Source of the DNA: a bacterium
Lineage (GTDB): Bacteria > Elusimicrobiota > Elusimicrobia > UBA1565 > UBA9628
NCBI GenBank assembly: GCA_021810245.1
Contig: JAJZJF010000005.1
Location: forward strand, 1 to 50,902
Length of the DNA stretch: 50,902 nucleotides
Reading direction: 5' to 3'
A program made the position numbers and the translations under genes. The notes under the pieces were generated by a model, which worked only from the letters and a program-made list of their open reading frames with translations, searched no databases and had not been told where the DNA came from. Shown here in pieces: positions 1-50,902 of the stretch (positions are counted from its first letter, which is position 1; every line of letters begins with the position of its first letter).

Positions 1-218
1 TAGGCGGCGACGCCGCTGGACACAAATTTCGCCCTTTGTTTTAAAGCGGTATTTTCAGATGCCCTAATTTGGGCTTTTAAGCGGCTTCCCACGCCGTCAA
101 TATACTAGTTTCTCTATAGCCCTGTCCAATAATTCCAATCGGTTTTCCCGAACTTCTTATTCCCGTTTGTCTTTAAGATACCGCCTTTGAAAAAAAGAGA
201 CATGGGTAATTCTGGGCC

Positions 219-247
219 TTGACAAAAAGCGATCCCGGAGCTATGTT
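219..247 (+). promoter_or_regulatory. sigma70-type promoter, probably giving a leaderless mRNA
   Basis: TTGACA (219-224), 17 bp, TATGTT (242-247); ATG at 254 is 7 nt downstream and has no Shine-Dalgarno. Confidence 0.55.
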
Positions 248-253
248 AAGATT

Positions 254-694
254 ATGCTAGAAATATTAGAACACCTCATCAGCCAGGAGTCGCAGCACCC
301 GCATCAGTTTAGGGCGGCTCTTTACCGAGAATTTCTTTCGTCAGAGGTCTATCTTTTGACCTTAGGCGAACCCATCAAGGACGGCCTTTCCACATTCCGA
401 AAATCAAATGATTTTCTTCTATGGGCGGAGCAGAAATCCCCGGGGGAATTTCGGGTTCCGGTGTTTCCCTCTTCCGACTCGGTAGCCGCTTTCATTTCTT
501 CTCATCATTTGACCGCTCCCGAGGGAAAAGAATTTCTCTGGATGAGCCAAAACCCGCAAAGAGCCTTGGCGCCGCTGCTTGAGTTAAACGGCTTTTTAGG
601 CCTCAACCTTTATCTGGCGGAAAATGAATCCGTCGCTGTTTCCCAAGAAGAGACCAAGCTCTTGGCGCAGGGAATTATTCCCAACGCCGCTTGA
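254..694 (+). CDS. SseB N-terminal-like domain hypothetical protein
   Basis: 146 aa; pattern 'FLSSEVYLL...VPVFPS...L...L...GLNL' resembles SseB-family proteins; promoter upstream. Confidence 0.55.
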   Translation: MLEILEHLISQESQHPHQFRAALYREFLSSEVYLLTLGEPIKDGLSTFRKSNDFLLWAEQKSPGEFRVPVFPSSDSVAAFISSHHLTAPEGKEFLWMSQNPQRALAPLLELNGFLGLNLYLAENESVAVSQEETKLLAQGIIPNAA

Positions 695-696
695 AT

Positions 697-2703
697 TTAT
701 TTAGGCGGAGAAACTGGCTGGGGCGCGGGGTTTATTGGAGTTGACGGCGCTTGGTTTTTTTGCGGGATAGGAATCGTAAAGAAAAAGCGCGAGCCCTTTC
801 CCAATTCTGATTCAACCCCCATTTCGCCGCCGTGAAGTTGAACAATTTCTCGCGCAATCTTAAGTCCCAGACCAAATCCCGCCTTTCTCATCGCCTGGGC
901 CTGCTGGGATTGAAAGAAGCGCTCAAAGACTCTTGGCAAATCTTCCTTTGAAATTCCGATGCCGGAATCGCGCACGCCAACGGTCAGCATCTGAGGTCCC
1001 ATATCCACCTTGACCTGGACCAGACCTCCTTCTTTCGTGTATTGCACGGCATTAGTGCAAAGATTCTGGATGACTTGTCCAATGCGATGGGGATCGCCTC
1101 TTAACATCGGCAGTTGAGGCGGGACCTGAACTTCAAAACGAATTTTTCTCTGATGAGCGACAATCTGAATGCGGGAACTGACATCTTTTATGACTTCGGA
1201 GAGATTTAGATCGCCTAAATTGACCCGCAATTTCCCGGATTCAATAGCCGCTAAATCAACCAAGTCTGAAATCAGAAGATTTAAGGTTTGTGCCGCAGAA
1301 TTAATGTGGGAGGAATATTCGAGCTCTTTGGGGGAATTTTTCAAGCCCATTCCCAATATTTCCGAATAGCCCAATATCGCGGTCAGTGGATTTTTGACGT
1401 CGTGGGCGACCATCGCGAAGAACTTTTTTTGAAACCCGTTGATTTGTTCAAGTTGCCTATTGGACTCCTGCACTTCCTTCAAAAGGCGCGCGTTTTCAAG
1501 GATCAGGAACCTGCGCTCAAGAGCCCGGCGAACGGAAAAAATAAGGCGGGAGGAGTCCACTGGTTTAAGCAAAGCGTCGTCTAAGCCCAACTCGACGGAT
1601 TGGCTCACCCCTTGAAGCGCGGCAGTCAAAGGATAGCGGTCCACCATGAAAATAATTCTCAGATCCGGATCGTGCTCTCTTAATTTTTGAGCGATTTCTA
1701 GTCCCGTATGCCGGGTATAGGCCAAGGCGGCGCCAACGACGGCTAGATGGAAACTCCCTTTAATCTGGGCCCGGCGCAAGGCTTCCTCCGCGTCCATCGT
1801 CGTAACCACATCGTAACCAGCCACGCGCAGGGCTTGAGACAGCGCGTCCAAAGTAGGCTTGTAATTGTCTAGGAATAGTATTCTTTCCTTGCCCCTTTGA
1901 GCGGAATCGGCAATTTGAGAGGCTTCGGTTAAGAGCTTTGGAATCAAAGCCGACTCCTCGCGTAAAAGTTCTACGGGAGCGTTCTCTCTTAGGCGATTGG
2001 ACATCCAGCGCACGCGATCGATGCTTGAAATATAATAGCAAACGCAATTATTGACGACTTTTCTTAAGGCCGCATCAAAACTGACGACCTCCGGCCAAAG
2101 TCCCGGAAAAGAGACAATGACCTGGCATTTTCTTCCCGCCCCGAAAGAAGCCGGTTCAGGCTTAGAGACCTGAGAAACCTGTTTCCAAAAGGTTTTCCCG
2201 GCATCCGAAATATCGCTTGGGGGAACCGTTCTTTCCAAAAGAAATTTCTCGAGATTCTGCGCATTGGGGCGCTCTTCAACGATGATTCCCGATTGCCTAA
2301 AGGCGATGGGAAGGGCATGACTAGTAAAAAAAGCCTCATCGGCTAGAAAAACGACCGGACGCTCAACCGAGCGCAGTTGATCGGCAAAGCCGCTGGGAGG
2401 CGGCCAGGGAAGAGCTCGAACTGGAACGGATTGGACGGGAGAAAAACTCGCCAAAGTTTGAAGAAGGAAAAGCGGAAAGCGCCCGCGAAACTTATAGGCG
2501 TTAAAAAGGGCTTGCCTTTCCGGAATAGCGATGCGCTCATAATCTAAAACCAAGGCCGCGATATCAGGCGCTCCCATACGGATAATGGCGTCAGCCGCGG
2601 AATTAAAGGCCGTCAAAGAATAATCGTAATTTTTAAGATAGGTTTCCAACTCGCCGACGAGAGTCATGTCTTGCGTGACGAGAAAAATAACGCCCTTACT
2701 CAC
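697..2703 (-). CDS. Cytoplasmic hybrid sensor histidine kinase with receiver-like domains
   Basis: H-box [11 protein letters not shown]-box [11 protein letters not shown]1 DSGIG, F-box RVFERF, G2 GFGLGL; preceding REC-like domains (ILFLDN...LLKPVD); no TM. Confidence 0.9.
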
Positions 2704-4094
2704 CGAAAGCCTCCAACCCTCACAGGTTTGAGTTTGGCCGTGAAATGGCGCAAGGTCTTGGGTTCCTCAATAATCTCAAGCCCTTCGATGAACTTTTTGC
2801 GACTCGCGATAAAACCAAAAACCTCGATAATGAAATCGACATGGCTTTGAGTGTAGACGCGCCTCGGGAGAGCCAAACGCACCAGTTCCATTTTTGCAGG
2901 CTCAAAATCCCGGCCTTTTCCGCGCCCAAACATCAAGGAACCCACCTCAACCGATCGAATCCCCGCAACCCCATAGAGTTCGCAAACCAAGGCTTGAGCC
3001 GGAAATTGATGAGGCAAAATATGCGGCAAAAAATGTTTTGCATCCACATAGATCGCGTGCCCGCCAGGCGGATTAATAATCGGCACCTTGTGTTTTTTAA
3101 GGCCTTCCGCCAAATACGCCACCGAACGCGCGCGGTAAGAAAGATAATTTTCGTCCACGATTTCTTTAAGGCCCTGAGCGATGGCCTCAAGATCTCGTCC
3201 GGCTAATCCTCCATAGGTTGGGAAGCCTTCTCCTAAAATCAGAAGCTCTTTGGCTTTCTTAAGCCACCCTGAATCATTAAAAGCCAGGAAGCCGCCCATA
3301 TTGGCAAAGGCGTCTTTTTTGGCGCTCATTAAACATCCATCAGCCAAGGAAAACATCTCGCGCGCGATTTGAATGACCGAGCGATGAGATTGCTCGCGCT
3401 CTCGAAGTTTAATAAGAAAAGCGTTTTCGGCAAAACGCGCGGCGTCGATAATCAGAGGAATTTTATTTTGACGGGCGACCTTTGAGGCCTCTTTCAAATT
3501 AGACAAAGAGACGGGCTGCCCCCCCAAAGAATTATTGGTCACGGTCATAATAATCATCGGGATATTTCGAGCCCCGATTTCCGATATGGATTTTTTCAAG
3601 GCGGCGATATCGATATTCCCCTTAAACGGCGCAGCGGAAGAAAAATTAAACGCCTCTTTCACGGGCAAATCCAAAGCGACGCTTCCGGCGGCCTCCACAT
3701 TGGCCCGGGTAGTATCAAAATGGGTGTTGGCGATAACCGTTTTCCCAGGACCGCAGGAAACCGACATAAAAATTCTCTCCGCCGCCCGGCCTTGATGGGC
3801 GGGCAACACATAGCGATAGCCGGTCAAATCTTTAACCGCTTTTTCAAAAACATACCAACTGCGAGCGCCGGCATATGACTCATCTCCTCGCATAAGGCAC
3901 GCCCATTGCTCAGAGGACATCGCCGAAGTCCCAGAATCGGTCAACAGATCAATTAAAACCTTATCAGCGGGAATCTGAAAGAGATTATAATGGGCTTTCT
4001 TTAATAAATCAGAACGCTCTTTTTCCGTGGTAAAGCCCAACGGTTCGACCATCTTAATTCGGAAAGGCTCTATAATCGTTTTCCACTTAGGCAT
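2700..4094 (-). CDS. tnaA: Tryptophanase (beta-eliminating lyase)
   Basis: [22 protein letters not shown] (PLP lysine), GFPTYGGL; FDTT and LRHFTAKL match tryptophanase rather than tyrosine phenol-lyase (FTTT, LRFFTAR). Confidence 0.88.
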
Positions 4095-4422
4095 AGGCGG
4101 TCCTATTGTTTGAGGAGTTTGAAGCGCAATCCGGGCACGGACAGATTTCTCTTAGGTATTCAAAAGTATAAATTCCCGCTCCATGTCCATCGGAAAAAGA
4201 AAAAGCCAACGCATAATGGCCGACAACGCTTTCTCTCTGGCAAGAGAGATCCAGCGGAATCGTCGAAACATCCAAAATCTTCTCTCCGGTGAATTCATCC
4301 CGGCACATGGCGCAGGGGCAATTCTCTCTTAAATAGCGAAAGGCATATTGGCTTTTATGGCCATCTTGCCAAGAAATGTAGAGATTCTTCTCGTCTTTCT
4401 CGATTTCGGAGATGGCTGACAT
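4087..4422 (-). CDS. DUF971 / gamma-butyrobetaine hydroxylase N-terminal-like Zn-binding protein
   Basis: W.DGH.S.Y...LRENCPCAMC and VGHYAL.F.FSDGHG.GIY..EYLR motifs. Confidence 0.88.
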   Translation of the reverse strand: MSAISEIEKDEKNLYISWQDGHKSQYAFRYLRENCPCAMCRDEFTGEKILDVSTIPLDLSCQRESVVGHYALAFSFSDGHGAGIYTFEYLREICPCPDCASNSSNNRTAYA

Positions 4423-4505
4423 TTTTTTGTCTAAAAAACTATTTTATTGTGCCTAGTAAATGTTATAAAATTAACGGCAAAGACAAAAGTATGAAGGAGG
4501 CCATA

Positions 4506-5567
4506 ATGGTTAAAAAAATAAACAAAAGCGCGTTTCTAAAAGAACCGATAGAGCATATTGATATCACCAAATTCAATGCGGTTCCGCTCATTGAAGCGAT
4601 GAGCAAAATGGCCTTTTCGGCCCGAGATCTCGCGCGAGCTTCCGAAATCTATGACCGGATGCTCGCAGACAAAGACACCTCCATCATTCTCTGCTTGGCG
4701 GGGTCCTTGTTTTCCGCGGGACTTAAAAAAATCGTCTGGGACATGGTCGAAAACAACATGGTAGACGCCATCGTTTCGACCGGCGCCAATATCGTGGATC
4801 AAGACTTCTTTGAAGCCCTTGGAAACAAGCATTACAAGGGCACCAAATGGGTTGACGACCACGCCTTGCGCGCGGCTAGGGTCGACCGCATCTATGACAC
4901 TTTTATCGATGAAGATGCCTTGGGCGACACCGACAACGCCAGCGCGGAAATCGCGGACAAACTCCCGCCCCGTCCTTACTCTTCCCGCGAATTTATTGTC
5001 GAGATGGGAAAATATTTGATGACCAAAGGCAAGATCAAAGAATCGGTGATTTTATCCGCCTATAAAAAAGGCGTGCCGATATTTGTCCCCGCGTTCTCCG
5101 ACTGTTCCGCAGGCTTTGGCCTCTTGCACCATCAATGGCATAACCCGGAAGAACATGTCTCCATTGATTCCGCCAAGGACTTTGTCGAACTCGTCAAGGT
5201 CAAACTGGCTTCTAAAGACACCGGGCTACTGATGATCGGCGGAGGCGTCCCCAAGAATTTCGCGCAAGACGTCACTGTCGGAGTTGAAATGCTGGGGCTT
5301 GATCCCAAGATGCACAAATACGCGGTTCAAATTACGGTCGCCGATGAAAGAGACGGCGCTCTTTCCGGCTCGACATTGCGAGAAGCCTGCTCTTGGGGCA
5401 AGGTAGACACCGTTTACGAGCAGATGGTTTATTCCGAAGCGACGCTGGCGCTTCCTCTTCTCGCTTCTTACGCATATCACAAAGGTTCTTGGAAAGCCCG
5501 TTCCGCCAAGAACTTCAACCACGTTCTCAAAGAGGCGCAAGAGAAAACCTTGGTTTCCACGAAATAA
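4506..5567 (+). CDS. Deoxyhypusine synthase-like protein (homospermidine/polyamine synthesis)
   Basis: STGAN, R+YD, PAFSDCS.G, GGGVPKNF, DGALSG...EA.SWGK; start moved to ATG 4506 behind AGGAGG. Confidence 0.92.
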   Translation: MVKKINKSAFLKEPIEHIDITKFNAVPLIEAMSKMAFSARDLARASEIYDRMLADKDTSIILCLAGSLFSAGLKKIVWDMVENNMVDAIVSTGANIVDQDFFEALGNKHYKGTKWVDDHALRAARVDRIYDTFIDEDALGDTDNASAEIADKLPPRPYSSREFIVEMGKYLMTKGKIKESVILSAYKKGVPIFVPAFSDCSAGFGLLHHQWHNPEEHVSIDSAKDFVELVKVKLASKDTGLLMIGGGVPKNFAQDVTVGVEMLGLDPKMHKYAVQITVADERDGALSGSTLREACSWGKVDTVYEQMVYSEATLALPLLASYAYHKGSWKARSAKNFNHVLKEAQEKTLVSTK

Positions 5568-5576
5568 GCCAGATTC

Positions 5577-6629
5577 ATGGAGAAGAGTTTTGATCCAAAC
5601 TCGGCGGCGGCCGAGGGCTCGGGAATTTTCGGCCTTCCTTTCGAGGAATCAAACTCATCTCTGATTTATCTGCCTATCCCTTGGGAAGCGACCACGTCCT
5701 ACGGCGGAGGAACCGCCAAAGCCCCCTCCGCTATTTTCCAAGCCAGCTATCAAGTCGATCTATTTGATGGAGAGGTCTTAAACCCATATGAGCCGGGGCT
5801 TTTTTGCCTTCCGGAATCAAAAAAAATCAAGGACTGGAATAAGACGGCCCGAGTAGCCGCTCAAAAGGTCGTAGCTTCCGCCGGTAAAACCTCAAAGAAT
5901 AAAGCCCTTGAGCAATCTCTAAAGCTCGTCAACTCCTTAAGCGAGAGACTAAACGCAGAAGTTTATAAAGAATCGCGAAGAATTCTGGAGGCAAAAAAAA
6001 TTCTCGCGGTTATCGGCGGCGACCATTCAACTCCTTATGGGGCGATGAAGGCGGCCTGCGAAAAATTTCCCGGTCTTGGGATACTCCATTTCGACGCCCA
6101 CCATGATTTAAGACGCGCATATGAAGGTTTTACCCATTCTCACGCTTCCATTCTCTATAACGTCTTGGAAAATATTCCGGTCTCCCGCCTCGTTCAGGTC
6201 GGCATCCGAGATTTCTGCGAGGAAGAGGCCGCTTATGCGCGAGAGAAAAGCGGACAGGTTTCCGTCTTTTACGACTCACAGATAAAATCTTCTCTTTTCT
6301 CCGGCGAGCCGTGGATGGGAATTGTTTCCCGCATTATTTCTCAACTTCCGGAAAAAATTTGGATTACCTTTGACATTGACGCGCTCGATCCCAAACTCTG
6401 CCCTAACACCGGCACGCCGGTTCCCGGGGGTCTTGATTTTGAGCAAGCCGTCTATTTGATTTCTCAAACCGTCAAAAGTGGGCGTAAAATCGTTGGCTTT
6501 GATCTCAACGAGGTTTCTCCCGGAGATAACTCCCAAAATGGCGAGTGGGACGCCAATGTCGGGGCTCGGCTTCTCTATAAAATGACCGCCTGGACCTTGG
6601 CATCCCAAGGCTTAAGACCCTACCGCTAA
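5577..6629 (+). CDS. speB: Agmatinase / ureohydrolase family
   Basis: GGDHS, HFDAHHD, TFDIDALDP...PNTGTP.PGG metal-binding motifs. Confidence 0.88.
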   Translation: MEKSFDPNSAAAEGSGIFGLPFEESNSSLIYLPIPWEATTSYGGGTAKAPSAIFQASYQVDLFDGEVLNPYEPGLFCLPESKKIKDWNKTARVAAQKVVASAGKTSKNKALEQSLKLVNSLSERLNAEVYKESRRILEAKKILAVIGGDHSTPYGAMKAACEKFPGLGILHFDAHHDLRRAYEGFTHSHASILYNVLENIPVSRLVQVGIRDFCEEEAAYAREKSGQVSVFYDSQIKSSLFSGEPWMGIVSRIISQLPEKIWITFDIDALDPKLCPNTGTPVPGGLDFEQAVYLISQTVKSGRKIVGFDLNEVSPGDNSQNGEWDANVGARLLYKMTAWTLASQGLRPYR

Positions 6630-6678
6630 ACCCTGAATCTTTTTTGCTTTTGGAGCATCCAAAAAGCAGGAGGGGTTT

Positions 6679-7329
6679 ATGGAACTACTTAACGAAGAAG
6701 TCCGCGGCGAAATCAAACGCAGGTTGGAGGTCTTGCCCAGCGATGTTAAGCTTATTTTCTTTAAACAAAACCTTGATTGTCCAACTTGCGAAATCGTGGA
6801 ATCGCTACTTCGGGAACTTGTTTCTCTGTCTTCGCGTGTAAAACTCGAGGTTCACAACCGCGTTACGGAAGAGGAAAAAGCCAAGGAATATGGAATCGAT
6901 AAGGCGCCGGCCTTGGTTTTAGAAGGGGCCGCGGGAAACCGTGTTAGATTCTACGGGCTTCCGGGTGGATATGAGTTTGCCTCTTTACTCGAAGCGATCA
7001 AGGAGGCCTCTTTTGGGACAACGGATATCTCGGAACAAACGAAGAAAAACTTGGCTAATCTCAAAGCGCCAATCCATATCCAAGTTTTTGTCACTCCGCA
7101 TTGCCCCTATTGTCCCTCGGCGGTGCGTACAGCCCACAAATTAGCCCTTGCCTTTCCCAACATCACCGCCGACATGGTTGAAGCCGAGGAATTTCCGGAA
7201 CTCTCGATGAAATTCGGAGTTTCTGGTGTTCCAAAAATCATCATTAACGAAGCGGGCGGATTTGACGGCGCACGGCCAGAATCGGCGTTTGTCTCGGCGA
7301 TACTAGAAAGCGTAGGCGCAACAGGCTAA
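6679..7329 (+). CDS. Protein disulfide oxidoreductase (double thioredoxin fold, AhpF N-terminal-like)
   Basis: Two CxxC motifs (CPTC, CPYC), G.P.GYEF.SL, GVPK; SD GGAGG. Confidence 0.9.
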   Translation: MELLNEEVRGEIKRRLEVLPSDVKLIFFKQNLDCPTCEIVESLLRELVSLSSRVKLEVHNRVTEEEKAKEYGIDKAPALVLEGAAGNRVRFYGLPGGYEFASLLEAIKEASFGTTDISEQTKKNLANLKAPIHIQVFVTPHCPYCPSAVRTAHKLALAFPNITADMVEAEEFPELSMKFGVSGVPKIIINEAGGFDGARPESAFVSAILESVGATG

Positions 7330-7331
7330 AA

Positions 7332-7407
7332 TGGTGGACGTGACAGGGATCGAACCTGCGACCTCCTCGTTGCGAACGAGGCGCTCTCCCAGCTGAGCTA
7401 CACGCCC
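7332..7407 (-). tRNA. tRNA-Ala(CGC)
   Basis: Reverse complement folds as GGGCGTG-TA-GCTC..GAGC-G-CCTCG-TT-CGC-AA-CGAGG..GCAGG-TTCGATC-CCTGT-CACGTCC-A-CCA; G3:U70 pair. Confidence 0.97.
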
Positions 7408-7415
7408 AAAATCAT

Positions 7416-8483
7416 TTAATTATAAGTATTTTTTAAAACTTTTTGAGATTCAATTTTAAGCTTGGTGTCCAAAAAGTGTCCATCCTGGGGCAAATCCGCT
7501 GATTCAATAGGCATTAACGCATCGAATTTATCCATCTTCGCGGCCAAATGCTCCTTGGCCAAATGAGCGTAGCGCTGGGTCATTTGAGGCGAAGAATGGC
7601 CCAGTATCTTTTGCAAAGACGGCAAATCGCCCGTTCTCATGACAAAATGGCTCGCGAATGTATGTCGTAAATCATGGAATCTGAACTCTTGTATTTTACC
7701 ATTTTTCAATGCACGGGCAAATTGCCGCCGCAATGTGATCTCCGGCATATTGAAAACAGAGCCTGCGGGTCTGGGATTTAAGGCTAAAAAAACCTCCTTG
7801 AGTTTTTTGCCGATTGGAATTTCCCTGGGCTTGCCCGATTTCGACTGGAGAATAAAGATTGTGTCATGTTCCAAATCCAGGTTCTCCCAACGCAATCCCA
7901 AAATTTCCCCTTTCCTCATCCCGGTGAGGATAGCGCACGTTAAAATCGGGCGGATTCGGCTCTCGGCCGCGTTCAGGAGTTGCTTAATCTCCGCTTCGCT
8001 TAAGAAGCGCAGGCGATGGTTGTTTGGCTTTCTGCGGCGAACTTTTTCTACTGGGTTTTCGCCGAAGTAGTCCCCCCATTCCTTGGCGCGGTTAAAAACA
8101 GGCGAAAGAAACGCCAGGATGCGGTTGGCGGTCGAAGCGCTTGTCGCCCCGGCTTTCTCATTGTAAAACTCCTGTAAATCAGCGGTCGATACCTCCGCGA
8201 GTTTTTTATCGCAAAACCTTGACTCCAAACTTTTAAAAACCGCGTGGATGCCGTTTGCTTGAAGATACTGCCCCTCCAATCTCCAATATTTTTCCACGGC
8301 CCGCGTAAAAGAAATGGAACTCTTGACCCGTTCGGGGAAATACTTGCCTTCGGCAATTTCGCTTTGGCGCTTGAGAAGGACTTCCCGTGCCAGGCTTTTG
8401 GACGGGCCGATCTTCTCCCGTTTGCGGCGATTGCCGCGGTAATAATCGATATACCAGTTCTCGCCCTTCCTCAGGATACCCAT
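7416..8483 (-). CDS. int: Tyrosine integrase
   Basis: N-terminal arm-binding-like beta domain; TGMRKGE, SKSGK, HDLRHT, LGH, RYAH catalytic residues. Confidence 0.96.
   Translation of the reverse strand: MGILRKGENWYIDYYRGNRRKREKIGPSKSLAREVLLKRQSEIAEGKYFPERVKSSISFTRAVEKYWRLEGQYLQANGIHAVFKSLESRFCDKKLAEVSTADLQEFYNEKAGATSASTANRILAFLSPVFNRAKEWGDYFGENPVEKVRRRKPNNHRLRFLSEAEIKQLLNAAESRIRPILTCAILTGMRKGEILGLRWENLDLEHDTIFILQSKSGKPREIPIGKKLKEVFLALNPRPAGSVFNMPEITLRRQFARALKNGKIQEFRFHDLRHTFASHFVMRTGDLPSLQKILGHSSPQMTQRYAHLAKEHLAAKMDKFDALMPIESADLPQDGHFLDTKLKIESQKVLKNTYN
7463..7494. repeat. Putative integrase arm-type site (left end of island 1)
   Basis: TGGTGTCCAAAAAGTGTCCAT.CTGGG.CAAA, also found at 24054-24085; two GTGTCCA units 11 bp apart. 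Confidence 0.75.
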
Positions 8484-8491
8484 ACTATTAT

Positions 8492-8650
8492 TTACTCCAA
8501 ACGGTCAAAAAATGTTCCCTCTTTGCCGATTTTTCCATTAATTCCCCATCTTTCTAATGCCATCATCACGCTCAACCCCGCTCTTCTGATCTCAATACCA
8601 ACCTCATAGTCCTCTCTCATAATCCTGACCTTGATCACTTTACTTCCCAT
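8492..8650 (-). CDS. Small 52-aa protein immediately upstream of int (below ORF-track cutoff)
   Basis: MGSKVIKVRIMREDYEVGIEIRRAGLSVMMALERWGINGKIGKEGTFFDRLE; purine-rich SD (AGAGG); stop 8 bp before the int ATG. Confidence 0.55.
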   Translation of the reverse strand: MGSKVIKVRIMREDYEVGIEIRRAGLSVMMALERWGINGKIGKEGTFFDRLE

Positions 8651-8685
8651 CCTCTTCTCTCTCTTTGCTGCCCCAAACCCGCCGA

Positions 8686-8751
8686 CCTCCTGACCACACC
8701 ACCATGCTTAACCACAATTTTTAATGTGGTTGTGGGGGTGTGGTCAGGAGG
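8686..8751. repeat. Long inverted repeat / hairpin
   Basis: CCTCCTGACCACACC...GGTGTGGTCAGGAGG (15 bp perfect) enclosing AACCACA/TGTGGTT. Confidence 0.8.
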
Positions 8752-9199
8752 ATTTGTCCCCGTTCGGGACAAAGAGGCGGACCAAGAATGGCAGCGAAAA
8801 TCAGTCGAATTCATGGATGGACCATTTCTCCTTCGCTTCTGTAACAACAGAAACGACGACAGAAGCGGGGGTTGGTCACCCCCTGAACTCGAATTTGCCA
8901 TCGGCGACTTCCTTGGCGAAGAGGCGAATCGCCTCTGAAACCAGGCGGCTGCGGCTGATGTCGCGACCTCATTTGACATTCGCTTTCCCCCTTTTTATGG
9001 CCGGGATTACGGCAGGTGGGGAGCATTCTCCCCCGATTTATGTCGGCTGGCTGCCAGCCTGCTCGTTTGATATCCCTACACTTATTAATCGTTTGAGCCG
9101 GTCATTTCCGCACATTCCAGAAGCGGCTTAGACTAGGTTCGGCGTTTGATATAGCGCCAGCGGGGGTCTTTTTTAGCGGCTTCAACTAGGCGATTTCTG

Positions 9200-9511
9200 T
9201 TGAGAAATGGGGCGATCTGGCGGGGAGATGCCTCACTCTTTCAGGAGAGAATTTCGGGATTTCAAACTCTCAACCTCGATTTTATAGAACAAAACCAGCA
9301 TCTCATCTTTCTCGGTCCCGGCGGCTTGAGCAAATCCCATCTTGCCACGGCCATCGGCCTCGCCGCTTGTCAGAGGGAATTTAAGACCCTCTTCACTACA
9401 GCGGCCGACCTCATCAACCGCCTGGTCGCTTCCCAGGCAGACCACGGCCTCGAGCGCGCTCTGCAAATTCACCGCTCCAAGGCTCCTCATCAGAGAGGTC
9501 GTAGAAGTTGA
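9200..9511 (+). pseudogene. istB: IS21-family IstB ATPase fragment
   Basis: LDFIEQNQHLIFLGPGGLSKSHLATAIG..AC....LFTTAADL..RL; degenerate Walker A, truncated before Walker B; no istA. Confidence 0.8.
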
Positions 9512-9591
9512 GAGCTGTTTGATGCGAATAAACGCCTTGAGGCTTTTCATCGCGGTTTCTCGACAACGGATATTAACTTATGCTTTCTCAT

Positions 9592-11085
9592 TTATGCCCA
9601 ATAGGGAACATAATGAATATAGCGCGGAGACGCTCCCGGATTGGCGATCTTGATTAAATTAGCGTCGATCGCCTTGCGGATCAGCGCGGAAACCAGTTGC
9701 GACTGGTTTCCGGAGAGTTTTAGGCGAGCTCTTAATGAAGCATTGGTCACCTTTTGCCCCGCGACATAGTGCAGGCAAACATGCTGGTAAGCGGTCCTCA
9801 GTCTCTCCTCGTTGTCCATGGCTTTATAGGGCTTGGGCGCGTAAAGAATAGCGCGAAAATAATCGGGATTGTTGATGAAATGAACGGCCGGAAGGCCGTA
9901 GAGCTCAAGGGAAGATGCCGCTTTATCTATTCCGCTGCCCCGCTCCTCGCAAAAACCGAGTTCGCGCATGAGGGCGGCCAGGATCTCGTTGCGCGCTCGC
10001 GGCTGCTGATCGATGAGTCGGTCAACGGCCATGTCGGGCAACAAAGAGCCGGGATTGGTTATTTCGATTCTGTCATCGAATATTTCCACCTGGACGTAGC
10101 TGTCGGTGCGAGAGTAGTCTCGGTGGATGACGGCGTTGGCGATCAATTCGCGCAGGGCGATCTCCGGATAGACGGGGACTTGTCTGCGCGTGGCTTTTTC
10201 GATGACTTCGCTCTTGGGAAGAAGGCCCATAATGTCATCAATCAGCTGGTCCAAGGAATGGACGAAACCCTTAAAATAAAATTCATCGCGCTCGGCCTCC
10301 AATTTGGAATTCCCCCGGTATCTTGTCAGCCGAATTCCGTAATGTTCCGCTCCGGGCAATTTTCTGAAATCCTTGCCGGTAACGAGAACGCCAAGATAAG
10401 TTGGCGCGAGGCCTGTCGCGGTTTTTGCCGCGAATTTGCGATTGACCATGATTTCACCGCGCCGCTCGGGTTCGCCTGAAAATGGGATTTTAAGCCTTTG
10501 GCAGACCGCGGAGATCTCAAAGTCCTCTAAAATTGCCGCAGATTCCGTCGAATTGATGGTCAGCTCCTCGAACCGCAATGTCCGTGAGCGCAATAACGCC
10601 GCGCGGATTTCGCTTTCGTTCATTTTTCTGGTTTGTCCGGCGCTGCGGATAAATGAAACCTCCAGGCTTTTCCCGCGCAGGCGCACGGGCTTTTGCGTTG
10701 AGCCGGGGATGTGAATATAAAGCAGGACCTTGCCCGGCGTTTCGGTTTTCTCTATGAAATGGTCTATCGCGCAGGACGGTTCTAGTCCGTCCCTGGCGGC
10801 ATTGCCTATCTTCTCAATGATGTTTTTAACGGCCGATGAGTCAATCCCGGCTTTTTTGCCGTCATGCGTCACCCCGAAAACCAAAAAGCCGCCCTGGTCA
10901 AGGTTCGCAAAAGCCGACAGGTGCTCGGTAAAGCGCTCCTTGTTGGAACTCAACTCGCGCTTCCAATCCAGCTCATTGAGCTCATGGGGAACCGATAGAT
11001 CGAGGCTTCGGCGCAGTAAGTCTTGAGCGCGAGCGATCCAAGAATTGGATTCCATAATGATAGGATACTTTAATGACGCTGACAT
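9592..11085 (-). CDS. AlbA_2/Schlafen domain + HATPase_c_4 (RecG-C-like) + wHTH protein
   Basis: E...LDWK, SAFAN..GG.LVFGV, RELIANAVIHRDY, ITNPG, RN..LA, E.GSG; C-terminal wHTH. Confidence 0.88.
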   Translation of the reverse strand: MSASLKYPIIMESNSWIARAQDLLRRSLDLSVPHELNELDWKRELSSNKERFTEHLSAFANLDQGGFLVFGVTHDGKKAGIDSSAVKNIIEKIGNAARDGLEPSCAIDHFIEKTETPGKVLLYIHIPGSTQKPVRLRGKSLEVSFIRSAGQTRKMNESEIRAALLRSRTLRFEELTINSTESAAILEDFEISAVCQRLKIPFSGEPERRGEIMVNRKFAAKTATGLAPTYLGVLVTGKDFRKLPGAEHYGIRLTRYRGNSKLEAERDEFYFKGFVHSLDQLIDDIMGLLPKSEVIEKATRRQVPVYPEIALRELIANAVIHRDYSRTDSYVQVEIFDDRIEITNPGSLLPDMAVDRLIDQQPRARNEILAALMRELGFCEERGSGIDKAASSLELYGLPAVHFINNPDYFRAILYAPKPYKAMDNEERLRTAYQHVCLHYVAGQKVTNASLRARLKLSGNQSQLVSALIRKAIDANLIKIANPGASPRYIHYVPYWA

Positions 11086-11088
11086 GTC

Positions 11089-11164
11089 AATATGTAAACT
11101 ATATTTAAACTATATGTAATAATACGACGGGAAAAGCCCTCTTGGCGGCTAGAACTATATGTAA
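11089..11164. promoter_or_regulatory. Direct-repeat operator candidates upstream of the AlbA gene
   Basis: AACTATATTTAA (11097), AACTATATGTAA (11108, 11153), partial copy at 11089. Confidence 0.55.
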
Positions 11165-11354
11165 GACCCACGAGAATTTGCCGTTGAAATGAACTCCGCA
11201 TTCAACATGTGGAAATGGGGGCTGTCCCTATTTCCCTCGTCAAGCGCAGTTCAAAAGCCCGCGAGTTCATTGAAATCTCAAAGACCTCCCTTGTCAATCT
11301 TCGACATTCTCTGCGCCTCCAAATTGCGAAGTCCGACTGCGTTAAACCGAATGA

Positions 11355-11699
11355 TCAAGAGCGATTTTTTCCAATAATGGCACCCACAATAAATCCTGCT
11401 AGAGCGCTACCCATTGCCCCCCAGGACAACACACCTACCGGCCAATAATAATGCCCAAAAACCTCTACTAAAGTGATACTAATTAGCCCAATAACAAACC
11501 CGATAGCTAAGCCTATGACACCCCCAATTTGCATACTATTGGAATTTTCATTTGGCCGCCCAGATTTATTCCATTTCGCCGTTAAAAATGGAAGCATGCT
11601 GATATAAATAATAAGGGATGTAATTATCGTAGCCCAAGTTATGATAATTCCAAAATGAAATTTCCGACAAATAGGGATGTCGAGCATAATTAGAATGGG
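11355..11699 (-). pseudogene. Membrane protein 3' remnant truncated by the IS
   Basis: About three hydrophobic Gly-rich segments, low GC; frame stays open upstream of ATG 11687 up to the IS end at 11700. Confidence 0.55.
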
Positions 11700-11716
11700 T
11701 GACGTTCCCCCAATTT

Positions 11717-12562
11717 TTAGGCCACGGTGAATTGGTTATTTTTGAGGTTAATATTATTTAGCATTGTCGAGTGTTGTTGAGCAAACTCTCTAGGCGTTAA
11801 GCCGTTAAGCGATCCGTGCGGCCGTTGTTCGTTGTAATCTTTTCTCCAAGCCTCTATAATCGTTTGAGCCTCGATCAGCGTTAAGAACTGATTGTCGTTG
11901 AGACACTCCTCTCTCAACCGCCCATTGAAGCTCTCAATGAAGGCGTTTTCCGTAGGCTTTCCAGGATTAATAAAGTCGAGCTTAATGCCGCGCTCATAGG
12001 CCCAAGCATCCATCGCATTGCCCGCAAACTCCGGGCCGTTATCAACCCTGATGCTTTCCACTTTCCCGCGCACTTCAAGCAGACGATCCAACACTTCAGA
12101 GACTTCCTTGCCCGTCATCCCCAACCCTACCTCTATCGCCAAACACTCCCGCGTGAATTGATCCACAATCGTCAACATCTTAAGCTTCCTCCCATTTCTC
12201 AACCAATCTGAAACAAAGTCCATGGACCAAGCTTGGTCCGGCCCCGTTGGCTTGGGCAGCGGCAACCGCGTCGCCGACGCCCTCTTCTTGCGCCTTTTAA
12301 GCCGTAAAGACAGCCCTTCCTCGTTGTAGATGCGTTCCACGCGCTTATGATTAACCTCCCACCCCTCTCGTTTGAGCATCCGCCATATCCGTGGCATCCC
12401 AAAACGCCGACGCCGAAGCGCAATCTCTCGGATTTTTTCCCGCAGAGACGCATTTTCAGGACTCTCAGGCACGGATTCATACTGCCAACTCGCTCGGCTC
12501 AGCCTCGTCAAGCGACAGGCCCGCCGTTCAGAGAGGCCCAAGGCTTTAACCGCGTGTTCCAC
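11717..12562 (-). CDS. IS3 transposase OrfB (DDE)
   Basis: WSMDF, VDNGPEF, PGKP.ENAFIESFNGRLREECLN, YN..RPH.SL. Confidence 0.95.
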   Translation of the reverse strand: MEHAVKALGLSERRACRLTRLSRASWQYESVPESPENASLREKIREIALRRRRFGMPRIWRMLKREGWEVNHKRVERIYNEEGLSLRLKRRKKRASATRLPLPKPTGPDQAWSMDFVSDWLRNGRKLKMLTIVDQFTRECLAIEVGLGMTGKEVSEVLDRLLEVRGKVESIRVDNGPEFAGNAMDAWAYERGIKLDFINPGKPTENAFIESFNGRLREECLNDNQFLTLIEAQTIIEAWRKDYNEQRPHGSLNGLTPREFAQQHSTMLNNINLKNNQFTVA

Positions 12563-12585
12563 CGCTTCGCGTTTGGCCTTGGGCC

Positions 12586-12852
12586 TTACCAGTTTTTTGA
12601 GAGAAGCTCCTTGGCCGCGTCTAAATCCATCGTCAGCTCCCCAACCTTCCGCTTGAGCTTAAGATTCTCCTCTTCTAAACTTCGCAGTTTCCTGATGTCT
12701 GGAACTGTCATCCCAGCAAACTTCCTCCTCCAAGCGTAAAATGTATTGGGACTCACCCCATATTTCCGGCAGAGTTCTTCTGTCTTGGCTCCCGCCTCAG
12801 ATTCCTTCAGAATCATTACGATCTGTTCTTCCCTATATTTTCTTCTCGCCAT
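12586..12852 (-). CDS. IS3 transposase OrfA (HTH) with -1 frameshift site
   Basis: EEQIV.IL...ELCRKYGVS..TFY.W; A-AAA-AAC slippery heptamer at 12592-12598 just before the stop. Confidence 0.93.
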   Translation of the reverse strand: MARRKYREEQIVMILKESEAGAKTEELCRKYGVSPNTFYAWRRKFAGMTVPDIRKLRSLEEENLKLKRKVGELTMDLDAAKELLSKNW

Positions 12853-12947
12853 TTTTGGCCTCCTTGGTCTATCTTACCATCAGATAACCAATTCCTCCTG
12901 GCCTAGTTTTCGGGGGGAACGTCAGGCAAACTCTCTAGGCGTCCGCG

Positions 12948-13685
12948 TTAAGCGCCGAACATTCCCTCTAGGGGACCGCCGTTTAATTTCAGCCAGTGAC
13001 GCCGCTTCTCATAGTCCGGGAGCACCGACTTTACGATGCGCCAAAACCGAGGAGAATGATCGCGCGTCCTAAGGTGGCACAGCTCATGCACAACGATATA
13101 CTCCAGAACCGGAATCGGCATCATGGCGAGCCGCCAATTGCAGCGAATATCTCCATTTCTCGAGCAACTGGCCCATCTCTTTTCTTGCTCGACGACTTTG
13201 AGAGTCTTGGGCGCGACAGAAAGAGCCCGGGCGTGCTTAGAAACGACAGATCGCACTTTTTTCTCGGTCAAATTGGAATACCAGTCTTTGAGAGAACTCT
13301 GGATATCGCGCTCAAGTTCTTCTCCCGCATGACCGTTGACGAGCAATTGGAGGCTGCGACCTGACGGCTGGCAAACCGGCTGGGATAATCCCGGACGGCG
13401 TTCAATCTTAAGCCGGTAATTTCGTCCCAACGCCGAGAACGTTTCCCCATTTTTAAATTCCTTGGGCGGAAATTTCCTCGCCAGGTCGGCGAAGTAAGTC
13501 TGCCGATCCAAAAGCCAATCCGCTCTTTTGCCGACAAATTGGCGCAGTTGAGTTGCTTTGACGGACTTGGGCGCGCGAACGTCGATATCGCCGTTTCGGT
13601 GAACTTTGAGGGCTATCGTCTTTCGCCGCGCGGTTAAATGGATCTCGTATTTGAGCTTCCGGCCTTTGTGACAGATCGTGGGCAT
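12948..13685 (-). CDS. M48/YgjP (DUF45) metallopeptidase-like protein associated with type I R-M
   Basis: RWASCS, EYIVVHELCHL...HS..FW; directly downstream of hsdR. Confidence 0.9.
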   Translation of the reverse strand: MPTICHKGRKLKYEIHLTARRKTIALKVHRNGDIDVRAPKSVKATQLRQFVGKRADWLLDRQTYFADLARKFPPKEFKNGETFSALGRNYRLKIERRPGLSQPVCQPSGRSLQLLVNGHAGEELERDIQSSLKDWYSNLTEKKVRSVVSKHARALSVAPKTLKVVEQEKRWASCSRNGDIRCNWRLAMMPIPVLEYIVVHELCHLRTRDHSPRFWRIVKSVLPDYEKRRHWLKLNGGPLEGMFGA

Positions 13686-13686
13686 T

Positions 13687-16600
13687 TTACCTTTTCACCC
13701 ATTGCTGGGCCAGCTCAATCATCTCCCGCGCCAAAGAAGGAAGCTCTTCTTCGTCACAGCCCTTTGTCCGAAGCAGGCGCTTGATCTCGCGCCGCATTTC
13801 CTTTTGAACGTCTTCTCGTTCCGTCCACTCGGCGACGGCCAGATTCTCGACGATCCGGATGATGTCCTTGGCGAGAGCCGCGCGGTCTTCTTTATTTTTG
13901 AGAGGAATTTTTTTTGCATGGCCGTTAATGAGGCCAAAAAAAGCGAATTCTTTTCCGCCATCAAGTCCGAGTTCGCGAGCGGCCTCATCTTTTTGGGATT
14001 CGTCTTCCTTGATCTTCATGAGAGACAAGAGAAGTTCGGCCTCGTCTTTGCGCTCGCGTTTCTGATCCGCGATGACATCTTCAAGGCGTTTTTGAAGCGT
14101 CCCATAAAACGCCGGATCTTGGGGAGCCTTCGCGCTCAGAGTGTCGCGAATGGCGTATTCAAGATGCACGGCTTGGGCTTTCGCGCCGCCCTTATCTCGC
14201 ATCACGCTGGCAAAATCCGGCGCGCTGATCGTCAACGGCTCAAGCAAACGCTCGATTCCCTCGGCGGCGATATGAGCGTGAATCAGGGCCTCGACTTTCG
14301 CGCTCAAATCCTCGGTCTTAAGGCGTTCGTCGCGATAAAGATTTTTCGCCCCTTCTCGGACGGCGCCCAAGAATTTAAAATCTTTTAAGTAGGGCTCAAG
14401 GCGCAGGTCCGGCATGAGAAAATCCACGCTCTTGGCGAAGGCGCGATAAGCCTTGTCGAATTCTCCGCGAACAGTTTCGCTCTTTAAAGCTTCAAGGCAA
14501 TTCTGGAGTATCGTTTTGGGTTCGCCGTTAAGCGAAATGCCGGCGAAAAACCCCATTGATTCTTTGCGGTAATCGGCCAAGGCCTTGAGTTCTCTCTCCA
14601 CGTCATCGGCGCGGAAAAGCCCTTCCAGGTCTTCCGCGCTAAATTCTTCATGCGCCCTCGCCAACTCCTTGCCGATCCCCGCGTAATCCACAATCAGGCC
14701 AAAATTTTTCCTGGGATAGGTGCGGTTTGTCCGCGCCACCGCCTGAAGGAGGGTATGCTCTCTCAGGCGCTTGTCCAGATACATCGCCTGAAGAATCGGC
14801 GCGTCAAAGCCGGTCAAAAGCTTGTCGCAGACGATAAGAAAACTGAGTTCACTCTTCGGATCAAGGAAGCGCTCTTTAACGCGGTCTTCCGCCTCGTCGC
14901 TCAGGCGGTAATGATCCTGCCAATCCTGCGGGTCATCTCTTTCTATCGTCATGACGATTTCGGAGCGCTCGGGAGAAATGAGCCGGTCCAAAGCCTTTTT
15001 ATAGAGATCGGCGGTCTGCCGAGTCTCGGCCACGATCATCGCCTTAAATCCATTGGGCTTGATCGCCTGCTGATAGTGTTCGACAATGTCCAAGGCGACG
15101 CGATCGATTCTCCGCGGGGCCGCAGCCAAGACATCCGGAGTCGCATACTCGCGCTTGATATCCGCGATTTCCTTTTTCTTTTTATCCGGAAAAAGTCCCG
15201 CCAAAAGCGAATCCAAGGAAGCGCCGACCACTTGAAGATCCGCCAAGCGGCTCATGTATTTGATCGGAACGACGGCTTTATCCTTCTCGGCCTGCGCGAT
15301 GCCGTACTTGTGGAGGTATCTCTCGCCCTCAGGACTAAAGAGGCGGTAGGTGTTGCGATTTTTCTTATCAAGCGGCGTCCCGGTGAAGGCGAAGAAAGCC
15401 GCGTTCGGAAGGGCTTTGCGCAAGTTAAAAGCGAGATTCCCGTATTGAGTCCGGTGCGCTTCGTCCGTGAGCACGATGATATTGTCGGAGGTGGAAAGAG
15501 CCTTCTCGGGCATTGTTCGGAATTTCTGTATCGTCGTCATGATGGTCCGGCCGACTCCTTCTGAGAGCATCCGGTAGAGATCGCGAGAGCTCTCCGCGCG
15601 GATGGGGTTGGGAAAGCCGCAATCCCGAAAATTGTCGGAAATCTGCTTGTCGAGGTCCCGCCGATCGGTGACGATCAGAAAATAAGGGTTTTTAAGCCGC
15701 GCTTCCTCGCGGCGGAGTTTGAGCGCGGCAAAAAGCATGGTCAGAGACTTTCCCGAACCCTGCCAATGCCAGACGATGCCTTTCTTGTCTTTTTCTTCAA
15801 GAACCCGGCGGGAGATTTTTTGCACCGCCGTGAACTGCTGGTAACGGCAAATCTTCTTGACGATTTTATTTTCATCCGCTTCAAAAACGATGAAATCGCG
15901 GACAATGTCCAAGAGATTTTTTTTATTGAGCAAAGCCGCGATGAGAACGTCTTGGGCGGCCGGCGTTGCGGAAAGATCGCCTTTTTTAATCAACTTAAGA
16001 GCCAGCATTTCTTTGACGGAAGCGTGATCGGCCAGATTCGGAATCTTTTCATCCGGTTTTTCCCGCCATTCATGGAAATGATCAAGGTCCGCGCCGACAA
16101 CCCCGTATTTCGCCCCAAAGAGATTTACGCCGATGAGTATTTGATTGGAGCGGAAAAGAGCCGGAATTTCCCGCTGGTAGCGCAAGAGTTGTTCCACGGC
16201 GTCGACAATCCCCGTTTCTTTCGCGACCGGGCTTTTGCACTCGATGACGGCCAGGGGAATGCCGTTGACGAAAATGACGATATCCGGCCTGTCGGTCAGC
16301 TTTGGACCCTTGACCCAAAATTGATTGGCGACCAGAAAATCATTTTTCTCCGGGTTCTCAAAATCAATGTATCGAATCGTCAGCCCGCGCCGTCCCCTGC
16401 CCGTTTCCTGATCGATGCTGATGCCCGAGACAAGCGCCGCATGAAATAGTTTATTTTCATCCAAAAGCCCCGAGCCTTGAACGCTCGCGACTTTCCGAAG
16501 GGCCTTATCGATCGTAGACTCCGTCGCTTCGGGGTTTAGCTCCGCCAATTTCGCGCGCAAGCGGCCGCTCAGCACGACCTCGCGCCGGGAACCGCGTTCG

Positions 16601-16719
16601 GAATTCTCGCTCTCCTGCGGATCCAGCTTCTCGCCGGGGATAAATTCATAGCCCATTCTCGCAAGTTGCTCAATGGCCGGTTTTTCGGAAAGGGTGTCTT
16701 CGTTAAGCTTAGGGTTCAC
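13687..16719 (-). CDS. hsdR: Type I restriction endonuclease subunit R
   Basis: RPD...FVNGIPL..IECK nuclease, WHWQGSGKS Walker A, DEAHR, FTGTP, LTGFDAP, QAVARTNR; likely GTG start at 16719 overlapping the upstream stop. Confidence 0.97.
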   Translation of the reverse strand: MNPKLNEDTLSEKPAIEQLARMGYEFIPGEKLDPQESENSERGSRREVVLSGRLRAKLAELNPEATESTIDKALRKVASVQGSGLLDENKLFHAALVSGISIDQETGRGRRGLTIRYIDFENPEKNDFLVANQFWVKGPKLTDRPDIVIFVNGIPLAVIECKSPVAKETGIVDAVEQLLRYQREIPALFRSNQILIGVNLFGAKYGVVGADLDHFHEWREKPDEKIPNLADHASVKEMLALKLIKKGDLSATPAAQDVLIAALLNKKNLLDIVRDFIVFEADENKIVKKICRYQQFTAVQKISRRVLEEKDKKGIVWHWQGSGKSLTMLFAALKLRREEARLKNPYFLIVTDRRDLDKQISDNFRDCGFPNPIRAESSRDLYRMLSEGVGRTIMTTIQKFRTMPEKALSTSDNIIVLTDEAHRTQYGNLAFNLRKALPNAAFFAFTGTPLDKKNRNTYRLFSPEGERYLHKYGIAQAEKDKAVVPIKYMSRLADLQVVGASLDSLLAGLFPDKKKKEIADIKREYATPDVLAAAPRRIDRVALDIVEHYQQAIKPNGFKAMIVAETRQTADLYKKALDRLISPERSEIVMTIERDDPQDWQDHYRLSDEAEDRVKERFLDPKSELSFLIVCDKLLTGFDAPILQAMYLDKRLREHTLLQAVARTNRTYPRKNFGLIVDYAGIGKELARAHEEFSAEDLEGLFRADDVERELKALADYRKESMGFFAGISLNGEPKTILQNCLEALKSETVRGEFDKAYRAFAKSVDFLMPDLRLEPYLKDFKFLGAVREGAKNLYRDERLKTEDLSAKVEALIHAHIAAEGIERLLEPLTISAPDFASVMRDKGGAKAQAVHLEYAIRDTLSAKAPQDPAFYGTLQKRLEDVIADQKRERKDEAELLLSLMKIKEDESQKDEAARELGLDGGKEFAFFGLINGHAKKIPLKNKEDRAALAKDIIRIVENLAVAEWTEREDVQKEMRREIKRLLRTKGCDEEELPSLAREMIELAQQWVKR

Positions 16720-18566
16720 GTTAGCACGCCTTGTTGTTTGAATTGTTCTTGAAGCTTTTCCAGACACTCCTTAGGAAATTCCTTTGAATTATTCTTTTGG
16801 AGAACAGTATTTAGATAATATCTGAGCGCACACACTGCGGCATCTTCCAGTTTTTTAGTCCATATATTAAGGGCGCGCCTTTCCCATCTTGGATATTTCC
16901 CATGATGAACACTGCCATTGTTTCGGATTTCCCAAAACTTCTTCGTATCTTTTTTAAATAGCTCTAACCTTTTTTTCTGAAATTGCGCGTATTCAGGAGT
17001 CCCCATAACGGGCGAATTTCTAGGAACATAAATTAGTTGATACAGGGGTAAATCTTTTTCAGGATTATTTGAATGCTGGAGAAACAAATCAACCAGCAAC
17101 CAGAGCCCCGTAAATCGGGACTGATTATCCTCCGCAGTTTTTGCGCCGCGATAAAGGCGCAATGCTTCAAGCACGCACGCCGCAAGTTGATTTTTTTTAG
17201 AGAGTTCAATAAGTTTCGCGGACCACTCCCCAACTTGAGCCAACGCCTCGTGAGCGAGAGCCTGAGAGGGATATCCCGCTCTTCTTCCATCGCTGGTCCA
17301 ATTCCAATACACCGTTTTTTCTTTCCTGCAAAAAGCAGTTTGCAATGCTTTGACGTCAGGATTTTCCCGTAAAGTTAAGGCTAAACCATTTAGGAACACA
17401 TTAAGTTTTTCATAGGCGACAGCCCTCGCACTTCTCGGCCCATGTGCCTGAATATCCGTGAAGAAAAAATATTGGGGAAACTCCTTATTGTCTGGAATTT
17501 TGGAGGGATCCGGATTTTTAGATTCAATTTTTAGAGAAAGTTCTGGAAGGTCAATAGGAGTATTGAATCTTGACCGCATCGGGATAACCACGGACCACAT
17601 CGCCGGGGTTGAGGCTAAAGCATTTCCAAACTCTTGTTCACATCGAGTTGGCCCACTGCCATCGCGGAAGAAACTTTCAATCCAATTCTCATGCTCCTCA
17701 AATGACTTGCCCGCAGTAGCTGGATTATTATCGAATAATGCGTTCATTGCGTTGCCAAGAGCATAAGACGCAAAGAACCGCGTGAGGCCCCCCACTTTTT
17801 TTTCGTCTTCGTCAAACTCTCGCAAACATTTTTTGGCAATTTCATTAAAATCAGACAAGCTTTCCACGGTTTTTTTGTCGCTATAGAATTTATTCCAAGC
17901 GTTTTGTGCGGCTTTAATATCCTCTTCGGATGGTAGCGCTCCATAGACTTCCGCGAAATTGCCCTTAATACCTCTGAAGAGATGAGCGATAGCTCTGATA
18001 CTAAGCAATACCGACTCATCCTTTAAGAAGCAAGTTCTCGCCAAGTAAAGAAGAAATTCAATCCAAATGCGCTCTTCTAAAGCATTGAACTGCGTGTTCC
18101 AAAACTCTTCCGGGTAAATCTCCTCTGGCAGGTTGTGCGGTGGAGTTTCCCCTCCGGAGAATAAGTCTTCCCGAACATCGCGCAATGGCCCAAAAAGCTG
18201 GGAATTGTCTATATTCTCATCAAGCACCGGCTCAACAGGGGACAAGCCCATCGGCATGGGAGTGGTATAGACGGCTTGGGTCAATCGGTATGCCACCTCC
18301 ATGGCCAATTCATTCAGGATATTATCAGTAGGAAGAGGAGTAAACGCGAGAATGGAGCGTCGATCCTCTGACAAAGTGAGCGCCATAAAAGCCTTTGCGT
18401 ACGCATCTGGATCGCCATAATATTTTGAATCCAATTTTTCTCCAAGAATGTTACGCGTCTGAACAAAAAACCTCAACCATAAGCGCTGCTGGAGCTTAAG
18501 CTGGAGCAATGATGATGAGCTGAAACTTCTTTTTGGCGTGGCGGGCATGATTAAACCATTGAGCAT
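16716..18566 (-). CDS. Hypothetical protein with C-terminal ApeA-like HEPN domain candidate
   Basis: 'ALRLYRGA...SRFTGLWLLVDLF' helix pattern followed by 'IRNNGSVHHG' (R-x5-H); start may be ATG 18548. Confidence 0.55.
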   Translation of the reverse strand: MLNGLIMPATPKRSFSSSSLLQLKLQQRLWLRFFVQTRNILGEKLDSKYYGDPDAYAKAFMALTLSEDRRSILAFTPLPTDNILNELAMEVAYRLTQAVYTTPMPMGLSPVEPVLDENIDNSQLFGPLRDVREDLFSGGETPPHNLPEEIYPEEFWNTQFNALEERIWIEFLLYLARTCFLKDESVLLSIRAIAHLFRGIKGNFAEVYGALPSEEDIKAAQNAWNKFYSDKKTVESLSDFNEIAKKCLREFDEDEKKVGGLTRFFASYALGNAMNALFDNNPATAGKSFEEHENWIESFFRDGSGPTRCEQEFGNALASTPAMWSVVIPMRSRFNTPIDLPELSLKIESKNPDPSKIPDNKEFPQYFFFTDIQAHGPRSARAVAYEKLNVFLNGLALTLRENPDVKALQTAFCRKEKTVYWNWTSDGRRAGYPSQALAHEALAQVGEWSAKLIELSKKNQLAACVLEALRLYRGAKTAEDNQSRFTGLWLLVDLFLQHSNNPEKDLPLYQLIYVPRNSPVMGTPEYAQFQKKRLELFKKDTKKFWEIRNNGSVHHGKYPRWERRALNIWTKKLEDAAVCALRYYLNTVLQKNNSKEFPKECLEKLQEQFKQQGVLT

Positions 18567-19471
18567 CTTCTGGGAGACGGTTTTTTTGCCAAGGCGAAAC
18601 GAACGTCTTTGATCAGTTTCTCGGCCTCAGCTTCCAAGTTTTTAAATAGAATCTTGATTCCATCGACCCCGGATGAATCTTTGGCGATTTGGTCGACGAT
18701 ATCAATAATTTTTTTTGAGTCTTTAGGCCCCCCGCATCGAATAACAGCCTTTTGCCTGCGCGAAGTCTTAATTTCCATTACGCGAGCGCCGCCAGAAATT
18801 GTCACTCCATCAAATGAAGAGAGCGACTCGTTTGTTATTCCCATCTGGCGATGAAACACGAGCAAGGCAAGCTCTGGATAATTTGCCCAGAGATCGGGTT
18901 CTGGTCCAAGACATCCTGCTAATCCCGCTTTGAGTCCAATAGCTTCCTGGAGTTTTGGAATAAAAGATTCCGCAACCTGTTGGGCTTTGTGCGCCGCCGA
19001 TTCGTATCCATCACGAAACCCTTGCCAACGCTGGAGCAGATCAGGATAATGCCTTTTTAGGGCATCGTCAAAATAGCGCAGGAATCCTTCAGTTTTAGGC
19101 CAGGGAGGCAACGTGTAAGTTAAATTTCCTTTCCAGTTTAGGATACCCAGCGCCTTAATTGTGATGGCGTGCTCCGTCTGAACATATGGATTTTCCGCAA
19201 CAGAGCCCACCTCCTTGCGATGGATTTGTTTCGCACTCACTTCCAATGGCGACATCTCCATTTGGCAAACCGGCAGATAAAACCCGTTGAGGTGATTGTA
19301 AATAGGCGCGAGGATTTCATTTTGAATCTCTTTCGCATGTTCCTCGCGCAGACGCAGGTTGCGCTTAAAATGTTCCTTGCCAATATCCATTAAAAATCCG
19401 ACACCCCAGCCTAAAATAGCCGCAACTCCCGCAGTCCAGTGCTCCTTGATGAAGCTAAATCCTAAATTCAT
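18551..19471 (-). CDS. Hypothetical protein with N-terminal membrane anchor
   Basis: 306 aa; WTAGVAAILGWGVGFLM segment; tightly packed between hsdS and the HEPN-like gene. Confidence 0.75.
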   Translation of the reverse strand: MNLGFSFIKEHWTAGVAAILGWGVGFLMDIGKEHFKRNLRLREEHAKEIQNEILAPIYNHLNGFYLPVCQMEMSPLEVSAKQIHRKEVGSVAENPYVQTEHAITIKALGILNWKGNLTYTLPPWPKTEGFLRYFDDALKRHYPDLLQRWQGFRDGYESAAHKAQQVAESFIPKLQEAIGLKAGLAGCLGPEPDLWANYPELALLVFHRQMGITNESLSSFDGVTISGGARVMEIKTSRRQKAVIRCGGPKDSKKIIDIVDQIAKDSSGVDGIKILFKNLEAEAEKLIKDVRFALAKKPSPRRCSMV

Positions 19472-19474
19472 TGT

Positions 19475-20680
19475 TTACACCCGCACCTTCCCCGTCAAAA
19501 GTGCCTGCATCAGGCCTTTTTTAAGCCCGTCCATTGTTTTACGCGCATTTTCTTCTTTTTCGATTTTCTCATCCACCGCAGTTAAAATCTCGGCGATTTT
19601 CTTTTGTTCGGATAGCGACGGACAGGGAAATTCATAATTCCGGAATAATGGCCATGACGTGCGCGGCATCTTCGTGCCGCCGGACGTCCCAATTGCAAAA
19701 CCAAAGGCATTGTCAGATTGGAGAAGATAATACAAGAACGCTGGAATTAGGTTTTCGCGGGGTCTTATCACCATGATATCAGTGGAACAAACCCCATCGA
19801 ACGGAGCCATTGCGACCTTTTTAAGATTGGGGCGGAGTTTGCCAAATAGAATATCTCCCTTATAAAAAATAGTCTTGAGACTTGAGATGGATTTGGAGTT
19901 GCCAATGGCCAGGATACGCCCATCGCCGCTACCAATATGTTCAAGTCCAATATATGGGCGTTGATCTAAGATCGAAGGCATGAACCGCTCATCGGACTGC
20001 TCTGCCATATTCCCCAGCCGCACTATCTCCCACTCCACCGGGATTTCCCCAATGGGGGTTTTCTTGAATTTCTTATGCCCGATGCCGCGGGTAAGAAGGG
20101 TTTGCATGAGGGCTTTTTTGAGTTCCTTGGTTTTTTCGATGACGGCGCGGGTTTTCTCGATAGACTCATCCACCGCGGTCAAAATCTCGGCGATTTTCTT
20201 TTGCTCGCGGAGTGGAGGGTAGGGGAAAAAGATTTTTCCCATCACATTGTTCATGAGTTTTGGATTGCCCACATAGCTCACATGGCGTTTTGTATACATC
20301 GAGAGTATATAGGCAAGAAATTCAGCACAGATAGGATGATTGCCGTTAGCTTTTATTGTTCCACAAACATTCGTGCAGTTAAACCTACCACTCCTAAAGA
20401 AAACTGTCCCCGCGTATGCTCCGTCAGTTGTCCATGTTACATACTCGCCCTCAAAGTCAAATGTATCAATATACCCCATCACCCCTTGTTTTTTACTTTG
20501 GGATGAATAGACCGGGTATGGCCCAGGGTGTTCATTAATTTCTTTTTGATTAATAACGCGTCCTCGCCCCAATTCACCAATAGAATCTATATTTGTTGCA
20601 TCCCACTCCACCGGAATCTCGCCGGCGGGGGTTTTCTTGAATTTTTTTCCCATATCGAGCGTGGTAATTTGATTGGTCAT
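19475..20680 (-). CDS. hsdS: Type I R-M specificity subunit
   Basis: Repeated conserved blocks KKFKKTP.GEIPVEW and P...EQKKIAEILTAVDE, LMQ.LLT; two TRDs. Confidence 0.96.
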   Translation of the reverse strand: MTNQITTLDMGKKFKKTPAGEIPVEWDATNIDSIGELGRGRVINQKEINEHPGPYPVYSSQSKKQGVMGYIDTFDFEGEYVTWTTDGAYAGTVFFRSGRFNCTNVCGTIKANGNHPICAEFLAYILSMYTKRHVSYVGNPKLMNNVMGKIFFPYPPLREQKKIAEILTAVDESIEKTRAVIEKTKELKKALMQTLLTRGIGHKKFKKTPIGEIPVEWEIVRLGNMAEQSDERFMPSILDQRPYIGLEHIGSGDGRILAIGNSKSISSLKTIFYKGDILFGKLRPNLKKVAMAPFDGVCSTDIMVIRPRENLIPAFLYYLLQSDNAFGFAIGTSGGTKMPRTSWPLFRNYEFPCPSLSEQKKIAEILTAVDEKIEKEENARKTMDGLKKGLMQALLTGKVRV

Positions 20681-20683
20681 GAT

Positions 20684-21757
20684 TTAAACCTTGGCGAAAT
20701 CGGCTTCGTTTTCAAGCCCGATTATTTTGCCTAAGAAGCGCAGAGCCATCCGCTGATGCAATTGAGGCGTAAGACCGGCTTTCGGAATGGGAACGTCAAA
20801 ACCCGCGCGGGCGAACTCTTGGGCGACGAACTCCAGACTGTCTTGAAGTTTGGACGAAGCCATATAATCCGAGCGGGGATTTTTAGCGAGATCGTCAAGC
20901 GTTTTCCAAACATTTTCAAGGCCCTTAAAAATAGCGATCCAGTCCAGCCATTTCGGAGACGCTCCGTCATCAAAATGGGTTGAAGCCAAAAACTCCCACC
21001 ACTTTCTTTGAGAAAGCCAGTATTCCAATTTCTTGCCCTTGGGCTTGGTGAGCACCAGACCCGATTGGGCGAGACCTAAAAGAGCCTGATGAAGGCTCAG
21101 CCAAAAAAGACCGACCGCCTCCGCGATTTCGCGCGGGTGGGCGCTCTCGTGGGTCATGAGATAAAGCAAGGCCTCTGATTTCGCGCCGGTGCCGAAAAGC
21201 GCGCGCAAAAGAAAACGCAGATTGGCTCTGGCGTTGACTGGAACTTCTTTAGCCGGTTTTTGAATTTTAATGCGGGGACGGTTGAAACCAAAAGCCGCAA
21301 AAGAGGGGTCCCGCTTGTCGCCTTCCGCCCGAGGATGGAAAATTCCCGATCTTTCTTTAAAGAGCGGTTCCTCAACGCCGCGCATCGAGACTTGTCGGCT
21401 GTGGCAAAACGCGGCGAGATTTTTCCACTTTCTCTCTTGCCCGCGCTCTTCAACATAGCGCAAAGCCCCGCCGATTACGGCAATAACGTCCTCGTCTTCC
21501 TTTGAAAGAAGCTGTCTCAGTCTTGAAGCGTCAAGCCGCTCTCCATTGGTCAAAAGCCAAGCCAAAATCTCGTCAAACAGGCGCGGCTCATAGCGTGCGA
21601 TGGGCAAAGAAAAAATGAGCAAGGCTTCCGGGTCGATGATCCAACTCTCTTCCGCGCTGGAATCCCCCAAAACGCCCAAAGCCGACCACTGCCGCCAAAG
21701 AAAGGTCAGCAGCCTGTCAAGCAGCGCTTCTCTAAAGTCGTTGAGCGACATCGCCAT
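20684..21757 (-). CDS. Hypothetical protein with internal winged-HTH (putative antitoxin/regulator)
   Basis: 'EALLYL....AHPREIAEAVG......HQALLGLAQSGLV....GKKLEYWL'; overlaps the NTase gene by 26 bp. Confidence 0.65.
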   Translation of the reverse strand: MAMSLNDFREALLDRLLTFLWRQWSALGVLGDSSAEESWIIDPEALLIFSLPIARYEPRLFDEILAWLLTNGERLDASRLRQLLSKEDEDVIAVIGGALRYVEERGQERKWKNLAAFCHSRQVSMRGVEEPLFKERSGIFHPRAEGDKRDPSFAAFGFNRPRIKIQKPAKEVPVNARANLRFLLRALFGTGAKSEALLYLMTHESAHPREIAEAVGLFWLSLHQALLGLAQSGLVLTKPKGKKLEYWLSQRKWWEFLASTHFDDGASPKWLDWIAIFKGLENVWKTLDDLAKNPRSDYMASSKLQDSLEFVAQEFARAGFDVPIPKAGLTPQLHQRMALRFLGKIIGLENEADFAKV

Positions 21758-22322
21758 GCCCCATCTCTTTTAGAATCCGCTTCACGTCGCTGCGGTAGGT
21801 TTCCGAAACATCGTGCGTCATGCTCCAGCGCGCGGCCTTCTCCAGCTCATCTCCGGTGGGCCTGAGGTCCAACAAGTCCTGATAGTGCTTTCCACCCTGA
21901 TCGACCGCCGCGTAGAGCTTGAAATGCACCTGATCATACCGGCTGATAAAGCGCACCGTGAGCGCGCTTCCATAATTGCGCAACTCCGCGCGTCCAAGCA
22001 CTCCTTCGGGCAATCCAAAATCCAATGCCGAGGTCGGGCCCGGATTGATCCATCCGTCCTTGAGCCGGAAATCGCGCTCGACCTTCTTCGCGGCCTCGAT
22101 TAAATGCGGCGGCAGAGGATTGGCCGAACTCATGATCAGGCCGTCCGTGGGGCTCTTTGAAACAAGAGCCACAACATCCACGTCCTTGGTCGTCCTTGTG
22201 ACCAACCCCAAAGCATGGAGCGCCGCCCCGCCGCAGACGAGCATATCGACATGCGGCTTCTTGAGCGCGGCGAGCTGCTCGCCTAAAGCGGCGAGGGCCT
22301 GCTCGATTTCTTCTCTGTTCAT
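21732..22322 (-). CDS. DUF6036 / AbiEii-like nucleotidyltransferase
   Basis: VCGGAAL......R.T.DVDV and KL.A....K...DL motifs. Confidence 0.8.
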   Translation of the reverse strand: MNREEIEQALAALGEQLAALKKPHVDMLVCGGAALHALGLVTRTTKDVDVVALVSKSPTDGLIMSSANPLPPHLIEAAKKVERDFRLKDGWINPGPTSALDFGLPEGVLGRAELRNYGSALTVRFISRYDQVHFKLYAAVDQGGKHYQDLLDLRPTGDELEKAARWSMTHDVSETYRSDVKRILKEMGHGDVAQRL

Positions 22323-22336
22323 AAAATCCCTTAGGC

Positions 22337-23821
22337 TTAAACCTTATAACCCAACTCTTTCAGATAGCCCTCGACCTTGTCATCGGATTGGCCGCGTTCT
22401 TTTTTCAGTTGGGCCAGTTCGTTGATGGTCGCTTGAACGTCGATTGACTCCTCGGCTTCGGTGATGTCGATATAGCGCGGGATATTCAGGTTGTAGTCGT
22501 TGCGGCGGATTTCATCCAAGGCCACCGGGCGACAATATTTCTCGATAGCGGCATAGGCTTGATAGGCCTTGACGATCTTCTCAATGTCCTCCGGGCGCAG
22601 TTCGTTCTGATTCTTGAGCTGTTGGAAGTCTCGCGCACCATAGAGAAAGAAAACCTTGCCCTTGCGCTGAACCGGCTTTTTCTTGTTTAAGATAAACAGG
22701 CAAGCCGGAATGCTCGCGCCGTAAAACAAGTTCGAGGGTAGGCCGATCACGGCTTCGACTAAATCTTCTTCAAGTATGCCTTGGCGAATCTTCCCCTCCG
22801 CGCCGCCGCGGAAAAGGACTCCATGCGGAAGAACGACGCCCGCCCGTCCGGAAGGTTTTAGCGTCGCGATCATGTGCTGGACGAAGGCAAGGTCGCCATA
22901 ACTTTTTGGAGGCAAGCCGTATCTAAAGCGCCCAAAAGCGTCGCTTGCGGCGGATTCGACGCCCCAATTCTTCAGTGAAAACGGCGGGTTCGCGATCACG
23001 ATGTCGTACTCGACGAGCTTGCCCTTCTGGAGCAGCTTCGGCTCGCGGATGGTGTCGCCTTTCTCGATCCGGGCTCCCGAGATTCCGTGAAGCAAGATAT
23101 TCATCTTGCAGATGGCCCAAGTGCCGAGATTTCTCTCTTGGCCGTGCAAAACCAGGTTTTTCGTGTTTTGATGGATGGCCTTAAGGTGGTGAACGGCCTG
23201 AACCAACATTCCGCCGGAGCCGCAAGCCGGGTCGCAAATATACATGCCTTCCCTTGGATCAAGAATATCGACCAAAAGTGTCACGACTTCTTTTGGCGTG
23301 TAAAACTCCCCGCCTTTTTTCCCCGCGTCATCGGCGAACTGGGAAATCAGATATTCATAGGCGCGCCCCAAAATATCGGGCTCGGACAAATCCTCATTGC
23401 GCAAGCGGAGCTTGGAAAAATGAATAATGAGCTTGGACAGCGTGCCGTCGGGAAGCCTTTCCTTGTCATTGAAATCGGTAGCCGACAAAACGCCTTCAAG
23501 AGAGCGATTATGCTCTTCGAGTTGATCATTCGCCTTGTTGATGGCGTCCCCTAAATTGTGAGTCAGCGTGGTCAGATATTTCCAATGGGCTTTAGGAGGA
23601 ATGAAGAACTCGTGCTCATCAGGGTCTTCGAGCGCGATTTTATTACTCTTGCCTTCTCTTAAGAGTTTCTCAGCTTCTTCATCAAAAACATCGGACAGCC
23701 TTTTCAGGAAGAGGAGACCGAAAATATAATTCTTGTAGTCGGAGGCGTCAATGCTTCCCCTCAGAATGTTGGCGGATTCCCAAAGGTGACTTGTCAGTGT
23801 TTCAAGTTCTAATTTTTCCAT
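22337..23821 (-). CDS. hsdM: Type I R-M methyltransferase (N6-adenine)
   Basis: LW..AN.LRG, GEFYTP, DPACGSGG, ANPPF, GVLFRG; probable start ATG 23821. Confidence 0.97.
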   Translation of the reverse strand: MEKLELETLTSHLWESANILRGSIDASDYKNYIFGLLFLKRLSDVFDEEAEKLLREGKSNKIALEDPDEHEFFIPPKAHWKYLTTLTHNLGDAINKANDQLEEHNRSLEGVLSATDFNDKERLPDGTLSKLIIHFSKLRLRNEDLSEPDILGRAYEYLISQFADDAGKKGGEFYTPKEVVTLLVDILDPREGMYICDPACGSGGMLVQAVHHLKAIHQNTKNLVLHGQERNLGTWAICKMNILLHGISGARIEKGDTIREPKLLQKGKLVEYDIVIANPPFSLKNWGVESAASDAFGRFRYGLPPKSYGDLAFVQHMIATLKPSGRAGVVLPHGVLFRGGAEGKIRQGILEEDLVEAVIGLPSNLFYGASIPACLFILNKKKPVQRKGKVFFLYGARDFQQLKNQNELRPEDIEKIVKAYQAYAAIEKYCRPVALDEIRRNDYNLNIPRYIDITEAEESIDVQATINELAQLKKERGQSDDKVEGYLKELGYKV

Positions 23822-24053
23822 ATTCTGTTTCCCATTCTCTTGAGCTTTCTCATTTATAAAGGATAGCACATAAAATTAATATTGTCAATATAGTATGAAT
23901 AAGCGAATAACTATAATTATAACTATTGTTTATCTATAAATATAATTTATAAAAACACATTCTAAATTTAATGTTCTAGTTTGCACTTTAAGAAAGTAAA
24001 AAGATCGCGCCTCGGAATCTTTCTAGAAAATTTCGCTTTTTAGGGGAAAAAAC

Positions 24054-24085
24054 TGGTGTCCAAAAAGTGTCCATACTGGGTCAAA
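24054..24085. repeat. Putative integrase arm-type site (right end of island 1)
   Basis: Near-identical to 7463-7494. Confidence 0.75.
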
Positions 24086-24204
24086 AACGGCAAAACCGCA
24101 AAAAAGCCCGTCAAAACGGAATAACGCGATTTCTCGACGAGAAATCAAGCTGGAACAAGGAAAACAGAGGCGGATCAAAACCCGGGAAAAAGGCCTTTTT
24201 CCCA

Positions 24205-24243
24205 TTGCGAACGAGGCGCTCTCCCAGCTGAGCTACACGCCCA
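24205..24243 (-). repeat. att site: displaced 5' half of tRNA-Ala
   Basis: Identical to 7370-7408; ends at the anticodon loop; TATAAT upstream on the minus strand (24252-24257). Confidence 0.93.
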
Positions 24244-24313
24244 TTATTGAGATTATACAACACTTTTTTGCCTGTCCTGGAAAACGCTATATTAGCGCCT
24301 TAAAGGCACCCAA

Positions 24314-24763
24314 TTATCTTCCTTCGACATCGCTGGCCCCGAAGTCGGAATTCCCGATATCAGAGTTGACATTAATATTGGAATTAAGCCCATTGAGATC
24401 GGAATTCAATTGATTTGAATAATCGTCCTCAATGTTTTTTAGGTCTGGACCGTCATTGCCTGAAGGCGAATAAGTGTCGTATTGAGAAGCATTCTCATTT
24501 AAATCTATTGGAGTGTTCCCTTGGTTTAAAGTGGGAACGACGGGAGGCGGAGGATTTGGAGTCTGTAGCCGATTTTTGACGACAGTTGCGGAAGAAACTG
24601 AATCTGAGTCTTCATCTGAGGAGTTAGAAGAACGATTTCGAGACAAGACCGCATCTTTCCGAACACGGGGAAGCGTCTCCAAAGAAGTTTTATGCGAATA
24701 AAACAAATAAATCGCGACCCAAACAGTGACCATCACAATCCAAAATTGGTAGTTCTTCTTCAC
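24314..24763 (-). CDS. Hypothetical protein, N-terminal TM and low-complexity S/N/D tail
   Basis: 149-aa ORF with hydrophobic N-terminus. Confidence 0.65.
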   Translation of the reverse strand: MKKNYQFWIVMVTVWVAIYLFYSHKTSLETLPRVRKDAVLSRNRSSNSSDEDSDSVSSATVVKNRLQTPNPPPPVVPTLNQGNTPIDLNENASQYDTYSPSGNDGPDLKNIEDDYSNQLNSDLNGLNSNINVNSDIGNSDFGASDVEGR

Positions 24764-24908
24764 GGATTTTTCATTATATACTACTTATATCAAATGGGCA
24801 ATAATAACCTTAGAGAAAGAGTCTTGGGATGTTCGGCCCATGGAAAAGCCTAATAATAAATCATATTATATGATTACTAAGTTAAAGTAATAATTGCGCG
24901 GAGAAAAA

Positions 24909-25889
24909 ATGAAAAAAGTAAATTTCCTGTCGCTGTTTTTTTTGTCGCTTCTGTTCTTGCCTCGCTTAACTCTCGCGGCTCCTTACGGGGAATACCGCGT
25001 CACTCCGCGACAGTTTGAAGACTTGGGCGTTCTCAGAGGGAACTCGGGACAAGTTCTGAAGTATTACGGCGGCCCCGTCATTTCTCACGTCAAGGTTTTT
25101 ATCGTCTATTGGGGCGATCAGGTCGGAACCGAGCTTCAGCTAAAGCTCGCGCCTTTTTACCGCTCGATTCTCGACAGCAGTTACATGGATGTTCTTGCCC
25201 AGTATAAAACGGATATTCCCGCCGTGGATGGACGAAAAGGAACCGGGCAAACCATCGGGCACGGCCGATTAATCGGCCAGAAAATGATCGAACCGCGCAA
25301 TCAAGCGGCAACTCTGACCGACAGGATGATCCAAAAAGAACTTTCCGCTCAGATCGCATCTGGAGTTTTACCCTCTCCGGATGCCAACACTCTTTATATG
25401 GTCTATTTCCCGCGAGGAGTCCGCATCAAGGGGCCAGGCGGCTCAGGCGGTTCCTGCGAAACCTTTGACGCCTACCATGATGGATTTAAAACCTCCCATG
25501 GCGACGCAATTTTCTACGGCGTCATGCCCGATTGCGGATTGGATTTTGCCGGCGCGACCGAAGTGTCGTCGCATGAGACAATCGAGGCCGTCACGGATCC
25601 CTTTCCAACGCCGGGAAATCATCCCAGCTATCCCCAGGCTTGGAATTCCATTCGCGGAGACGAGGTCGCCGATTTGTGTCAGATGCGGCCGCCGTCGTAC
25701 GTCTCAGGAAGCGTTACAAGCGTAGTCGCAAGGCCGTGGAACAATTCCATCGGCACTTGCGCCAAGGGGCCATGGACAGATGGAACAACTTTAAGCGCTT
25801 TTGGTTCCAGCGCAATTCACGCGAACCTCTTTCCGATCCTAAATACGCTGCCTGCGCTCACTCCAAACACTCTTTGGGAAGGACGCTAG
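24909..25889 (+). CDS. Secreted protein, EXORDIUM/Phi-1-like family
   Basis: Signal peptide; Y.GGPV, AYH, SHE..EAVTDP, AW..GDE.ADLC motifs. Confidence 0.6.
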   Translation: MKKVNFLSLFFLSLLFLPRLTLAAPYGEYRVTPRQFEDLGVLRGNSGQVLKYYGGPVISHVKVFIVYWGDQVGTELQLKLAPFYRSILDSSYMDVLAQYKTDIPAVDGRKGTGQTIGHGRLIGQKMIEPRNQAATLTDRMIQKELSAQIASGVLPSPDANTLYMVYFPRGVRIKGPGGSGGSCETFDAYHDGFKTSHGDAIFYGVMPDCGLDFAGATEVSSHETIEAVTDPFPTPGNHPSYPQAWNSIRGDEVADLCQMRPPSYVSGSVTSVVARPWNNSIGTCAKGPWTDGTTLSAFGSSAIHANLFPILNTLPALTPNTLWEGR

Positions 25890-25901
25890 CGGCAGAAACG
25901 T

Positions 25902-26945
25902 TTAACCCAAAGTTTTCAAGTCAATTGAAAACCGGTAGCGAACGTCGTTTTTCATCATCCGATCATAAGCGCGGTTGACGTCCTGAATTTTAATGACCTC
26001 GACATCGGCTAAGACCTTGTGCTTTTCACAAAAATCTAACATCTCTTGAGTTTCAGGAAGGCCGCCAATGAGAGAACCCGCCAACGTTCTTCGTCCCATG
26101 ATCAGCGGAAAAGCCGCCACCTCCAGCGGAACCGGAGAAGCCCCGACCAAGGTCAAGGCTCCGTCTAACTTAAGCATTCCCAAGGCGGAATTTAAATCAT
26201 GTTTAGCTGAAACCGTATCAATAATGAAATTTAAATGCCCAGCCATCTTGGATACGGCATTTAAATCAGACAAGAGAATGAATTCATCCGCTCCCAGGCG
26301 TTTAGCGTCCTCTTTTTTAGACGAAGAATGACTCAAGACAAAAACCTCCGCTCCCAAAGCCTTTCCAATTTTAACCGCCATGTGCCCCAGGCCCCCCAAG
26401 CCTAGAACGCCAATGCGCGAATTTTTACCGACCTTAAAACGCTTAAGAGGGGAATAGGTCGTAATTCCGGCGCACAAAAGAGGCGCGACGCGCTCAAGGG
26501 GAAGGCCCTTGCCGATCTTGAGAACAAAATCCTCATCCACCACGATATGGGAGGAATACCCTCCTTGTGTCGCTAGTCCATCCCGGCCAACGCTGTTATA
26601 GGTGAATGTCGCAGGCCCCGCGCAAAATTGTTCAAGCCCCTTTTGACAAGACTCGCATTTCCGGCAAGAATCAACCAAGCATCCCACCCCGGCAAAATCG
26701 CCTTCCTTAAATTTTTTCACCTCTTTTCCAATCCGGACCACTCGTCCCACAATTTCATGTCCCGGAACCATGGGGTAGACCGCCGCCCCCCATTCGTTTC
26801 GAGCTGAATGAATATCGGAATGGCAGATTCCGCAGTAGGCAATTTCAATTTGAACGTCCTTGGGTCCTAGCGCTCTCCGCTCAAATGAAAACGGTTCCAG
26901 AGGCGTCGTCGCGCTTTTGGCGGCATATCCATGACATTGGCTCAT
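25902..26945 (-). CDS. Zn-dependent NAD(P)H alcohol/aldehyde dehydrogenase (YahK/CAD-like)
   Basis: CGICHSD, GHE, C..C..C.......C, APLLCAGIT, GLGGLG. Confidence 0.95.
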   Translation of the reverse strand: MSQCHGYAAKSATTPLEPFSFERRALGPKDVQIEIAYCGICHSDIHSARNEWGAAVYPMVPGHEIVGRVVRIGKEVKKFKEGDFAGVGCLVDSCRKCESCQKGLEQFCAGPATFTYNSVGRDGLATQGGYSSHIVVDEDFVLKIGKGLPLERVAPLLCAGITTYSPLKRFKVGKNSRIGVLGLGGLGHMAVKIGKALGAEVFVLSHSSSKKEDAKRLGADEFILLSDLNAVSKMAGHLNFIIDTVSAKHDLNSALGMLKLDGALTLVGASPVPLEVAAFPLIMGRRTLAGSLIGGLPETQEMLDFCEKHKVLADVEVIKIQDVNRAYDRMMKNDVRYRFSIDLKTLG

Positions 26946-26964
26946 ATTCTTTCTCCTAATCAAA

Positions 26965-26996
26965 CGAGTTTATCTACTTTCGAGTTTATCTACTTT
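26965..26996. repeat. Perfect 16-bp tandem duplication
   Basis: CGAGTTTATCTACTTT x2. Confidence 0.85.
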
Positions 26997-27118
26997 ACAA
27001 AATCGCGATTTTTATTTTCAAAGATTGTTCGCTAATATCCGCATAATTTGCCAAAATAGAAGAAGAAACGGGAAAGCTTTATATTCCCCGTTCAAAACTA
27101 AAAAAAGGAGAAAAAACA

Positions 27119-27490
27119 ATGATCACCGAAACCAAAGAAATGAGCGCCGTGGATTATTTTAAGGCGAAACTTCAGTTCGAGACGACTCCGCACGAACTTA
27201 GCTCCGCACTTGAGAAAAAAAGTGTTTTCCTGGTGGATGTTCGGGACTCTGAGTCCTACAAAAAGGAACATATCACCGGTTCGATGAATATCCCGTTTGC
27301 GGATATCGTCAGCAACCTCTCCAAACTCCCCAAGGACAAGACCATTGTCCTCTACTGTTGGAACATCACCTGCGCCTTGGCGCCCAAAGCGGCCTTGATG
27401 TTGGCCGAAAAAGGCTTTAAAGTTCAGGAACTGGTCGGCGGAATCGCGGAGTGGAAATCAAAGGGCTTCTCGGTCGAATCGAGCAAATAA
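27119..27490 (+). CDS. Rhodanese-like domain protein
   Basis: DVR...Y..EHI.GS.NIP, YCWNITC, L.GG..EW; SD AGGAG. Confidence 0.92.
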   Translation: MITETKEMSAVDYFKAKLQFETTPHELSSALEKKSVFLVDVRDSESYKKEHITGSMNIPFADIVSNLSKLPKDKTIVLYCWNITCALAPKAALMLAEKGFKVQELVGGIAEWKSKGFSVESSK

Positions 27491-27499
27491 GCGGTCAAT

Positions 27500-27534
27500 A
27501 AAAAGCCCCTCGGAAATTCCGAGGGGCTTTTTTT
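27500..27534. terminator. Bidirectional intrinsic terminator
   Basis: AAAAAGCCCCTCGGA-loop-TCCGAGGGGCTTTTTTT between convergent genes. Confidence 0.92.
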
Positions 27535-27543
27535 ATCTCTAGA

Positions 27544-28449
27544 TTAAAGCTTTAAACTGACGCCGACGTTGATAAAATTCTCCGCCGTCGTTCCCGGCTG
27601 AACATAATGCTCATAGGAAGCGTTAAAAGCCAGCATCATCATATTGGCGGCGACCCCGAAAGCGTAAGCGTCGGAGGCCTGCGCTCCTAACTGAAAGGTC
27701 GTATGGGTGTAAGAAAGATACGGCGTCAAAAATGGAATCATCTCCATTTGGATTTTAGCGTTGACCGACATATCCGGAAAGCCCAAAACCACGTTGGTCA
27801 CCCCGTCTAAGTTGGTCACTTCCGCATTTTGAACGCCCAACCCTCCCAGATTGCGGTCATAGAGAGATTTAGTTACGTTGACGGTCATTAGATTATCCAT
27901 CAACGCCGCATCGACAGAGCCGTGTAAATTGGTTTGCCCGAAATTGGCGCTTCCGGCATGGCCTAAAAAAGTGGAACCCTCGCCGTTGTGGATTTCGTTG
28001 ACGCCAGCTCTTAAGTCTACTCCGCCCAGACCCGCGCTTTCCGGCCCCCAATAATAAGGATTAGAGGCTTGAGCCGCGGCGCGCAGGGGCGGCCCTCCGC
28101 CCGGGGTTAAACTCAAAACTCCGTCGGCTCCAAAAAAGTAATTATTATAACCGTCGATGGTTGGGGTCGCGCCTCCCGAAAGTCCCAAGCCCCAAGTTTT
28201 CTGGTCGTAAGCGGCGCGCAGGGAATAGGTCCGATAGGTATAACCCTTGGTCCCGTCTCCATGATACTCTTCAAAGGATGGCTGAAAATGAAGGGCGCCG
28301 CCGAAATCGGCCGAGGCCTGGGTTCCGACGTAGCCGCCGCTTCCCATCGTTTGATTGACATTGCCGTCCGCGAACATAGCGGCGGCCGGAAGAGCGCTTA
28401 AACTCCACAACGCGAGCGTCAAGACGACAGCACGAGTTAATATTTTCAT
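27544..28449 (-). CDS. Putative outer-membrane beta-barrel protein
   Basis: Signal peptide, alternating beta-strand pattern rich in Y/G, C-terminal NVGVSLKL. Confidence 0.65.
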   Translation of the reverse strand: MKILTRAVVLTLALWSLSALPAAAMFADGNVNQTMGSGGYVGTQASADFGGALHFQPSFEEYHGDGTKGYTYRTYSLRAAYDQKTWGLGLSGGATPTIDGYNNYFFGADGVLSLTPGGGPPLRAAAQASNPYYWGPESAGLGGVDLRAGVNEIHNGEGSTFLGHAGSANFGQTNLHGSVDAALMDNLMTVNVTKSLYDRNLGGLGVQNAEVTNLDGVTNVVLGFPDMSVNAKIQMEMIPFLTPYLSYTHTTFQLGAQASDAYAFGVAANMMMLAFNASYEHYVQPGTTAENFINVGVSLKL

Positions 28450-28492
28450 GAAAATATTATATATGAAAAACCCTCAGAAATTACGTCTTATT

Positions 28493-29803
28493 TTACGGGC
28501 GACCCACGCCGCAATAGGTAAAGCCCAAAGAGCGCATTTTTTGAGGGTCATAGAGATTGCGCCCATCAAGAATCAGCGGATTTTTAAGAAGGCCAAAAAT
28601 GCGCTTAAAATCAAGGTCTTTAAATTCTGGCCAATCCGTGACCACGGCCACCGCGTCGGCCCCTTGAAGACACTGATAAACGTCCTTGCATAAAACCACT
28701 CCTTTCATCTGCGGCCAAAAAGGCGCGCGGTCAAGCGCCACGGGATCTGTCGCCCGAATCTTGACTCCGCGATCTTTAAGGTGAAGGGCGATATCCAGGC
28801 TTGGCGCAAAGCGCATGTCATCGGTGTTGGGCTTAAACGCAAGGCCCAGCATCGCCACGGTTTTGCCTTCCAAATTCCAAAGATGTTCCTCTAATTTCCG
28901 AATGATCCAGGTTTTCTGAAACTCATTGACTTCCTTGACCGCTTTGAGCATTTGAAAGTCGTAGCCTTTCTTTCTCGCGATCCAATAAAAGGCTTCAAGA
29001 TCCTTCGGAAAGCAAAATCCGCCAAAACCGATTCCCGCGTTGAAAAACATCGGCCCGATGCGACGATCAAGCCCCATTCCCTTGGCGACCAAGCCGACGT
29101 CGGCGCCCACTTTCTCGCACAAAATGGAAACCGCGTTGATATAGGAAATCTTCATCGCTAAAAAAGAATTAGAAGCATGCTTAATGAGTTCCGCGCTTTT
29201 GACATCGGTGACAAGGACCGTTGAGTCAATAGGCTCATAAACCTTGCGCATGACCTTTTCAGATCGCGGAGACGCCACTCCTAAAACAATCCGATCGGGA
29301 TTCATGAAATCTTTAACCGCCGAGCCTTCGCTTAAAAATTCCGGATTGGAAACGACGTCAAACTCCACTCCCTTTTTCGCTAAACGCGCGACCGTTTTAT
29401 AAACCCATTCCCCGGTCTCGACTGGAACCGTCGATTTGTCCACGATGACGGCATAGCCGGATAAATTCTGGGCGACCTCGGCCGCGACATTTTCAACCGC
29501 CGACAAATCCGCCGAACCGTCTTCACGAGGAGGAGTGCCGACCGCGATGAATACGACCTCAACAGGAGAATTTTTAATGCGCATTCCTTCCTTGATAGAG
29601 GAAGCGAAAGAAAGCCTTTTGTGGCGCGCATTCTTCTTGAAAATAGCCTCAAGCCCCGGTTCATGGATGGGAACTTTCCCCGCTTTTAGAGCGGCAATTT
29701 TTTTCTTGTCGGAATCAACGCAGACGACCTGATGGCCAATCTCCGCCAAACACGCCCCGGTCACTAAACCCACATAACCGCAACCCACTACGCAAATTTT
29801 CAT
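28493..29803 (-). CDS. ugd: UDP-glucose 6-dehydrogenase
   Basis: G.GYVG, KSTVP, NPEFL.EG, GFGG.CFPKD, GLAFKPNTDDMR. Confidence 0.95.
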   Translation of the reverse strand: MKICVVGCGYVGLVTGACLAEIGHQVVCVDSDKKKIAALKAGKVPIHEPGLEAIFKKNARHKRLSFASSIKEGMRIKNSPVEVVFIAVGTPPREDGSADLSAVENVAAEVAQNLSGYAVIVDKSTVPVETGEWVYKTVARLAKKGVEFDVVSNPEFLSEGSAVKDFMNPDRIVLGVASPRSEKVMRKVYEPIDSTVLVTDVKSAELIKHASNSFLAMKISYINAVSILCEKVGADVGLVAKGMGLDRRIGPMFFNAGIGFGGFCFPKDLEAFYWIARKKGYDFQMLKAVKEVNEFQKTWIIRKLEEHLWNLEGKTVAMLGLAFKPNTDDMRFAPSLDIALHLKDRGVKIRATDPVALDRAPFWPQMKGVVLCKDVYQCLQGADAVAVVTDWPEFKDLDFKRIFGLLKNPLILDGRNLYDPQKMRSLGFTYCGVGRP

Positions 29804-29878
29804 GTCTTTATTCCCCTTATTTAAAATCAGCAGTTCAAAAATATCTTATCAAATGTATAATCTAAAGACTGATGGCTT

Positions 29879-31054
29879 ATGCTTAGTTGTCTCTATTGTT
29901 TCTCTGCGGCCTGGGCTGTAATTCTGCTCGCGGGTTTGTGGGCTTGTGCGCTAGCCACTTTCCGCCACTTCGGGCGAAGCGCTTTCTCAAGCCAATCAAA
30001 TTTTGCCGAAAAAATGACCTTGATTCGCCCGATCCGCGGCCTCAACGATGGAATTAGAGAAGCCTTGGAATCTATAGCCGAGTCCGACATTCAAAGCCGA
30101 CTTGAGATATTAATCGCAATGGAATCTTCCGATGATCCGGCTTATCCGATCGCGATAGGATTTTCCCAGTATAAAGCGAATAGAAACGTCTCCATTATTT
30201 TAACCGGTCCCAGCAAGGACCGAATGGGCAAAATACACAATATGATAGAGGCTTTTCCCAAAGCTAAAACCCCTTTCATCGTTTTCTCGGACGCCGACGC
30301 TTGGGCCAACCCGGCGTTGATTCGAGAAACCGCTCGCGCCTTCGGCTCCGGTTATGACGCGGTGTTTGCATTGCCTTATTTTGCAGATGCCAGAAACGCC
30401 GCGGAAATGAGTTTCGCCGTGGCCTTAAACCACGGATTTTCAACCCCCGCAGCTCTAAGTTATTATCTGTTTAATTTTCCGTTTTGCGCCGGCGCCTGGA
30501 TGGGGTTTTCAAAAGACATCATCAGAAAAATCGGGGGGCTTGAATCCTTTGAAAAGCGCATCGCCGACGATTACTCTCTGGGGATGGCGGTCGTTAAAGC
30601 TGGCGGCAAACACGCATTTCTTAGCCGCCCTGTTTTCTTTCGAGAAACCACTAAAAGCGTCAAGGATACTTTTCAGCATTTGTCAAAATGGGCCTCTATC
30701 ATTCATTCTTGCCTGCCCAATCTTTATTGGATTGCCCCTCTTTTCTCCCCCACCCATGCCGCCTTTTTATTTTTGTTCATCGCCTGGGCGACCCATTGGC
30801 ATGTTCTGGCCGCTTTAGTTCTTTTTACAGCGACTATTCTCTCCCGCATTTTGGTGGGAATCATTCAAGACTTGAAAATCGCGCGCAAGACCATGCCTTT
30901 TTACTCTTATCTTGGAATTCCCTTGTTTGATTTTATCGCCACGGGAATTTGGCTGTCTGGATTCCGCAAAAACATCAACTGGAGAAACAAAAGCTACCGA
31001 TTGTCTAGGGGATGCAAAGCGGAAGTGCTAAACGCCGAGATTCCTGTCAGATAA
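29879..31054 (+). CDS. GT2/GT21 ceramide-glucosyltransferase-like membrane glycosyltransferase (HpnI-like)
   Basis: RP..G, K..N, DAD, GG......IADD..LG, Q...W motifs; flanking TMs. Confidence 0.75.
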   Translation: MLSCLYCFSAAWAVILLAGLWACALATFRHFGRSAFSSQSNFAEKMTLIRPIRGLNDGIREALESIAESDIQSRLEILIAMESSDDPAYPIAIGFSQYKANRNVSIILTGPSKDRMGKIHNMIEAFPKAKTPFIVFSDADAWANPALIRETARAFGSGYDAVFALPYFADARNAAEMSFAVALNHGFSTPAALSYYLFNFPFCAGAWMGFSKDIIRKIGGLESFEKRIADDYSLGMAVVKAGGKHAFLSRPVFFRETTKSVKDTFQHLSKWASIIHSCLPNLYWIAPLFSPTHAAFLFLFIAWATHWHVLAALVLFTATILSRILVGIIQDLKIARKTMPFYSYLGIPLFDFIATGIWLSGFRKNINWRNKSYRLSRGCKAEVLNAEIPVR

Positions 31055-31055
31055 A

Positions 31056-32360
31056 CTACCGCGACCAAGAGGGAGTCGCGCTATTTCCTTTAATTTTCAA
31101 AAGCGCATGAGGCGCGGAGCCGTCGGCATCCATCACATAAAGGCGGGAAATGCCGTTTCTACCTGTCCGGCTAAAAACGATAAAGCGTCCGTCCGGGGAC
31201 CAAGACGGGTTTTCGCTCGATCCACTTCCATGAGTAATATCGCGCTCATCGGTTCCGGTAATATCAGTCAAAAGAATATCTAATTTTTCCGTGGGAGAAA
31301 CTCTCCCGGCAAAAGTAATCCACTGTCCTGTCGGCGACCAGGAAGGAGAATCGCACCAGTTGAGCATGGTCAACCTCTTGACGCGAGCGGTCAACAAGTC
31401 CATGGTATAGACCTCGGGGTTTCCCGCCCGATCGGATACGAAAGCGATTTGGCTGGCATCCGGAGAAAACGTGGGTGAACTGTCAGCTCCTCTATCATTG
31501 GTCAATTGAGTCAGATGGCCGTTGACAAGGTTTTTGATATAGATATTCGGATTTTTCCCGCGCGAGAGGGTCATCAAAAGCTTGTCGCCATTGGGAGAAA
31601 AACCGCCGGCGATATTGAGCCCCTGATAGGTCGAAAATGGCCGAGAATGACTCCCAGGTTTTAGATCCAGAATAAACAGGTCGGGGTTCCCGTTTTTATA
31701 GCTGGTATAGACAATCTGTTTTCCATCAGGAGTAAAGCGCGGCAAGATGTCAATTGAATGATCCCAAGTCAATCTCCTCAAATTTTGGCCGTCGTAATCA
31801 ACCAGATATATTTCCTTGTGCGTGGTTTGATCATTAGAGAACGCGATATGGGTATGGGCGATTCCCGGCTTTCCCGTTAAGGCCTCAACGATTTCATCCG
31901 ACATCTGATGAGCCATTTCCCGCCAAGAATCAGAATTGCCTTTGTAAAAATGCCCTAGAATGGTCGAGCCGGAATTGAGGTCCAAAAGATGAACTGTTAT
32001 TTGTAATTGGTCGAGAGCCGTTGAAACATCCGCAGTCAATAAAAAAGTCGCGCCTTTCTTGCGCCAATCAGAAGCAATTTCCCTGGCATTAGAGCCGTTA
32101 AAAGCCGGGCCGTTTTCAAGCACATTGAAATAACGTGACATTAGTAAATCCGCCCGCACGACATCCCTGAGGTTATGGGCCATGAAGGCCGCTTTTTTTT
32201 CTCCCACAGGGCGAGAGAAAAACGGGGGCAAAGCTAAATTAAGAAGAGGCTGGGACTGGTTTTGCCCCGAAAGCTGAAGATAAAGTTCGTTTGTATCCGC
32301 CCAAAGAGGAGACTGAAATAGAAACAAAAGAGCGGATAAGACCCAAGAAGTTTTTTTCAC
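31056..32360 (-). CDS. tolB: Tol-Pal beta-propeller protein TolB
   Basis: TolB N-domain, AH..SD.I...LTG..G, PD40 repeats (P.WSPDG). Confidence 0.93.
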   Translation of the reverse strand: MKKTSWVLSALLFLFQSPLWADTNELYLQLSGQNQSQPLLNLALPPFFSRPVGEKKAAFMAHNLRDVVRADLLMSRYFNVLENGPAFNGSNAREIASDWRKKGATFLLTADVSTALDQLQITVHLLDLNSGSTILGHFYKGNSDSWREMAHQMSDEIVEALTGKPGIAHTHIAFSNDQTTHKEIYLVDYDGQNLRRLTWDHSIDILPRFTPDGKQIVYTSYKNGNPDLFILDLKPGSHSRPFSTYQGLNIAGGFSPNGDKLLMTLSRGKNPNIYIKNLVNGHLTQLTNDRGADSSPTFSPDASQIAFVSDRAGNPEVYTMDLLTARVKRLTMLNWCDSPSWSPTGQWITFAGRVSPTEKLDILLTDITGTDERDITHGSGSSENPSWSPDGRFIVFSRTGRNGISRLYVMDADGSAPHALLKIKGNSATPSWSR

Positions 32361-33199
32361 TGCGACTGCGCTTGAGGCGCTTGCCTTTTTATTTTTTTCT
32401 TGGTCTTAGACGACTTAGAAGAATGAATGAGTTTTTTCAATGCCAAGGCGGCCGAATGAGCCTCGGGAGTTTGAGGGAAATCGTTTTCAACCGATTCCAG
32501 ATACTGTTCCGCTTCCTTCTTTTTCCCTCCCAGATGAATCAAACAGCGCGCATACATTAAGCGCGTTGAAGGGATTAAATTGCTTTTCGGATAGCGAGTC
32601 ATGAAAAGAGCGAACTGCTCGCCAGCCTTTTTCCACTCTTTAAGCCCATAATAACAGCGAGCCAGCTTGTAAAGGGCGGCATCGGCAAAAGCCCCGTTGG
32701 GATATTTTTGCAAATACTCGCTAAAGCCTTGAGCGGCCAAATCATAATTTTTGAGGCCAAGACGGATATCGGCGGAGTTAAAAATTTCCGTTGGAGAATG
32801 CCCGCGCGCCTTTTCGTCTTTTTCCAGGGCCGCTTTTTGCGCCTCAAGACTTTTAATCTGTTGCGCTGTTAAAACCTTGCCGATGGATAAAACCTGATTG
32901 GCAATCTGCACCCGCATGTCGTCTATTTTTGATGAGAGGTCGTTCATTTGACTCTCATTTTCCTTGATTGTTTCGGTGTAAACGCCCAGATCGTCGTGTA
33001 AATTTTTGACCTGTTCAGACAAATCCGCCTGATTATCCTGGAGAGAAGTCAAGGTTTTTTGAAGGCCCACTAACTGCTGCTTTAAGGCGTCGGTCTGGGC
33101 TTCGAGGTCTACGACATCCTGTTGGGTCGCGACGCAGGCGCTAAAAAAAGAAACGCCGAAGGCGAGAGCCGCAAGCACAACCGTTTTTTTTGCGCGCAC
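32357..33199 (-). CDS. cpoB: CpoB/YbgF-like lipoprotein (coiled coil + TPR)
   Basis: Lipobox FSAC, coiled coil, F..Y..KYP....DAALY TPR. Confidence 0.85.
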   Translation of the reverse strand: MRAKKTVVLAALAFGVSFFSACVATQQDVVDLEAQTDALKQQLVGLQKTLTSLQDNQADLSEQVKNLHDDLGVYTETIKENESQMNDLSSKIDDMRVQIANQVLSIGKVLTAQQIKSLEAQKAALEKDEKARGHSPTEIFNSADIRLGLKNYDLAAQGFSEYLQKYPNGAFADAALYKLARCYYGLKEWKKAGEQFALFMTRYPKSNLIPSTRLMYARCLIHLGGKKKEAEQYLESVENDFPQTPEAHSAALALKKLIHSSKSSKTKKKIKRQAPQAQSQ

Positions 33200-33236
33200 T
33201 CAGAACCTTCGGCGATTTCCTATTTCCAATAGTCAG

Positions 33237-33842
33237 TTATTGCCCGGCAGATGGAGCCGGAGCGGTGGTTGAAGATGAAGCAGGGGTCATGGAAGCGGCG
33301 CTTTTAGCCGCGATTTTCTCGCGAACTTCGGTATCGGCATGCCGGTTTTTAGACCAGCATGATTCCGTCATCTCGGAACAAACCAGTTTCTCTTTTCCGT
33401 AGGAAATCGTGGCAATGCGATGGCCAGAAATTCCCAGAAGCATGTAATAACTCCGAACGGACTTGGCGCGGCGCTGTCCCAAAGCGAGGTTGTATTCGAC
33501 AGTTCCTCTTTGGTCGCAGTTGCCCGTCACCATAATGTCCAAATCGGGATGATTTTTTAAATAATGGGCGTTTTTCTTGAGTATGGATCGAGTCTCCGCG
33601 CTTAATTTCGCGCTGTCATAGTTAAAATAGACTGAAACGAGTTGAGGAACCTCTTCAAACTCGCCTCCGCGCAAACTGGCCTCGGTCATTGAAGAAGCCG
33701 CGACCGTCGGGGTGGATACGGCCACCGCCGGAGGGGTCTGAACGCCGCTGACCTTGATATGTTTGGGAGAACACGAAATAAACGCCAGAACTCCCACTGT
33801 GACAATGCCAACAGAGACGAATTGAACAAAAGTCTTTTTCAT
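33237..33842 (-). CDS. pal: Peptidoglycan-associated lipoprotein
   Basis: Lipobox FISC; VYF.YD, G.CDQRGT.EYNLALG.RRA, SYGKE, NR; start ATG 33842 behind GAGGAG. Confidence 0.95.
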   Translation of the reverse strand: MKKTFVQFVSVGIVTVGVLAFISCSPKHIKVSGVQTPPAVAVSTPTVAASSMTEASLRGGEFEEVPQLVSVYFNYDSAKLSAETRSILKKNAHYLKNHPDLDIMVTGNCDQRGTVEYNLALGQRRAKSVRSYYMLLGISGHRIATISYGKEKLVCSEMTESCWSKNRHADTEVREKIAAKSAASMTPASSSTTAPAPSAGQ

Positions 33843-33939
33843 ATTTTCCAATTTCTCCTCAATCCCATCATGATACTTAACTGACGGATTTATTGTAACA
33901 AAAAATATGTTAAAATACCAAAGATAAGGAGAAAATATT

Positions 33940-34839
33940 ATGGCATTTAAAAGGAAAGAGACGATTATCGAAGCGATCGACTTAAATACCATCACGCCTG
34001 AAGATGCGGAAAGCCGCATCATCGCCGGGGTTAAGAAATACGCAACCAACGAACCCAATTGGTCCAAGGCCGACGCCAACACCCCCTATCTCGGCCATAT
34101 TATAGGAATGGGAATTGAATCTGCCAATTTGGCCGACATCACGATGTCCATTGAAAGGCAATTCCTGACCAAGAAAACCCGTCGAGTGCCGATTGATGGA
34201 ACCAACGATTTCCGTTTGGAAGACGGCGAACTGGGAAAGCTCCGAATTTTAGACGGGCAAGACGCCACCGCCGCGACCCCCGGGCTTTCGGTTAAAATGC
34301 TGATGGATCTGGGGCATATGCCCAAAAATGACTCCTATTTATCCAAGGTCGCCGGGTTTGCCTATATTTCCAGCGTGGGAGAAGGCTACCGCCTGAATGA
34401 ATCCATCAAAAAATTGATGAACCGCATTGACAAATTAGCCGACAATGAAAAGGCGGAAGCAATCCAAAATCTAAAAACGATGATCTCTCAAGCCAAAACT
34501 TATCTCAGCGACATCTCGGACTCTAAGCGTTTTGCCGATTCCAAGCGAAAAGCCTACGAGGCCGACAAAGCCGCCCACGACAACCTGACCCAAGAACTAT
34601 CTCTTCTTCAAGATAAAATCAAGGGATTGTCCTCTTCCAACGACCATGAAAAGGTTTCCGCCCTTAACGCGGAGTTAGCCGAGTTAAAAACGCGCTTAAA
34701 AATGAGCTCCGATAAACTGCGGGTGTCTTCTGAAATCGCTTCTTGCGCGGCCAGGCGTTCTCCAATAGAAGAGGCCAAGGTCATTGAGATCGCCTCTTTA
34801 ATCTCTTCCACGGTTTCTCAAGCGGAAAAGATTTCTTAG
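33940..34839 (+). CDS. Hypothetical protein with C-terminal coiled coil
   Basis: 299 aa; SD AAGGAG; divergent from pal. Confidence 0.75.
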   Translation: MAFKRKETIIEAIDLNTITPEDAESRIIAGVKKYATNEPNWSKADANTPYLGHIIGMGIESANLADITMSIERQFLTKKTRRVPIDGTNDFRLEDGELGKLRILDGQDATAATPGLSVKMLMDLGHMPKNDSYLSKVAGFAYISSVGEGYRLNESIKKLMNRIDKLADNEKAEAIQNLKTMISQAKTYLSDISDSKRFADSKRKAYEADKAAHDNLTQELSLLQDKIKGLSSSNDHEKVSALNAELAELKTRLKMSSDKLRVSSEIASCAARRSPIEEAKVIEIASLISSTVSQAEKIS

Positions 34840-34856
34840 GGGTTGTCTTACAAGAC

Positions 34857-36257
34857 GTGCTCTCGAACTGCGCCGTAAAGGGGCTTCGCCGCCAGCGTTT
34901 TTTAAGTTCCCTGGCCGCGGGGGCCGTTTATCTCGTCATTCTCGCCTTTTTGCGCTTTCGCCTCCGCTACAAAATCCAAGATCTCAAATCCTTCCGAAGG
35001 CAGGTGCGACTGGCTCTTCAAGATCATGAGGGTCCGGTCATCTGGGCCGCCAACCACCTGACGATGATTGATTCGTTCCTTATTTTCTGGGCGGCCTCTC
35101 CTTGGACCCAGGCGATGCGCGATTCCTCCATCCCCTGGTCGACGCCTGAAATAGAGAACTACTACTACTTGGGCGGCTGGTTTAAGAAAAATTTAATACG
35201 CGGCCTCATCTACCTTTGCCGCTGCATTCCAATTTCGCGCTCGGGAGACGGAGACGACGCGCAAAAGGGGCGCCAAGAAGTTTTCGAGAAGTGCGTCTGG
35301 ATTTTAAAAAACGGCGGACCGGTCTTCATTTTTCCAGAGGCGACAAGATCCCGCCACGGCTGGTTTAACCGGCACAAACCCAAGGACTTTTTAGGGCGCC
35401 TGGCCCTTGAAGTTCCAAACGCGAAATTTTTCTGCGTCTATTTCCGGGGAGAAAATCAGCTCTATTCAACCACCGCCCCCTCCACGGGCGAACGTTTCCG
35501 CGTGGAATTCAAGGTTTTACCTGCCGTCATGGATGGAGAAACTTCCGCAAGACAAATTTCAACGCGTTTATTTAACGCCATTGGGGATCTTCAGGATCAA
35601 TGGTTTAAAGCCGCTAAAATCCTCCGCAATTGTTCCGGAAACGACGTCATCGATCTTAAATCTCCAACCGCCCTCGAACATTTTAGCGGCGCGGGAGAAG
35701 AAGACGCAGAATGGATTTCCCGGCATTTAAGCGCGAAAGAACGGGCCTATTGGGAAAGCCGCCCCGAGGAAGCGCGCTTTACGATTTTCTGGAAATTTTT
35801 CGCGGCCAAGGAAGCGGCGGCCAAGGCCCTTGAGCGCTCTAAAATCTTTGTCCCAACGGGCTCTTTTCTCTCTTTTGAAGCGGACCTATTCAAAAATTCC
35901 GTCATTCACAAACCCACCGGGGCAAAACTAGATATCTCTTTTACCGATGAAGACGAGGATAAAATCCATTGCATCGCGGTCTTCCGCGGAGGGATTCTCG
36001 GCGACAAGGATAATCCCGGAGACGTTTTATGGAGCGTGGATGAAATTCCGCCGGGCCAGGTCCCGAGCGAATTCGCGAGGGAAAGGGCACTTTCCTTCAT
36101 CGCCGAGTCTTCCGATGATCTTTCATCTCCATCCGCTCTCGCATTGTCCGATGACGGGGGACTTCCGATTGTTCTCAAAAAAGGCCTGTCGCTTGATATT
36201 AGCCTCTCTTTGTCCCATTCCGGAAGATACGCCGCCTCAAGCTTCATGATCTCATAG
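34857..36257 (+). CDS. PlsC-type acyltransferase fused to 4'-phosphopantetheinyl transferase
   Basis: ANHLTMID (NHxxxxD) and IFPEATRS; C-terminal GNDVIDL and FAAKEAAAKAL; terminal SLSHSG. Confidence 0.8.
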   Translation: MLSNCAVKGLRRQRFLSSLAAGAVYLVILAFLRFRLRYKIQDLKSFRRQVRLALQDHEGPVIWAANHLTMIDSFLIFWAASPWTQAMRDSSIPWSTPEIENYYYLGGWFKKNLIRGLIYLCRCIPISRSGDGDDAQKGRQEVFEKCVWILKNGGPVFIFPEATRSRHGWFNRHKPKDFLGRLALEVPNAKFFCVYFRGENQLYSTTAPSTGERFRVEFKVLPAVMDGETSARQISTRLFNAIGDLQDQWFKAAKILRNCSGNDVIDLKSPTALEHFSGAGEEDAEWISRHLSAKERAYWESRPEEARFTIFWKFFAAKEAAAKALERSKIFVPTGSFLSFEADLFKNSVIHKPTGAKLDISFTDEDEDKIHCIAVFRGGILGDKDNPGDVLWSVDEIPPGQVPSEFARERALSFIAESSDDLSSPSALALSDDGGLPIVLKKGLSLDISLSLSHSGRYAASSFMIS

Positions 36258-36267
36258 GAAAAACATA

Positions 36268-37209
36268 ATGGATAAAAAATATTGCGTCATGTTTGCCGGC
36301 CAATCCGTTCAAGAGTCCGGGATGGGAAAAGATCTCCTTAAAATTCCCGCCGCCAAAGATATCCTCTTGCGCCTTAAGCCTTTTCTGGGAGAGGATTTGG
36401 AATATCTGCTGACCGAAATGCCCGATTCCGAGCTTGCCTTGACTTTTAACGCCCAAAGGGCCATTCACGCTCATCACCTGGCAAATTATTTCGCCTATAA
36501 AGCGGCGCATCCGGAATTAAGCCTCAACGGCGCCCTTGGGCATTCCATGGGAATTGTCGCGGCCTTGGTCGCCGCGGAATCAATCAGTCTGGAAGACTCC
36601 GGAAAATTTATTTTCGCCCGCGCCAAGGCTTTTTCAGAGGTCTGCAAAACTTTTACGGATCCGATGGGGCTGGCCTCTGTCAGCGCGGATGATTTTAAAG
36701 ACGTGGTCGATGAAGTCGCGCGCTTTGCCCCCATTTCGGTCGCTCTTTACAACACTAAAAGGCGCGGTGTCTTGGGTGGAACAATGGCTGAACTTGAGAA
36801 CTTCGCTCAAAAAGCCCGAGCCGAGGATTGGCCGGTCCGCATTAAAATCCTTAAAGTCGAGGGGCCGTATCACACCAAGGCATTCACGTCCTGCCGCGCC
36901 GAATTAGACCGCGCTTTGTCCGCTATTGAAATCAAGCCGCCTAAAGCGCCGGTCTTCATGGGGACCTCGGGACAGGCTGAAAAAGATCCCGAGCGGATCC
37001 GCCTCCTTTTGTCTTCCCAAGCCGATTCTTCTGAACTTTATCTTCAGGCCGTTGAATCGGCATATGCGGCTGGCTGCCGAGACTTTATCGAAATCGCCTA
37101 CAAGCCCCAGCCGGTCACCTGGCTTTCCGAGCAGTTGATTTCGGAAGACGGCGCTTTATTTGAAGGCGTCACCAGCGCCGCAATTAAAACGGAAGATATC
37201 CTCGCTTAG
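36268..37209 (+). CDS. fabD: Malonyl-CoA:ACP transacylase (FabD-like)
   Basis: FAGQ, AQ.AI, GHSMG, R, L.VEGPYH. Confidence 0.85.
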   Translation: MDKKYCVMFAGQSVQESGMGKDLLKIPAAKDILLRLKPFLGEDLEYLLTEMPDSELALTFNAQRAIHAHHLANYFAYKAAHPELSLNGALGHSMGIVAALVAAESISLEDSGKFIFARAKAFSEVCKTFTDPMGLASVSADDFKDVVDEVARFAPISVALYNTKRRGVLGGTMAELENFAQKARAEDWPVRIKILKVEGPYHTKAFTSCRAELDRALSAIEIKPPKAPVFMGTSGQAEKDPERIRLLLSSQADSSELYLQAVESAYAAGCRDFIEIAYKPQPVTWLSEQLISEDGALFEGVTSAAIKTEDILA

Positions 37210-37295
37210 GTTTTGGCGGAATATTTTTTAACGGAACAGCTCCGCTCTCGAAAAAATCCATTTTCAGAGGGAAAAATGTTAAGATAAACTTCAAC

Positions 37296-37372
37296 GGCGC
37301 GTTCGTCTAGCGGCCCAGGACGCTGCCCTCTCAAGGCAGAGACCACGGGTTCAAATCCCAACGACCCCGCCA
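37296..37372 (+). pseudogene. Chimeric tRNA-Glu pseudogene (att junction)
   Basis: First 64 nt identical to tRNA-Glu, then AACGACCCCGCCA; acceptor and T stems mispaired. Confidence 0.85.
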
Positions 37373-37474
37373 GTTTTCCCCCGACGAAGTTCTTATTTTT
37401 TAAGCGGAATTTCATAGAACTGTCCCTCCTGTTTGGATTGCTGGTTCTTGCTCCTTTTTGTCGCTTTTTGCTCG

Positions 37475-37497
37475 AAAACGCACACTCAAGCGCACAC
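37475..37497. repeat. Putative arm-type site (left end of island 2)
   Basis: AAAACGCACACTCAAGCGCACAC vs AAAACGCACACAAAAGCGCACAC at 50713-50735. Confidence 0.75.
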
Positions 37498-37509
37498 CCA
37501 TTTCGAGCG

Positions 37510-38568
37510 TCATTGAAGTTCTTCAATCCCATAAAAAATTGATTCCTTTTCATCAAAACGTTGCGCCCGATCAAGATAGTGCTGAATTGAATCTGGCGAA
37601 GAATGCCCCAGTTCCGTTTGCAACTGTCGAAAATGCTTGACAACCATGGCCCGGTGAGTGGCGAATGTCCCTCGGAGATCGTAGGACACAGCGGGTTTAT
37701 TGACTCCCGATTTCAGCAGAGCCTTCCTAAAGACACGCGCCAAATAAACTCCGGCATATGGATTCCCAGTTTTTGGATTGCAAAAGAAAAGCCCGCTCAC
37801 GGGGTGGGGAGTAAGACTTTTAAGCAATTCTCCAAAGCGCGGACCAAGTGATTTTATTTTGAGGTAACGGCGTTCATTCTTCCGCGAAGTTTTTTTCCGT
37901 TTTGAATTTAAAAGCCAAACTTCGCCCTTCTCCCAATCAATATTTTCTTTTCCAAATTGGTTCGCTTCTCCAGGCCGCGCTCCTGTCAAAATTCGGAATT
38001 CAAACAAAAATCGCAGATGTTCGGGCAAGCAAATGAGAAGTTTTTCGATTTCTTCTTTTGTAAGCCAAACCTCGGCGCGATTTCCATCCGCAAGACCGAG
38101 TTTCTTAATATCAGCAAGGACGTTACGGCGGATCAGTCCTAAATCCGCCGCATATTGAAGAACCACCCGCAAACATTTGAATTCTTTGAGCACGGTCCCT
38201 TCCGAGCAGCCTGTTTGTTTAACCCCCAGTTTTCCAGAAAGACGCGCGTGCTTAAAGTTTTCCCAATCCTCACGCATAATTTCGTGAAGATTCTTTGGTC
38301 CAAAAAATCTGCATAGCGATTTTACTGTCCAGATTTCACGTTTGCATGAGGAATCTTTCAGTCGATGCTTCGCATTCATTGTAAGATAACGCTCCTGAGC
38401 GAATCTCTCAAAAGTCATCGGCTCTTGGCCTGCCCCTAAATTCGATTCCGCCTGTTGCCCGCCAATTAGGAATTCAGTCAAGGCCGTAATCGGCACAACA
38501 CGGCGAATATAGTTTCCGCCATGTCGGTATTCAAAGCGCACAACATCTCCTTCTTTGACGACGTTCAT
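37510..38568 (-). CDS. int: Tyrosine integrase
   Basis: TGARPGE, SK, YDLRGT (variant of HxLR), LGH, HY. Confidence 0.9.
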   Translation of the reverse strand: MNVVKEGDVVRFEYRHGGNYIRRVVPITALTEFLIGGQQAESNLGAGQEPMTFERFAQERYLTMNAKHRLKDSSCKREIWTVKSLCRFFGPKNLHEIMREDWENFKHARLSGKLGVKQTGCSEGTVLKEFKCLRVVLQYAADLGLIRRNVLADIKKLGLADGNRAEVWLTKEEIEKLLICLPEHLRFLFEFRILTGARPGEANQFGKENIDWEKGEVWLLNSKRKKTSRKNERRYLKIKSLGPRFGELLKSLTPHPVSGLFFCNPKTGNPYAGVYLARVFRKALLKSGVNKPAVSYDLRGTFATHRAMVVKHFRQLQTELGHSSPDSIQHYLDRAQRFDEKESIFYGIEELQ

Positions 38569-38885
38569 TAAGTTTTTCCGTCCACTTGATTTTTTCTTGG
38601 ACGCCCCTTGTAGCTATATCGATGTTGGGAAATATATTTCTCAATTTCTCTTTCCTCAAAGAGACGACGATGTCCGAAATTCGTTGGGTGTAGCCCGAGC
38701 TCTTTCCAATTGTGCGCCAACCAAAAATAAGAATAACCCATTTTTTCCGCCGCCTCTTCCATAGTCAGTAGCCTTGATTTTTGAGAGGCTAATGATGGAA
38801 GCGAAGCTGGGAAAGGATAGGAACCGATGATCTTTCCAGGACACTGGCATGATGGGCAATGCAACGCGGGGGATGCAGCGCTCAC
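38568..38885 (-). CDS. Excisionase-like HTH_17 protein
   Basis: LLTMEEAAEKMGYS...FGHRRLFEEREIEKYI; N-terminal CPSCQC; coupled to int. Confidence 0.8.
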   Translation of the reverse strand: MSAASPALHCPSCQCPGKIIGSYPFPASLPSLASQKSRLLTMEEAAEKMGYSYFWLAHNWKELGLHPTNFGHRRLFEEREIEKYISQHRYSYKGRPRKNQVDGKT

Positions 38886-39070
38886 AAACCACTCCCCAAG
38901 AAATCATCGAACTTCTCCACATTGATCAGCCAAAGTCTGGGACCAAATTTCCGGCAGGGGAGAATCCCCAATCGGCACCAAGACTGAACCGTTTTTTTGC
39001 TGACCCCAAATTTTTGCGCCACATCGGACGGTTTGAGCCAGCGGCAAGGTTTGAATTTTCCTTTTTTCAT
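38882..39070 (-). CDS. Excisionase-like HTH_17 protein
   Basis: WLKPSDVAQKFGVSKKTVQSWCRLGILPCRKFG..W.I; probable start ATG 39070 behind GGAGG. Confidence 0.85.
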   Translation of the reverse strand: MKKGKFKPCRWLKPSDVAQKFGVSKKTVQSWCRLGILPCRKFGPRLWLINVEKFDDFLGSGL

Positions 39071-39076
39071 CACGCC

Positions 39077-39111
39077 CTCCATAGGGGCGCAATGCCTGCG
39101 CCCCTATGGAG
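39077..39111. promoter_or_regulatory. 15-bp perfect hairpin overlapping the RBS of the xis-like gene
   Basis: CTCCATAGGGGCGCA-ATGCC-TGCGCCCCTATGGAG. Confidence 0.7.
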
Positions 39112-39148
39112 ATATACAGCTGAAACAGCCGGATTCGATTTTTCATGT

Positions 39149-39496
39149 TCAATTGTCCGTACGCGCCGACACGCAACTCCAAATTCCGGAATTGTTTTTA
39201 TCCAAGGAACGTAACCCTAAATCCAAATCACGCAGCTCTATTCCCGGCGGTTGGTACAAGTTGAATTCCATGCTCCAATTCATGTCTCTGTCAATGAAAT
39301 TTAATACGTGAAAAGCTTTCCGACGAGCCTCCATGTAAATGGATTGAGCCTCTTTGAAACTTCTATTTCTCAAATCCACAATCGAAATAACCAACATGGA
39401 ATACGGCTTCATGATCATCATAATGGCCTCAGTTTTCAGAACCCTTATCAAACTCGATTTGAGGAAGCTGACGCGCGGCTTCTTCCCCGAATCCAC
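39149..39496 (-). CDS. Hypothetical protein (true start probably near 39420)
   Basis: Co-oriented ORF filling the gap between the DUF2130 and xis-like genes. Confidence 0.5.
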   Translation of the reverse strand: MDSGKKPRVSFLKSSLIRVLKTEAIMMIMKPYSMLVISIVDLRNRSFKEAQSIYMEARRKAFHVLNFIDRDMNWSMEFNLYQPPGIELRDLDLGLRSLDKNNSGIWSCVSARTDN

Positions 39497-40448
39497 CGGT
39501 CAAACTTCGATGAACACCGGCTTCCGCGCTCCAAAGGCCGCGCAATGCCTCGATGATCCGCCGATGCTCGACATTGACCTTTTTCTGAATGTCATTAAGC
39601 CCCTTGACCGCCGCGCTCAAGAATTTCGCCTTTTCTCTCAGATCGAGTTCATAACTGTCCGTCAGGTAAGACTGAATACGCGCGACGACCTCGCTGCCCG
39701 CCCCGTGAACCGCCTTGGCTTCGGCGAGCTTGATGAGCTTCTCGGCTCCATCCAAAATCATGGCCAGAGTGAAGGCAAGATTGCTTCTGTCGATGAGCCA
39801 AACTCTGACTCCGGCACGACGGCACGGCGCGAGGCCGAAACCCGCCGCCCTAAGCTCCTCATTTGGAAAAGCCGAGGAATTCGCCGCGATATAGCCAAAT
39901 TGCGCCTTGTGCCGCAACATGTCGCCCCAGATTTTTTCCGGCCAGTCTCGATTCCAATCGGCGCTCCATTTATCATCCACAATCATCGCGCCAATGCGAG
40001 TCCCGTTCCGATGAACGTGAATAATAACGTCCGTCCCCTTTTTGCCCTGCCCTACTTCTTCGATCTCGCACAAATCGAGCGGCAGATTTTTCTTGAGATA
40101 TTCCCCCAATCCCTCCTCGGCGATGATGCCTTGAACCTGAGCCGATCCAAGACTCAGCTTCGATTCCATTTCCTGTGCGCGAGCCTGAGCTTCCGAAAGT
40201 TTTTTTCGGATTTCCGATATTTCCAGGTCTTTCTTGGCGAATCTCTCTTGAAAGCCACGAATGATTTCGGTTTTGGCCCTGCCCACCGCGATTTTTATTT
40301 TCTCTTCCGCCGCCTCCGCAGCCTTAACTTGTTCTTCCTTCATAAGGCGATTGGCCTCTGCCCGGCCTTCCTCAGCGACCAAGTCCGCGACTTGTTCCTT
40401 AAGGTTTATTCTCGCTCCGCACTTCGGACACTCGATTTTCAAGTTCAT
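39429..40448 (-). CDS. DUF2130-like protein (Zn ribbon, coiled coil, nuclease-like C-terminus)
   Basis: IECPKCG..I.L, S.Q.QG..AE..L, I.EV..G.KG.D.I, DDK.S..W...W..K; start ATG 40448 behind GGAGGAG. Confidence 0.8.
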   Translation of the reverse strand: MNLKIECPKCGARINLKEQVADLVAEEGRAEANRLMKEEQVKAAEAAEEKIKIAVGRAKTEIIRGFQERFAKKDLEISEIRKKLSEAQARAQEMESKLSLGSAQVQGIIAEEGLGEYLKKNLPLDLCEIEEVGQGKKGTDVIIHVHRNGTRIGAMIVDDKWSADWNRDWPEKIWGDMLRHKAQFGYIAANSSAFPNEELRAAGFGLAPCRRAGVRVWLIDRSNLAFTLAMILDGAEKLIKLAEAKAVHGAGSEVVARIQSYLTDSYELDLREKAKFLSAAVKGLNDIQKKVNVEHRRIIEALRGLWSAEAGVHRSLTGGFGEEAARQLPQIEFDKGSEN

Positions 40449-40545
40449 GACATTCTCCTCCCCGTTTTTTCTTTTGAGTTTTTCGTAGCGTCTTTCATGC
40501 ACTAATTTTTTGTAGAATAATCAATAATGTAATGTGCTTACTTAT

Positions 40546-40579
40546 TATGTATTATACATCATAATACATACTTTGTCAA
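40546..40579 (-). promoter_or_regulatory. Consensus sigma70 promoter overlapped by a palindromic operator
   Basis: Minus strand TTGACA (40579-40574), 17 bp, TATAAT (40556-40551); IR TATGTATTAT-5-ATAATACATA (40546-40570). Confidence 0.85.
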
Positions 40580-40589
40580 GGGGAGGAGT

Positions 40590-40745
40590 ATGCGGCAACA
40601 TTCCGAAGAACAGATGATTCGTATTTCAGCGTCAATTCCTAAAAAATTGCATACCAAGGTTATCGAGCGAGCTCATGAAGAACGTCGATCCTTAAGCTCA
40701 GAAATCGTTATCTTGCTAGAGAAAGCTCTTTCTGGAGGGAACTGA
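40590..40745 (+). CDS. Arc-like ribbon-helix-helix repressor (51 aa, below ORF-track cutoff)
   Basis: MRQHSEEQMIRISASIPKKLHTKVIERAHEERRSLSSEIVILLEKALSGGN; SD GGAGGAG. Confidence 0.85.
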   Translation: MRQHSEEQMIRISASIPKKLHTKVIERAHEERRSLSSEIVILLEKALSGGN

Positions 40746-40873
40746 TTTTTTTCAATAATAATATCTATTGACGAAATACCCGGAAAAACGCACCGATGAG
40801 TGGCTGAGTTTATTATGTAATGCCGTTATGTTCATCCGTTTCAACCGAAACGCCAATGGGATAGCCCCGACTG

Positions 40874-41674
40874 AGCTTTCTTATCTTTAAACCCCGGCAG
40901 CGCGGGCGAATTCTTCTATCGTTTGAAAACGTTCCTTGGGGTCGGGCTTTAAACATCGGACAATAATTTCATTGAGACGAACATTGCAGTCGGGTAGAAT
41001 CTCGGTAAGAGGTTTAAAGACGGAGCGCTCCTTTTGCGCCAAAAAGTCCGGGCCGCGGAAGGGGATATCCCCGGTCAAGGCTTCGTAAATGGTCGCCCCC
41101 AAAGAGTAGATGTCCGAGCGCGCATCCCATTTCCCCAAGTGCTGCTCCGGCGACATATAAGCGAAAGTCCCGGCGGTTTCAACTCGGCTCACTCGGCTCA
41201 TCGCGTCCAGCGCCTGACCTGCGATGCCAAAATCCATCACTTTCGCTCCCTCCGCCTTCGTCACCATGATATTGGAGGGCTTTAAATCTCGATGAATCAC
41301 CTTTTTTGAGTGGGCAAAAGCCAGGGCTCTACAAACCCCGCCGAGCACAGACCCCATTTCAGCCGCCGCTAGTTTCCCGTGTTTGGCGATCATTTCCGCC
41401 AAGTTTTGGCCCTCGACATATTCAAAGACCAAATAGACTTCGTTGGATTCCTCTATGATTTCATGGATATCCACAATCGAAGGATGGCGAAGTTGGGCCA
41501 CAATTTTGGCTTCATCCAAAAAGCGAGCTTTCTCCTTGGGATTCATCGCCACCTCGGGACGCATCTTTTTTATCGCGACTCTGCGCCCCAATGAATGATC
41601 TTTTGCCTCATAGACCAATCCCATGCCTCCTTGACCGATTTGGCGCAAAAGCTCGTATTTCCCGGCGATCAGCG
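40874..41674. repeat. Kinase-module duplication, copy 1
   Basis: About 800 bp nearly identical to 43003-43803 (offset 2129). Confidence 0.95.
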
Positions 41675-42944
41675 CGGTGGATTGTCCCTCGCGGGTTTGG
41701 CCCGATGAGGCAACGGTCTCCGCGGTGGAGGGCGGTTTTGTCAATGACGATGGCGCGGTTGATGCGGGAGCGGCGGACGTGGCGGCACTTTGGGGCCGAT
41801 TCTTGCGCTTTAAAACAAATCTCCAAGTCACGAGGAGCAAGAATAAAGCGATTACAACCCCGATTTCTTCCATGGTCTTAATCCGCGCGGCTTCTTGATT
41901 GGCTTGTGCTTCGGCGGCCTTTTGGACTTGCGCCGCATGAGCCGCCGCTGCCGCTCGCGCGGCCTTATTAGAAATCCACACGCGCACATGCTTCGTCCCA
42001 TCCCCAGAGACGATTCGCTTGCCGTCTGGGGAATAACTTACGGAGCGGACATAACTCCCCACATCCTTGGACTTCCACAGCTCTTCACCGCTCATTGCGT
42101 CCCACACGCGCACATGGTTCGTATCATCTCCAGAGACGATTCGCTTGCCGTCCGGGGAATAAGTTACGGAGAAGACAGCGCCCACATCCTTGGACTTCCA
42201 CAACTCTTTCCCGCTCACTGCGTCCCACACGCGCACATGCTGCGTCTCATCCCCAGAAACGATTCGTTTGCCGTCGGGGGAATAACTTACGGAGTTGACA
42301 AAACTCCCCACATCCTTGGACTTCCACTGCTCTTCACCGCTCGCTGCGTCCCACACGCGCACATGGCCGCTATTACCATAATAACCATCCCCGGAGACGA
42401 TTCGCTTGCCGTCAGGGGAATAACTTACGGACCAGACATAACTCCCCACATCCTTGGACTTCCACTGCTCTTCACCGCTCGCTGCGTCCCACACACGCAC
42501 ATGGTCTGTCCAATCCCCAGAGACGATTCGCTTGCCGTCTGGGGAATAACTTACGGAGACGACAGTATTTCCCACATTCTTGGACTCCCACTGCTCTTCA
42601 CCGCTCGCTGCGTCCCACACGCGCACATGGCCGCCATTATCTCCAGAGACGATTCGCTTGCCGTCTGGGGAATAACTTACGGAGACGACAGTATTTCCCA
42701 CATTCTTGGACTCCCACTGCTCTTCACCGCTCGCTGCGTCCCACACGCGCACATGGCCGCCATTATCCCCAGAGACGATTCGCTTGCCGTCTGGGGAATA
42801 ACTTACGGAGACGACAAAATTCCCCACATTCGACGTCCACAGCTCTGTAAACCCTTGCGCGGAAGCGGGCCTTAGAGACGCAAATATAAGACAAAAAAGA
42901 ATAAAGTGAAAACAGATTCTCTTGAACGCCAGTTTGTTGAGCAT
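40887..42944 (-). CDS. Receptor-like Ser/Thr kinase: signal peptide, 7xWD40, TM, Hanks kinase
   Basis: SVSYSPDGKRIVSGD..HVRVWD repeats; TM IGVVIALFLLLVTW; GQGGMG, VAIK, HRDLKPSN, DFG, SPE. Confidence 0.93.
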   Translation of the reverse strand: MLNKLAFKRICFHFILFCLIFASLRPASAQGFTELWTSNVGNFVVSVSYSPDGKRIVSGDNGGHVRVWDAASGEEQWESKNVGNTVVSVSYSPDGKRIVSGDNGGHVRVWDAASGEEQWESKNVGNTVVSVSYSPDGKRIVSGDWTDHVRVWDAASGEEQWKSKDVGSYVWSVSYSPDGKRIVSGDGYYGNSGHVRVWDAASGEEQWKSKDVGSFVNSVSYSPDGKRIVSGDETQHVRVWDAVSGKELWKSKDVGAVFSVTYSPDGKRIVSGDDTNHVRVWDAMSGEELWKSKDVGSYVRSVSYSPDGKRIVSGDGTKHVRVWISNKAARAAAAAHAAQVQKAAEAQANQEAARIKTMEEIGVVIALFLLLVTWRFVLKRKNRPQSAATSAAPASTAPSSLTKPPSTAETVASSGQTREGQSTALIAGKYELLRQIGQGGMGLVYEAKDHSLGRRVAIKKMRPEVAMNPKEKARFLDEAKIVAQLRHPSIVDIHEIIEESNEVYLVFEYVEGQNLAEMIAKHGKLAAAEMGSVLGGVCRALAFAHSKKVIHRDLKPSNIMVTKAEGAKVMDFGIAGQALDAMSRVSRVETAGTFAYMSPEQHLGKWDARSDIYSLGATIYEALTGDIPFRGPDFLAQKERSVFKPLTEILPDCNVRLNEIIVRCLKPDPKERFQTIEEFARAAGV
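41980..42845 (-). repeat. Seven highly identical ~126-bp WD40-coding repeats
   Basis: Period 126 bp (e.g. 42541 vs 42667); one unit has a 12-bp insertion, one a 3-bp deletion. Confidence 0.95.
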
Positions 42945-43002
42945 TAGGACAATTTTATAACATGTGGAAACACTCCTAAAATTTTCTTACAAGATAATTT
43001 TC

Positions 43003-43803
43003 AGCTTTCTTATCTTTAAACCCCGGCGGCGCGGGCGAATTCTTCTATCGTTTGAAAACGTTCCTTGGGATCGGGCTTTAAACATCGGACAATAATTTCA
43101 TTGAGACGAACATTGCAGTCGGGTAGAATCTCGGTAAGAGGTTTAAAGACGGAGCGCTCCTTTTGCGCCAAAAAGTCCGGGCCGCGGAAGGGGATATCCC
43201 CGGTCAAGGCTTCGTAAATGGTCGCCCCCAAAGAGTAGATGTCCGAGCGCGCATCCCATTTCCCCAAGTGCTGCTCCGGCGACATATAAGCGAAAGTCCC
43301 GGCGGTTTCAACTCGGCTCACTCGGCTCATCGCGTCCAGCGCCTGACCTGCGATGCCAAAATCCATCACTTTCGCTCCCTCCGCCTTCGTCACCATGATA
43401 TTGGAGGGCTTTAAATCTCGATGAATCACCTTTTTTGAGTGGGCAAAAGCCAGGGCTCTACAAACCCCGCCGAGCACAGACCCCATTTCAGCCGCCGCTA
43501 GTTTCCCGTGTTTGGCGATCATTTCCGCCAAGTTTTGGCCCTCGACATATTCAAAGACCAAATAGACTTCGTTGGATTCCTCTATGATTTCATGGATATC
43601 CACAATCGAAGGATGGCGAAGTTGGGCCACAATTTTGGCTTCATCCAAAAAGCGAGCTTTCTCCTTGGGATTCATCGCCACCTCGGGACGCATCTTTTTT
43701 ATCGCGACTCTGCGCCCCAATGAATGATCTTTTGCCTCATAGACCAATCCCATGCCTCCTTGGCCGATTTGGCGCAAAAGCTCGTATTTGCCGGCTATGA
43801 GCG
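43003..43803. repeat. Kinase-module duplication, copy 2
   Basis: Nearly identical to 40874-41674. Confidence 0.95.
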
Positions 43804-44320
43804 TCTTGTTTTCGGACACGGTAGGTTTTTGTATTTCCGACACGATACAGGTTTGCTTGGGCTCTGGGTTTGGATTAGAGGGGACTTGAAGGACGGATGC
43901 GCCACCCTTAGTTGGAAGCCATTTCCTAGCCTCGTCTCGATTGATTTCTTCTGCGCAGCGATAAGCTCTATACATACCCAAAATCCAGAAGATGAGTATG
44001 ACTAGCAAGAATAGTGGTACGAAAAAGATGTATATGGCCGACACCAATAATTTTAGACTGGAGTTGGGTAGTATGGCTAACAGGAATGCTAGCCCTAAGA
44101 TGGGTATGGCTAGCAGGAATGGTAACATCAGGAACTTAAGGCCCATAAAAATCCCATCTCTGGCTTTTCCTAAATAAATATGCCCCAGTCCGGGCCAGAG
44201 TGAAGATAAGAGTGCCGCAATGAGAGGTATTTTTAAGTTTTTCTCATAGCCACATTTTAGACACACCGTCGCTCTATCTGAGGCTTCTGTTTTGCATTCG
44301 GGACATTGAAGCATCGGCAT
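43016..44320 (-). CDS. Membrane Ser/Thr kinase: Zn ribbon, TM2-like multi-TM domain, Hanks kinase
   Basis: CPEC..CLKCG; AALLS.LWPGLGHIYLG; kinase protein sequence identical to that of 40887-42944. Confidence 0.92.
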   Translation of the reverse strand: MPMLQCPECKTEASDRATVCLKCGYEKNLKIPLIAALLSSLWPGLGHIYLGKARDGIFMGLKFLMLPFLLAIPILGLAFLLAILPNSSLKLLVSAIYIFFVPLFLLVILIFWILGMYRAYRCAEEINRDEARKWLPTKGGASVLQVPSNPNPEPKQTCIVSEIQKPTVSENKTLIAGKYELLRQIGQGGMGLVYEAKDHSLGRRVAIKKMRPEVAMNPKEKARFLDEAKIVAQLRHPSIVDIHEIIEESNEVYLVFEYVEGQNLAEMIAKHGKLAAAEMGSVLGGVCRALAFAHSKKVIHRDLKPSNIMVTKAEGAKVMDFGIAGQALDAMSRVSRVETAGTFAYMSPEQHLGKWDARSDIYSLGATIYEALTGDIPFRGPDFLAQKERSVFKPLTEILPDCNVRLNEIIVRCLKPDPKERFQTIEEFARAAGV

Positions 44321-44445
44321 AAAACACCTTCCTATTTCTCCTCATTGGTGCGTCTTTTTCCCAACTTGATGTTACCAAGCCGGGGAAATCGCCTCAACTT
44401 TTTTCAACTATTATCGTGACATGCTCCCTTGACGCGCTCATGATT

Positions 44446-45168
44446 TTATTGGCAGAGAATCTCAATATTACCATCATTTATAAGTTCATAGACGCCGATT
44501 TGCAATTTTTGGATGAGTTTTTTGAGCTTGGGACGGAGATTGATTTTATTTACTTCCTTTGCTTCCTTCAGCGCAAGGCAACCTTCTGGTTTCCCCTGAA
44601 GAAGAACCGCTTTATAAATCTCGGACTGGGGATTTGTGTTAAAGTCGCATCGAAATTTTTCAGGGTCAAGTTGCAGATAATAGGTCTCAATCTCAAGGAC
44701 AGTTTTTAGAAGCGTATCACTCGTGTTGTTCAACTTGAATTCAATCAGGTAAAAGCTATTCTTTGATTCATTGTAGGTCACCAAATCGATTTTCCCGGCT
44801 CTGTCTCCACGTATATTTTTTAGAGGAACCTGATATTCTATCACCTTGCCTAGCGTGCCTAGTTTGGCCTTAGTATTGAACAGGCATCCTGCATACTGCT
44901 CTTCCTTCCTATTACTTTTGGTTTTCTGGAACTTTGCCCCCAGGTGAGGATTATAAGTCTCTTCCCGCGAGATGGTTCCTATTCCTTTCAGCCACCCGGA
45001 GTTCTTTTTCTCCAACAGCAGTCCTGCAATAATCTCGGAAGAGAGTTCGTTAGAATCATTCGTTCTACCGCTCCAATTGACACAGTCTGCCTTATAGATG
45101 GTTTCAGGTTTTTTGATGCTCTCCGCTATCTTGTTCTGCACCTGCTTACAATTATATTTTTTAGGCAT
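44446..45168 (-). CDS. PD-(D/E)XK nuclease-like hypothetical protein
   Basis: EE...EYQVPL...GKIDLV...LIEFK...LEIETY; low GC; SD AGGGAGG. Confidence 0.65.
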   Translation of the reverse strand: MPKKYNCKQVQNKIAESIKKPETIYKADCVNWSGRTNDSNELSSEIIAGLLLEKKNSGWLKGIGTISREETYNPHLGAKFQKTKSNRKEEQYAGCLFNTKAKLGTLGKVIEYQVPLKNIRGDRAGKIDLVTYNESKNSFYLIEFKLNNTSDTLLKTVLEIETYYLQLDPEKFRCDFNTNPQSEIYKAVLLQGKPEGCLALKEAKEVNKINLRPKLKKLIQKLQIGVYELINDGNIEILCQ

Positions 45169-45220
45169 ATTTCCTCCCTTATTTTATTTGTTTTTACGGT
45201 GATGAAGGGGAGATTCATTT

Positions 45221-46798
45221 TCATTTAACCCCTCTCAGTTTCTCCGTGAGAAATTTGGATATCCGAAACAAGACGCGGCTTGTGGATTTTGTTTTGGCTT
45301 GATGGGACCTCATGGCGCTGCTCTTGGCAGCGGGGCCATCGGAATCAAAAACGGGTTCGCCGTTGGGAAGGGCGTAGAGAGAAAGCGCGCTTTGCGCCCA
45401 TCCTTGGTAGAGGTCATAGTCGCCGACTTTTTGGCTGCTATCCTGGATGGAGACCAGGAGCAGATAGTCCGCATGAAGATCCACGGCTTTTTGAATCCTG
45501 GACTTTAAATTCATCGCGCGGCCCGGTATTTCCATTCCGCTAAACCCCTGGGAAACCAAGACTCTTTTAATGGAGGTGGCCAGTTTCTCTCGCAGGTTCT
45601 CATCTGGAGCCAACGCCGCAAAGGCGACGGAACGCGCCTTAATGAGGTCCACCGTGCATTGGGGGGCCGAGAAAAAACGGGGAATAGAGCCTGTTTTAAA
45701 AAGGGCGGCTCCGTCCACCTCGACTTGAAGAGTGGCGCGAGATTGGGAAGGGTCTATGCGCACGATGGGAATCTGGGCCAAGCCGCGGGAGTCCGTCATG
45801 AGCGCATGTCTCGCGAGTGTCCCGCGTCCTTCTGAAAAATCAGACTTAAGAGAAAGACCCTTGATGGGAACGTGAATTCCGCCGCGAGCGTCTTTGTAGG
45901 AAGCCTCAATTTGCGGGCTCTGATTAATCTTCCCCTCAGCGCTATAGGTGATACGGTTGGGATGAGCGGCAAGCGAAATATTCTCAAGAATGCCGCTGAT
46001 TTTTCCGGCCAGAAAACTTTGCATTTCCTGTTTGCGTTTGTCCATGCGCATTTCGACGGGGCTTTCTCCCCAATAACCGGAAAGAGTGTTTTGAGCCAAG
46101 ATCAAGTCCCGCAAACCGCTCATCACGCGCTTAGATGCCAGTTCTTTTTCGCCCTCTTCCGCGAGGCCTTCAACCCGCTCCTTTTTGAGGGAGAGCTGCT
46201 TCTCCGCTATCTCGTGGTATTTCTTTTGAGGAACGGAAAGGAGAACATCCACAAATCCCTTCTGAGGATAATCCAGAAATTTTTTGATCGCAAGATAAAG
46301 ACTGTTTTCCGGATCGGCCAAAACAAGATGCGTTCTCAAATCTATAGCGTCTTCAATTTGCTCTTTCTCCACATGAGAGGAACCGGAAGCGTTATAGCTG
46401 TATCGACTTTGAGATTGAGAGGTGATGGTCACTTGGATGCGCTTAGCCAGCCGCTCAAGGGCCAAGCTATAGGCTTTGTCATAAGCCTCCTCGGCATGCC
46501 CTTTGTGGATTTCCGCCGAGGCGTCTGCGGCATAGTAGTCCGGATCATGCTCCAGCTTCTCAATCAAGGCTCCAATGTCGGGAGGATTCTGAACGGGAGC
46601 CGCGAGAGGTTTGACGCCGGGTTTAGCTGTAGTTTGAGAGGGGGAAAAATTGGAAAGATGCTCTTGGGCTTGTTGCGCCTGATTTTCAAGAGAGGATTCG
46701 GAATCGGAAGGAGATGTATTTTGGGATTTCAGATGAGGAGTTATCATCAAACACAAGGCCAAGGCGCAAAAAACAGCGAGACGTTTTTTATTGGTCAT
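45221..46798 (-). CDS. Secreted LPP20-like domain protein
   Basis: Start ATG 46798 (ATGA overlap); signal peptide MTNKKRLAVFCALALCL; 'A...A...AL..LA..I.V.I.S' LPP20-like helix-strand pattern. Confidence 0.6.
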   Translation of the reverse strand: MTNKKRLAVFCALALCLMITPHLKSQNTSPSDSESSLENQAQQAQEHLSNFSPSQTTAKPGVKPLAAPVQNPPDIGALIEKLEHDPDYYAADASAEIHKGHAEEAYDKAYSLALERLAKRIQVTITSQSQSRYSYNASGSSHVEKEQIEDAIDLRTHLVLADPENSLYLAIKKFLDYPQKGFVDVLLSVPQKKYHEIAEKQLSLKKERVEGLAEEGEKELASKRVMSGLRDLILAQNTLSGYWGESPVEMRMDKRKQEMQSFLAGKISGILENISLAAHPNRITYSAEGKINQSPQIEASYKDARGGIHVPIKGLSLKSDFSEGRGTLARHALMTDSRGLAQIPIVRIDPSQSRATLQVEVDGAALFKTGSIPRFFSAPQCTVDLIKARSVAFAALAPDENLREKLATSIKRVLVSQGFSGMEIPGRAMNLKSRIQKAVDLHADYLLLVSIQDSSQKVGDYDLYQGWAQSALSLYALPNGEPVFDSDGPAAKSSAMRSHQAKTKSTSRVLFRISKFLTEKLRGVK

Positions 46799-48609
46799 GC
46801 TTTCTCCCTGGCCCGATAAGAGAGACCTTTGTATTCCAAGGTGGCGCCGGGATAAAGAACTTGGCACTTCCCGGGAGTGATAAAAAGGAGAGCGGCCTCT
46901 GAAACAACGAAGCGGCAACGACCGCCATTGCGGGGCATAAGTCCAAGATCGCTTGCATCGCAAGGGATTTCCTGAATCGGGCAAAAAACGTCGTGCTTTT
47001 TGCTGGAAAGGACGAGGCCCAGCAGCTGCCGCGCCGTTTGCGGCTGTTTGACCGTCAAATTAACCGGCGCGGAATCTGAGGCCAATCGAGTTTCTAAAGT
47101 CGGCGCGGCGCCTGAAAATAAACCAATCTGATACTCAACGGCGCCACCGAGATTGAGGATGTCGCCATCTTCCAGGCGCGAACGCGTCAGCGCTTCTCCA
47201 CGGTGTTTGGTTCCATTGGTGCTGTCCAAATCCTCGGCAACTACAGAATTTCCCATCAGACTGATTTTGAGGTGCTTGCGGCTGATCCGCTCGTCATCAA
47301 TCTCGATATCGGTCTCAATGCGGCCTATTGTCAAAACATCGGCTTTAATAATGATAATTTTCTTCCCCACTTTCTCTGGGATAAGAAAGAGACGATGGGT
47401 TTTGCGTGAGTCCTCCAGATCGCGCCTGAGCGCTCCGGCGCGGGAATTGACGGGATTGAGGCTGAGAGCTTTCTCGATATTATCCTGCGCCGCGCGGACA
47501 TCGTTTTCGGATAGATTTCTATGCGCCGCTTCAATCAAATCATTGGAACGCGCAATTTTATCTTGCGCCAAGCGGGCAACTTCTCCTTCAAGCCGATTAT
47601 AGATGGCTTTGAGGCCTGGATGGTAGGGAAGAAGCGTTTTTAAACGATCGCCATTGTCGATATCTTCAGGGATAAGCGTTTTCCCTGATGACTGCGACTC
47701 GCGCAGCGCCAGATCAAGTTTTTTATATTCAACCTGAGCTTGTTGAAATTTCTGGGGATCTCCACCGGTCCAATCCATCAGCCTTTGGCGAAAGGCATAG
47801 AGATCGTTGTTGTCTGGCAACACCCACAGGCAGGAATCAACGAGGCGCAAGGCGGCCATGACATCCCCATTTCCCCAATAGCGCTCAAGGCTTTCAAAGG
47901 CCGATGGAAGTCCCTGAACCATCCGGCGGCGTTTCAACGTGAAATAAAATTCCTGTCCAATGAGAAAAATAAAACAGCAGGCGAAAAGGGTGGAAGAGGT
48001 TTTAAACCCTGAACGGACATTGCGGCGTGTCTGAAGAAAACGGCTTGAGAGCCCCGGCGGAGTCAATGCGCTGGCGGCTGAAATAAGAATTTTCCCACGA
48101 GCGTCTAAAATGCGAATTTCGGCCTCGTAATCGAGGAGCATTCCAGGCACTGGGCGTAAACGGGCTTGAGACACATAGACGCTTTTTAATTTCCCCGCTT
48201 CGACGATCCGGAGAACCGCCTCCGGATCCACCAATCCCTTTTTCATAAGGACATTGACTTGTGAGACTAATTGGGACATGTCCGCCGCCGGCGCGAGCAA
48301 TCGCCAACCGGGATAGCCGATGAGCGTGGCATTGAGGTCGTCTTTAAGCGCCTGCAGATTGGGGATGTCATCGGAATTTCTAGCGGAGATATTGATCTCG
48401 TCAATGGAGGCCAGCCCTCCGTGCAATTTTAGATGAGCCGCTTGTTTTTGAATGCTGCGCGAAAGCGCCTGAAGGGCTGGTCCCATGGGAATAAAGGGCG
48501 GCGGCGGAACCGATAGATTTTGCCAGGCCCAGGCGGATAAAATAAGAAAAACCGCCATTGCCGACATAAGAATTTTACGGCGCTTGCCGTAAATATCGGG
48601 CAAAGACAT
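46795..48609 (-). CDS. Membrane FHA-domain protein with TPR-like region
   Basis: Two TMs; TIGR, ISRKH, DLDSTNGT, L.DGD FHA motifs. Confidence 0.88.
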   Translation of the reverse strand: MSLPDIYGKRRKILMSAMAVFLILSAWAWQNLSVPPPPFIPMGPALQALSRSIQKQAAHLKLHGGLASIDEINISARNSDDIPNLQALKDDLNATLIGYPGWRLLAPAADMSQLVSQVNVLMKKGLVDPEAVLRIVEAGKLKSVYVSQARLRPVPGMLLDYEAEIRILDARGKILISAASALTPPGLSSRFLQTRRNVRSGFKTSSTLFACCFIFLIGQEFYFTLKRRRMVQGLPSAFESLERYWGNGDVMAALRLVDSCLWVLPDNNDLYAFRQRLMDWTGGDPQKFQQAQVEYKKLDLALRESQSSGKTLIPEDIDNGDRLKTLLPYHPGLKAIYNRLEGEVARLAQDKIARSNDLIEAAHRNLSENDVRAAQDNIEKALSLNPVNSRAGALRRDLEDSRKTHRLFLIPEKVGKKIIIIKADVLTIGRIETDIEIDDERISRKHLKISLMGNSVVAEDLDSTNGTKHRGEALTRSRLEDGDILNLGGAVEYQIGLFSGAAPTLETRLASDSAPVNLTVKQPQTARQLLGLVLSSKKHDVFCPIQEIPCDASDLGLMPRNGGRCRFVVSEAALLFITPGKCQVLYPGATLEYKGLSYRAREKA

Positions 48610-48670
48610 TCTACACCCTCCCGTCGCTTTTAAATGTCAGTTCAGCGGTATTAATAGAATCCTGACAAGT

Positions 48671-48698
48671 AGTGTAACAGGAATTGTTGATTTGTCAA
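48671..48698 (-). promoter_or_regulatory. Candidate promoter of the FHA/kinase cassette
   Basis: Minus strand TTGACA, 16 bp, TACACT, flanked by the TGACAA/TTGTCA inverted repeat (48663-48697). Confidence 0.45.
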
Positions 48699-49133
48699 TA
48701 TTCGGCGAGCCGACACCATTTCGCCATGAGCGTATGAATCGAGGACAGTCTCCCTAAATCCCATGAGGCCAAACGGCGCGGGAATTAAGTAACTTGTCAC
48801 CGTAAGGCGTCGCAAAATAATCCTGATTCAGGCTGGATGACACCTAAATTTGAATAAAACCGCTATTTAAACGTCCAATCAACCGAACAAACTCGCCTTT
48901 TTTATTGTTTCTCAACGGAGAGCAATCTGTTATTTCTAATGGTAATGTGTGGATTTTAAGGTCATTTTAGGCTTTTAAGGCGTTTTAGGCGTCAAAATAT
49001 CCACGAGACCGAACAGAATTTGTGGGGGTAACCGAACAGCTTCTAAAACCTGGGAGGGTTGTCGGCAATCTGAAATTGGTCTTGCGGGGAATGCGGGCGT
49101 CCGCTAAACGACAGAGAGAGGCGAAACCGGGTA

Positions 49134-50696
49134 TTACGTCGCGGACAGCATTCGCTTGGAATTAAGCCGCAGTCTGCCATTTTTCTTTTCAATAATGAAC
49201 CGAGTCAAATCCTCGGCTCTGAATCGACGTCCCTTGCCGATTTCAACGGAAGGCAATATTCCTTGGGCGGCCAGCCGGGAAATCATGCTAGGGTCTTTGT
49301 ATCCGAGAATAGCCGCGGCTTCTTCAGCCGTGAAAAGAGCGGCGAGTGCAGTCACTTCGTTTTTGAGAAACACGGTGCGCGAACCGATTTTAAAGGGATG
49401 AAGATGCTCAGCCTTAATCCACCCCACGTAAAGCTGCGTCCGATGAATTCTCAACTTGGCGCAGGTCTCGGCCACGCTGTAGAATAAATCTTTCGCCGAA
49501 TCCGAATTCAAATTCGTCTCAAGCGCGGCGTCTAATCCCTCCAGTCTCGCCTCGTCCAACTCAAGACCGCTCAACTTTAAGGCATGACGGAAAAGTTCCA
49601 AACGGATCGCTTTGTCCGGCCATGCTTGAGCGGGAAGCGTTTTCGCGGGGCCGCCGCTTCCAAAGCGGCGCCCATAATCTTCAAGCAAATCTTTTTCCTT
49701 GAAGTTGTAGTACGCCAGAGTCTCCTCGACATTCATATGCCGCGCCAGTTTTTGAACTCTCTTGGCATCCAGGCCGGATTCAACCCATTCGCTAATCCTT
49801 GTGTGGCGCAGATAATGAGTGCGCCCGACATATTCATGAGGCAAGCCCGCTTCTTGCGCCATCGGAATATAGACTTGATCCCGGTAGACCGCGCTGCTGA
49901 GAGCTTTGCCTTTTTTATTGCAGAAGATGACTCTGCCGACTACTTTTTTTGATTTTGGCGTCAAAACCTCCTCCGCCTCTATATTTTTTTGCCCCAGATA
50001 TTTATCGCGCGCGTCCAAATACCGTTTAAGATATCCGCAACCCAAAGGAGTCAAATAGGCCGTATCCTCAAACCCTGCGGCACGGTCTTTTGATTCACGG
50101 ATTACGATGGGAACAATCCCGCCGGGGTTCTGCCTAGACCAGAGAATGTCCTTTTCCGATAGGCGCGCGACTTCGGAAGCGCGCAAAGCCGCGTCATACT
50201 GAACCGCGATCATCGCCTTATCTCGAAGGTATAAGAATCTTCCCTCATCATTGAGACTAGACAATCGTTTTTCATCTATACCTAAAAGTCCATCGCGCTC
50301 ATCCGAACTTAAACGACGATATTCTTCATCTTTGATCGGCGCGGGAGCTTTGACGCCCCTCGCGATGTTTTCTGGAATCAAGCCCTGGCTATGCGCGGCT
50401 TTGAACAGACCTTTTAGATTCATCAGCAAAACTCGAATAGTCCGAGTTTTTATTTCACCCGCAGCTTGCCGCAGATCCAGGCTTTTCCGCAGATCCTGGA
50501 AGTCCTCGACATTAAAATCGCTGAGACTTTTCAGGACTCGCCCGGGGTGGGCTTTAACGATCTCGCGACAAAGCGCCGCGAAAGCGTTGCGATAGCCGTC
50601 TGCCGTCCCTGGACTTAAGGGTTCGCCGCTCCGCTGGTGGCGATAGTCAGAAATCACTTGCTCAAGCTGGGTTGAAAGGCTCTTTTGCGTTTTCAT
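49134..50696 (-). CDS. Tyrosine recombinase with two C-terminal excisionase-like HTH domains
   Basis: ALRASE, SK, HYLRHT, ARH, YY; then YSVAETCAKL.. and FTAEEAAAILG..G.LP...G..RRF; start ATG 50696 behind GGAGG. Confidence 0.88.
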   Translation of the reverse strand: MKTQKSLSTQLEQVISDYRHQRSGEPLSPGTADGYRNAFAALCREIVKAHPGRVLKSLSDFNVEDFQDLRKSLDLRQAAGEIKTRTIRVLLMNLKGLFKAAHSQGLIPENIARGVKAPAPIKDEEYRRLSSDERDGLLGIDEKRLSSLNDEGRFLYLRDKAMIAVQYDAALRASEVARLSEKDILWSRQNPGGIVPIVIRESKDRAAGFEDTAYLTPLGCGYLKRYLDARDKYLGQKNIEAEEVLTPKSKKVVGRVIFCNKKGKALSSAVYRDQVYIPMAQEAGLPHEYVGRTHYLRHTRISEWVESGLDAKRVQKLARHMNVEETLAYYNFKEKDLLEDYGRRFGSGGPAKTLPAQAWPDKAIRLELFRHALKLSGLELDEARLEGLDAALETNLNSDSAKDLFYSVAETCAKLRIHRTQLYVGWIKAEHLHPFKIGSRTVFLKNEVTALAALFTAEEAAAILGYKDPSMISRLAAQGILPSVEIGKGRRFRAEDLTRFIIEKKNGRLRLNSKRMLSAT

Positions 50697-50712
50697 AGAG
50701 CCTCCGGAGACA

Positions 50713-50735
50713 AAAACGCACACAAAAGCGCACAC
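50713..50735. repeat. Putative arm-type site (right end of island 2)
   Basis: Matches 37475-37497. Confidence 0.75.
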
Positions 50736-50824
50736 TTAAAAATGGCTATTTTATGGGAAGCGCATTCCCCGTATTCTCGAAAAAATCCATTTTCAGAGGG
50801 AAAAATGTTAAGATAAACTTCAAC

Positions 50825-50901
50825 GGCGCGTTCGTCTAGCGGCCCAGGACGCTGCCCTCTCAAGGCAGAGACCACGGGTTCAAATCCCGTACGCGCCACC
50901 A
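50825..50901 (+). tRNA. tRNA-Glu(CTC)
   Basis: GGCGCGT..CTGCC-CT-CTC-AA-GGCAG..ACGGG-TTCAAAT-CCCGT-ACGCGCC-A-CCA; extended -10 TGTTAAGAT at 50806-50814. Confidence 0.97.
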
Positions 50902-50902
50902 A

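What the first reader, a model, noticed from the sequence alone, without database searches (positions are those of the whole stretch)
40874..43803. One kinase module, two unrelated sensor N-termini
Seen: about 800 bp, from the LIAGKY codons to 13 bp past the stop codon, is duplicated. By eye there are only a handful of synonymous differences, all near the edges, and the protein is identical. The upstream parts are unrelated (WD40 vs Zn ribbon/TM2-like, the latter more AT-rich). Inferred: very recent domain shuffling or ongoing gene conversion, with the kinase as a constant region and swappable variable regions. Recombination between the copies would delete the 2129-bp WD40 receptor unit or amplify it.
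Basis: partly seen in the sequence, partly recalled or inferred. Interest (0 to 1): 0.75.

Follow-up and report, generated by a model that had tools for sequence, protein, structure and literature searches.

The report
Two receptor kinases sharing one module
Two neighbouring bacterial receptor-kinase genes on a mobile island carry the same 800-base kinase-coding piece behind unrelated sensor parts, most likely because one gene is a young fusion that copied its neighbour's kinase and recombination has since kept the copies alike; it is a clear but ordinary kind of gene evolution.

Summary
Window 40874-41674 and 43003-43803 are an 801-bp direct repeat 2129 bp apart, with 795 of 801 bases identical. 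All 6 differences are synonymous third-position changes within 68 bp of a repeat end, and the 692-bp core is identical.

The repeat encodes the C-terminal Hanks-type kinase domain, plus 13 bp past the stop, of two adjacent minus-strand genes:
- WD40K: signal peptide, 7 WD40 blades, a TM helix, then the kinase.
- ZnK: Zn ribbon, a DUF6677-like membrane part, then the kinase.

Contigs from four runs of one study hold all four copy-specific junctions. They also hold a collapsed 734-bp core at about twice the flank depth.

ZnK's 172-aa N-terminus is collinear with complete stand-alone small proteins, and no other hit carried a kinase. The module's GC3 matches WD40K.

Best reading: ZnK is a chimera that copied WD40K's kinase module, and later gene conversion homogenised the core.

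Both genes lie on a 13.4-kb island at tRNA-Glu that same-genus genomes lack, beside a conserved FHA/p587 pair.

No dedicated "swappable cassette" mechanism is shown. In all 33 kinase genes examined in relatives the kinase domain is C-terminal, and nearly all carry varied N-terminal regions. Interest is moderate.

The parts
40874..41674 (-). Repeat copy 1: the kinase module (codons 425-685) of WD40K, its stop codon and 13 bp downstream
43003..43803 (-). Repeat copy 2: the kinase module (codons 174-434) of ZnK, its stop codon and 13 bp downstream
40942..41633 (-). Perfectly identical 692-bp core of copy 1 (partner 43071-43762). This is the proposed gene-conversion tract.
   Evidence: In one search a 734-bp Logan contig (40900-41633 or 43029-43762) is present in 4 of 4 runs.
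40887..42944 (-). WD40K, 685 aa: signal-peptide-like N-terminus, 7 near-identical WD40 blades, one TM helix (about 360-378), an S/T/A/P-rich linker, and a C-terminal Hanks-type kinase (430-674)
   Evidence: (Pkinase E 1e-54; WD40 E 9.7e-40, 7 stretches)
43016..44320 (-). ZnK, 434 aa (432 aa from the second ATG): Zn ribbon, a DUF6677/TM2-like membrane part with two strong hydrophobic peaks (66-84, 96-114), a linker, and a C-terminal kinase (179-423). Proposed chimeric gene.
42945..43002 (-). 58-bp spacer between repeat copy 2 and the WD40K start. 58 + 2058 + 13 = 2129, the repeat period.
   Evidence: arithmetic on coordinates
41976..42817 (-). Internal 123-138-bp blade repeats of the WD40 sensor. 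Blades 1-3 share about 190 nt of near-perfect identity at offset 126.
   Evidence: A 643-aa variant with one blade fewer exists (P0002).
37246..37359 (+). Left copy of the island's 114-bp perfect direct repeat: 50 bp upstream plus the first 64 nt of tRNA-Glu, followed by a non-matching 3' end (pseudo-tRNA)
50775..50888 (+). Right copy of the 114-bp direct repeat. It is part of the intact tRNA-Glu(CTC) at 50825-50901.
37510..38568 (-). Tyrosine integrase 1, at the island's left end
   Evidence: (Phage_integrase E 5e-14)
38882..39082 (-). Excisionase-like HTH_17 protein, 66 aa
   Evidence: (HTH_17 E 6e-11)
39429..40502 (-). 357-aa protein just downstream of WD40K; DUF2130-like (a lead only)
   Evidence: feature score 0.95; structure TM 0.57; no Pfam hit at E 0.01
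44446..45168 (-). 240-aa conserved hypothetical protein upstream of ZnK, with a restriction-endonuclease-like lead. Its GC3 of 0.47 resembles ZnK's N-terminus.
45221..46798 (-). p587, an exported protein of unknown family. The probable true start is the ATG at 46798-46796, which precedes a signal-peptide-like segment and overlaps the stop of the FHA gene by 2 bases (the sequence reads ATGA). It is a conserved neighbour of the FHA protein and kinases in other Elusimicrobiota.
46795..48609 (-). FHA604: a membrane protein with a C-terminal FHA (phosphothreonine-binding) domain. It is the likely reader or substrate of the kinases.
   Evidence: (FHA E 7e-14)
49134..50735 (-). Tyrosine integrase 2 with C-terminal HTH_17, next to tRNA-Glu

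Best explanation
ZnK is a young chimeric receptor-kinase gene. A complete small Zn-ribbon/DUF6677 membrane-protein gene lost its stop codon and became joined in frame to a copy of the last 801 bp of the neighbouring WD40K gene, that is the whole kinase domain, the stop codon and 13 bp beyond.

The simplest route has two steps. First, a tandem duplication of the 2129-bp WD40K unit (58 bp upstream, the 2058-bp gene, 13 bp downstream). Second, a deletion that removed the upstream copy's sensor, TM and linker together with the end of the small gene. A one-step duplicative insertion of the 801 bp is an alternative route.

Since then, homologous recombination (RecA-type gene conversion) between the two direct copies has erased all differences in the 692-bp core. 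The outer 41-68 bp are rarely included in conversion tracts because homology is needed on both sides, and they have drifted, but only at synonymous sites. That implies both kinase copies are under purifying selection.

Functionally (inferred, not shown), two different sensors drive the same catalytic module and hence the same substrates. One sensor is a probably periplasmic WD40 propeller; the other is a small membrane/Zn-ribbon module. The most likely substrate or reader is the FHA-domain membrane protein encoded three genes upstream of ZnK in the same strand block, which is a conserved neighbour of such kinases in this phylum.

The whole block is cargo of a 13.4-kb integrase-bearing island at tRNA-Glu.
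For: Shown:
- The repeat, its coordinates and the 6 of 6 synonymous differences confined to the edges.
- The clustering has P about 3e-5. P(6 of 6 synonymous) is about 1.8e-4 if changes were unconstrained, because 23.7% of possible changes in the edge codons are synonymous.
- Sharp boundaries with no residual similarity outside the repeat.
- Period 2129 = 58 + 2058 + 13 (coordinates).
- ZnK's N-terminus: a word-based search of 238-760-aa proteins found only itself. A full HMMER search of 1.84 billion representatives gave 153 hits at E<=1e-3. The best after itself are stand-alone proteins of 174 aa (E 7.5e-11) and 188 aa, which align collinearly over its whole 172 aa including the tail. All 16 listed hits of 340 aa or more lack Pkinase.
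- WD40-type N-terminus with a C-terminal kinase occurs elsewhere, for example L003 in G019 and P0016, P0038, P0052, P0087.
- GC3: module 0.59, WD40K sensor 0.61, WD40K linker 0.61, ZnK N-terminus 0.47, neighbouring gene p240 0.47.
- Two real copies: four copy-specific junction contigs in 4 of 4 runs with 0 differences. The single-SNP bubble at 40941 resolved to the copy-1 allele in two runs and to the copy-2 allele in the other two, with no other differences, which argues against hidden core variants. Core contig depth is about 2x.
- In the closest related cluster (G322), the tandem pair next to the p587 homologue has unrelated N-termini and kinase domains only 52% identical. That is too diverged for homologous conversion to have made identity from old paralogues.
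- In three tandem kinase pairs of other genera, the kinase part has lower synonymous divergence than the alignable N-terminal part: dS 0.19, 0.40 and 0.51 against 0.82, 1.44 and 0.98. The share of identical codons at identical residues is mostly 0.8-0.96 against about 0.5-0.65. Homogenisation of kinase modules may therefore be common in this clade.
- FHA604-like genes adjoin p587-like genes in 4 other loci, and kinase genes lie within a few kb in 3 loci.
Against: - No read or contig spans the 692-bp core, so the tandem order rests on the original assembler. The four runs are one study and possibly the source sample.
- The tool warns that contig depth is not a copy number.
- The direction WD40K to ZnK rests on architecture rarity and on a GC3 difference of about 2.3 standard errors from 130 codons. 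Hydrophobic membrane segments are AT-rich for amino-acid reasons, although GC3 is less affected.
- The N-terminus is short and fast-evolving (best relative 35% identical), so kinase-bearing relatives could be missed.
- In G322 the small Zn-ribbon/TM gene lies after the kinase pair, not before it, and matches ZnK only in the Zn ribbon (E 3e-5 for that one pairwise comparison).
- The lower dS in relatives' kinase domains may be inflated by misalignment of the N-terminal parts.
- ZnK's membrane topology is unresolved: two strong hydrophobic peaks plus a weaker one. An odd number of spans would put the kinase outside the cell.
- No expression data and no biochemical data exist. The link to the FHA protein is by neighbourhood only.
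Confidence: 0.6

Rival explanations
1. Two old paralogous kinase genes, each with its own long-standing sensor, whose kinase domains were made identical purely by gene conversion, with no recent fusion event.
For: Tandem pairs of C-terminal kinase genes are common in related genomes. In some pairs the kinase domain is far more alike than the N-terminus: 93% vs 46%, 86% vs 44%, 80% vs 50%. Those kinase parts also have lower dS. The core/edge pattern is what conversion produces.
Against: Conversion needs pre-existing nucleotide homology. The nearest comparable pair with unrelated sensors (G322) is only 52% identical in protein. The Zn-ribbon/DUF6677 plus kinase architecture was found nowhere else. 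ZnK's N-terminus is a whole stand-alone protein from end to end. Both boundaries are sharp, and the 3' one lies 13 bp beyond the stop in non-coding DNA.
Confidence: 0.12
2. One very recent duplication/fusion and nothing since. On this view the six edge differences are chance, local mutation at the junctions, or strain variants captured by the assembler.
For: 795 of 801 identical bases is compatible with a very young copy. Only six differences exist, so any pattern rests on few events. Assemblers treat variants within one k-mer of a repeat boundary differently from interior ones (reasoning, not a call).
Against: Six of six differences in the outer 109 bp has P about 3e-5. The same alleles occur with 0 differences in 4 of 4 runs. 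If interior variants had been collapsed, the bubble choice that varied between runs at 40941 should also have produced mismatches elsewhere in the 734-bp contigs, and none was seen. All six are synonymous, which suggests time under selection rather than junction damage.
Confidence: 0.15
3. Assembly artefact. On this view there is only one kinase module in the genome, or the contig is a chimera of two strains or elements joined through a shared kinase sequence, or the 2129-bp unit exists as a separate circle or array.
For: The genome is a 152-contig metagenome bin. No contig spans the core. k-mer graphs cannot tell flank-R-X-R-flank from flank-R-flank plus a circular R-X.
Against: Four distinct junction pieces, each carrying copy-specific alleles, occur in 4 of 4 runs. 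The core contig has about 2x the depth of the flank contigs, and the sensor-specific pieces (426 bp, 272 bp) have depth like the flanks in three runs. A 2.1-kb circle without replication functions at the same abundance as the chromosome in four samples is unlikely. Another assembly holds a complete WD40K variant on a 17.3-kb contig, and ZnK occurs on contigs up to 126 kb.
Confidence: 0.05

Closest known systems
Concerted evolution of bacterial paralogues by gene conversion (rRNA operons; tufA/tufB, recalled; survey in PMC6053082, abstract seen)
   Same: Two copies in one genome are far more alike (99.25% DNA) than either is to the nearest relative elsewhere (69% protein). The centre is identical and the edges diverge.
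   Different: Here only a domain-sized part of each gene is homogenised. The rest of the two genes is unrelated, so the unit of concerted evolution is a module, not a gene. Conversion itself is inferred, not observed.
Chimeric genes made by duplication and deletion between neighbouring genes (for example PMC13626634, abstract seen: paralogue pairs merged into hybrids by large deletions in E. coli evolution experiments)
   Same: A new reading frame is built by joining the 5' part of one gene to the 3' part of another through rearrangement of adjacent DNA.
   Different: Those cases recombine homologous paralogues and lose one copy. Here the partners are non-homologous, the donor gene is kept intact, and the junction is illegitimate.
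Bacterial Hanks-type receptor Ser/Thr kinases (PknB/PrkC with PASTA; Planctomycetota STKs with periplasmic WD40 or TPR arrays, PMC11032199, passages seen)
   Same: A Pkinase catalytic domain with the usual motifs: GxGxxG, VAIK, HRDLKPSN, DFG and an SPE-type activation-loop end (read from the translations; motif names recalled). There is a single TM helix and a repeat-domain sensor predicted to lie outside the membrane.
   Different: The orientation is reversed. In those families the kinase is N-terminal and the TM and sensor C-terminal. Here the sensor and TM come first and the kinase is at the extreme C-terminus.
Eukaryotic receptor(-like) kinases, and the single bacterial family 'CCM1' with the TM N-terminal to the kinase (bioRxiv 10.1101/2025.01.12.632604, passages seen: this organisation occurs in 1 of 42 bacterial STK families)
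   Same: The order is sensor, TM, then cytoplasmic C-terminal kinase. CCM1 members are also described with an FHA association. Plant RLK families likewise expand by tandem duplication (recalled).
   Different: Membership in CCM1 could not be tested, because the family models and the preprint's supplements were not available to me. No descent from eukaryotic kinases is implied.
Recently amplified beta-propellers (PMC6805158, PMC9218822; abstracts seen)
   Same: The WD40 sensor has 7 blades with nearly identical scaffolds, and a 6-blade variant exists. This matches ongoing amplification from single blades.
   Different: This concerns the sensor only. It is a second, independent repeat process in the same gene.

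Membership tests
Hanks-type (eukaryote-like) Ser/Thr protein kinase, Pfam PF00069 | Significant match over the full catalytic-domain profile | tested here: met
   Pkinase E 1e-54 (profile 1-253 of 263) for WD40K and 3.9e-55 for ZnK, both above the curated cut-off
Hanks-type (eukaryote-like) Ser/Thr protein kinase, Pfam PF00069 | Catalytic motifs present (glycine loop, VAIK lysine, HRD...N catalytic loop, DFG) | tested here: met
   GQGGMG, VAIKK, HRDLKPSN and MDFG are visible in both translations. Motif definitions are recalled; activity was not assayed.
WD40 beta-propeller | Multiple WD40 repeats sufficient for a closed propeller | tested here: met
   PF00400 E 9.7e-40 with 7 stretches. Seven blades of 41-46 aa were listed. 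The fold itself was not modelled.
tRNA-integrated genomic island | Flanking direct repeats that include part of a tRNA gene | tested here: met
   114-bp perfect repeat at 37246-37359 and 50775-50888; intact tRNA-Glu at 50825-50901
tRNA-integrated genomic island | Integrase gene(s) inside the repeats, and an empty site in relatives | tested here: met
   Two Phage_integrase proteins. In same-genus G005 the acyltransferase gene is followed directly by tRNA-Glu. p587 was found in 0 of 5 same-genus genomes. FHA604 gave only weak FHA-domain matches there, in 4 of 5 genomes.
Gene conversion / concerted evolution | Paralogues more alike than their relatives in other genomes | tested here: met
   99.25% DNA identity within the genome against a best outside module of 69% protein identity
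Gene conversion / concerted evolution | A tract with significantly fewer differences than adjacent homologous sequence | tested here: met
   0 differences in 692 bp against 6 in 109 bp; P about 3e-5. Only six events underlie this.
Gene conversion / concerted evolution | A conversion event observed directly (donor and recipient states in related strains) | not testable with these tools
   No second strain with the locus could be fetched. The metagenome scan found only a 33% relative, and the cluster look-up could not be made.
Kinase-based anti-phage defence (PADLOC PD-T4-6, MADS mad6, BREX PglW) | A specific match beyond the generic kinase domain, or the system's partner genes | tested here: inconclusive
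   Both proteins hit many PD-T4-6 models (best E 4e-81) and mad6, but only over the kinase domain. NCBIfam scores are far below the curated cut-offs: MAD6 164 vs 460, PglW 116-119 vs 990. No partner genes of those systems were found among the 10 island proteins scanned.
Cassette-type variable-region switching (constant module plus silent exchangeable cassettes) | Additional promoter-less cassettes, or further genes sharing the constant module | tested here: not met
   There are only two copies of the module in the 2.03-Mb genome, and both are complete genes. No third partner appeared at more than 69% identity among proteins of 238-760 aa (longer and shorter proteins were not searched).

The most novel reading that the evidence does not exclude
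Elusimicrobiota may run a receptor-kinase system built in the eukaryote-like order (sensor, membrane, C-terminal kinase) whose sensor repertoire is renewed inside tandem gene arrays. On this reading new sensors, even whole small membrane proteins, are captured by fusion to a copy of a resident kinase module. Gene conversion then keeps the modules uniform, so every sensor feeds the same FHA-based output or can cross-activate its neighbour. Such arrays can travel on integrative islands. The window would be this process caught just after a capture event.
Probability: 0.2. Interest if true: 0.65.

Novelty: new member of a known kind. Interest (0 to 1): 0.4.

Why it matters
New multidomain signalling proteins are usually inferred from old, diverged examples. 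Here donor and product sit side by side with the copied part still identical. That allows the junctions, the direction of copying and the later homogenisation to be read directly.

The locus also offers a natural experiment: one catalytic domain behind two unrelated sensors, next to a candidate phosphothreonine reader.

It points as well to an under-described habit of this phylum. In all 33 kinase genes examined in relatives the kinase domain is C-terminal, an orientation reported for only 1 of 42 bacterial kinase families (10.1101/2025.01.12.632604, passages seen).

The processes involved, partial duplication, fusion and gene conversion, are well known. The value is therefore as a clean example and a lead, not as a new principle.

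Tried and rejected
- Cluster look-up for P0001-P0003 could not be made because the database was off. I could not see on which other contigs the two proteins lie.
- The metagenome scan with ZnK returned only one 33% relative. Records of the same genome may be left out.
- Earlier-findings look-ups returned nothing.
- The search with the WD40K N-terminus gave only the 6-blade variant and generic WD40 proteins at 32-50% identity, so it says nothing about origin.
- The promoter/terminator scan of 40300-45300 gave 9 promoter-like sites against 5.1 expected and 3 terminator-like sites against 5.6 expected, with no terminator-like site in the 71-bp gap between the two genes. I drew nothing from it.
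- PADLOC hits are generic kinase matches. The defence reading is not adopted.
- I searched for a third internal att copy that would split the island into two tandem elements. Only a 23-bp 91% match near the left end turned up, so this is not supported.
- I looked for residual homology beyond the repeat ends and found none. This removed the idea of a longer, decayed duplication.
- The p240 protein and the 230-aa protein at the same position in G322 are unrelated.
- In the read-laying output, parts of the stretch show zero depth in some runs, because each collapsed core contig is placed at only one of its two equivalent places. I treat this as no evidence of absence.
- Some short WD40 contigs have depths of 0.55-0.8x or about 1.5x the flank. 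With 29 records not shown, I could not turn this into a statement about blade-number polymorphism.
- Paper searches for gene conversion among bacterial Ser/Thr kinases and for Elusimicrobia kinases found nothing specific. One search was a mistyped term.


Full report
**The observation**

Two minus-strand genes lie head to tail. WD40K is at 40887-42944 (685 aa) and ZnK is at 43016-44320 (434 aa). An in-register comparison at offset 2129 shows near-perfect identity from 40874 to 41674 against 43003 to 43803 and background outside. blastn gives 801 bp at 99.25%, and the repeat finder reports the same pair.

The six differences are at 40899, 40941, 41634, 41661, 41667 and 41670. All are third-position synonymous changes, so 261 encoded residues are identical. 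The repeat includes the stop codon and 13 bp beyond it.

The core of 692 bp is perfect. Six differences placed at random in 801 bp would leave so long a run with P about 3e-5. Outside the repeat, in-register identity is 17-40% per 30 nt. A local alignment of the 240 nt upstream is no better than shuffles, with 149 of 500 shuffles reaching the observed score. The boundaries are therefore sharp.

**Is it real?**

The window is a whole contig of a 2.03-Mb, 152-contig genome bin with GC 0.49. By the source names of its best protein hits it is an Elusimicrobiota bacterium. The DNA is held by four runs of one mine-drainage study.

Logan contigs of all four runs, laid on 40300-44600, contain these pieces:
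- A 3600-bp piece ending at 40929.
- A 426-bp piece at 41604-42029.
- A 272-bp piece at 42787-43058.
- A 7072-bp piece starting at 43733.

Each piece has 0 differences and carries the copy-specific edge alleles. There is also one 734-bp piece that fits either 40900-41633 or 43029-43762. That core piece has about twice the depth of the flank pieces in each run: 88.7 vs 46.9/48.7, 53.5 vs 29.8/30.3, 41.5 vs 24.5/26.6, and 23.9 vs 14.3/15.1.

The one interior difference inside the 734 bp (40941) was resolved to the copy-1 allele in two runs and to the copy-2 allele in two. No other mismatch appeared, which argues against further hidden differences in the core.

Three cautions apply. The tool states that contig depth is not a copy number. 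The runs may be the source of the window. No piece spans the core, so the order of the junctions rests on the original assembly.

The protein database also holds ZnK, from its second ATG, on 4 contigs up to 126 kb. It holds a WD40K variant of 643 aa on a 17.3-kb contig.

**What the genes are**

Both C-terminal parts are full Hanks-type kinase domains (Pkinase E about 1e-54). The usual catalytic motifs are visible in the translations (motif names recalled).

WD40K has a signal-peptide-like start and seven WD40 blades. It then has one strong hydrophobic helix at about 360-378 and an S/T/A/P-rich linker before the kinase. ZnK starts with a Zn ribbon and a DUF6677/TM2-like membrane part, with weak Pfam hits and two strong hydrophobic peaks. 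The two N-termini are unrelated.

**Where they sit**

A 114-bp perfect direct repeat occurs at 37246-37359 and 50775-50888. It consists of 50 bp of upstream sequence plus the first 64 nt of tRNA-Glu(CTC). The right copy belongs to the intact tRNA.

In the same-genus genome G005, the acyltransferase gene that ends at 37209 in the window is followed directly by tRNA-Glu. G003 has a remnant of an integrase-2-like gene there. The 13.4 kb between the repeats is therefore an integrated island. From left to right it holds:
- Integrase 1.
- An excisionase-like HTH protein.
- A DUF2130-like protein.
- WD40K, then ZnK.
- A 240-aa hypothetical protein.
- p587, an exported protein.
- A 604-aa membrane protein with an FHA domain.
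- Integrase 2.

The five same-genus genomes have no close homologue of the kinase (best E about 1e-63). They have no p587 (0 of 5) and only weak FHA-domain matches.

**Origin of the shared module**

Three searches bear on ZnK's N-terminus:
- A word-based search among proteins of 238-760 aa found only ZnK itself.
- A full HMMER search of 1.84 billion representatives gave 153 hits at E<=1e-3 (150 listed). The only one with a kinase is ZnK itself. The next best are stand-alone proteins of 174 aa (E 7.5e-11) and 188 aa.
- All 16 listed hits of 340 aa or more were scanned, and none has a kinase domain. They are fusions with signal peptidase, TPR or PD40 domains, or repeats of the DUF6677/TM2 or Zn-ribbon parts alone.

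In alignment, ZnK's 172 N-terminal residues are collinear with these small proteins from the Zn ribbon to the C-terminal tail. ZnK therefore looks like a whole small membrane protein with a kinase appended.

WD40-type sensors in front of a C-terminal kinase do occur elsewhere. GC3 of the module (0.59) matches WD40K's sensor and linker (0.61 each). It does not match ZnK's N-terminus (0.47) or the next gene upstream (0.47).

The period of 2129 bp equals 58 bp of upstream spacer plus the 2058-bp gene plus 13 bp downstream. The simplest history is a tandem duplication of the whole WD40K unit, followed by a deletion that joined the small gene in frame to the kinase module of the upstream copy. A one-step duplicative insertion of the 801 bp would give the same two junctions.

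**Why conversion as well**

A single copy event followed by drift would scatter differences. Instead, 6 differences lie in the outer 109 bp and none lies in 692 bp. The edge divergence is purely synonymous. Only 23.7% of possible changes in those codons are synonymous, so six of six has P about 1.8e-4 without constraint. This suggests that both copies have been kept working for some time.

Homologous recombination that repeatedly copies one core onto the other explains the pattern, because it cannot easily include the last tens of bases of homology. That property is established knowledge of conversion between repeats; it is recalled, not tested here.

The conversion-only rival (old paralogues, no fusion) fits poorly. 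In the closest related cluster (G322, p587 homologue 49% identical), the two adjacent kinases have unrelated sensors, a Zn-ribbon/PQQ-type propeller and ankyrin repeats. Their kinase domains are only 52% identical.

**Relatives and generality**

I examined 9 tandem-array loci and 11 best-hit loci from related genomes. In all 33 kinase genes found there the kinase lies at the extreme C-terminus. Where an N-terminal region is present it is diverse: multi-TM, REC-like, WD40+TM, TPR/Sel1+TM, ATPase-like and others. One of the 33 has only 18 residues before the kinase.

Tandem partners have kinase domains 43-93% identical against 21-53% for their N-termini. In three pairs the kinase part has lower dS: 0.19, 0.40 and 0.51 against 0.82, 1.44 and 0.98. 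The kinase parts also have a higher share of identical codons at identical residues. This hints that module homogenisation is not unique to the window. However, alignment quality in the N-terminal parts limits the inference.

I found no other sensor joined to this particular module. The best outside module is 69% identical.

**Function (inferred)**

FHA604-like genes adjoin p587-like genes in four other loci, and kinase genes lie within a few kb in three loci. In the window, the probable p587 start overlaps the FHA gene's stop by two bases, reading ATGA (coordinates). The likely circuit is two receptors with one catalytic specificity that phosphorylate, or are read by, the FHA membrane protein. 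This is neighbourhood evidence only.

ZnK's topology is unresolved. Defence-system models hit only the generic kinase domain, and NCBIfam scores lie far below the curated cut-offs.

**Comparison with the literature**

A preprint atlas of bacterial Ser/Thr kinases states two things. The commonest architecture is a kinase followed by a C-terminal TM. A TM placed N-terminal to the kinase occurs in only 1 of 42 families, CCM1 (10.1101/2025.01.12.632604, passages). Its supplements were not available, so I could not test membership.

Planctomycetota kinases carry periplasmic WD40 or TPR arrays, but at the C-terminal end (PMC11032199, passages).

Three further papers give context, each seen only as a search listing and abstract:
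- Concerted evolution in prokaryotes (PMC6053082).
- Chimeric genes formed by deletion between paralogues (PMC13626634).
- Continuous amplification of propeller blades (PMC6805158, PMC9218822).

My two searches for gene conversion among bacterial Ser/Thr kinases or for Elusimicrobia kinases found nothing specific.

**Verdict**

This is a new, clean instance of known processes in an uncultured bacterium. Assembly order and all functional statements remain to be tested. Interest is 0.4.

Noticed in passing
window 37246-37359 and 50775-50888 (island 37360-50774): A 13.4-kb integrative island at tRNA-Glu(CTC), flanked by a 114-bp perfect direct repeat. It has two tyrosine integrases, one at each end, and a pseudo-tRNA 3' end at the left copy. 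Same-genus G005 has the empty site. G003 has an integrase-2-like remnant (84% over 118 aa) at the same tRNA, so this is a recurrent integration site.
   Followed up: yes
window 45221-48609; loci L035, L036, L037, L029, L030: A membrane FHA-domain protein and an exported about-525-aa protein of no known family (p587) are neighbours in the window and in 4 other Elusimicrobiota loci. C-terminal kinase genes lie nearby in 3 loci, and in the window the two genes overlap by ATGA. This looks like a conserved, undescribed signalling cluster.
   Followed up: partly
window 41976-42817 (WD40K codons about 35-330): The seven WD40 blades share an almost invariant scaffold (VSYSPDGKRIVSGD...HVRVWDA.SGEE). 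They differ mainly in two short loops. Blades 1-3 are near-identical in DNA over about 190 nt, and a database variant (P0002, 643 aa) has exactly one 42-aa blade fewer. Blade number may vary in the population or between assemblies.
   Followed up: partly
loci L002-L012 and L016-L024 (related genomes): In all 33 kinase genes examined in relatives the kinase domain lies at the extreme C-terminus. They are often in tandem arrays of 2-3 genes, with N-terminal sensors of many kinds. This is the orientation typical of eukaryotic receptor kinases and is said to be rare in bacteria (1 of 42 families in a preprint atlas).
   Followed up: partly
L035 (G322:C10) 2148-6546: The closest related cluster has a Zn-ribbon + PQQ-type propeller + kinase gene (69% to the module) and an ankyrin + kinase gene. 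These are followed by a 154-aa double-Zn-ribbon protein with a hydrophobic C-terminal segment (read by eye from the translation; Pfam gives only the Zn ribbons). Small Zn-ribbon membrane-protein genes may be regular neighbours of these kinases.
   Followed up: partly
window 39429-40502 and 44446-45168: The genes flanking the kinase pair are a DUF2130-like protein (357 aa, no Pfam hit at E 0.01, Atlas lead only) and a well-folding 240-aa conserved hypothetical with a restriction-endonuclease-like lead. Neither function is known.
   Followed up: partly

Follow-up and report, generated by a model that had tools for sequence, protein, structure and literature searches.

A predicted type-I membrane Ser/Thr kinase with a near-identical seven-blade WD40 sensor, carried by an integrative island in Elusimicrobiota

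Why should seven consecutive repeats be almost identical in DNA while a few of their codons differ at nearly every opportunity, and what might such a domain do when fused to a protein kinase? The question is raised by gene A, located in the 50,902-nucleotide stretch of DNA analysed here (contig JAJZJF010000005.1 of assembly GCA_021810245.1; hereafter, the window), which comes from a short-read metagenome assembly, the genome being a 152-contig metagenome bin. From its N-terminus, gene A comprises a signal peptide, seven WD40 units, an Ala-rich helix, a transmembrane (TM) helix, a Ser/Thr/Pro-rich linker, and a C-terminal Hanks-type kinase:

40887..42944, minus strand: gene A, 685 aa (open reading frame, Pfam, and hydropathy/motifs)
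42858..42944, minus strand: predicted Sec signal peptide, residues 1-29 (Kyte-Doolittle segment at residues 4-29)
41964..42854, minus strand: array of seven WD40 units (repeat finding, codon table, and AlphaFold2 model)
41805..41864, minus strand: single TM helix, residues 361-380 (hydropathy peak 2.22)
40923..41657, minus strand: kinase domain, residues 430-674 (Pfam Pkinase, 1e-54, and motifs)

The signal peptide and the topology were called from hydropathy and the positive-inside rule. The signal segment shows a basic n-region, a hydrophobic core, and an end in ASA followed by Q (cleavage motif taken from the translation), and the TM helix is followed, on the kinase side, by KRKNR. Because the window encodes TolB together with a YbgF-like and an OmpA/Pal-like protein, the host is taken to be a diderm; the relatives of this TolB carry the names Elusimicrobia or Elusimicrobiota. 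The WD40 part is predicted to be extracytoplasmic and linked by one TM helix to a cytoplasmic kinase. The latter contains all Hanks motifs (GQGGMGLV, VAIK, HRDLKPSN, DFG, SPE, and DIYSLG) and is, by these motifs, an intact Hanks-type (eukaryote-like) Ser/Thr kinase.

The array had been placed at 41980-42845 by a first-pass annotation of the sequence, as seven near-identical repeats of ~126 bp; we confirmed it with a slightly wider span, divided as follows:

U1, 42729-42854, minus strand: 42 residues
U2, 42603-42728, minus strand: 42 residues
U3, 42477-42602, minus strand: 42 residues
U4, 42339-42476, minus strand: 46 residues
U5, 42213-42338, minus strand: 42 residues
U6, 42090-42212, minus strand: 41 residues
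U7, 41964-42089, minus strand: 42 residues

Tandem Repeats Finder detects one array at 42000-42829 (period 126, 6.5 copies, 85% matches, score 1110), and a repeat search gives spacings of 123, 126, 138, 126, and 126 nt between copies. The scaffold codons are 88-99% identical among units (98% for U1-U3), and these identities split the units into two subgroups, U1-3 versus U4-7. At the amino-acid level the mean pairwise identity is 0.74 (range 0.57-0.93, non-repeat ends of U1 and U7 counted), a plain mean to be read with care against the threshold of the Highly-Repetitive (HR) class, set at an internal repeat identity of at least 0.7 by a WDSP-based measure (Hu 2017).

The fold is well supported, in agreement with the WD40 ectodomain first proposed. 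The Pfam WD40 profile (PF00400) matches gene A in seven stretches (133.8 bits vs. a cut-off of 27; E-value 9.7e-40), and the AlphaFold2 model (pLDDT 92.2, pTM 0.88) contains 28 strands forming seven blades of four. The best Foldseek match is the WD40 domain of PkwA (5YZV; TM 0.88/0.96, rmsd 1.6 A, 32% identity); others include a seven-bladed designer WRAP-T protein and WDR5, and the closest match among solved sequences is 2YMU from Nostoc (E-value 2.4e-60). The DHSW hydrogen-bond tetrad, common in WD40 repeats without being obligatory, is not present in the alignment to 2YMU, where the Asp position (column 36) reads G/G/T/S/T/T/T and the His position (column 10) is V. As modelled, the ectodomain is a closed seven-bladed WD40 propeller.

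In every unit the variable codons fall in alignment columns 12, 13, 15, 35, 36, and 37, where variation is near saturation; U4 additionally holds a 4-codon GYYG insertion. The residues listed by the first-pass annotation (after VG, NF/NT/NT/SY/SF/A/SY; before SV, V/V/V/W/N/F/R; after SGD, NGG/NGG/WTD/GYYGNSG/ETQ/DTN/GTK) are exactly those of the codon table, and the concentration of change that it described in a few codons is marked. Thus, U1 and U7 differ at 1 of 72 scaffold nucleotides versus 13 of 18 in the six variable codons, and U2 and U3 at 2 of 108 versus 7 of 18. Hypergeometric P values are below 0.005 in 20 of 21 unit pairs (the exception being U1-U2), but are only descriptive, because the six codons were picked after inspection of the data. 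A loop class set in advance from the fold (D-A and B-C loops, columns 9-15 and 31-37) escapes this post hoc choice. The dN/dS comparison suggested at first pass, made over 21 non-independent pairs from seven short units, gives about 2.0 in these loops (0.544/0.269) versus 0.19 in the remaining columns (0.029/0.159), ratios that would be inflated if homogenisation has lowered dS in the scaffold. Counted as distinct states, changes are 19 non-synonymous and 3 synonymous in the loops and 6 and 10 elsewhere (Fisher P 0.0045). For the six variable codons themselves, dN is 1.15, higher than their own dS (0.31) and than that of the remaining codons (0.17).

Columns 12-13 directly precede strand A, whose second residue is column 15, and columns 35-37 fill the B-C turn. 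The hotspot rule of Wu (2012) uses a (V/L/I)-R1-R2-(V/L/I) motif plus the residue preceding the tetrad Asp; by this rule and the alignment to 2YMU, columns 13, 15, and 35 are R1-2, R1, and D-1. The variable columns, including these canonical hotspots, are therefore predicted to sit on the propeller's top face, a placement based on the secondary structure of the model, WD40 topology, and published position rules. The first-pass annotation had also likened the pattern to that of fungal HET-E/NWD receptors, and the same positions do vary: columns 13/15 (around V14) and 35/37 (around column 36) correspond to the codon pairs 7/9 (d-a loop) and 25/27 (b-c turn), each surrounding a conserved codon, found under selection by Paoletti (2007; PMC1805685). 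Four of the six variable codons hence coincide with positively selected sites of the fungal repeats.

These data bear on a simple scenario in which gene A is an ordinary young propeller, formed by the recent amplification of one blade followed by drift (the Pereira and Lupas cycle), its variable positions being merely the least constrained. Near-identical blades have arisen by recent independent amplifications in most propeller lineages, according to Pereira and Lupas (2022); Hu (2017; PMC5587647) infers a young age for about 20% of prokaryotic WD40 proteins; and the best solved match, Nostoc 2YMU, is itself highly repetitive. However, the differences between U1 and U7 go beyond neutral drift, dN in the six codons exceeds dS whichever reference is taken, and the range of scaffold identities, with its two subgroups, fits no single burst. 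We regard this scenario as improbable. The array is best explained by stepwise duplication rather than one burst, because scaffold identity spans 88-99% and because U2 combines the front variable residues of the U3 type with the back ones of the U1 type and carries a private synonymous GGA at column 29. Rewriting of the variable codons by a diversity-generating retroelement or a similar machine appears extremely improbable: the genome does contain two reverse-transcriptase matches (contigs C96 and C94), but neither is on the contig of gene A, no second copy of the repeat DNA was found in the genome to act as a template repeat, and the substitutions are not adenine-specific (e.g., GTC/TGG/AAC/TTC/CGC at column 15).

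Could the number, order, or content of the units be a product of short-read assembly? Illumina assemblies of highly conserved (HIC) WD40 arrays are documented as unreliable (Ament-Velasquez 2025; PMC12222747), the genome is a fragmented metagenome bin, and a six-unit version of gene A exists in another assembly. This sequence (P0001), the sole other one, comes from a different short-read contig (17.3 kb) and has units identical to those of gene A minus one 42-aa unit, a deletion that can be placed anywhere from residue 44 to 103. Of the five sequencing runs listed, from two studies and none of them RNA, we compared the Logan contigs of four, all from one study; the repeats and the duplicated kinase interrupt these contigs, and no joints were seen. 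Nevertheless, the Logan pieces of 426, 283, 124, and 272 nt, which cover U7-U4 and the U1 flank, match the window with no letter different. Moreover, the variable codon groups lie ~60 nt apart, so that reads of ordinary length join neighbouring groups, and the synonymous GGA of U2 stands between the U3-type and the U1-type variable codons. Finally, the reading frame is unbroken and its model folds as a closed seven-blade propeller. An artefact affecting the array as a whole is thus very improbable, and the assembly risk is limited to the copy number in the U1-U3 stretch; the missing unit of P0001 may itself be a short-read assembly collapse.

The same data can be read as the trace of a HET-E-like diversity generator, in which unequal crossing-over and conversion still reshuffle units within the population, so that cells would differ in unit order, number, and specificity, for an immune-like recognition of non-self or invaders. 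The hypervariable positions are those of fungal HIC WD40 repeats, P0001 lacks one unit as expected from a single unequal crossover in U1-U3, and U2 resembles a recombinant with a U3 front and a U1 back. In addition, an 83-nt Logan contig common to two units has 1.3-1.6x the depth of its flank, compared with ~1.6-1.8x for the two-copy kinase piece (both ratios being rough), and gene A lies on a mobile island beside nuclease-like proteins of no known family. On the other hand, the six units common to P0001 and gene A are identical, so that the variable codons display no allelic variation, and collapse of the near-identical U1-U3 in a short-read contig would also yield P0001. The four runs with the locus represent one study, with contigs broken at the repeats. 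Besides, gene A is a single seven-unit propeller, and the genome offers no paralogous arrays with which units could be exchanged. The five other genomes of the genus yielded no orthologue, and searches with gene A gave eight loci in metagenome contigs (best identity 40%, none close) and none in viral contigs. Ongoing reshuffling therefore seems rather unlikely to us. Of the diversifying extracytoplasmic module wired to a kinase put forward at first pass, the kinase fusion and the predicted location are retained, while current shuffling finds no support in the identical units of P0001.

Gene A belongs to a 13.4-kb island at tRNA-Glu, bounded by 114-nt direct repeats, whose other features are:

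37246..37359, plus strand: left 114-nt direct repeat (the first 64 nt of tRNA-Glu, preceded by 50 nt of upstream sequence; no matching 3' end)
50775..50888, plus strand: right 114-nt direct repeat, a perfect match (100%) to the left copy, overlapping the intact tRNA-Glu(ctc) at 50825-50901
37510..38568, minus strand: tyrosine recombinase (integrase), left island end (Pfam Phage_integrase, 5.3e-14; phrog_1, 2.7e-37)
49134..50735, minus strand: integrase with a C-terminal HTH_17, right island end (Pfam and PHROGs)
39429..40502, minus strand: zinc-ribbon and coiled-coil protein, 357 aa (DUF2130-like by language-model features only, Atlas score 0.95)
40874..41660, minus strand: kinase module, copy 1 (gene A), 787 nt, of which 13 nt lie past the stop codon
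43003..43789, minus strand: kinase module, copy 2 (gene B), from repeat comparison
43016..44320, minus strand: gene B, 434 aa (zinc ribbon, hydrophobic membrane segments, kinase module)
44446..45168, minus strand: 240-aa protein without an assigned family (nothing matched in Pfam, NCBIfam, PADLOC, or PHROGs)
45221..46798, minus strand: secreted 525-aa protein of a family without a name (N-terminal hydrophobic segment)
46795..48609, minus strand: 604-aa membrane protein (cytoplasmic phosphothreonine-binding FHA domain, residues 427-488, Pfam 7.3e-14; hydrophobic segment 207-225)

In a sister species of the same genus (G005), the corresponding site is empty, the flanking gene being directly followed by an intact tRNA-Glu (88% nucleotide identity). 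Because the direct repeats contain tRNA sequence, two integrases are present, and the site is empty in G005, gene A is, on these genomic grounds, the cargo of an integrative island. We compared the island with anti-phage kinase systems (PD-T4-6, Mad6, and PglW). PADLOC covers only the kinase domain of gene A (e.g., PD-T4-6, 1.2e-80, residues 424-682), as it would for any Hanks kinase, and the sole non-kinase island protein matched is the right-hand integrase, weakly, by mad1 over its HTH_17 region (6.3e-06); for the non-kinase proteins, no specific assignment came from PADLOC, PHROGs, or NCBIfam. The 357-aa zinc-ribbon protein has no Pfam match at E 0.01, and the Atlas model of the 240-aa protein resembles a putative restriction-endonuclease fold (PGN_0703-family cluster, TM 0.73 by query), which we mention only as a lead. 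The 525-aa protein, present in 9 of 401 genomes of the phylum, is 49% identical to a neighbour of a related kinase locus (L025), and a kinase lies within 5 kb of its gene in three of the five Elusimicrobiota genomes checked. A protein search with it, whose word filter passes over the 49% relative, returned the protein itself and nothing else.

The two copies of the kinase module differ by 3 mismatches in 787 nt (99.6% identity). The kinase also recurs with other N-terminal parts: 15 representatives, selected from 150 listed and including the window's own gene B (P0121), show a single match to the C-terminal kinase (about 49-98% identity), preceded by a PQQ-like propeller, ankyrin, TPM, an NHL propeller, a WD40 fragment, or no known domain. 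A protein from the same order (L007, 33% identity) has a signal peptide, a divergent WD40 domain, a TM helix, and a kinase. A search with gene B in genome contigs returned one locus, L025, whose kinase we considered as a second case and rejected, the two equal-length units of its PQQ-like propeller being only about 61% alike. These comparisons of sequence are best explained if gene A belongs to a kinase subfamily with a conserved C-terminal kinase and interchangeable N-terminal sensor modules. The near-identical module of gene B and the varied sensors of related kinases suggest recombination between sensors and kinases on such islands.

Taken together, we consider that gene A is probably a type-I membrane Hanks kinase whose WD40 sensor is young and homogenised, whose top-face residues are kept apart by selection, and which travels as island cargo. 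Recent unit duplication and homogenisation between units would hold the blade scaffold near identical in DNA, while selection would maintain or drive apart the ligand-contact residues of the blades (R1-2, R1, and D-1, with their D-A loop and B-C turn neighbours), resulting in an asymmetric binding face upon a symmetric scaffold. A periplasmic ligand, most likely a protein or peptide, would bind this face and alter kinase oligomerisation or activity through the single helix. Judging from gene neighbourhood, the phosphothreonine produced would be read by the FHA membrane protein, whose gene stands in the same run of minus-strand genes.

A bolder extension, which we hold to be a long shot, is that the island provides portable periplasmic surveillance, the receptor kinase sensing invading proteins (candidates are phage ejection proteins, bacteriocins, and contact-delivered effectors crossing the periplasm) through a face re-tuned by unit duplication, loss, and conversion, and signalling via the FHA membrane protein to the nuclease-like island proteins. 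If this is true, bacteria would have an extracytoplasmic counterpart, based on a kinase, of NLR-type innate immunity. Should the preceding reading of gene A as a selected sensor kinase hold, the locus would provide a compact case, made by nature, of a bacterial receptor kinase in which a symmetric scaffold bears an asymmetric binding face under selection. Gene A does not open a long-standing question; being small and mobile, with seven clearly labelled blades, it is a tractable case for asking what periplasmic WD40 sensors bind.

Several elements of this picture are already in print, namely repetitive bacterial WD40s with variable hotspots, periplasmic WD40 kinase sensors, and the symmetric PknD propeller, and the "bacterial variable receptor" of the first-pass annotation overstates novelty in the light of Hu (2017; PMC5587647) and of the planctomycete kinases (PMC11032199). 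The fungal HET-E, HET-D, and NWD repeats resemble gene A in their 42-residue units, more than 80% identical in DNA (PMC1805685 and PMC12222747), and in the hypervariable codon pairs that enclose a conserved residue, in d-a loop and b-c turn alike, with a non-synonymous excess. They differ from it in being cytosolic, with at least 10 units exchanging among ~70 paralogous units, whereas gene A has one extracytoplasmic seven-unit array, and in their output, NLR oligomerisation rather than a kinase. We also considered gene A itself as an NLR and rejected this, as it has no NACHT/STAND or HET domain and only the 29-residue signal peptide upstream of the repeats; NACHT is absent among the matches listed (25 of 41 matching Pfam families).

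PkwA of Thermomonospora curvata (5YZV), also a bacterial Ser/Thr kinase, resembles gene A in having a WD40 domain of seven blades. Its kinase is N-terminal and its WD40 domain C-terminal, it is not known to have a signal peptide, and its blades are less alike. PknD of Mycobacterium tuberculosis (1RWI/1RWL) is likewise a receptor Ser/Thr kinase with a symmetric propeller sensor (Good et al. 2004, via PMC3601408), whose central "cup" was proposed as the ligand site; its propeller is a six-bladed NHL, its kinase is N-terminal, and no location on a mobile island is reported for it, while gene A has a seven-bladed WD40 and a C-terminal kinase. Single-pass membrane Ser/Thr kinases of Planctomycetota carry periplasmic WD40 or TPR arrays (PMC11032199), and those with WD40 share with gene A a cytoplasmic Hanks kinase, one membrane helix, and a periplasmic sensor. 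Their order, however, is kinase-TM-WD40, often with long arrays, and is reversed in gene A (signal peptide-WD40-TM-kinase), which belongs to Elusimicrobiota and to a mobile island. The HR WD40s, of which Nostoc punctiforme 2YMU is an example, are similar to gene A in their repeats: Hu (2017; PMC5587647) already reports highly repetitive bacterial WD40s with diverse hotspot sites, and these proteins, like gene A, combine near-identical blades with diversity at predicted top-face hotspots. Bacterial WD40s are often linked to Ser/Thr kinases. The repeats of 2YMU vary mainly at the R1 position, and HR proteins have a high tetrad density according to Hu (2017), whereas the units of gene A are without the DHSW tetrad. 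Gene A is further distinguished from them by its single seven-blade domain, its predicted export by a signal peptide, and its C-terminal kinase. It would add Elusimicrobiota, and a eukaryote-like type-I receptor-kinase topology, to the range over which highly repetitive WD40 sensors are known.

The 685-aa receptor-kinase ORF (gene A) contains a tandem array at 42000-42829, the only one reported by Tandem Repeats Finder (period 126, 6.5 copies, 85% matches), with copy-to-copy spacings of 123, 126, 138, 126 and 126 nt. At the protein level, this array reads as seven WD40 units (U1-U7):

40887-42944, minus strand: gene A, ORF of 685 aa
41964-42854, minus strand: seven WD40 units of 42, 42, 42, 46, 42, 41 and 42 residues

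The first-pass annotation had described near-identical repeats with changes in a few codons; this feature is real and was correctly observed, its span being slightly wider (41964-42854) and the residue lists all matching the codon table exactly. An antisense 326-aa ORF (41895-42875, plus strand) crosses the entire array and is most likely its by-product, one stop-free antisense frame having been copied seven times.

The DNA identity between units is 88-99% outside six codon columns of their alignment (12, 13, 15, 35, 36 and 37) and 22-89% inside them. For instance, U1 and U7 differ at 1/72 scaffold nucleotides and at 13/18 in the six variable codons, and U2 and U3 at 2/108 and 7/18, respectively. 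Because these columns were picked post hoc, from the data, we also used a class set by the fold alone, comprising columns 9-15 (D-A loop and beginning of strand A) and columns 31-37 (B-C loop). In these loops, dN/dS was 0.544/0.269 versus 0.029/0.159 in the remainder (Nei-Gojobori, all 21 unit pairs), and the distinct states were 19:3 non-synonymous to synonymous versus 6:10 elsewhere (Fisher P 0.0045), figures that give direction and rough size only, as the pairs are non-independent and the units short.

Pfam WD40 matches gene A over 7 stretches with 133.8 bits (cut-off 27). The AlphaFold2 model of the ectodomain, obtained from residues 30-345 as a single sequence, has a mean pLDDT of 92.2 and a pTM of 0.88, and displays 28 strands, that is seven blades of four, plus a C-terminal helix. 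Its best Foldseek match is 5YZV, the WD40 domain of PkwA, a bacterial kinase (TM 0.88/0.96, rmsd 1.6 A); the top matches also include WDR5 and a WRAP-T designer protein with seven blades. Columns 12-13 of the model form the loop immediately preceding strand A, column 15 is residue 2 of this strand, columns 35-37 occupy the B-C turn, and the extra GYYG of U4 lengthens the B-C hairpin. According to Wu et al. (2012), top-face interaction hotspots can be defined from sequence, R1 and R1-2 being placed by the motif (V/L/I)-R1-R2-(V/L/I) and D-1 preceding the tetrad Asp. By this rule, V14-x15-S16-V17 makes column 15 R1 and column 13 R1-2, and alignment to 2YMU puts the Asp position at column 36 and D-1 at column 35. 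In the repeats of fungal NWD proteins, codons 7, 9, 25 and 27 are reported to be under positive selection, one pair surrounding the conserved codon 8 in the d-a loop and the other the conserved codon 26 in the b-c turn (Paoletti et al. 2007; PMC1805685); column pairs 13/15 and 35/37 of gene A have exactly this spacing. Such a mapping, based on topology and published position rules, argues that the variable residues occupy canonical ligand-contact positions, before or in strand A and in the B-C turn.

The remainder of the protein is consistent with an extracytoplasmic module wired to a kinase, also part of the first-pass annotation. Residues 1-29 resemble a Sec signal peptide (basic start, hydrophobic core, ASA|Q); the sole other hydrophobic segment, residues 361-380, is followed by KRKNR and a Ser/Thr/Pro-rich linker; and residues 430-674 form a kinase domain (Pkinase, 1e-54) with a complete set of Hanks motifs. 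Genes for TolB and for YbgF-like and OmpA/Pal-like proteins are present in the window, and the named TolB relatives are from Elusimicrobia or Elusimicrobiota; the host is therefore a diderm, in which the ectodomain would, by predicted topology, be periplasmic.

A large protein search with gene A scored 8000 candidates, 6964 of them at E <= 0.001; among the 120 listed, only P0001 (643 aa), from a separate 17.3-kb contig, exceeded 50% identity. It corresponds to gene A minus exactly 42 residues, placeable anywhere in residues 44-103, and so has one unit fewer within the U1-U3 stretch, the remaining units being identical. P0001 may be a real six-unit allele or a short-read collapse; such WD40 arrays are described as not recoverable from Illumina assemblies (Ament-Velasquez et al. 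2025; PMC12222747). The locus was found in four runs of one mine-drainage study, examined as Logan contigs, which break at repeats, and no joint was present in them. The seven-unit form of gene A is supported by a private marker of U2 and by exact contig pieces. Of the diversifying module that had been postulated, divergence of the contact codons under selection stands; as for variation between alleles, P0001 offers the sole comparison among the listed matches, and its shared units are identical. A HET-E-like reading (after the fungal immune receptors with WD40 repeats), with ongoing unit shuffling and an immune-like role, seems unlikely to us, and its fuller version as a surveillance system more doubtful still.

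No gene A orthologue was found in five other genomes of the genus, which gave kinase-level matches only (E ~1e-63), in a metagenome scan, where the best locus was 40% identical, or in a viral scan. A locus in a genome of the same order (L007) encodes a signal peptide, a divergent WD40 region, a TM segment and a kinase, with 33% identity to gene A, so the architecture predates the repetitive array.

How the array arose may be read from its units. Their scaffold identities are uneven and define two groups: U1-U3, which are 98% alike and have in common N at columns 9 and 12 and V at column 15, and U4-U7, in which column 6 is K and column 9 is D; the unit least like the others is U6 (88-93%). U2 shares its front variable residues (NT, V) with U3 and its back ones (NGG) with U1, and alone carries a synonymous GGA at column 29, a pattern that a single U3-U1 unequal crossover followed by one substitution would give. 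A scenario in which one amplification burst, then drift, made the array does not fit these uneven identities, the two groups and the mosaic nature of U2. Rather, a near-identical scaffold with near-saturated contact codons would need either homogenisation with selection guarding the differences or very fast replacement of contact codons, and both routes require selection on these codons. A retroelement mechanism is unlikely, since the two reverse-transcriptase matches of the genome sit on other contigs, the repeat DNA has no second copy in the genome, and the substitutions are not adenine-specific.

A perfect 114-nt direct repeat occurs at 37246-37359 and 50775-50888. The left copy consists of the upstream 50 nt and first 64 nt of the tRNA-Glu overlapped by the right copy, without a matching 3' end, and a tyrosine recombinase/integrase lies at each end of the interval. 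In a genome of the same genus (G005, locus L026), whose flank is 88% identical, an acyltransferase gene is directly followed by an intact tRNA-Glu, and the site is empty. Gene A is therefore cargo of a 13.4-kb integrative island (37246-50888). In another genome (G003), a segment of ~2.4 kb, which may be another insertion into this site, separates the flank gene from tRNA-like sequence. The tRNA at the right end of the island and its cargo genes, which all share the minus strand, are:

50825-50901: intact tRNA-Glu(ctc), overlapped by the right repeat
minus strand: FHA-domain membrane protein
45221-46798, minus strand: secreted 525-aa protein
minus strand: 240-aa protein, restriction-endonuclease-like model (a lead)
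43016-44320, minus strand: gene B, 434-aa kinase with zinc ribbon and membrane segments
minus strand: gene A
minus strand: DUF2130-like protein (a lead)

Genes A and B have unrelated N-terminal halves and a common 787-nt kinase module (40874-41660 and 43003-43789) with 3 mismatches, including 13 nt beyond the stop codon, which points to recent duplication or conversion of a single domain. Contigs of 3/4 runs carry one extra T at 44354, which lies 34 nt upstream of the gene B start and is a length variant of the intergenic region separating gene B from the 240-aa gene. In all four runs, single contigs match just the 55 intergenic nt between 40807 and 40861, then unrelated sequence on both sides; this stretch has no second copy in the genome.

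From 150 listed representatives, we chose 15 with a single C-terminal kinase match at 49-98% identity, including gene B itself (P0121), the others, mostly multi-kinase or N-terminal-kinase proteins, being left out. Their N-terminal parts either lack any known domain or contain a PQQ-like propeller, ankyrin repeats, TPM, an NHL propeller or a WD40 fragment. Locus L025, from a related MAG and probably, by its match to genome G322, of the same family, encodes a homologue of the secreted protein (149-1381, 49% identity), then two tandem C-terminal kinases (2148-6061) with differing repeat sensors: a zinc ribbon plus PQQ-like propeller (kinase 69% identical) and ankyrin repeats. Neither has a membrane helix, hence this kinase subfamily also includes cytoplasmic sensors. 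The secreted-protein family (~500 aa), matched by neither Pfam nor NCBIfam, has a scattered distribution in Elusimicrobiota, in 9 of the 401 genomes searched, this one included; besides the window and L025, it was located in G297, G396 and G100, and a kinase lies <=5 kb away in 3/5 further genomes checked.

Elsewhere in the window, tRNA-Ala (7332-7407), a tyrosine recombinase (7416-8483), type I restriction-modification genes HsdR (13687-16767) and HsdM (22337-23869), and between the latter four ORFs without known family (16716-21757) probably form a second island (7332-23869). The cluster at 2700-6629, with tryptophanase, agmatinase and a deoxyhypusine-synthase-like 1,9-bis(guanidino)-5-aza-nonane synthase match (E 4e-171), is ordinary metabolic context.

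Sequence and models show a seven-blade WD40 propeller, exported according to the predicted topology and joined to an intact kinase through one helix; its contact-position codons have diverged under selection upon a homogenised scaffold, and the gene is carried on a mobile island. A periplasmic ligand would bind the asymmetric top face and change kinase activity, and the FHA protein may read the phosphorylation. Taken as a whole, we regard this mechanism as somewhat probable.

Gene A is not an NLR, because it lacks a NACHT domain; it resembles the HET-E sensor in repeat evolution but lies outside that family. Hu et al. (2017; PMC5587647) report a set of Highly-Repetitive WD40 proteins, 305 in number and bacterial in half of the cases, with diverse hotspot sites, most sites conserved and a frequent Ser/Thr kinase link; gene A differs from those they describe by the absence of the DHSW tetrad. 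Single-pass kinases of Planctomycetota are described in a 2024 study with C-terminal periplasmic WD40 or TPR arrays (PMC11032199), whereas in gene A this order is reversed to a type-I layout, the kinase being C-terminal. PknD has as its sensor a propeller of six blades with high symmetry (reviewed in PMC3601408), and propellers are continually amplified from single blades (Pereira and Lupas 2022). Relative to these systems as described, three features are new: this reversed, type-I domain order, the Elusimicrobiota island site and the twin kinase module.
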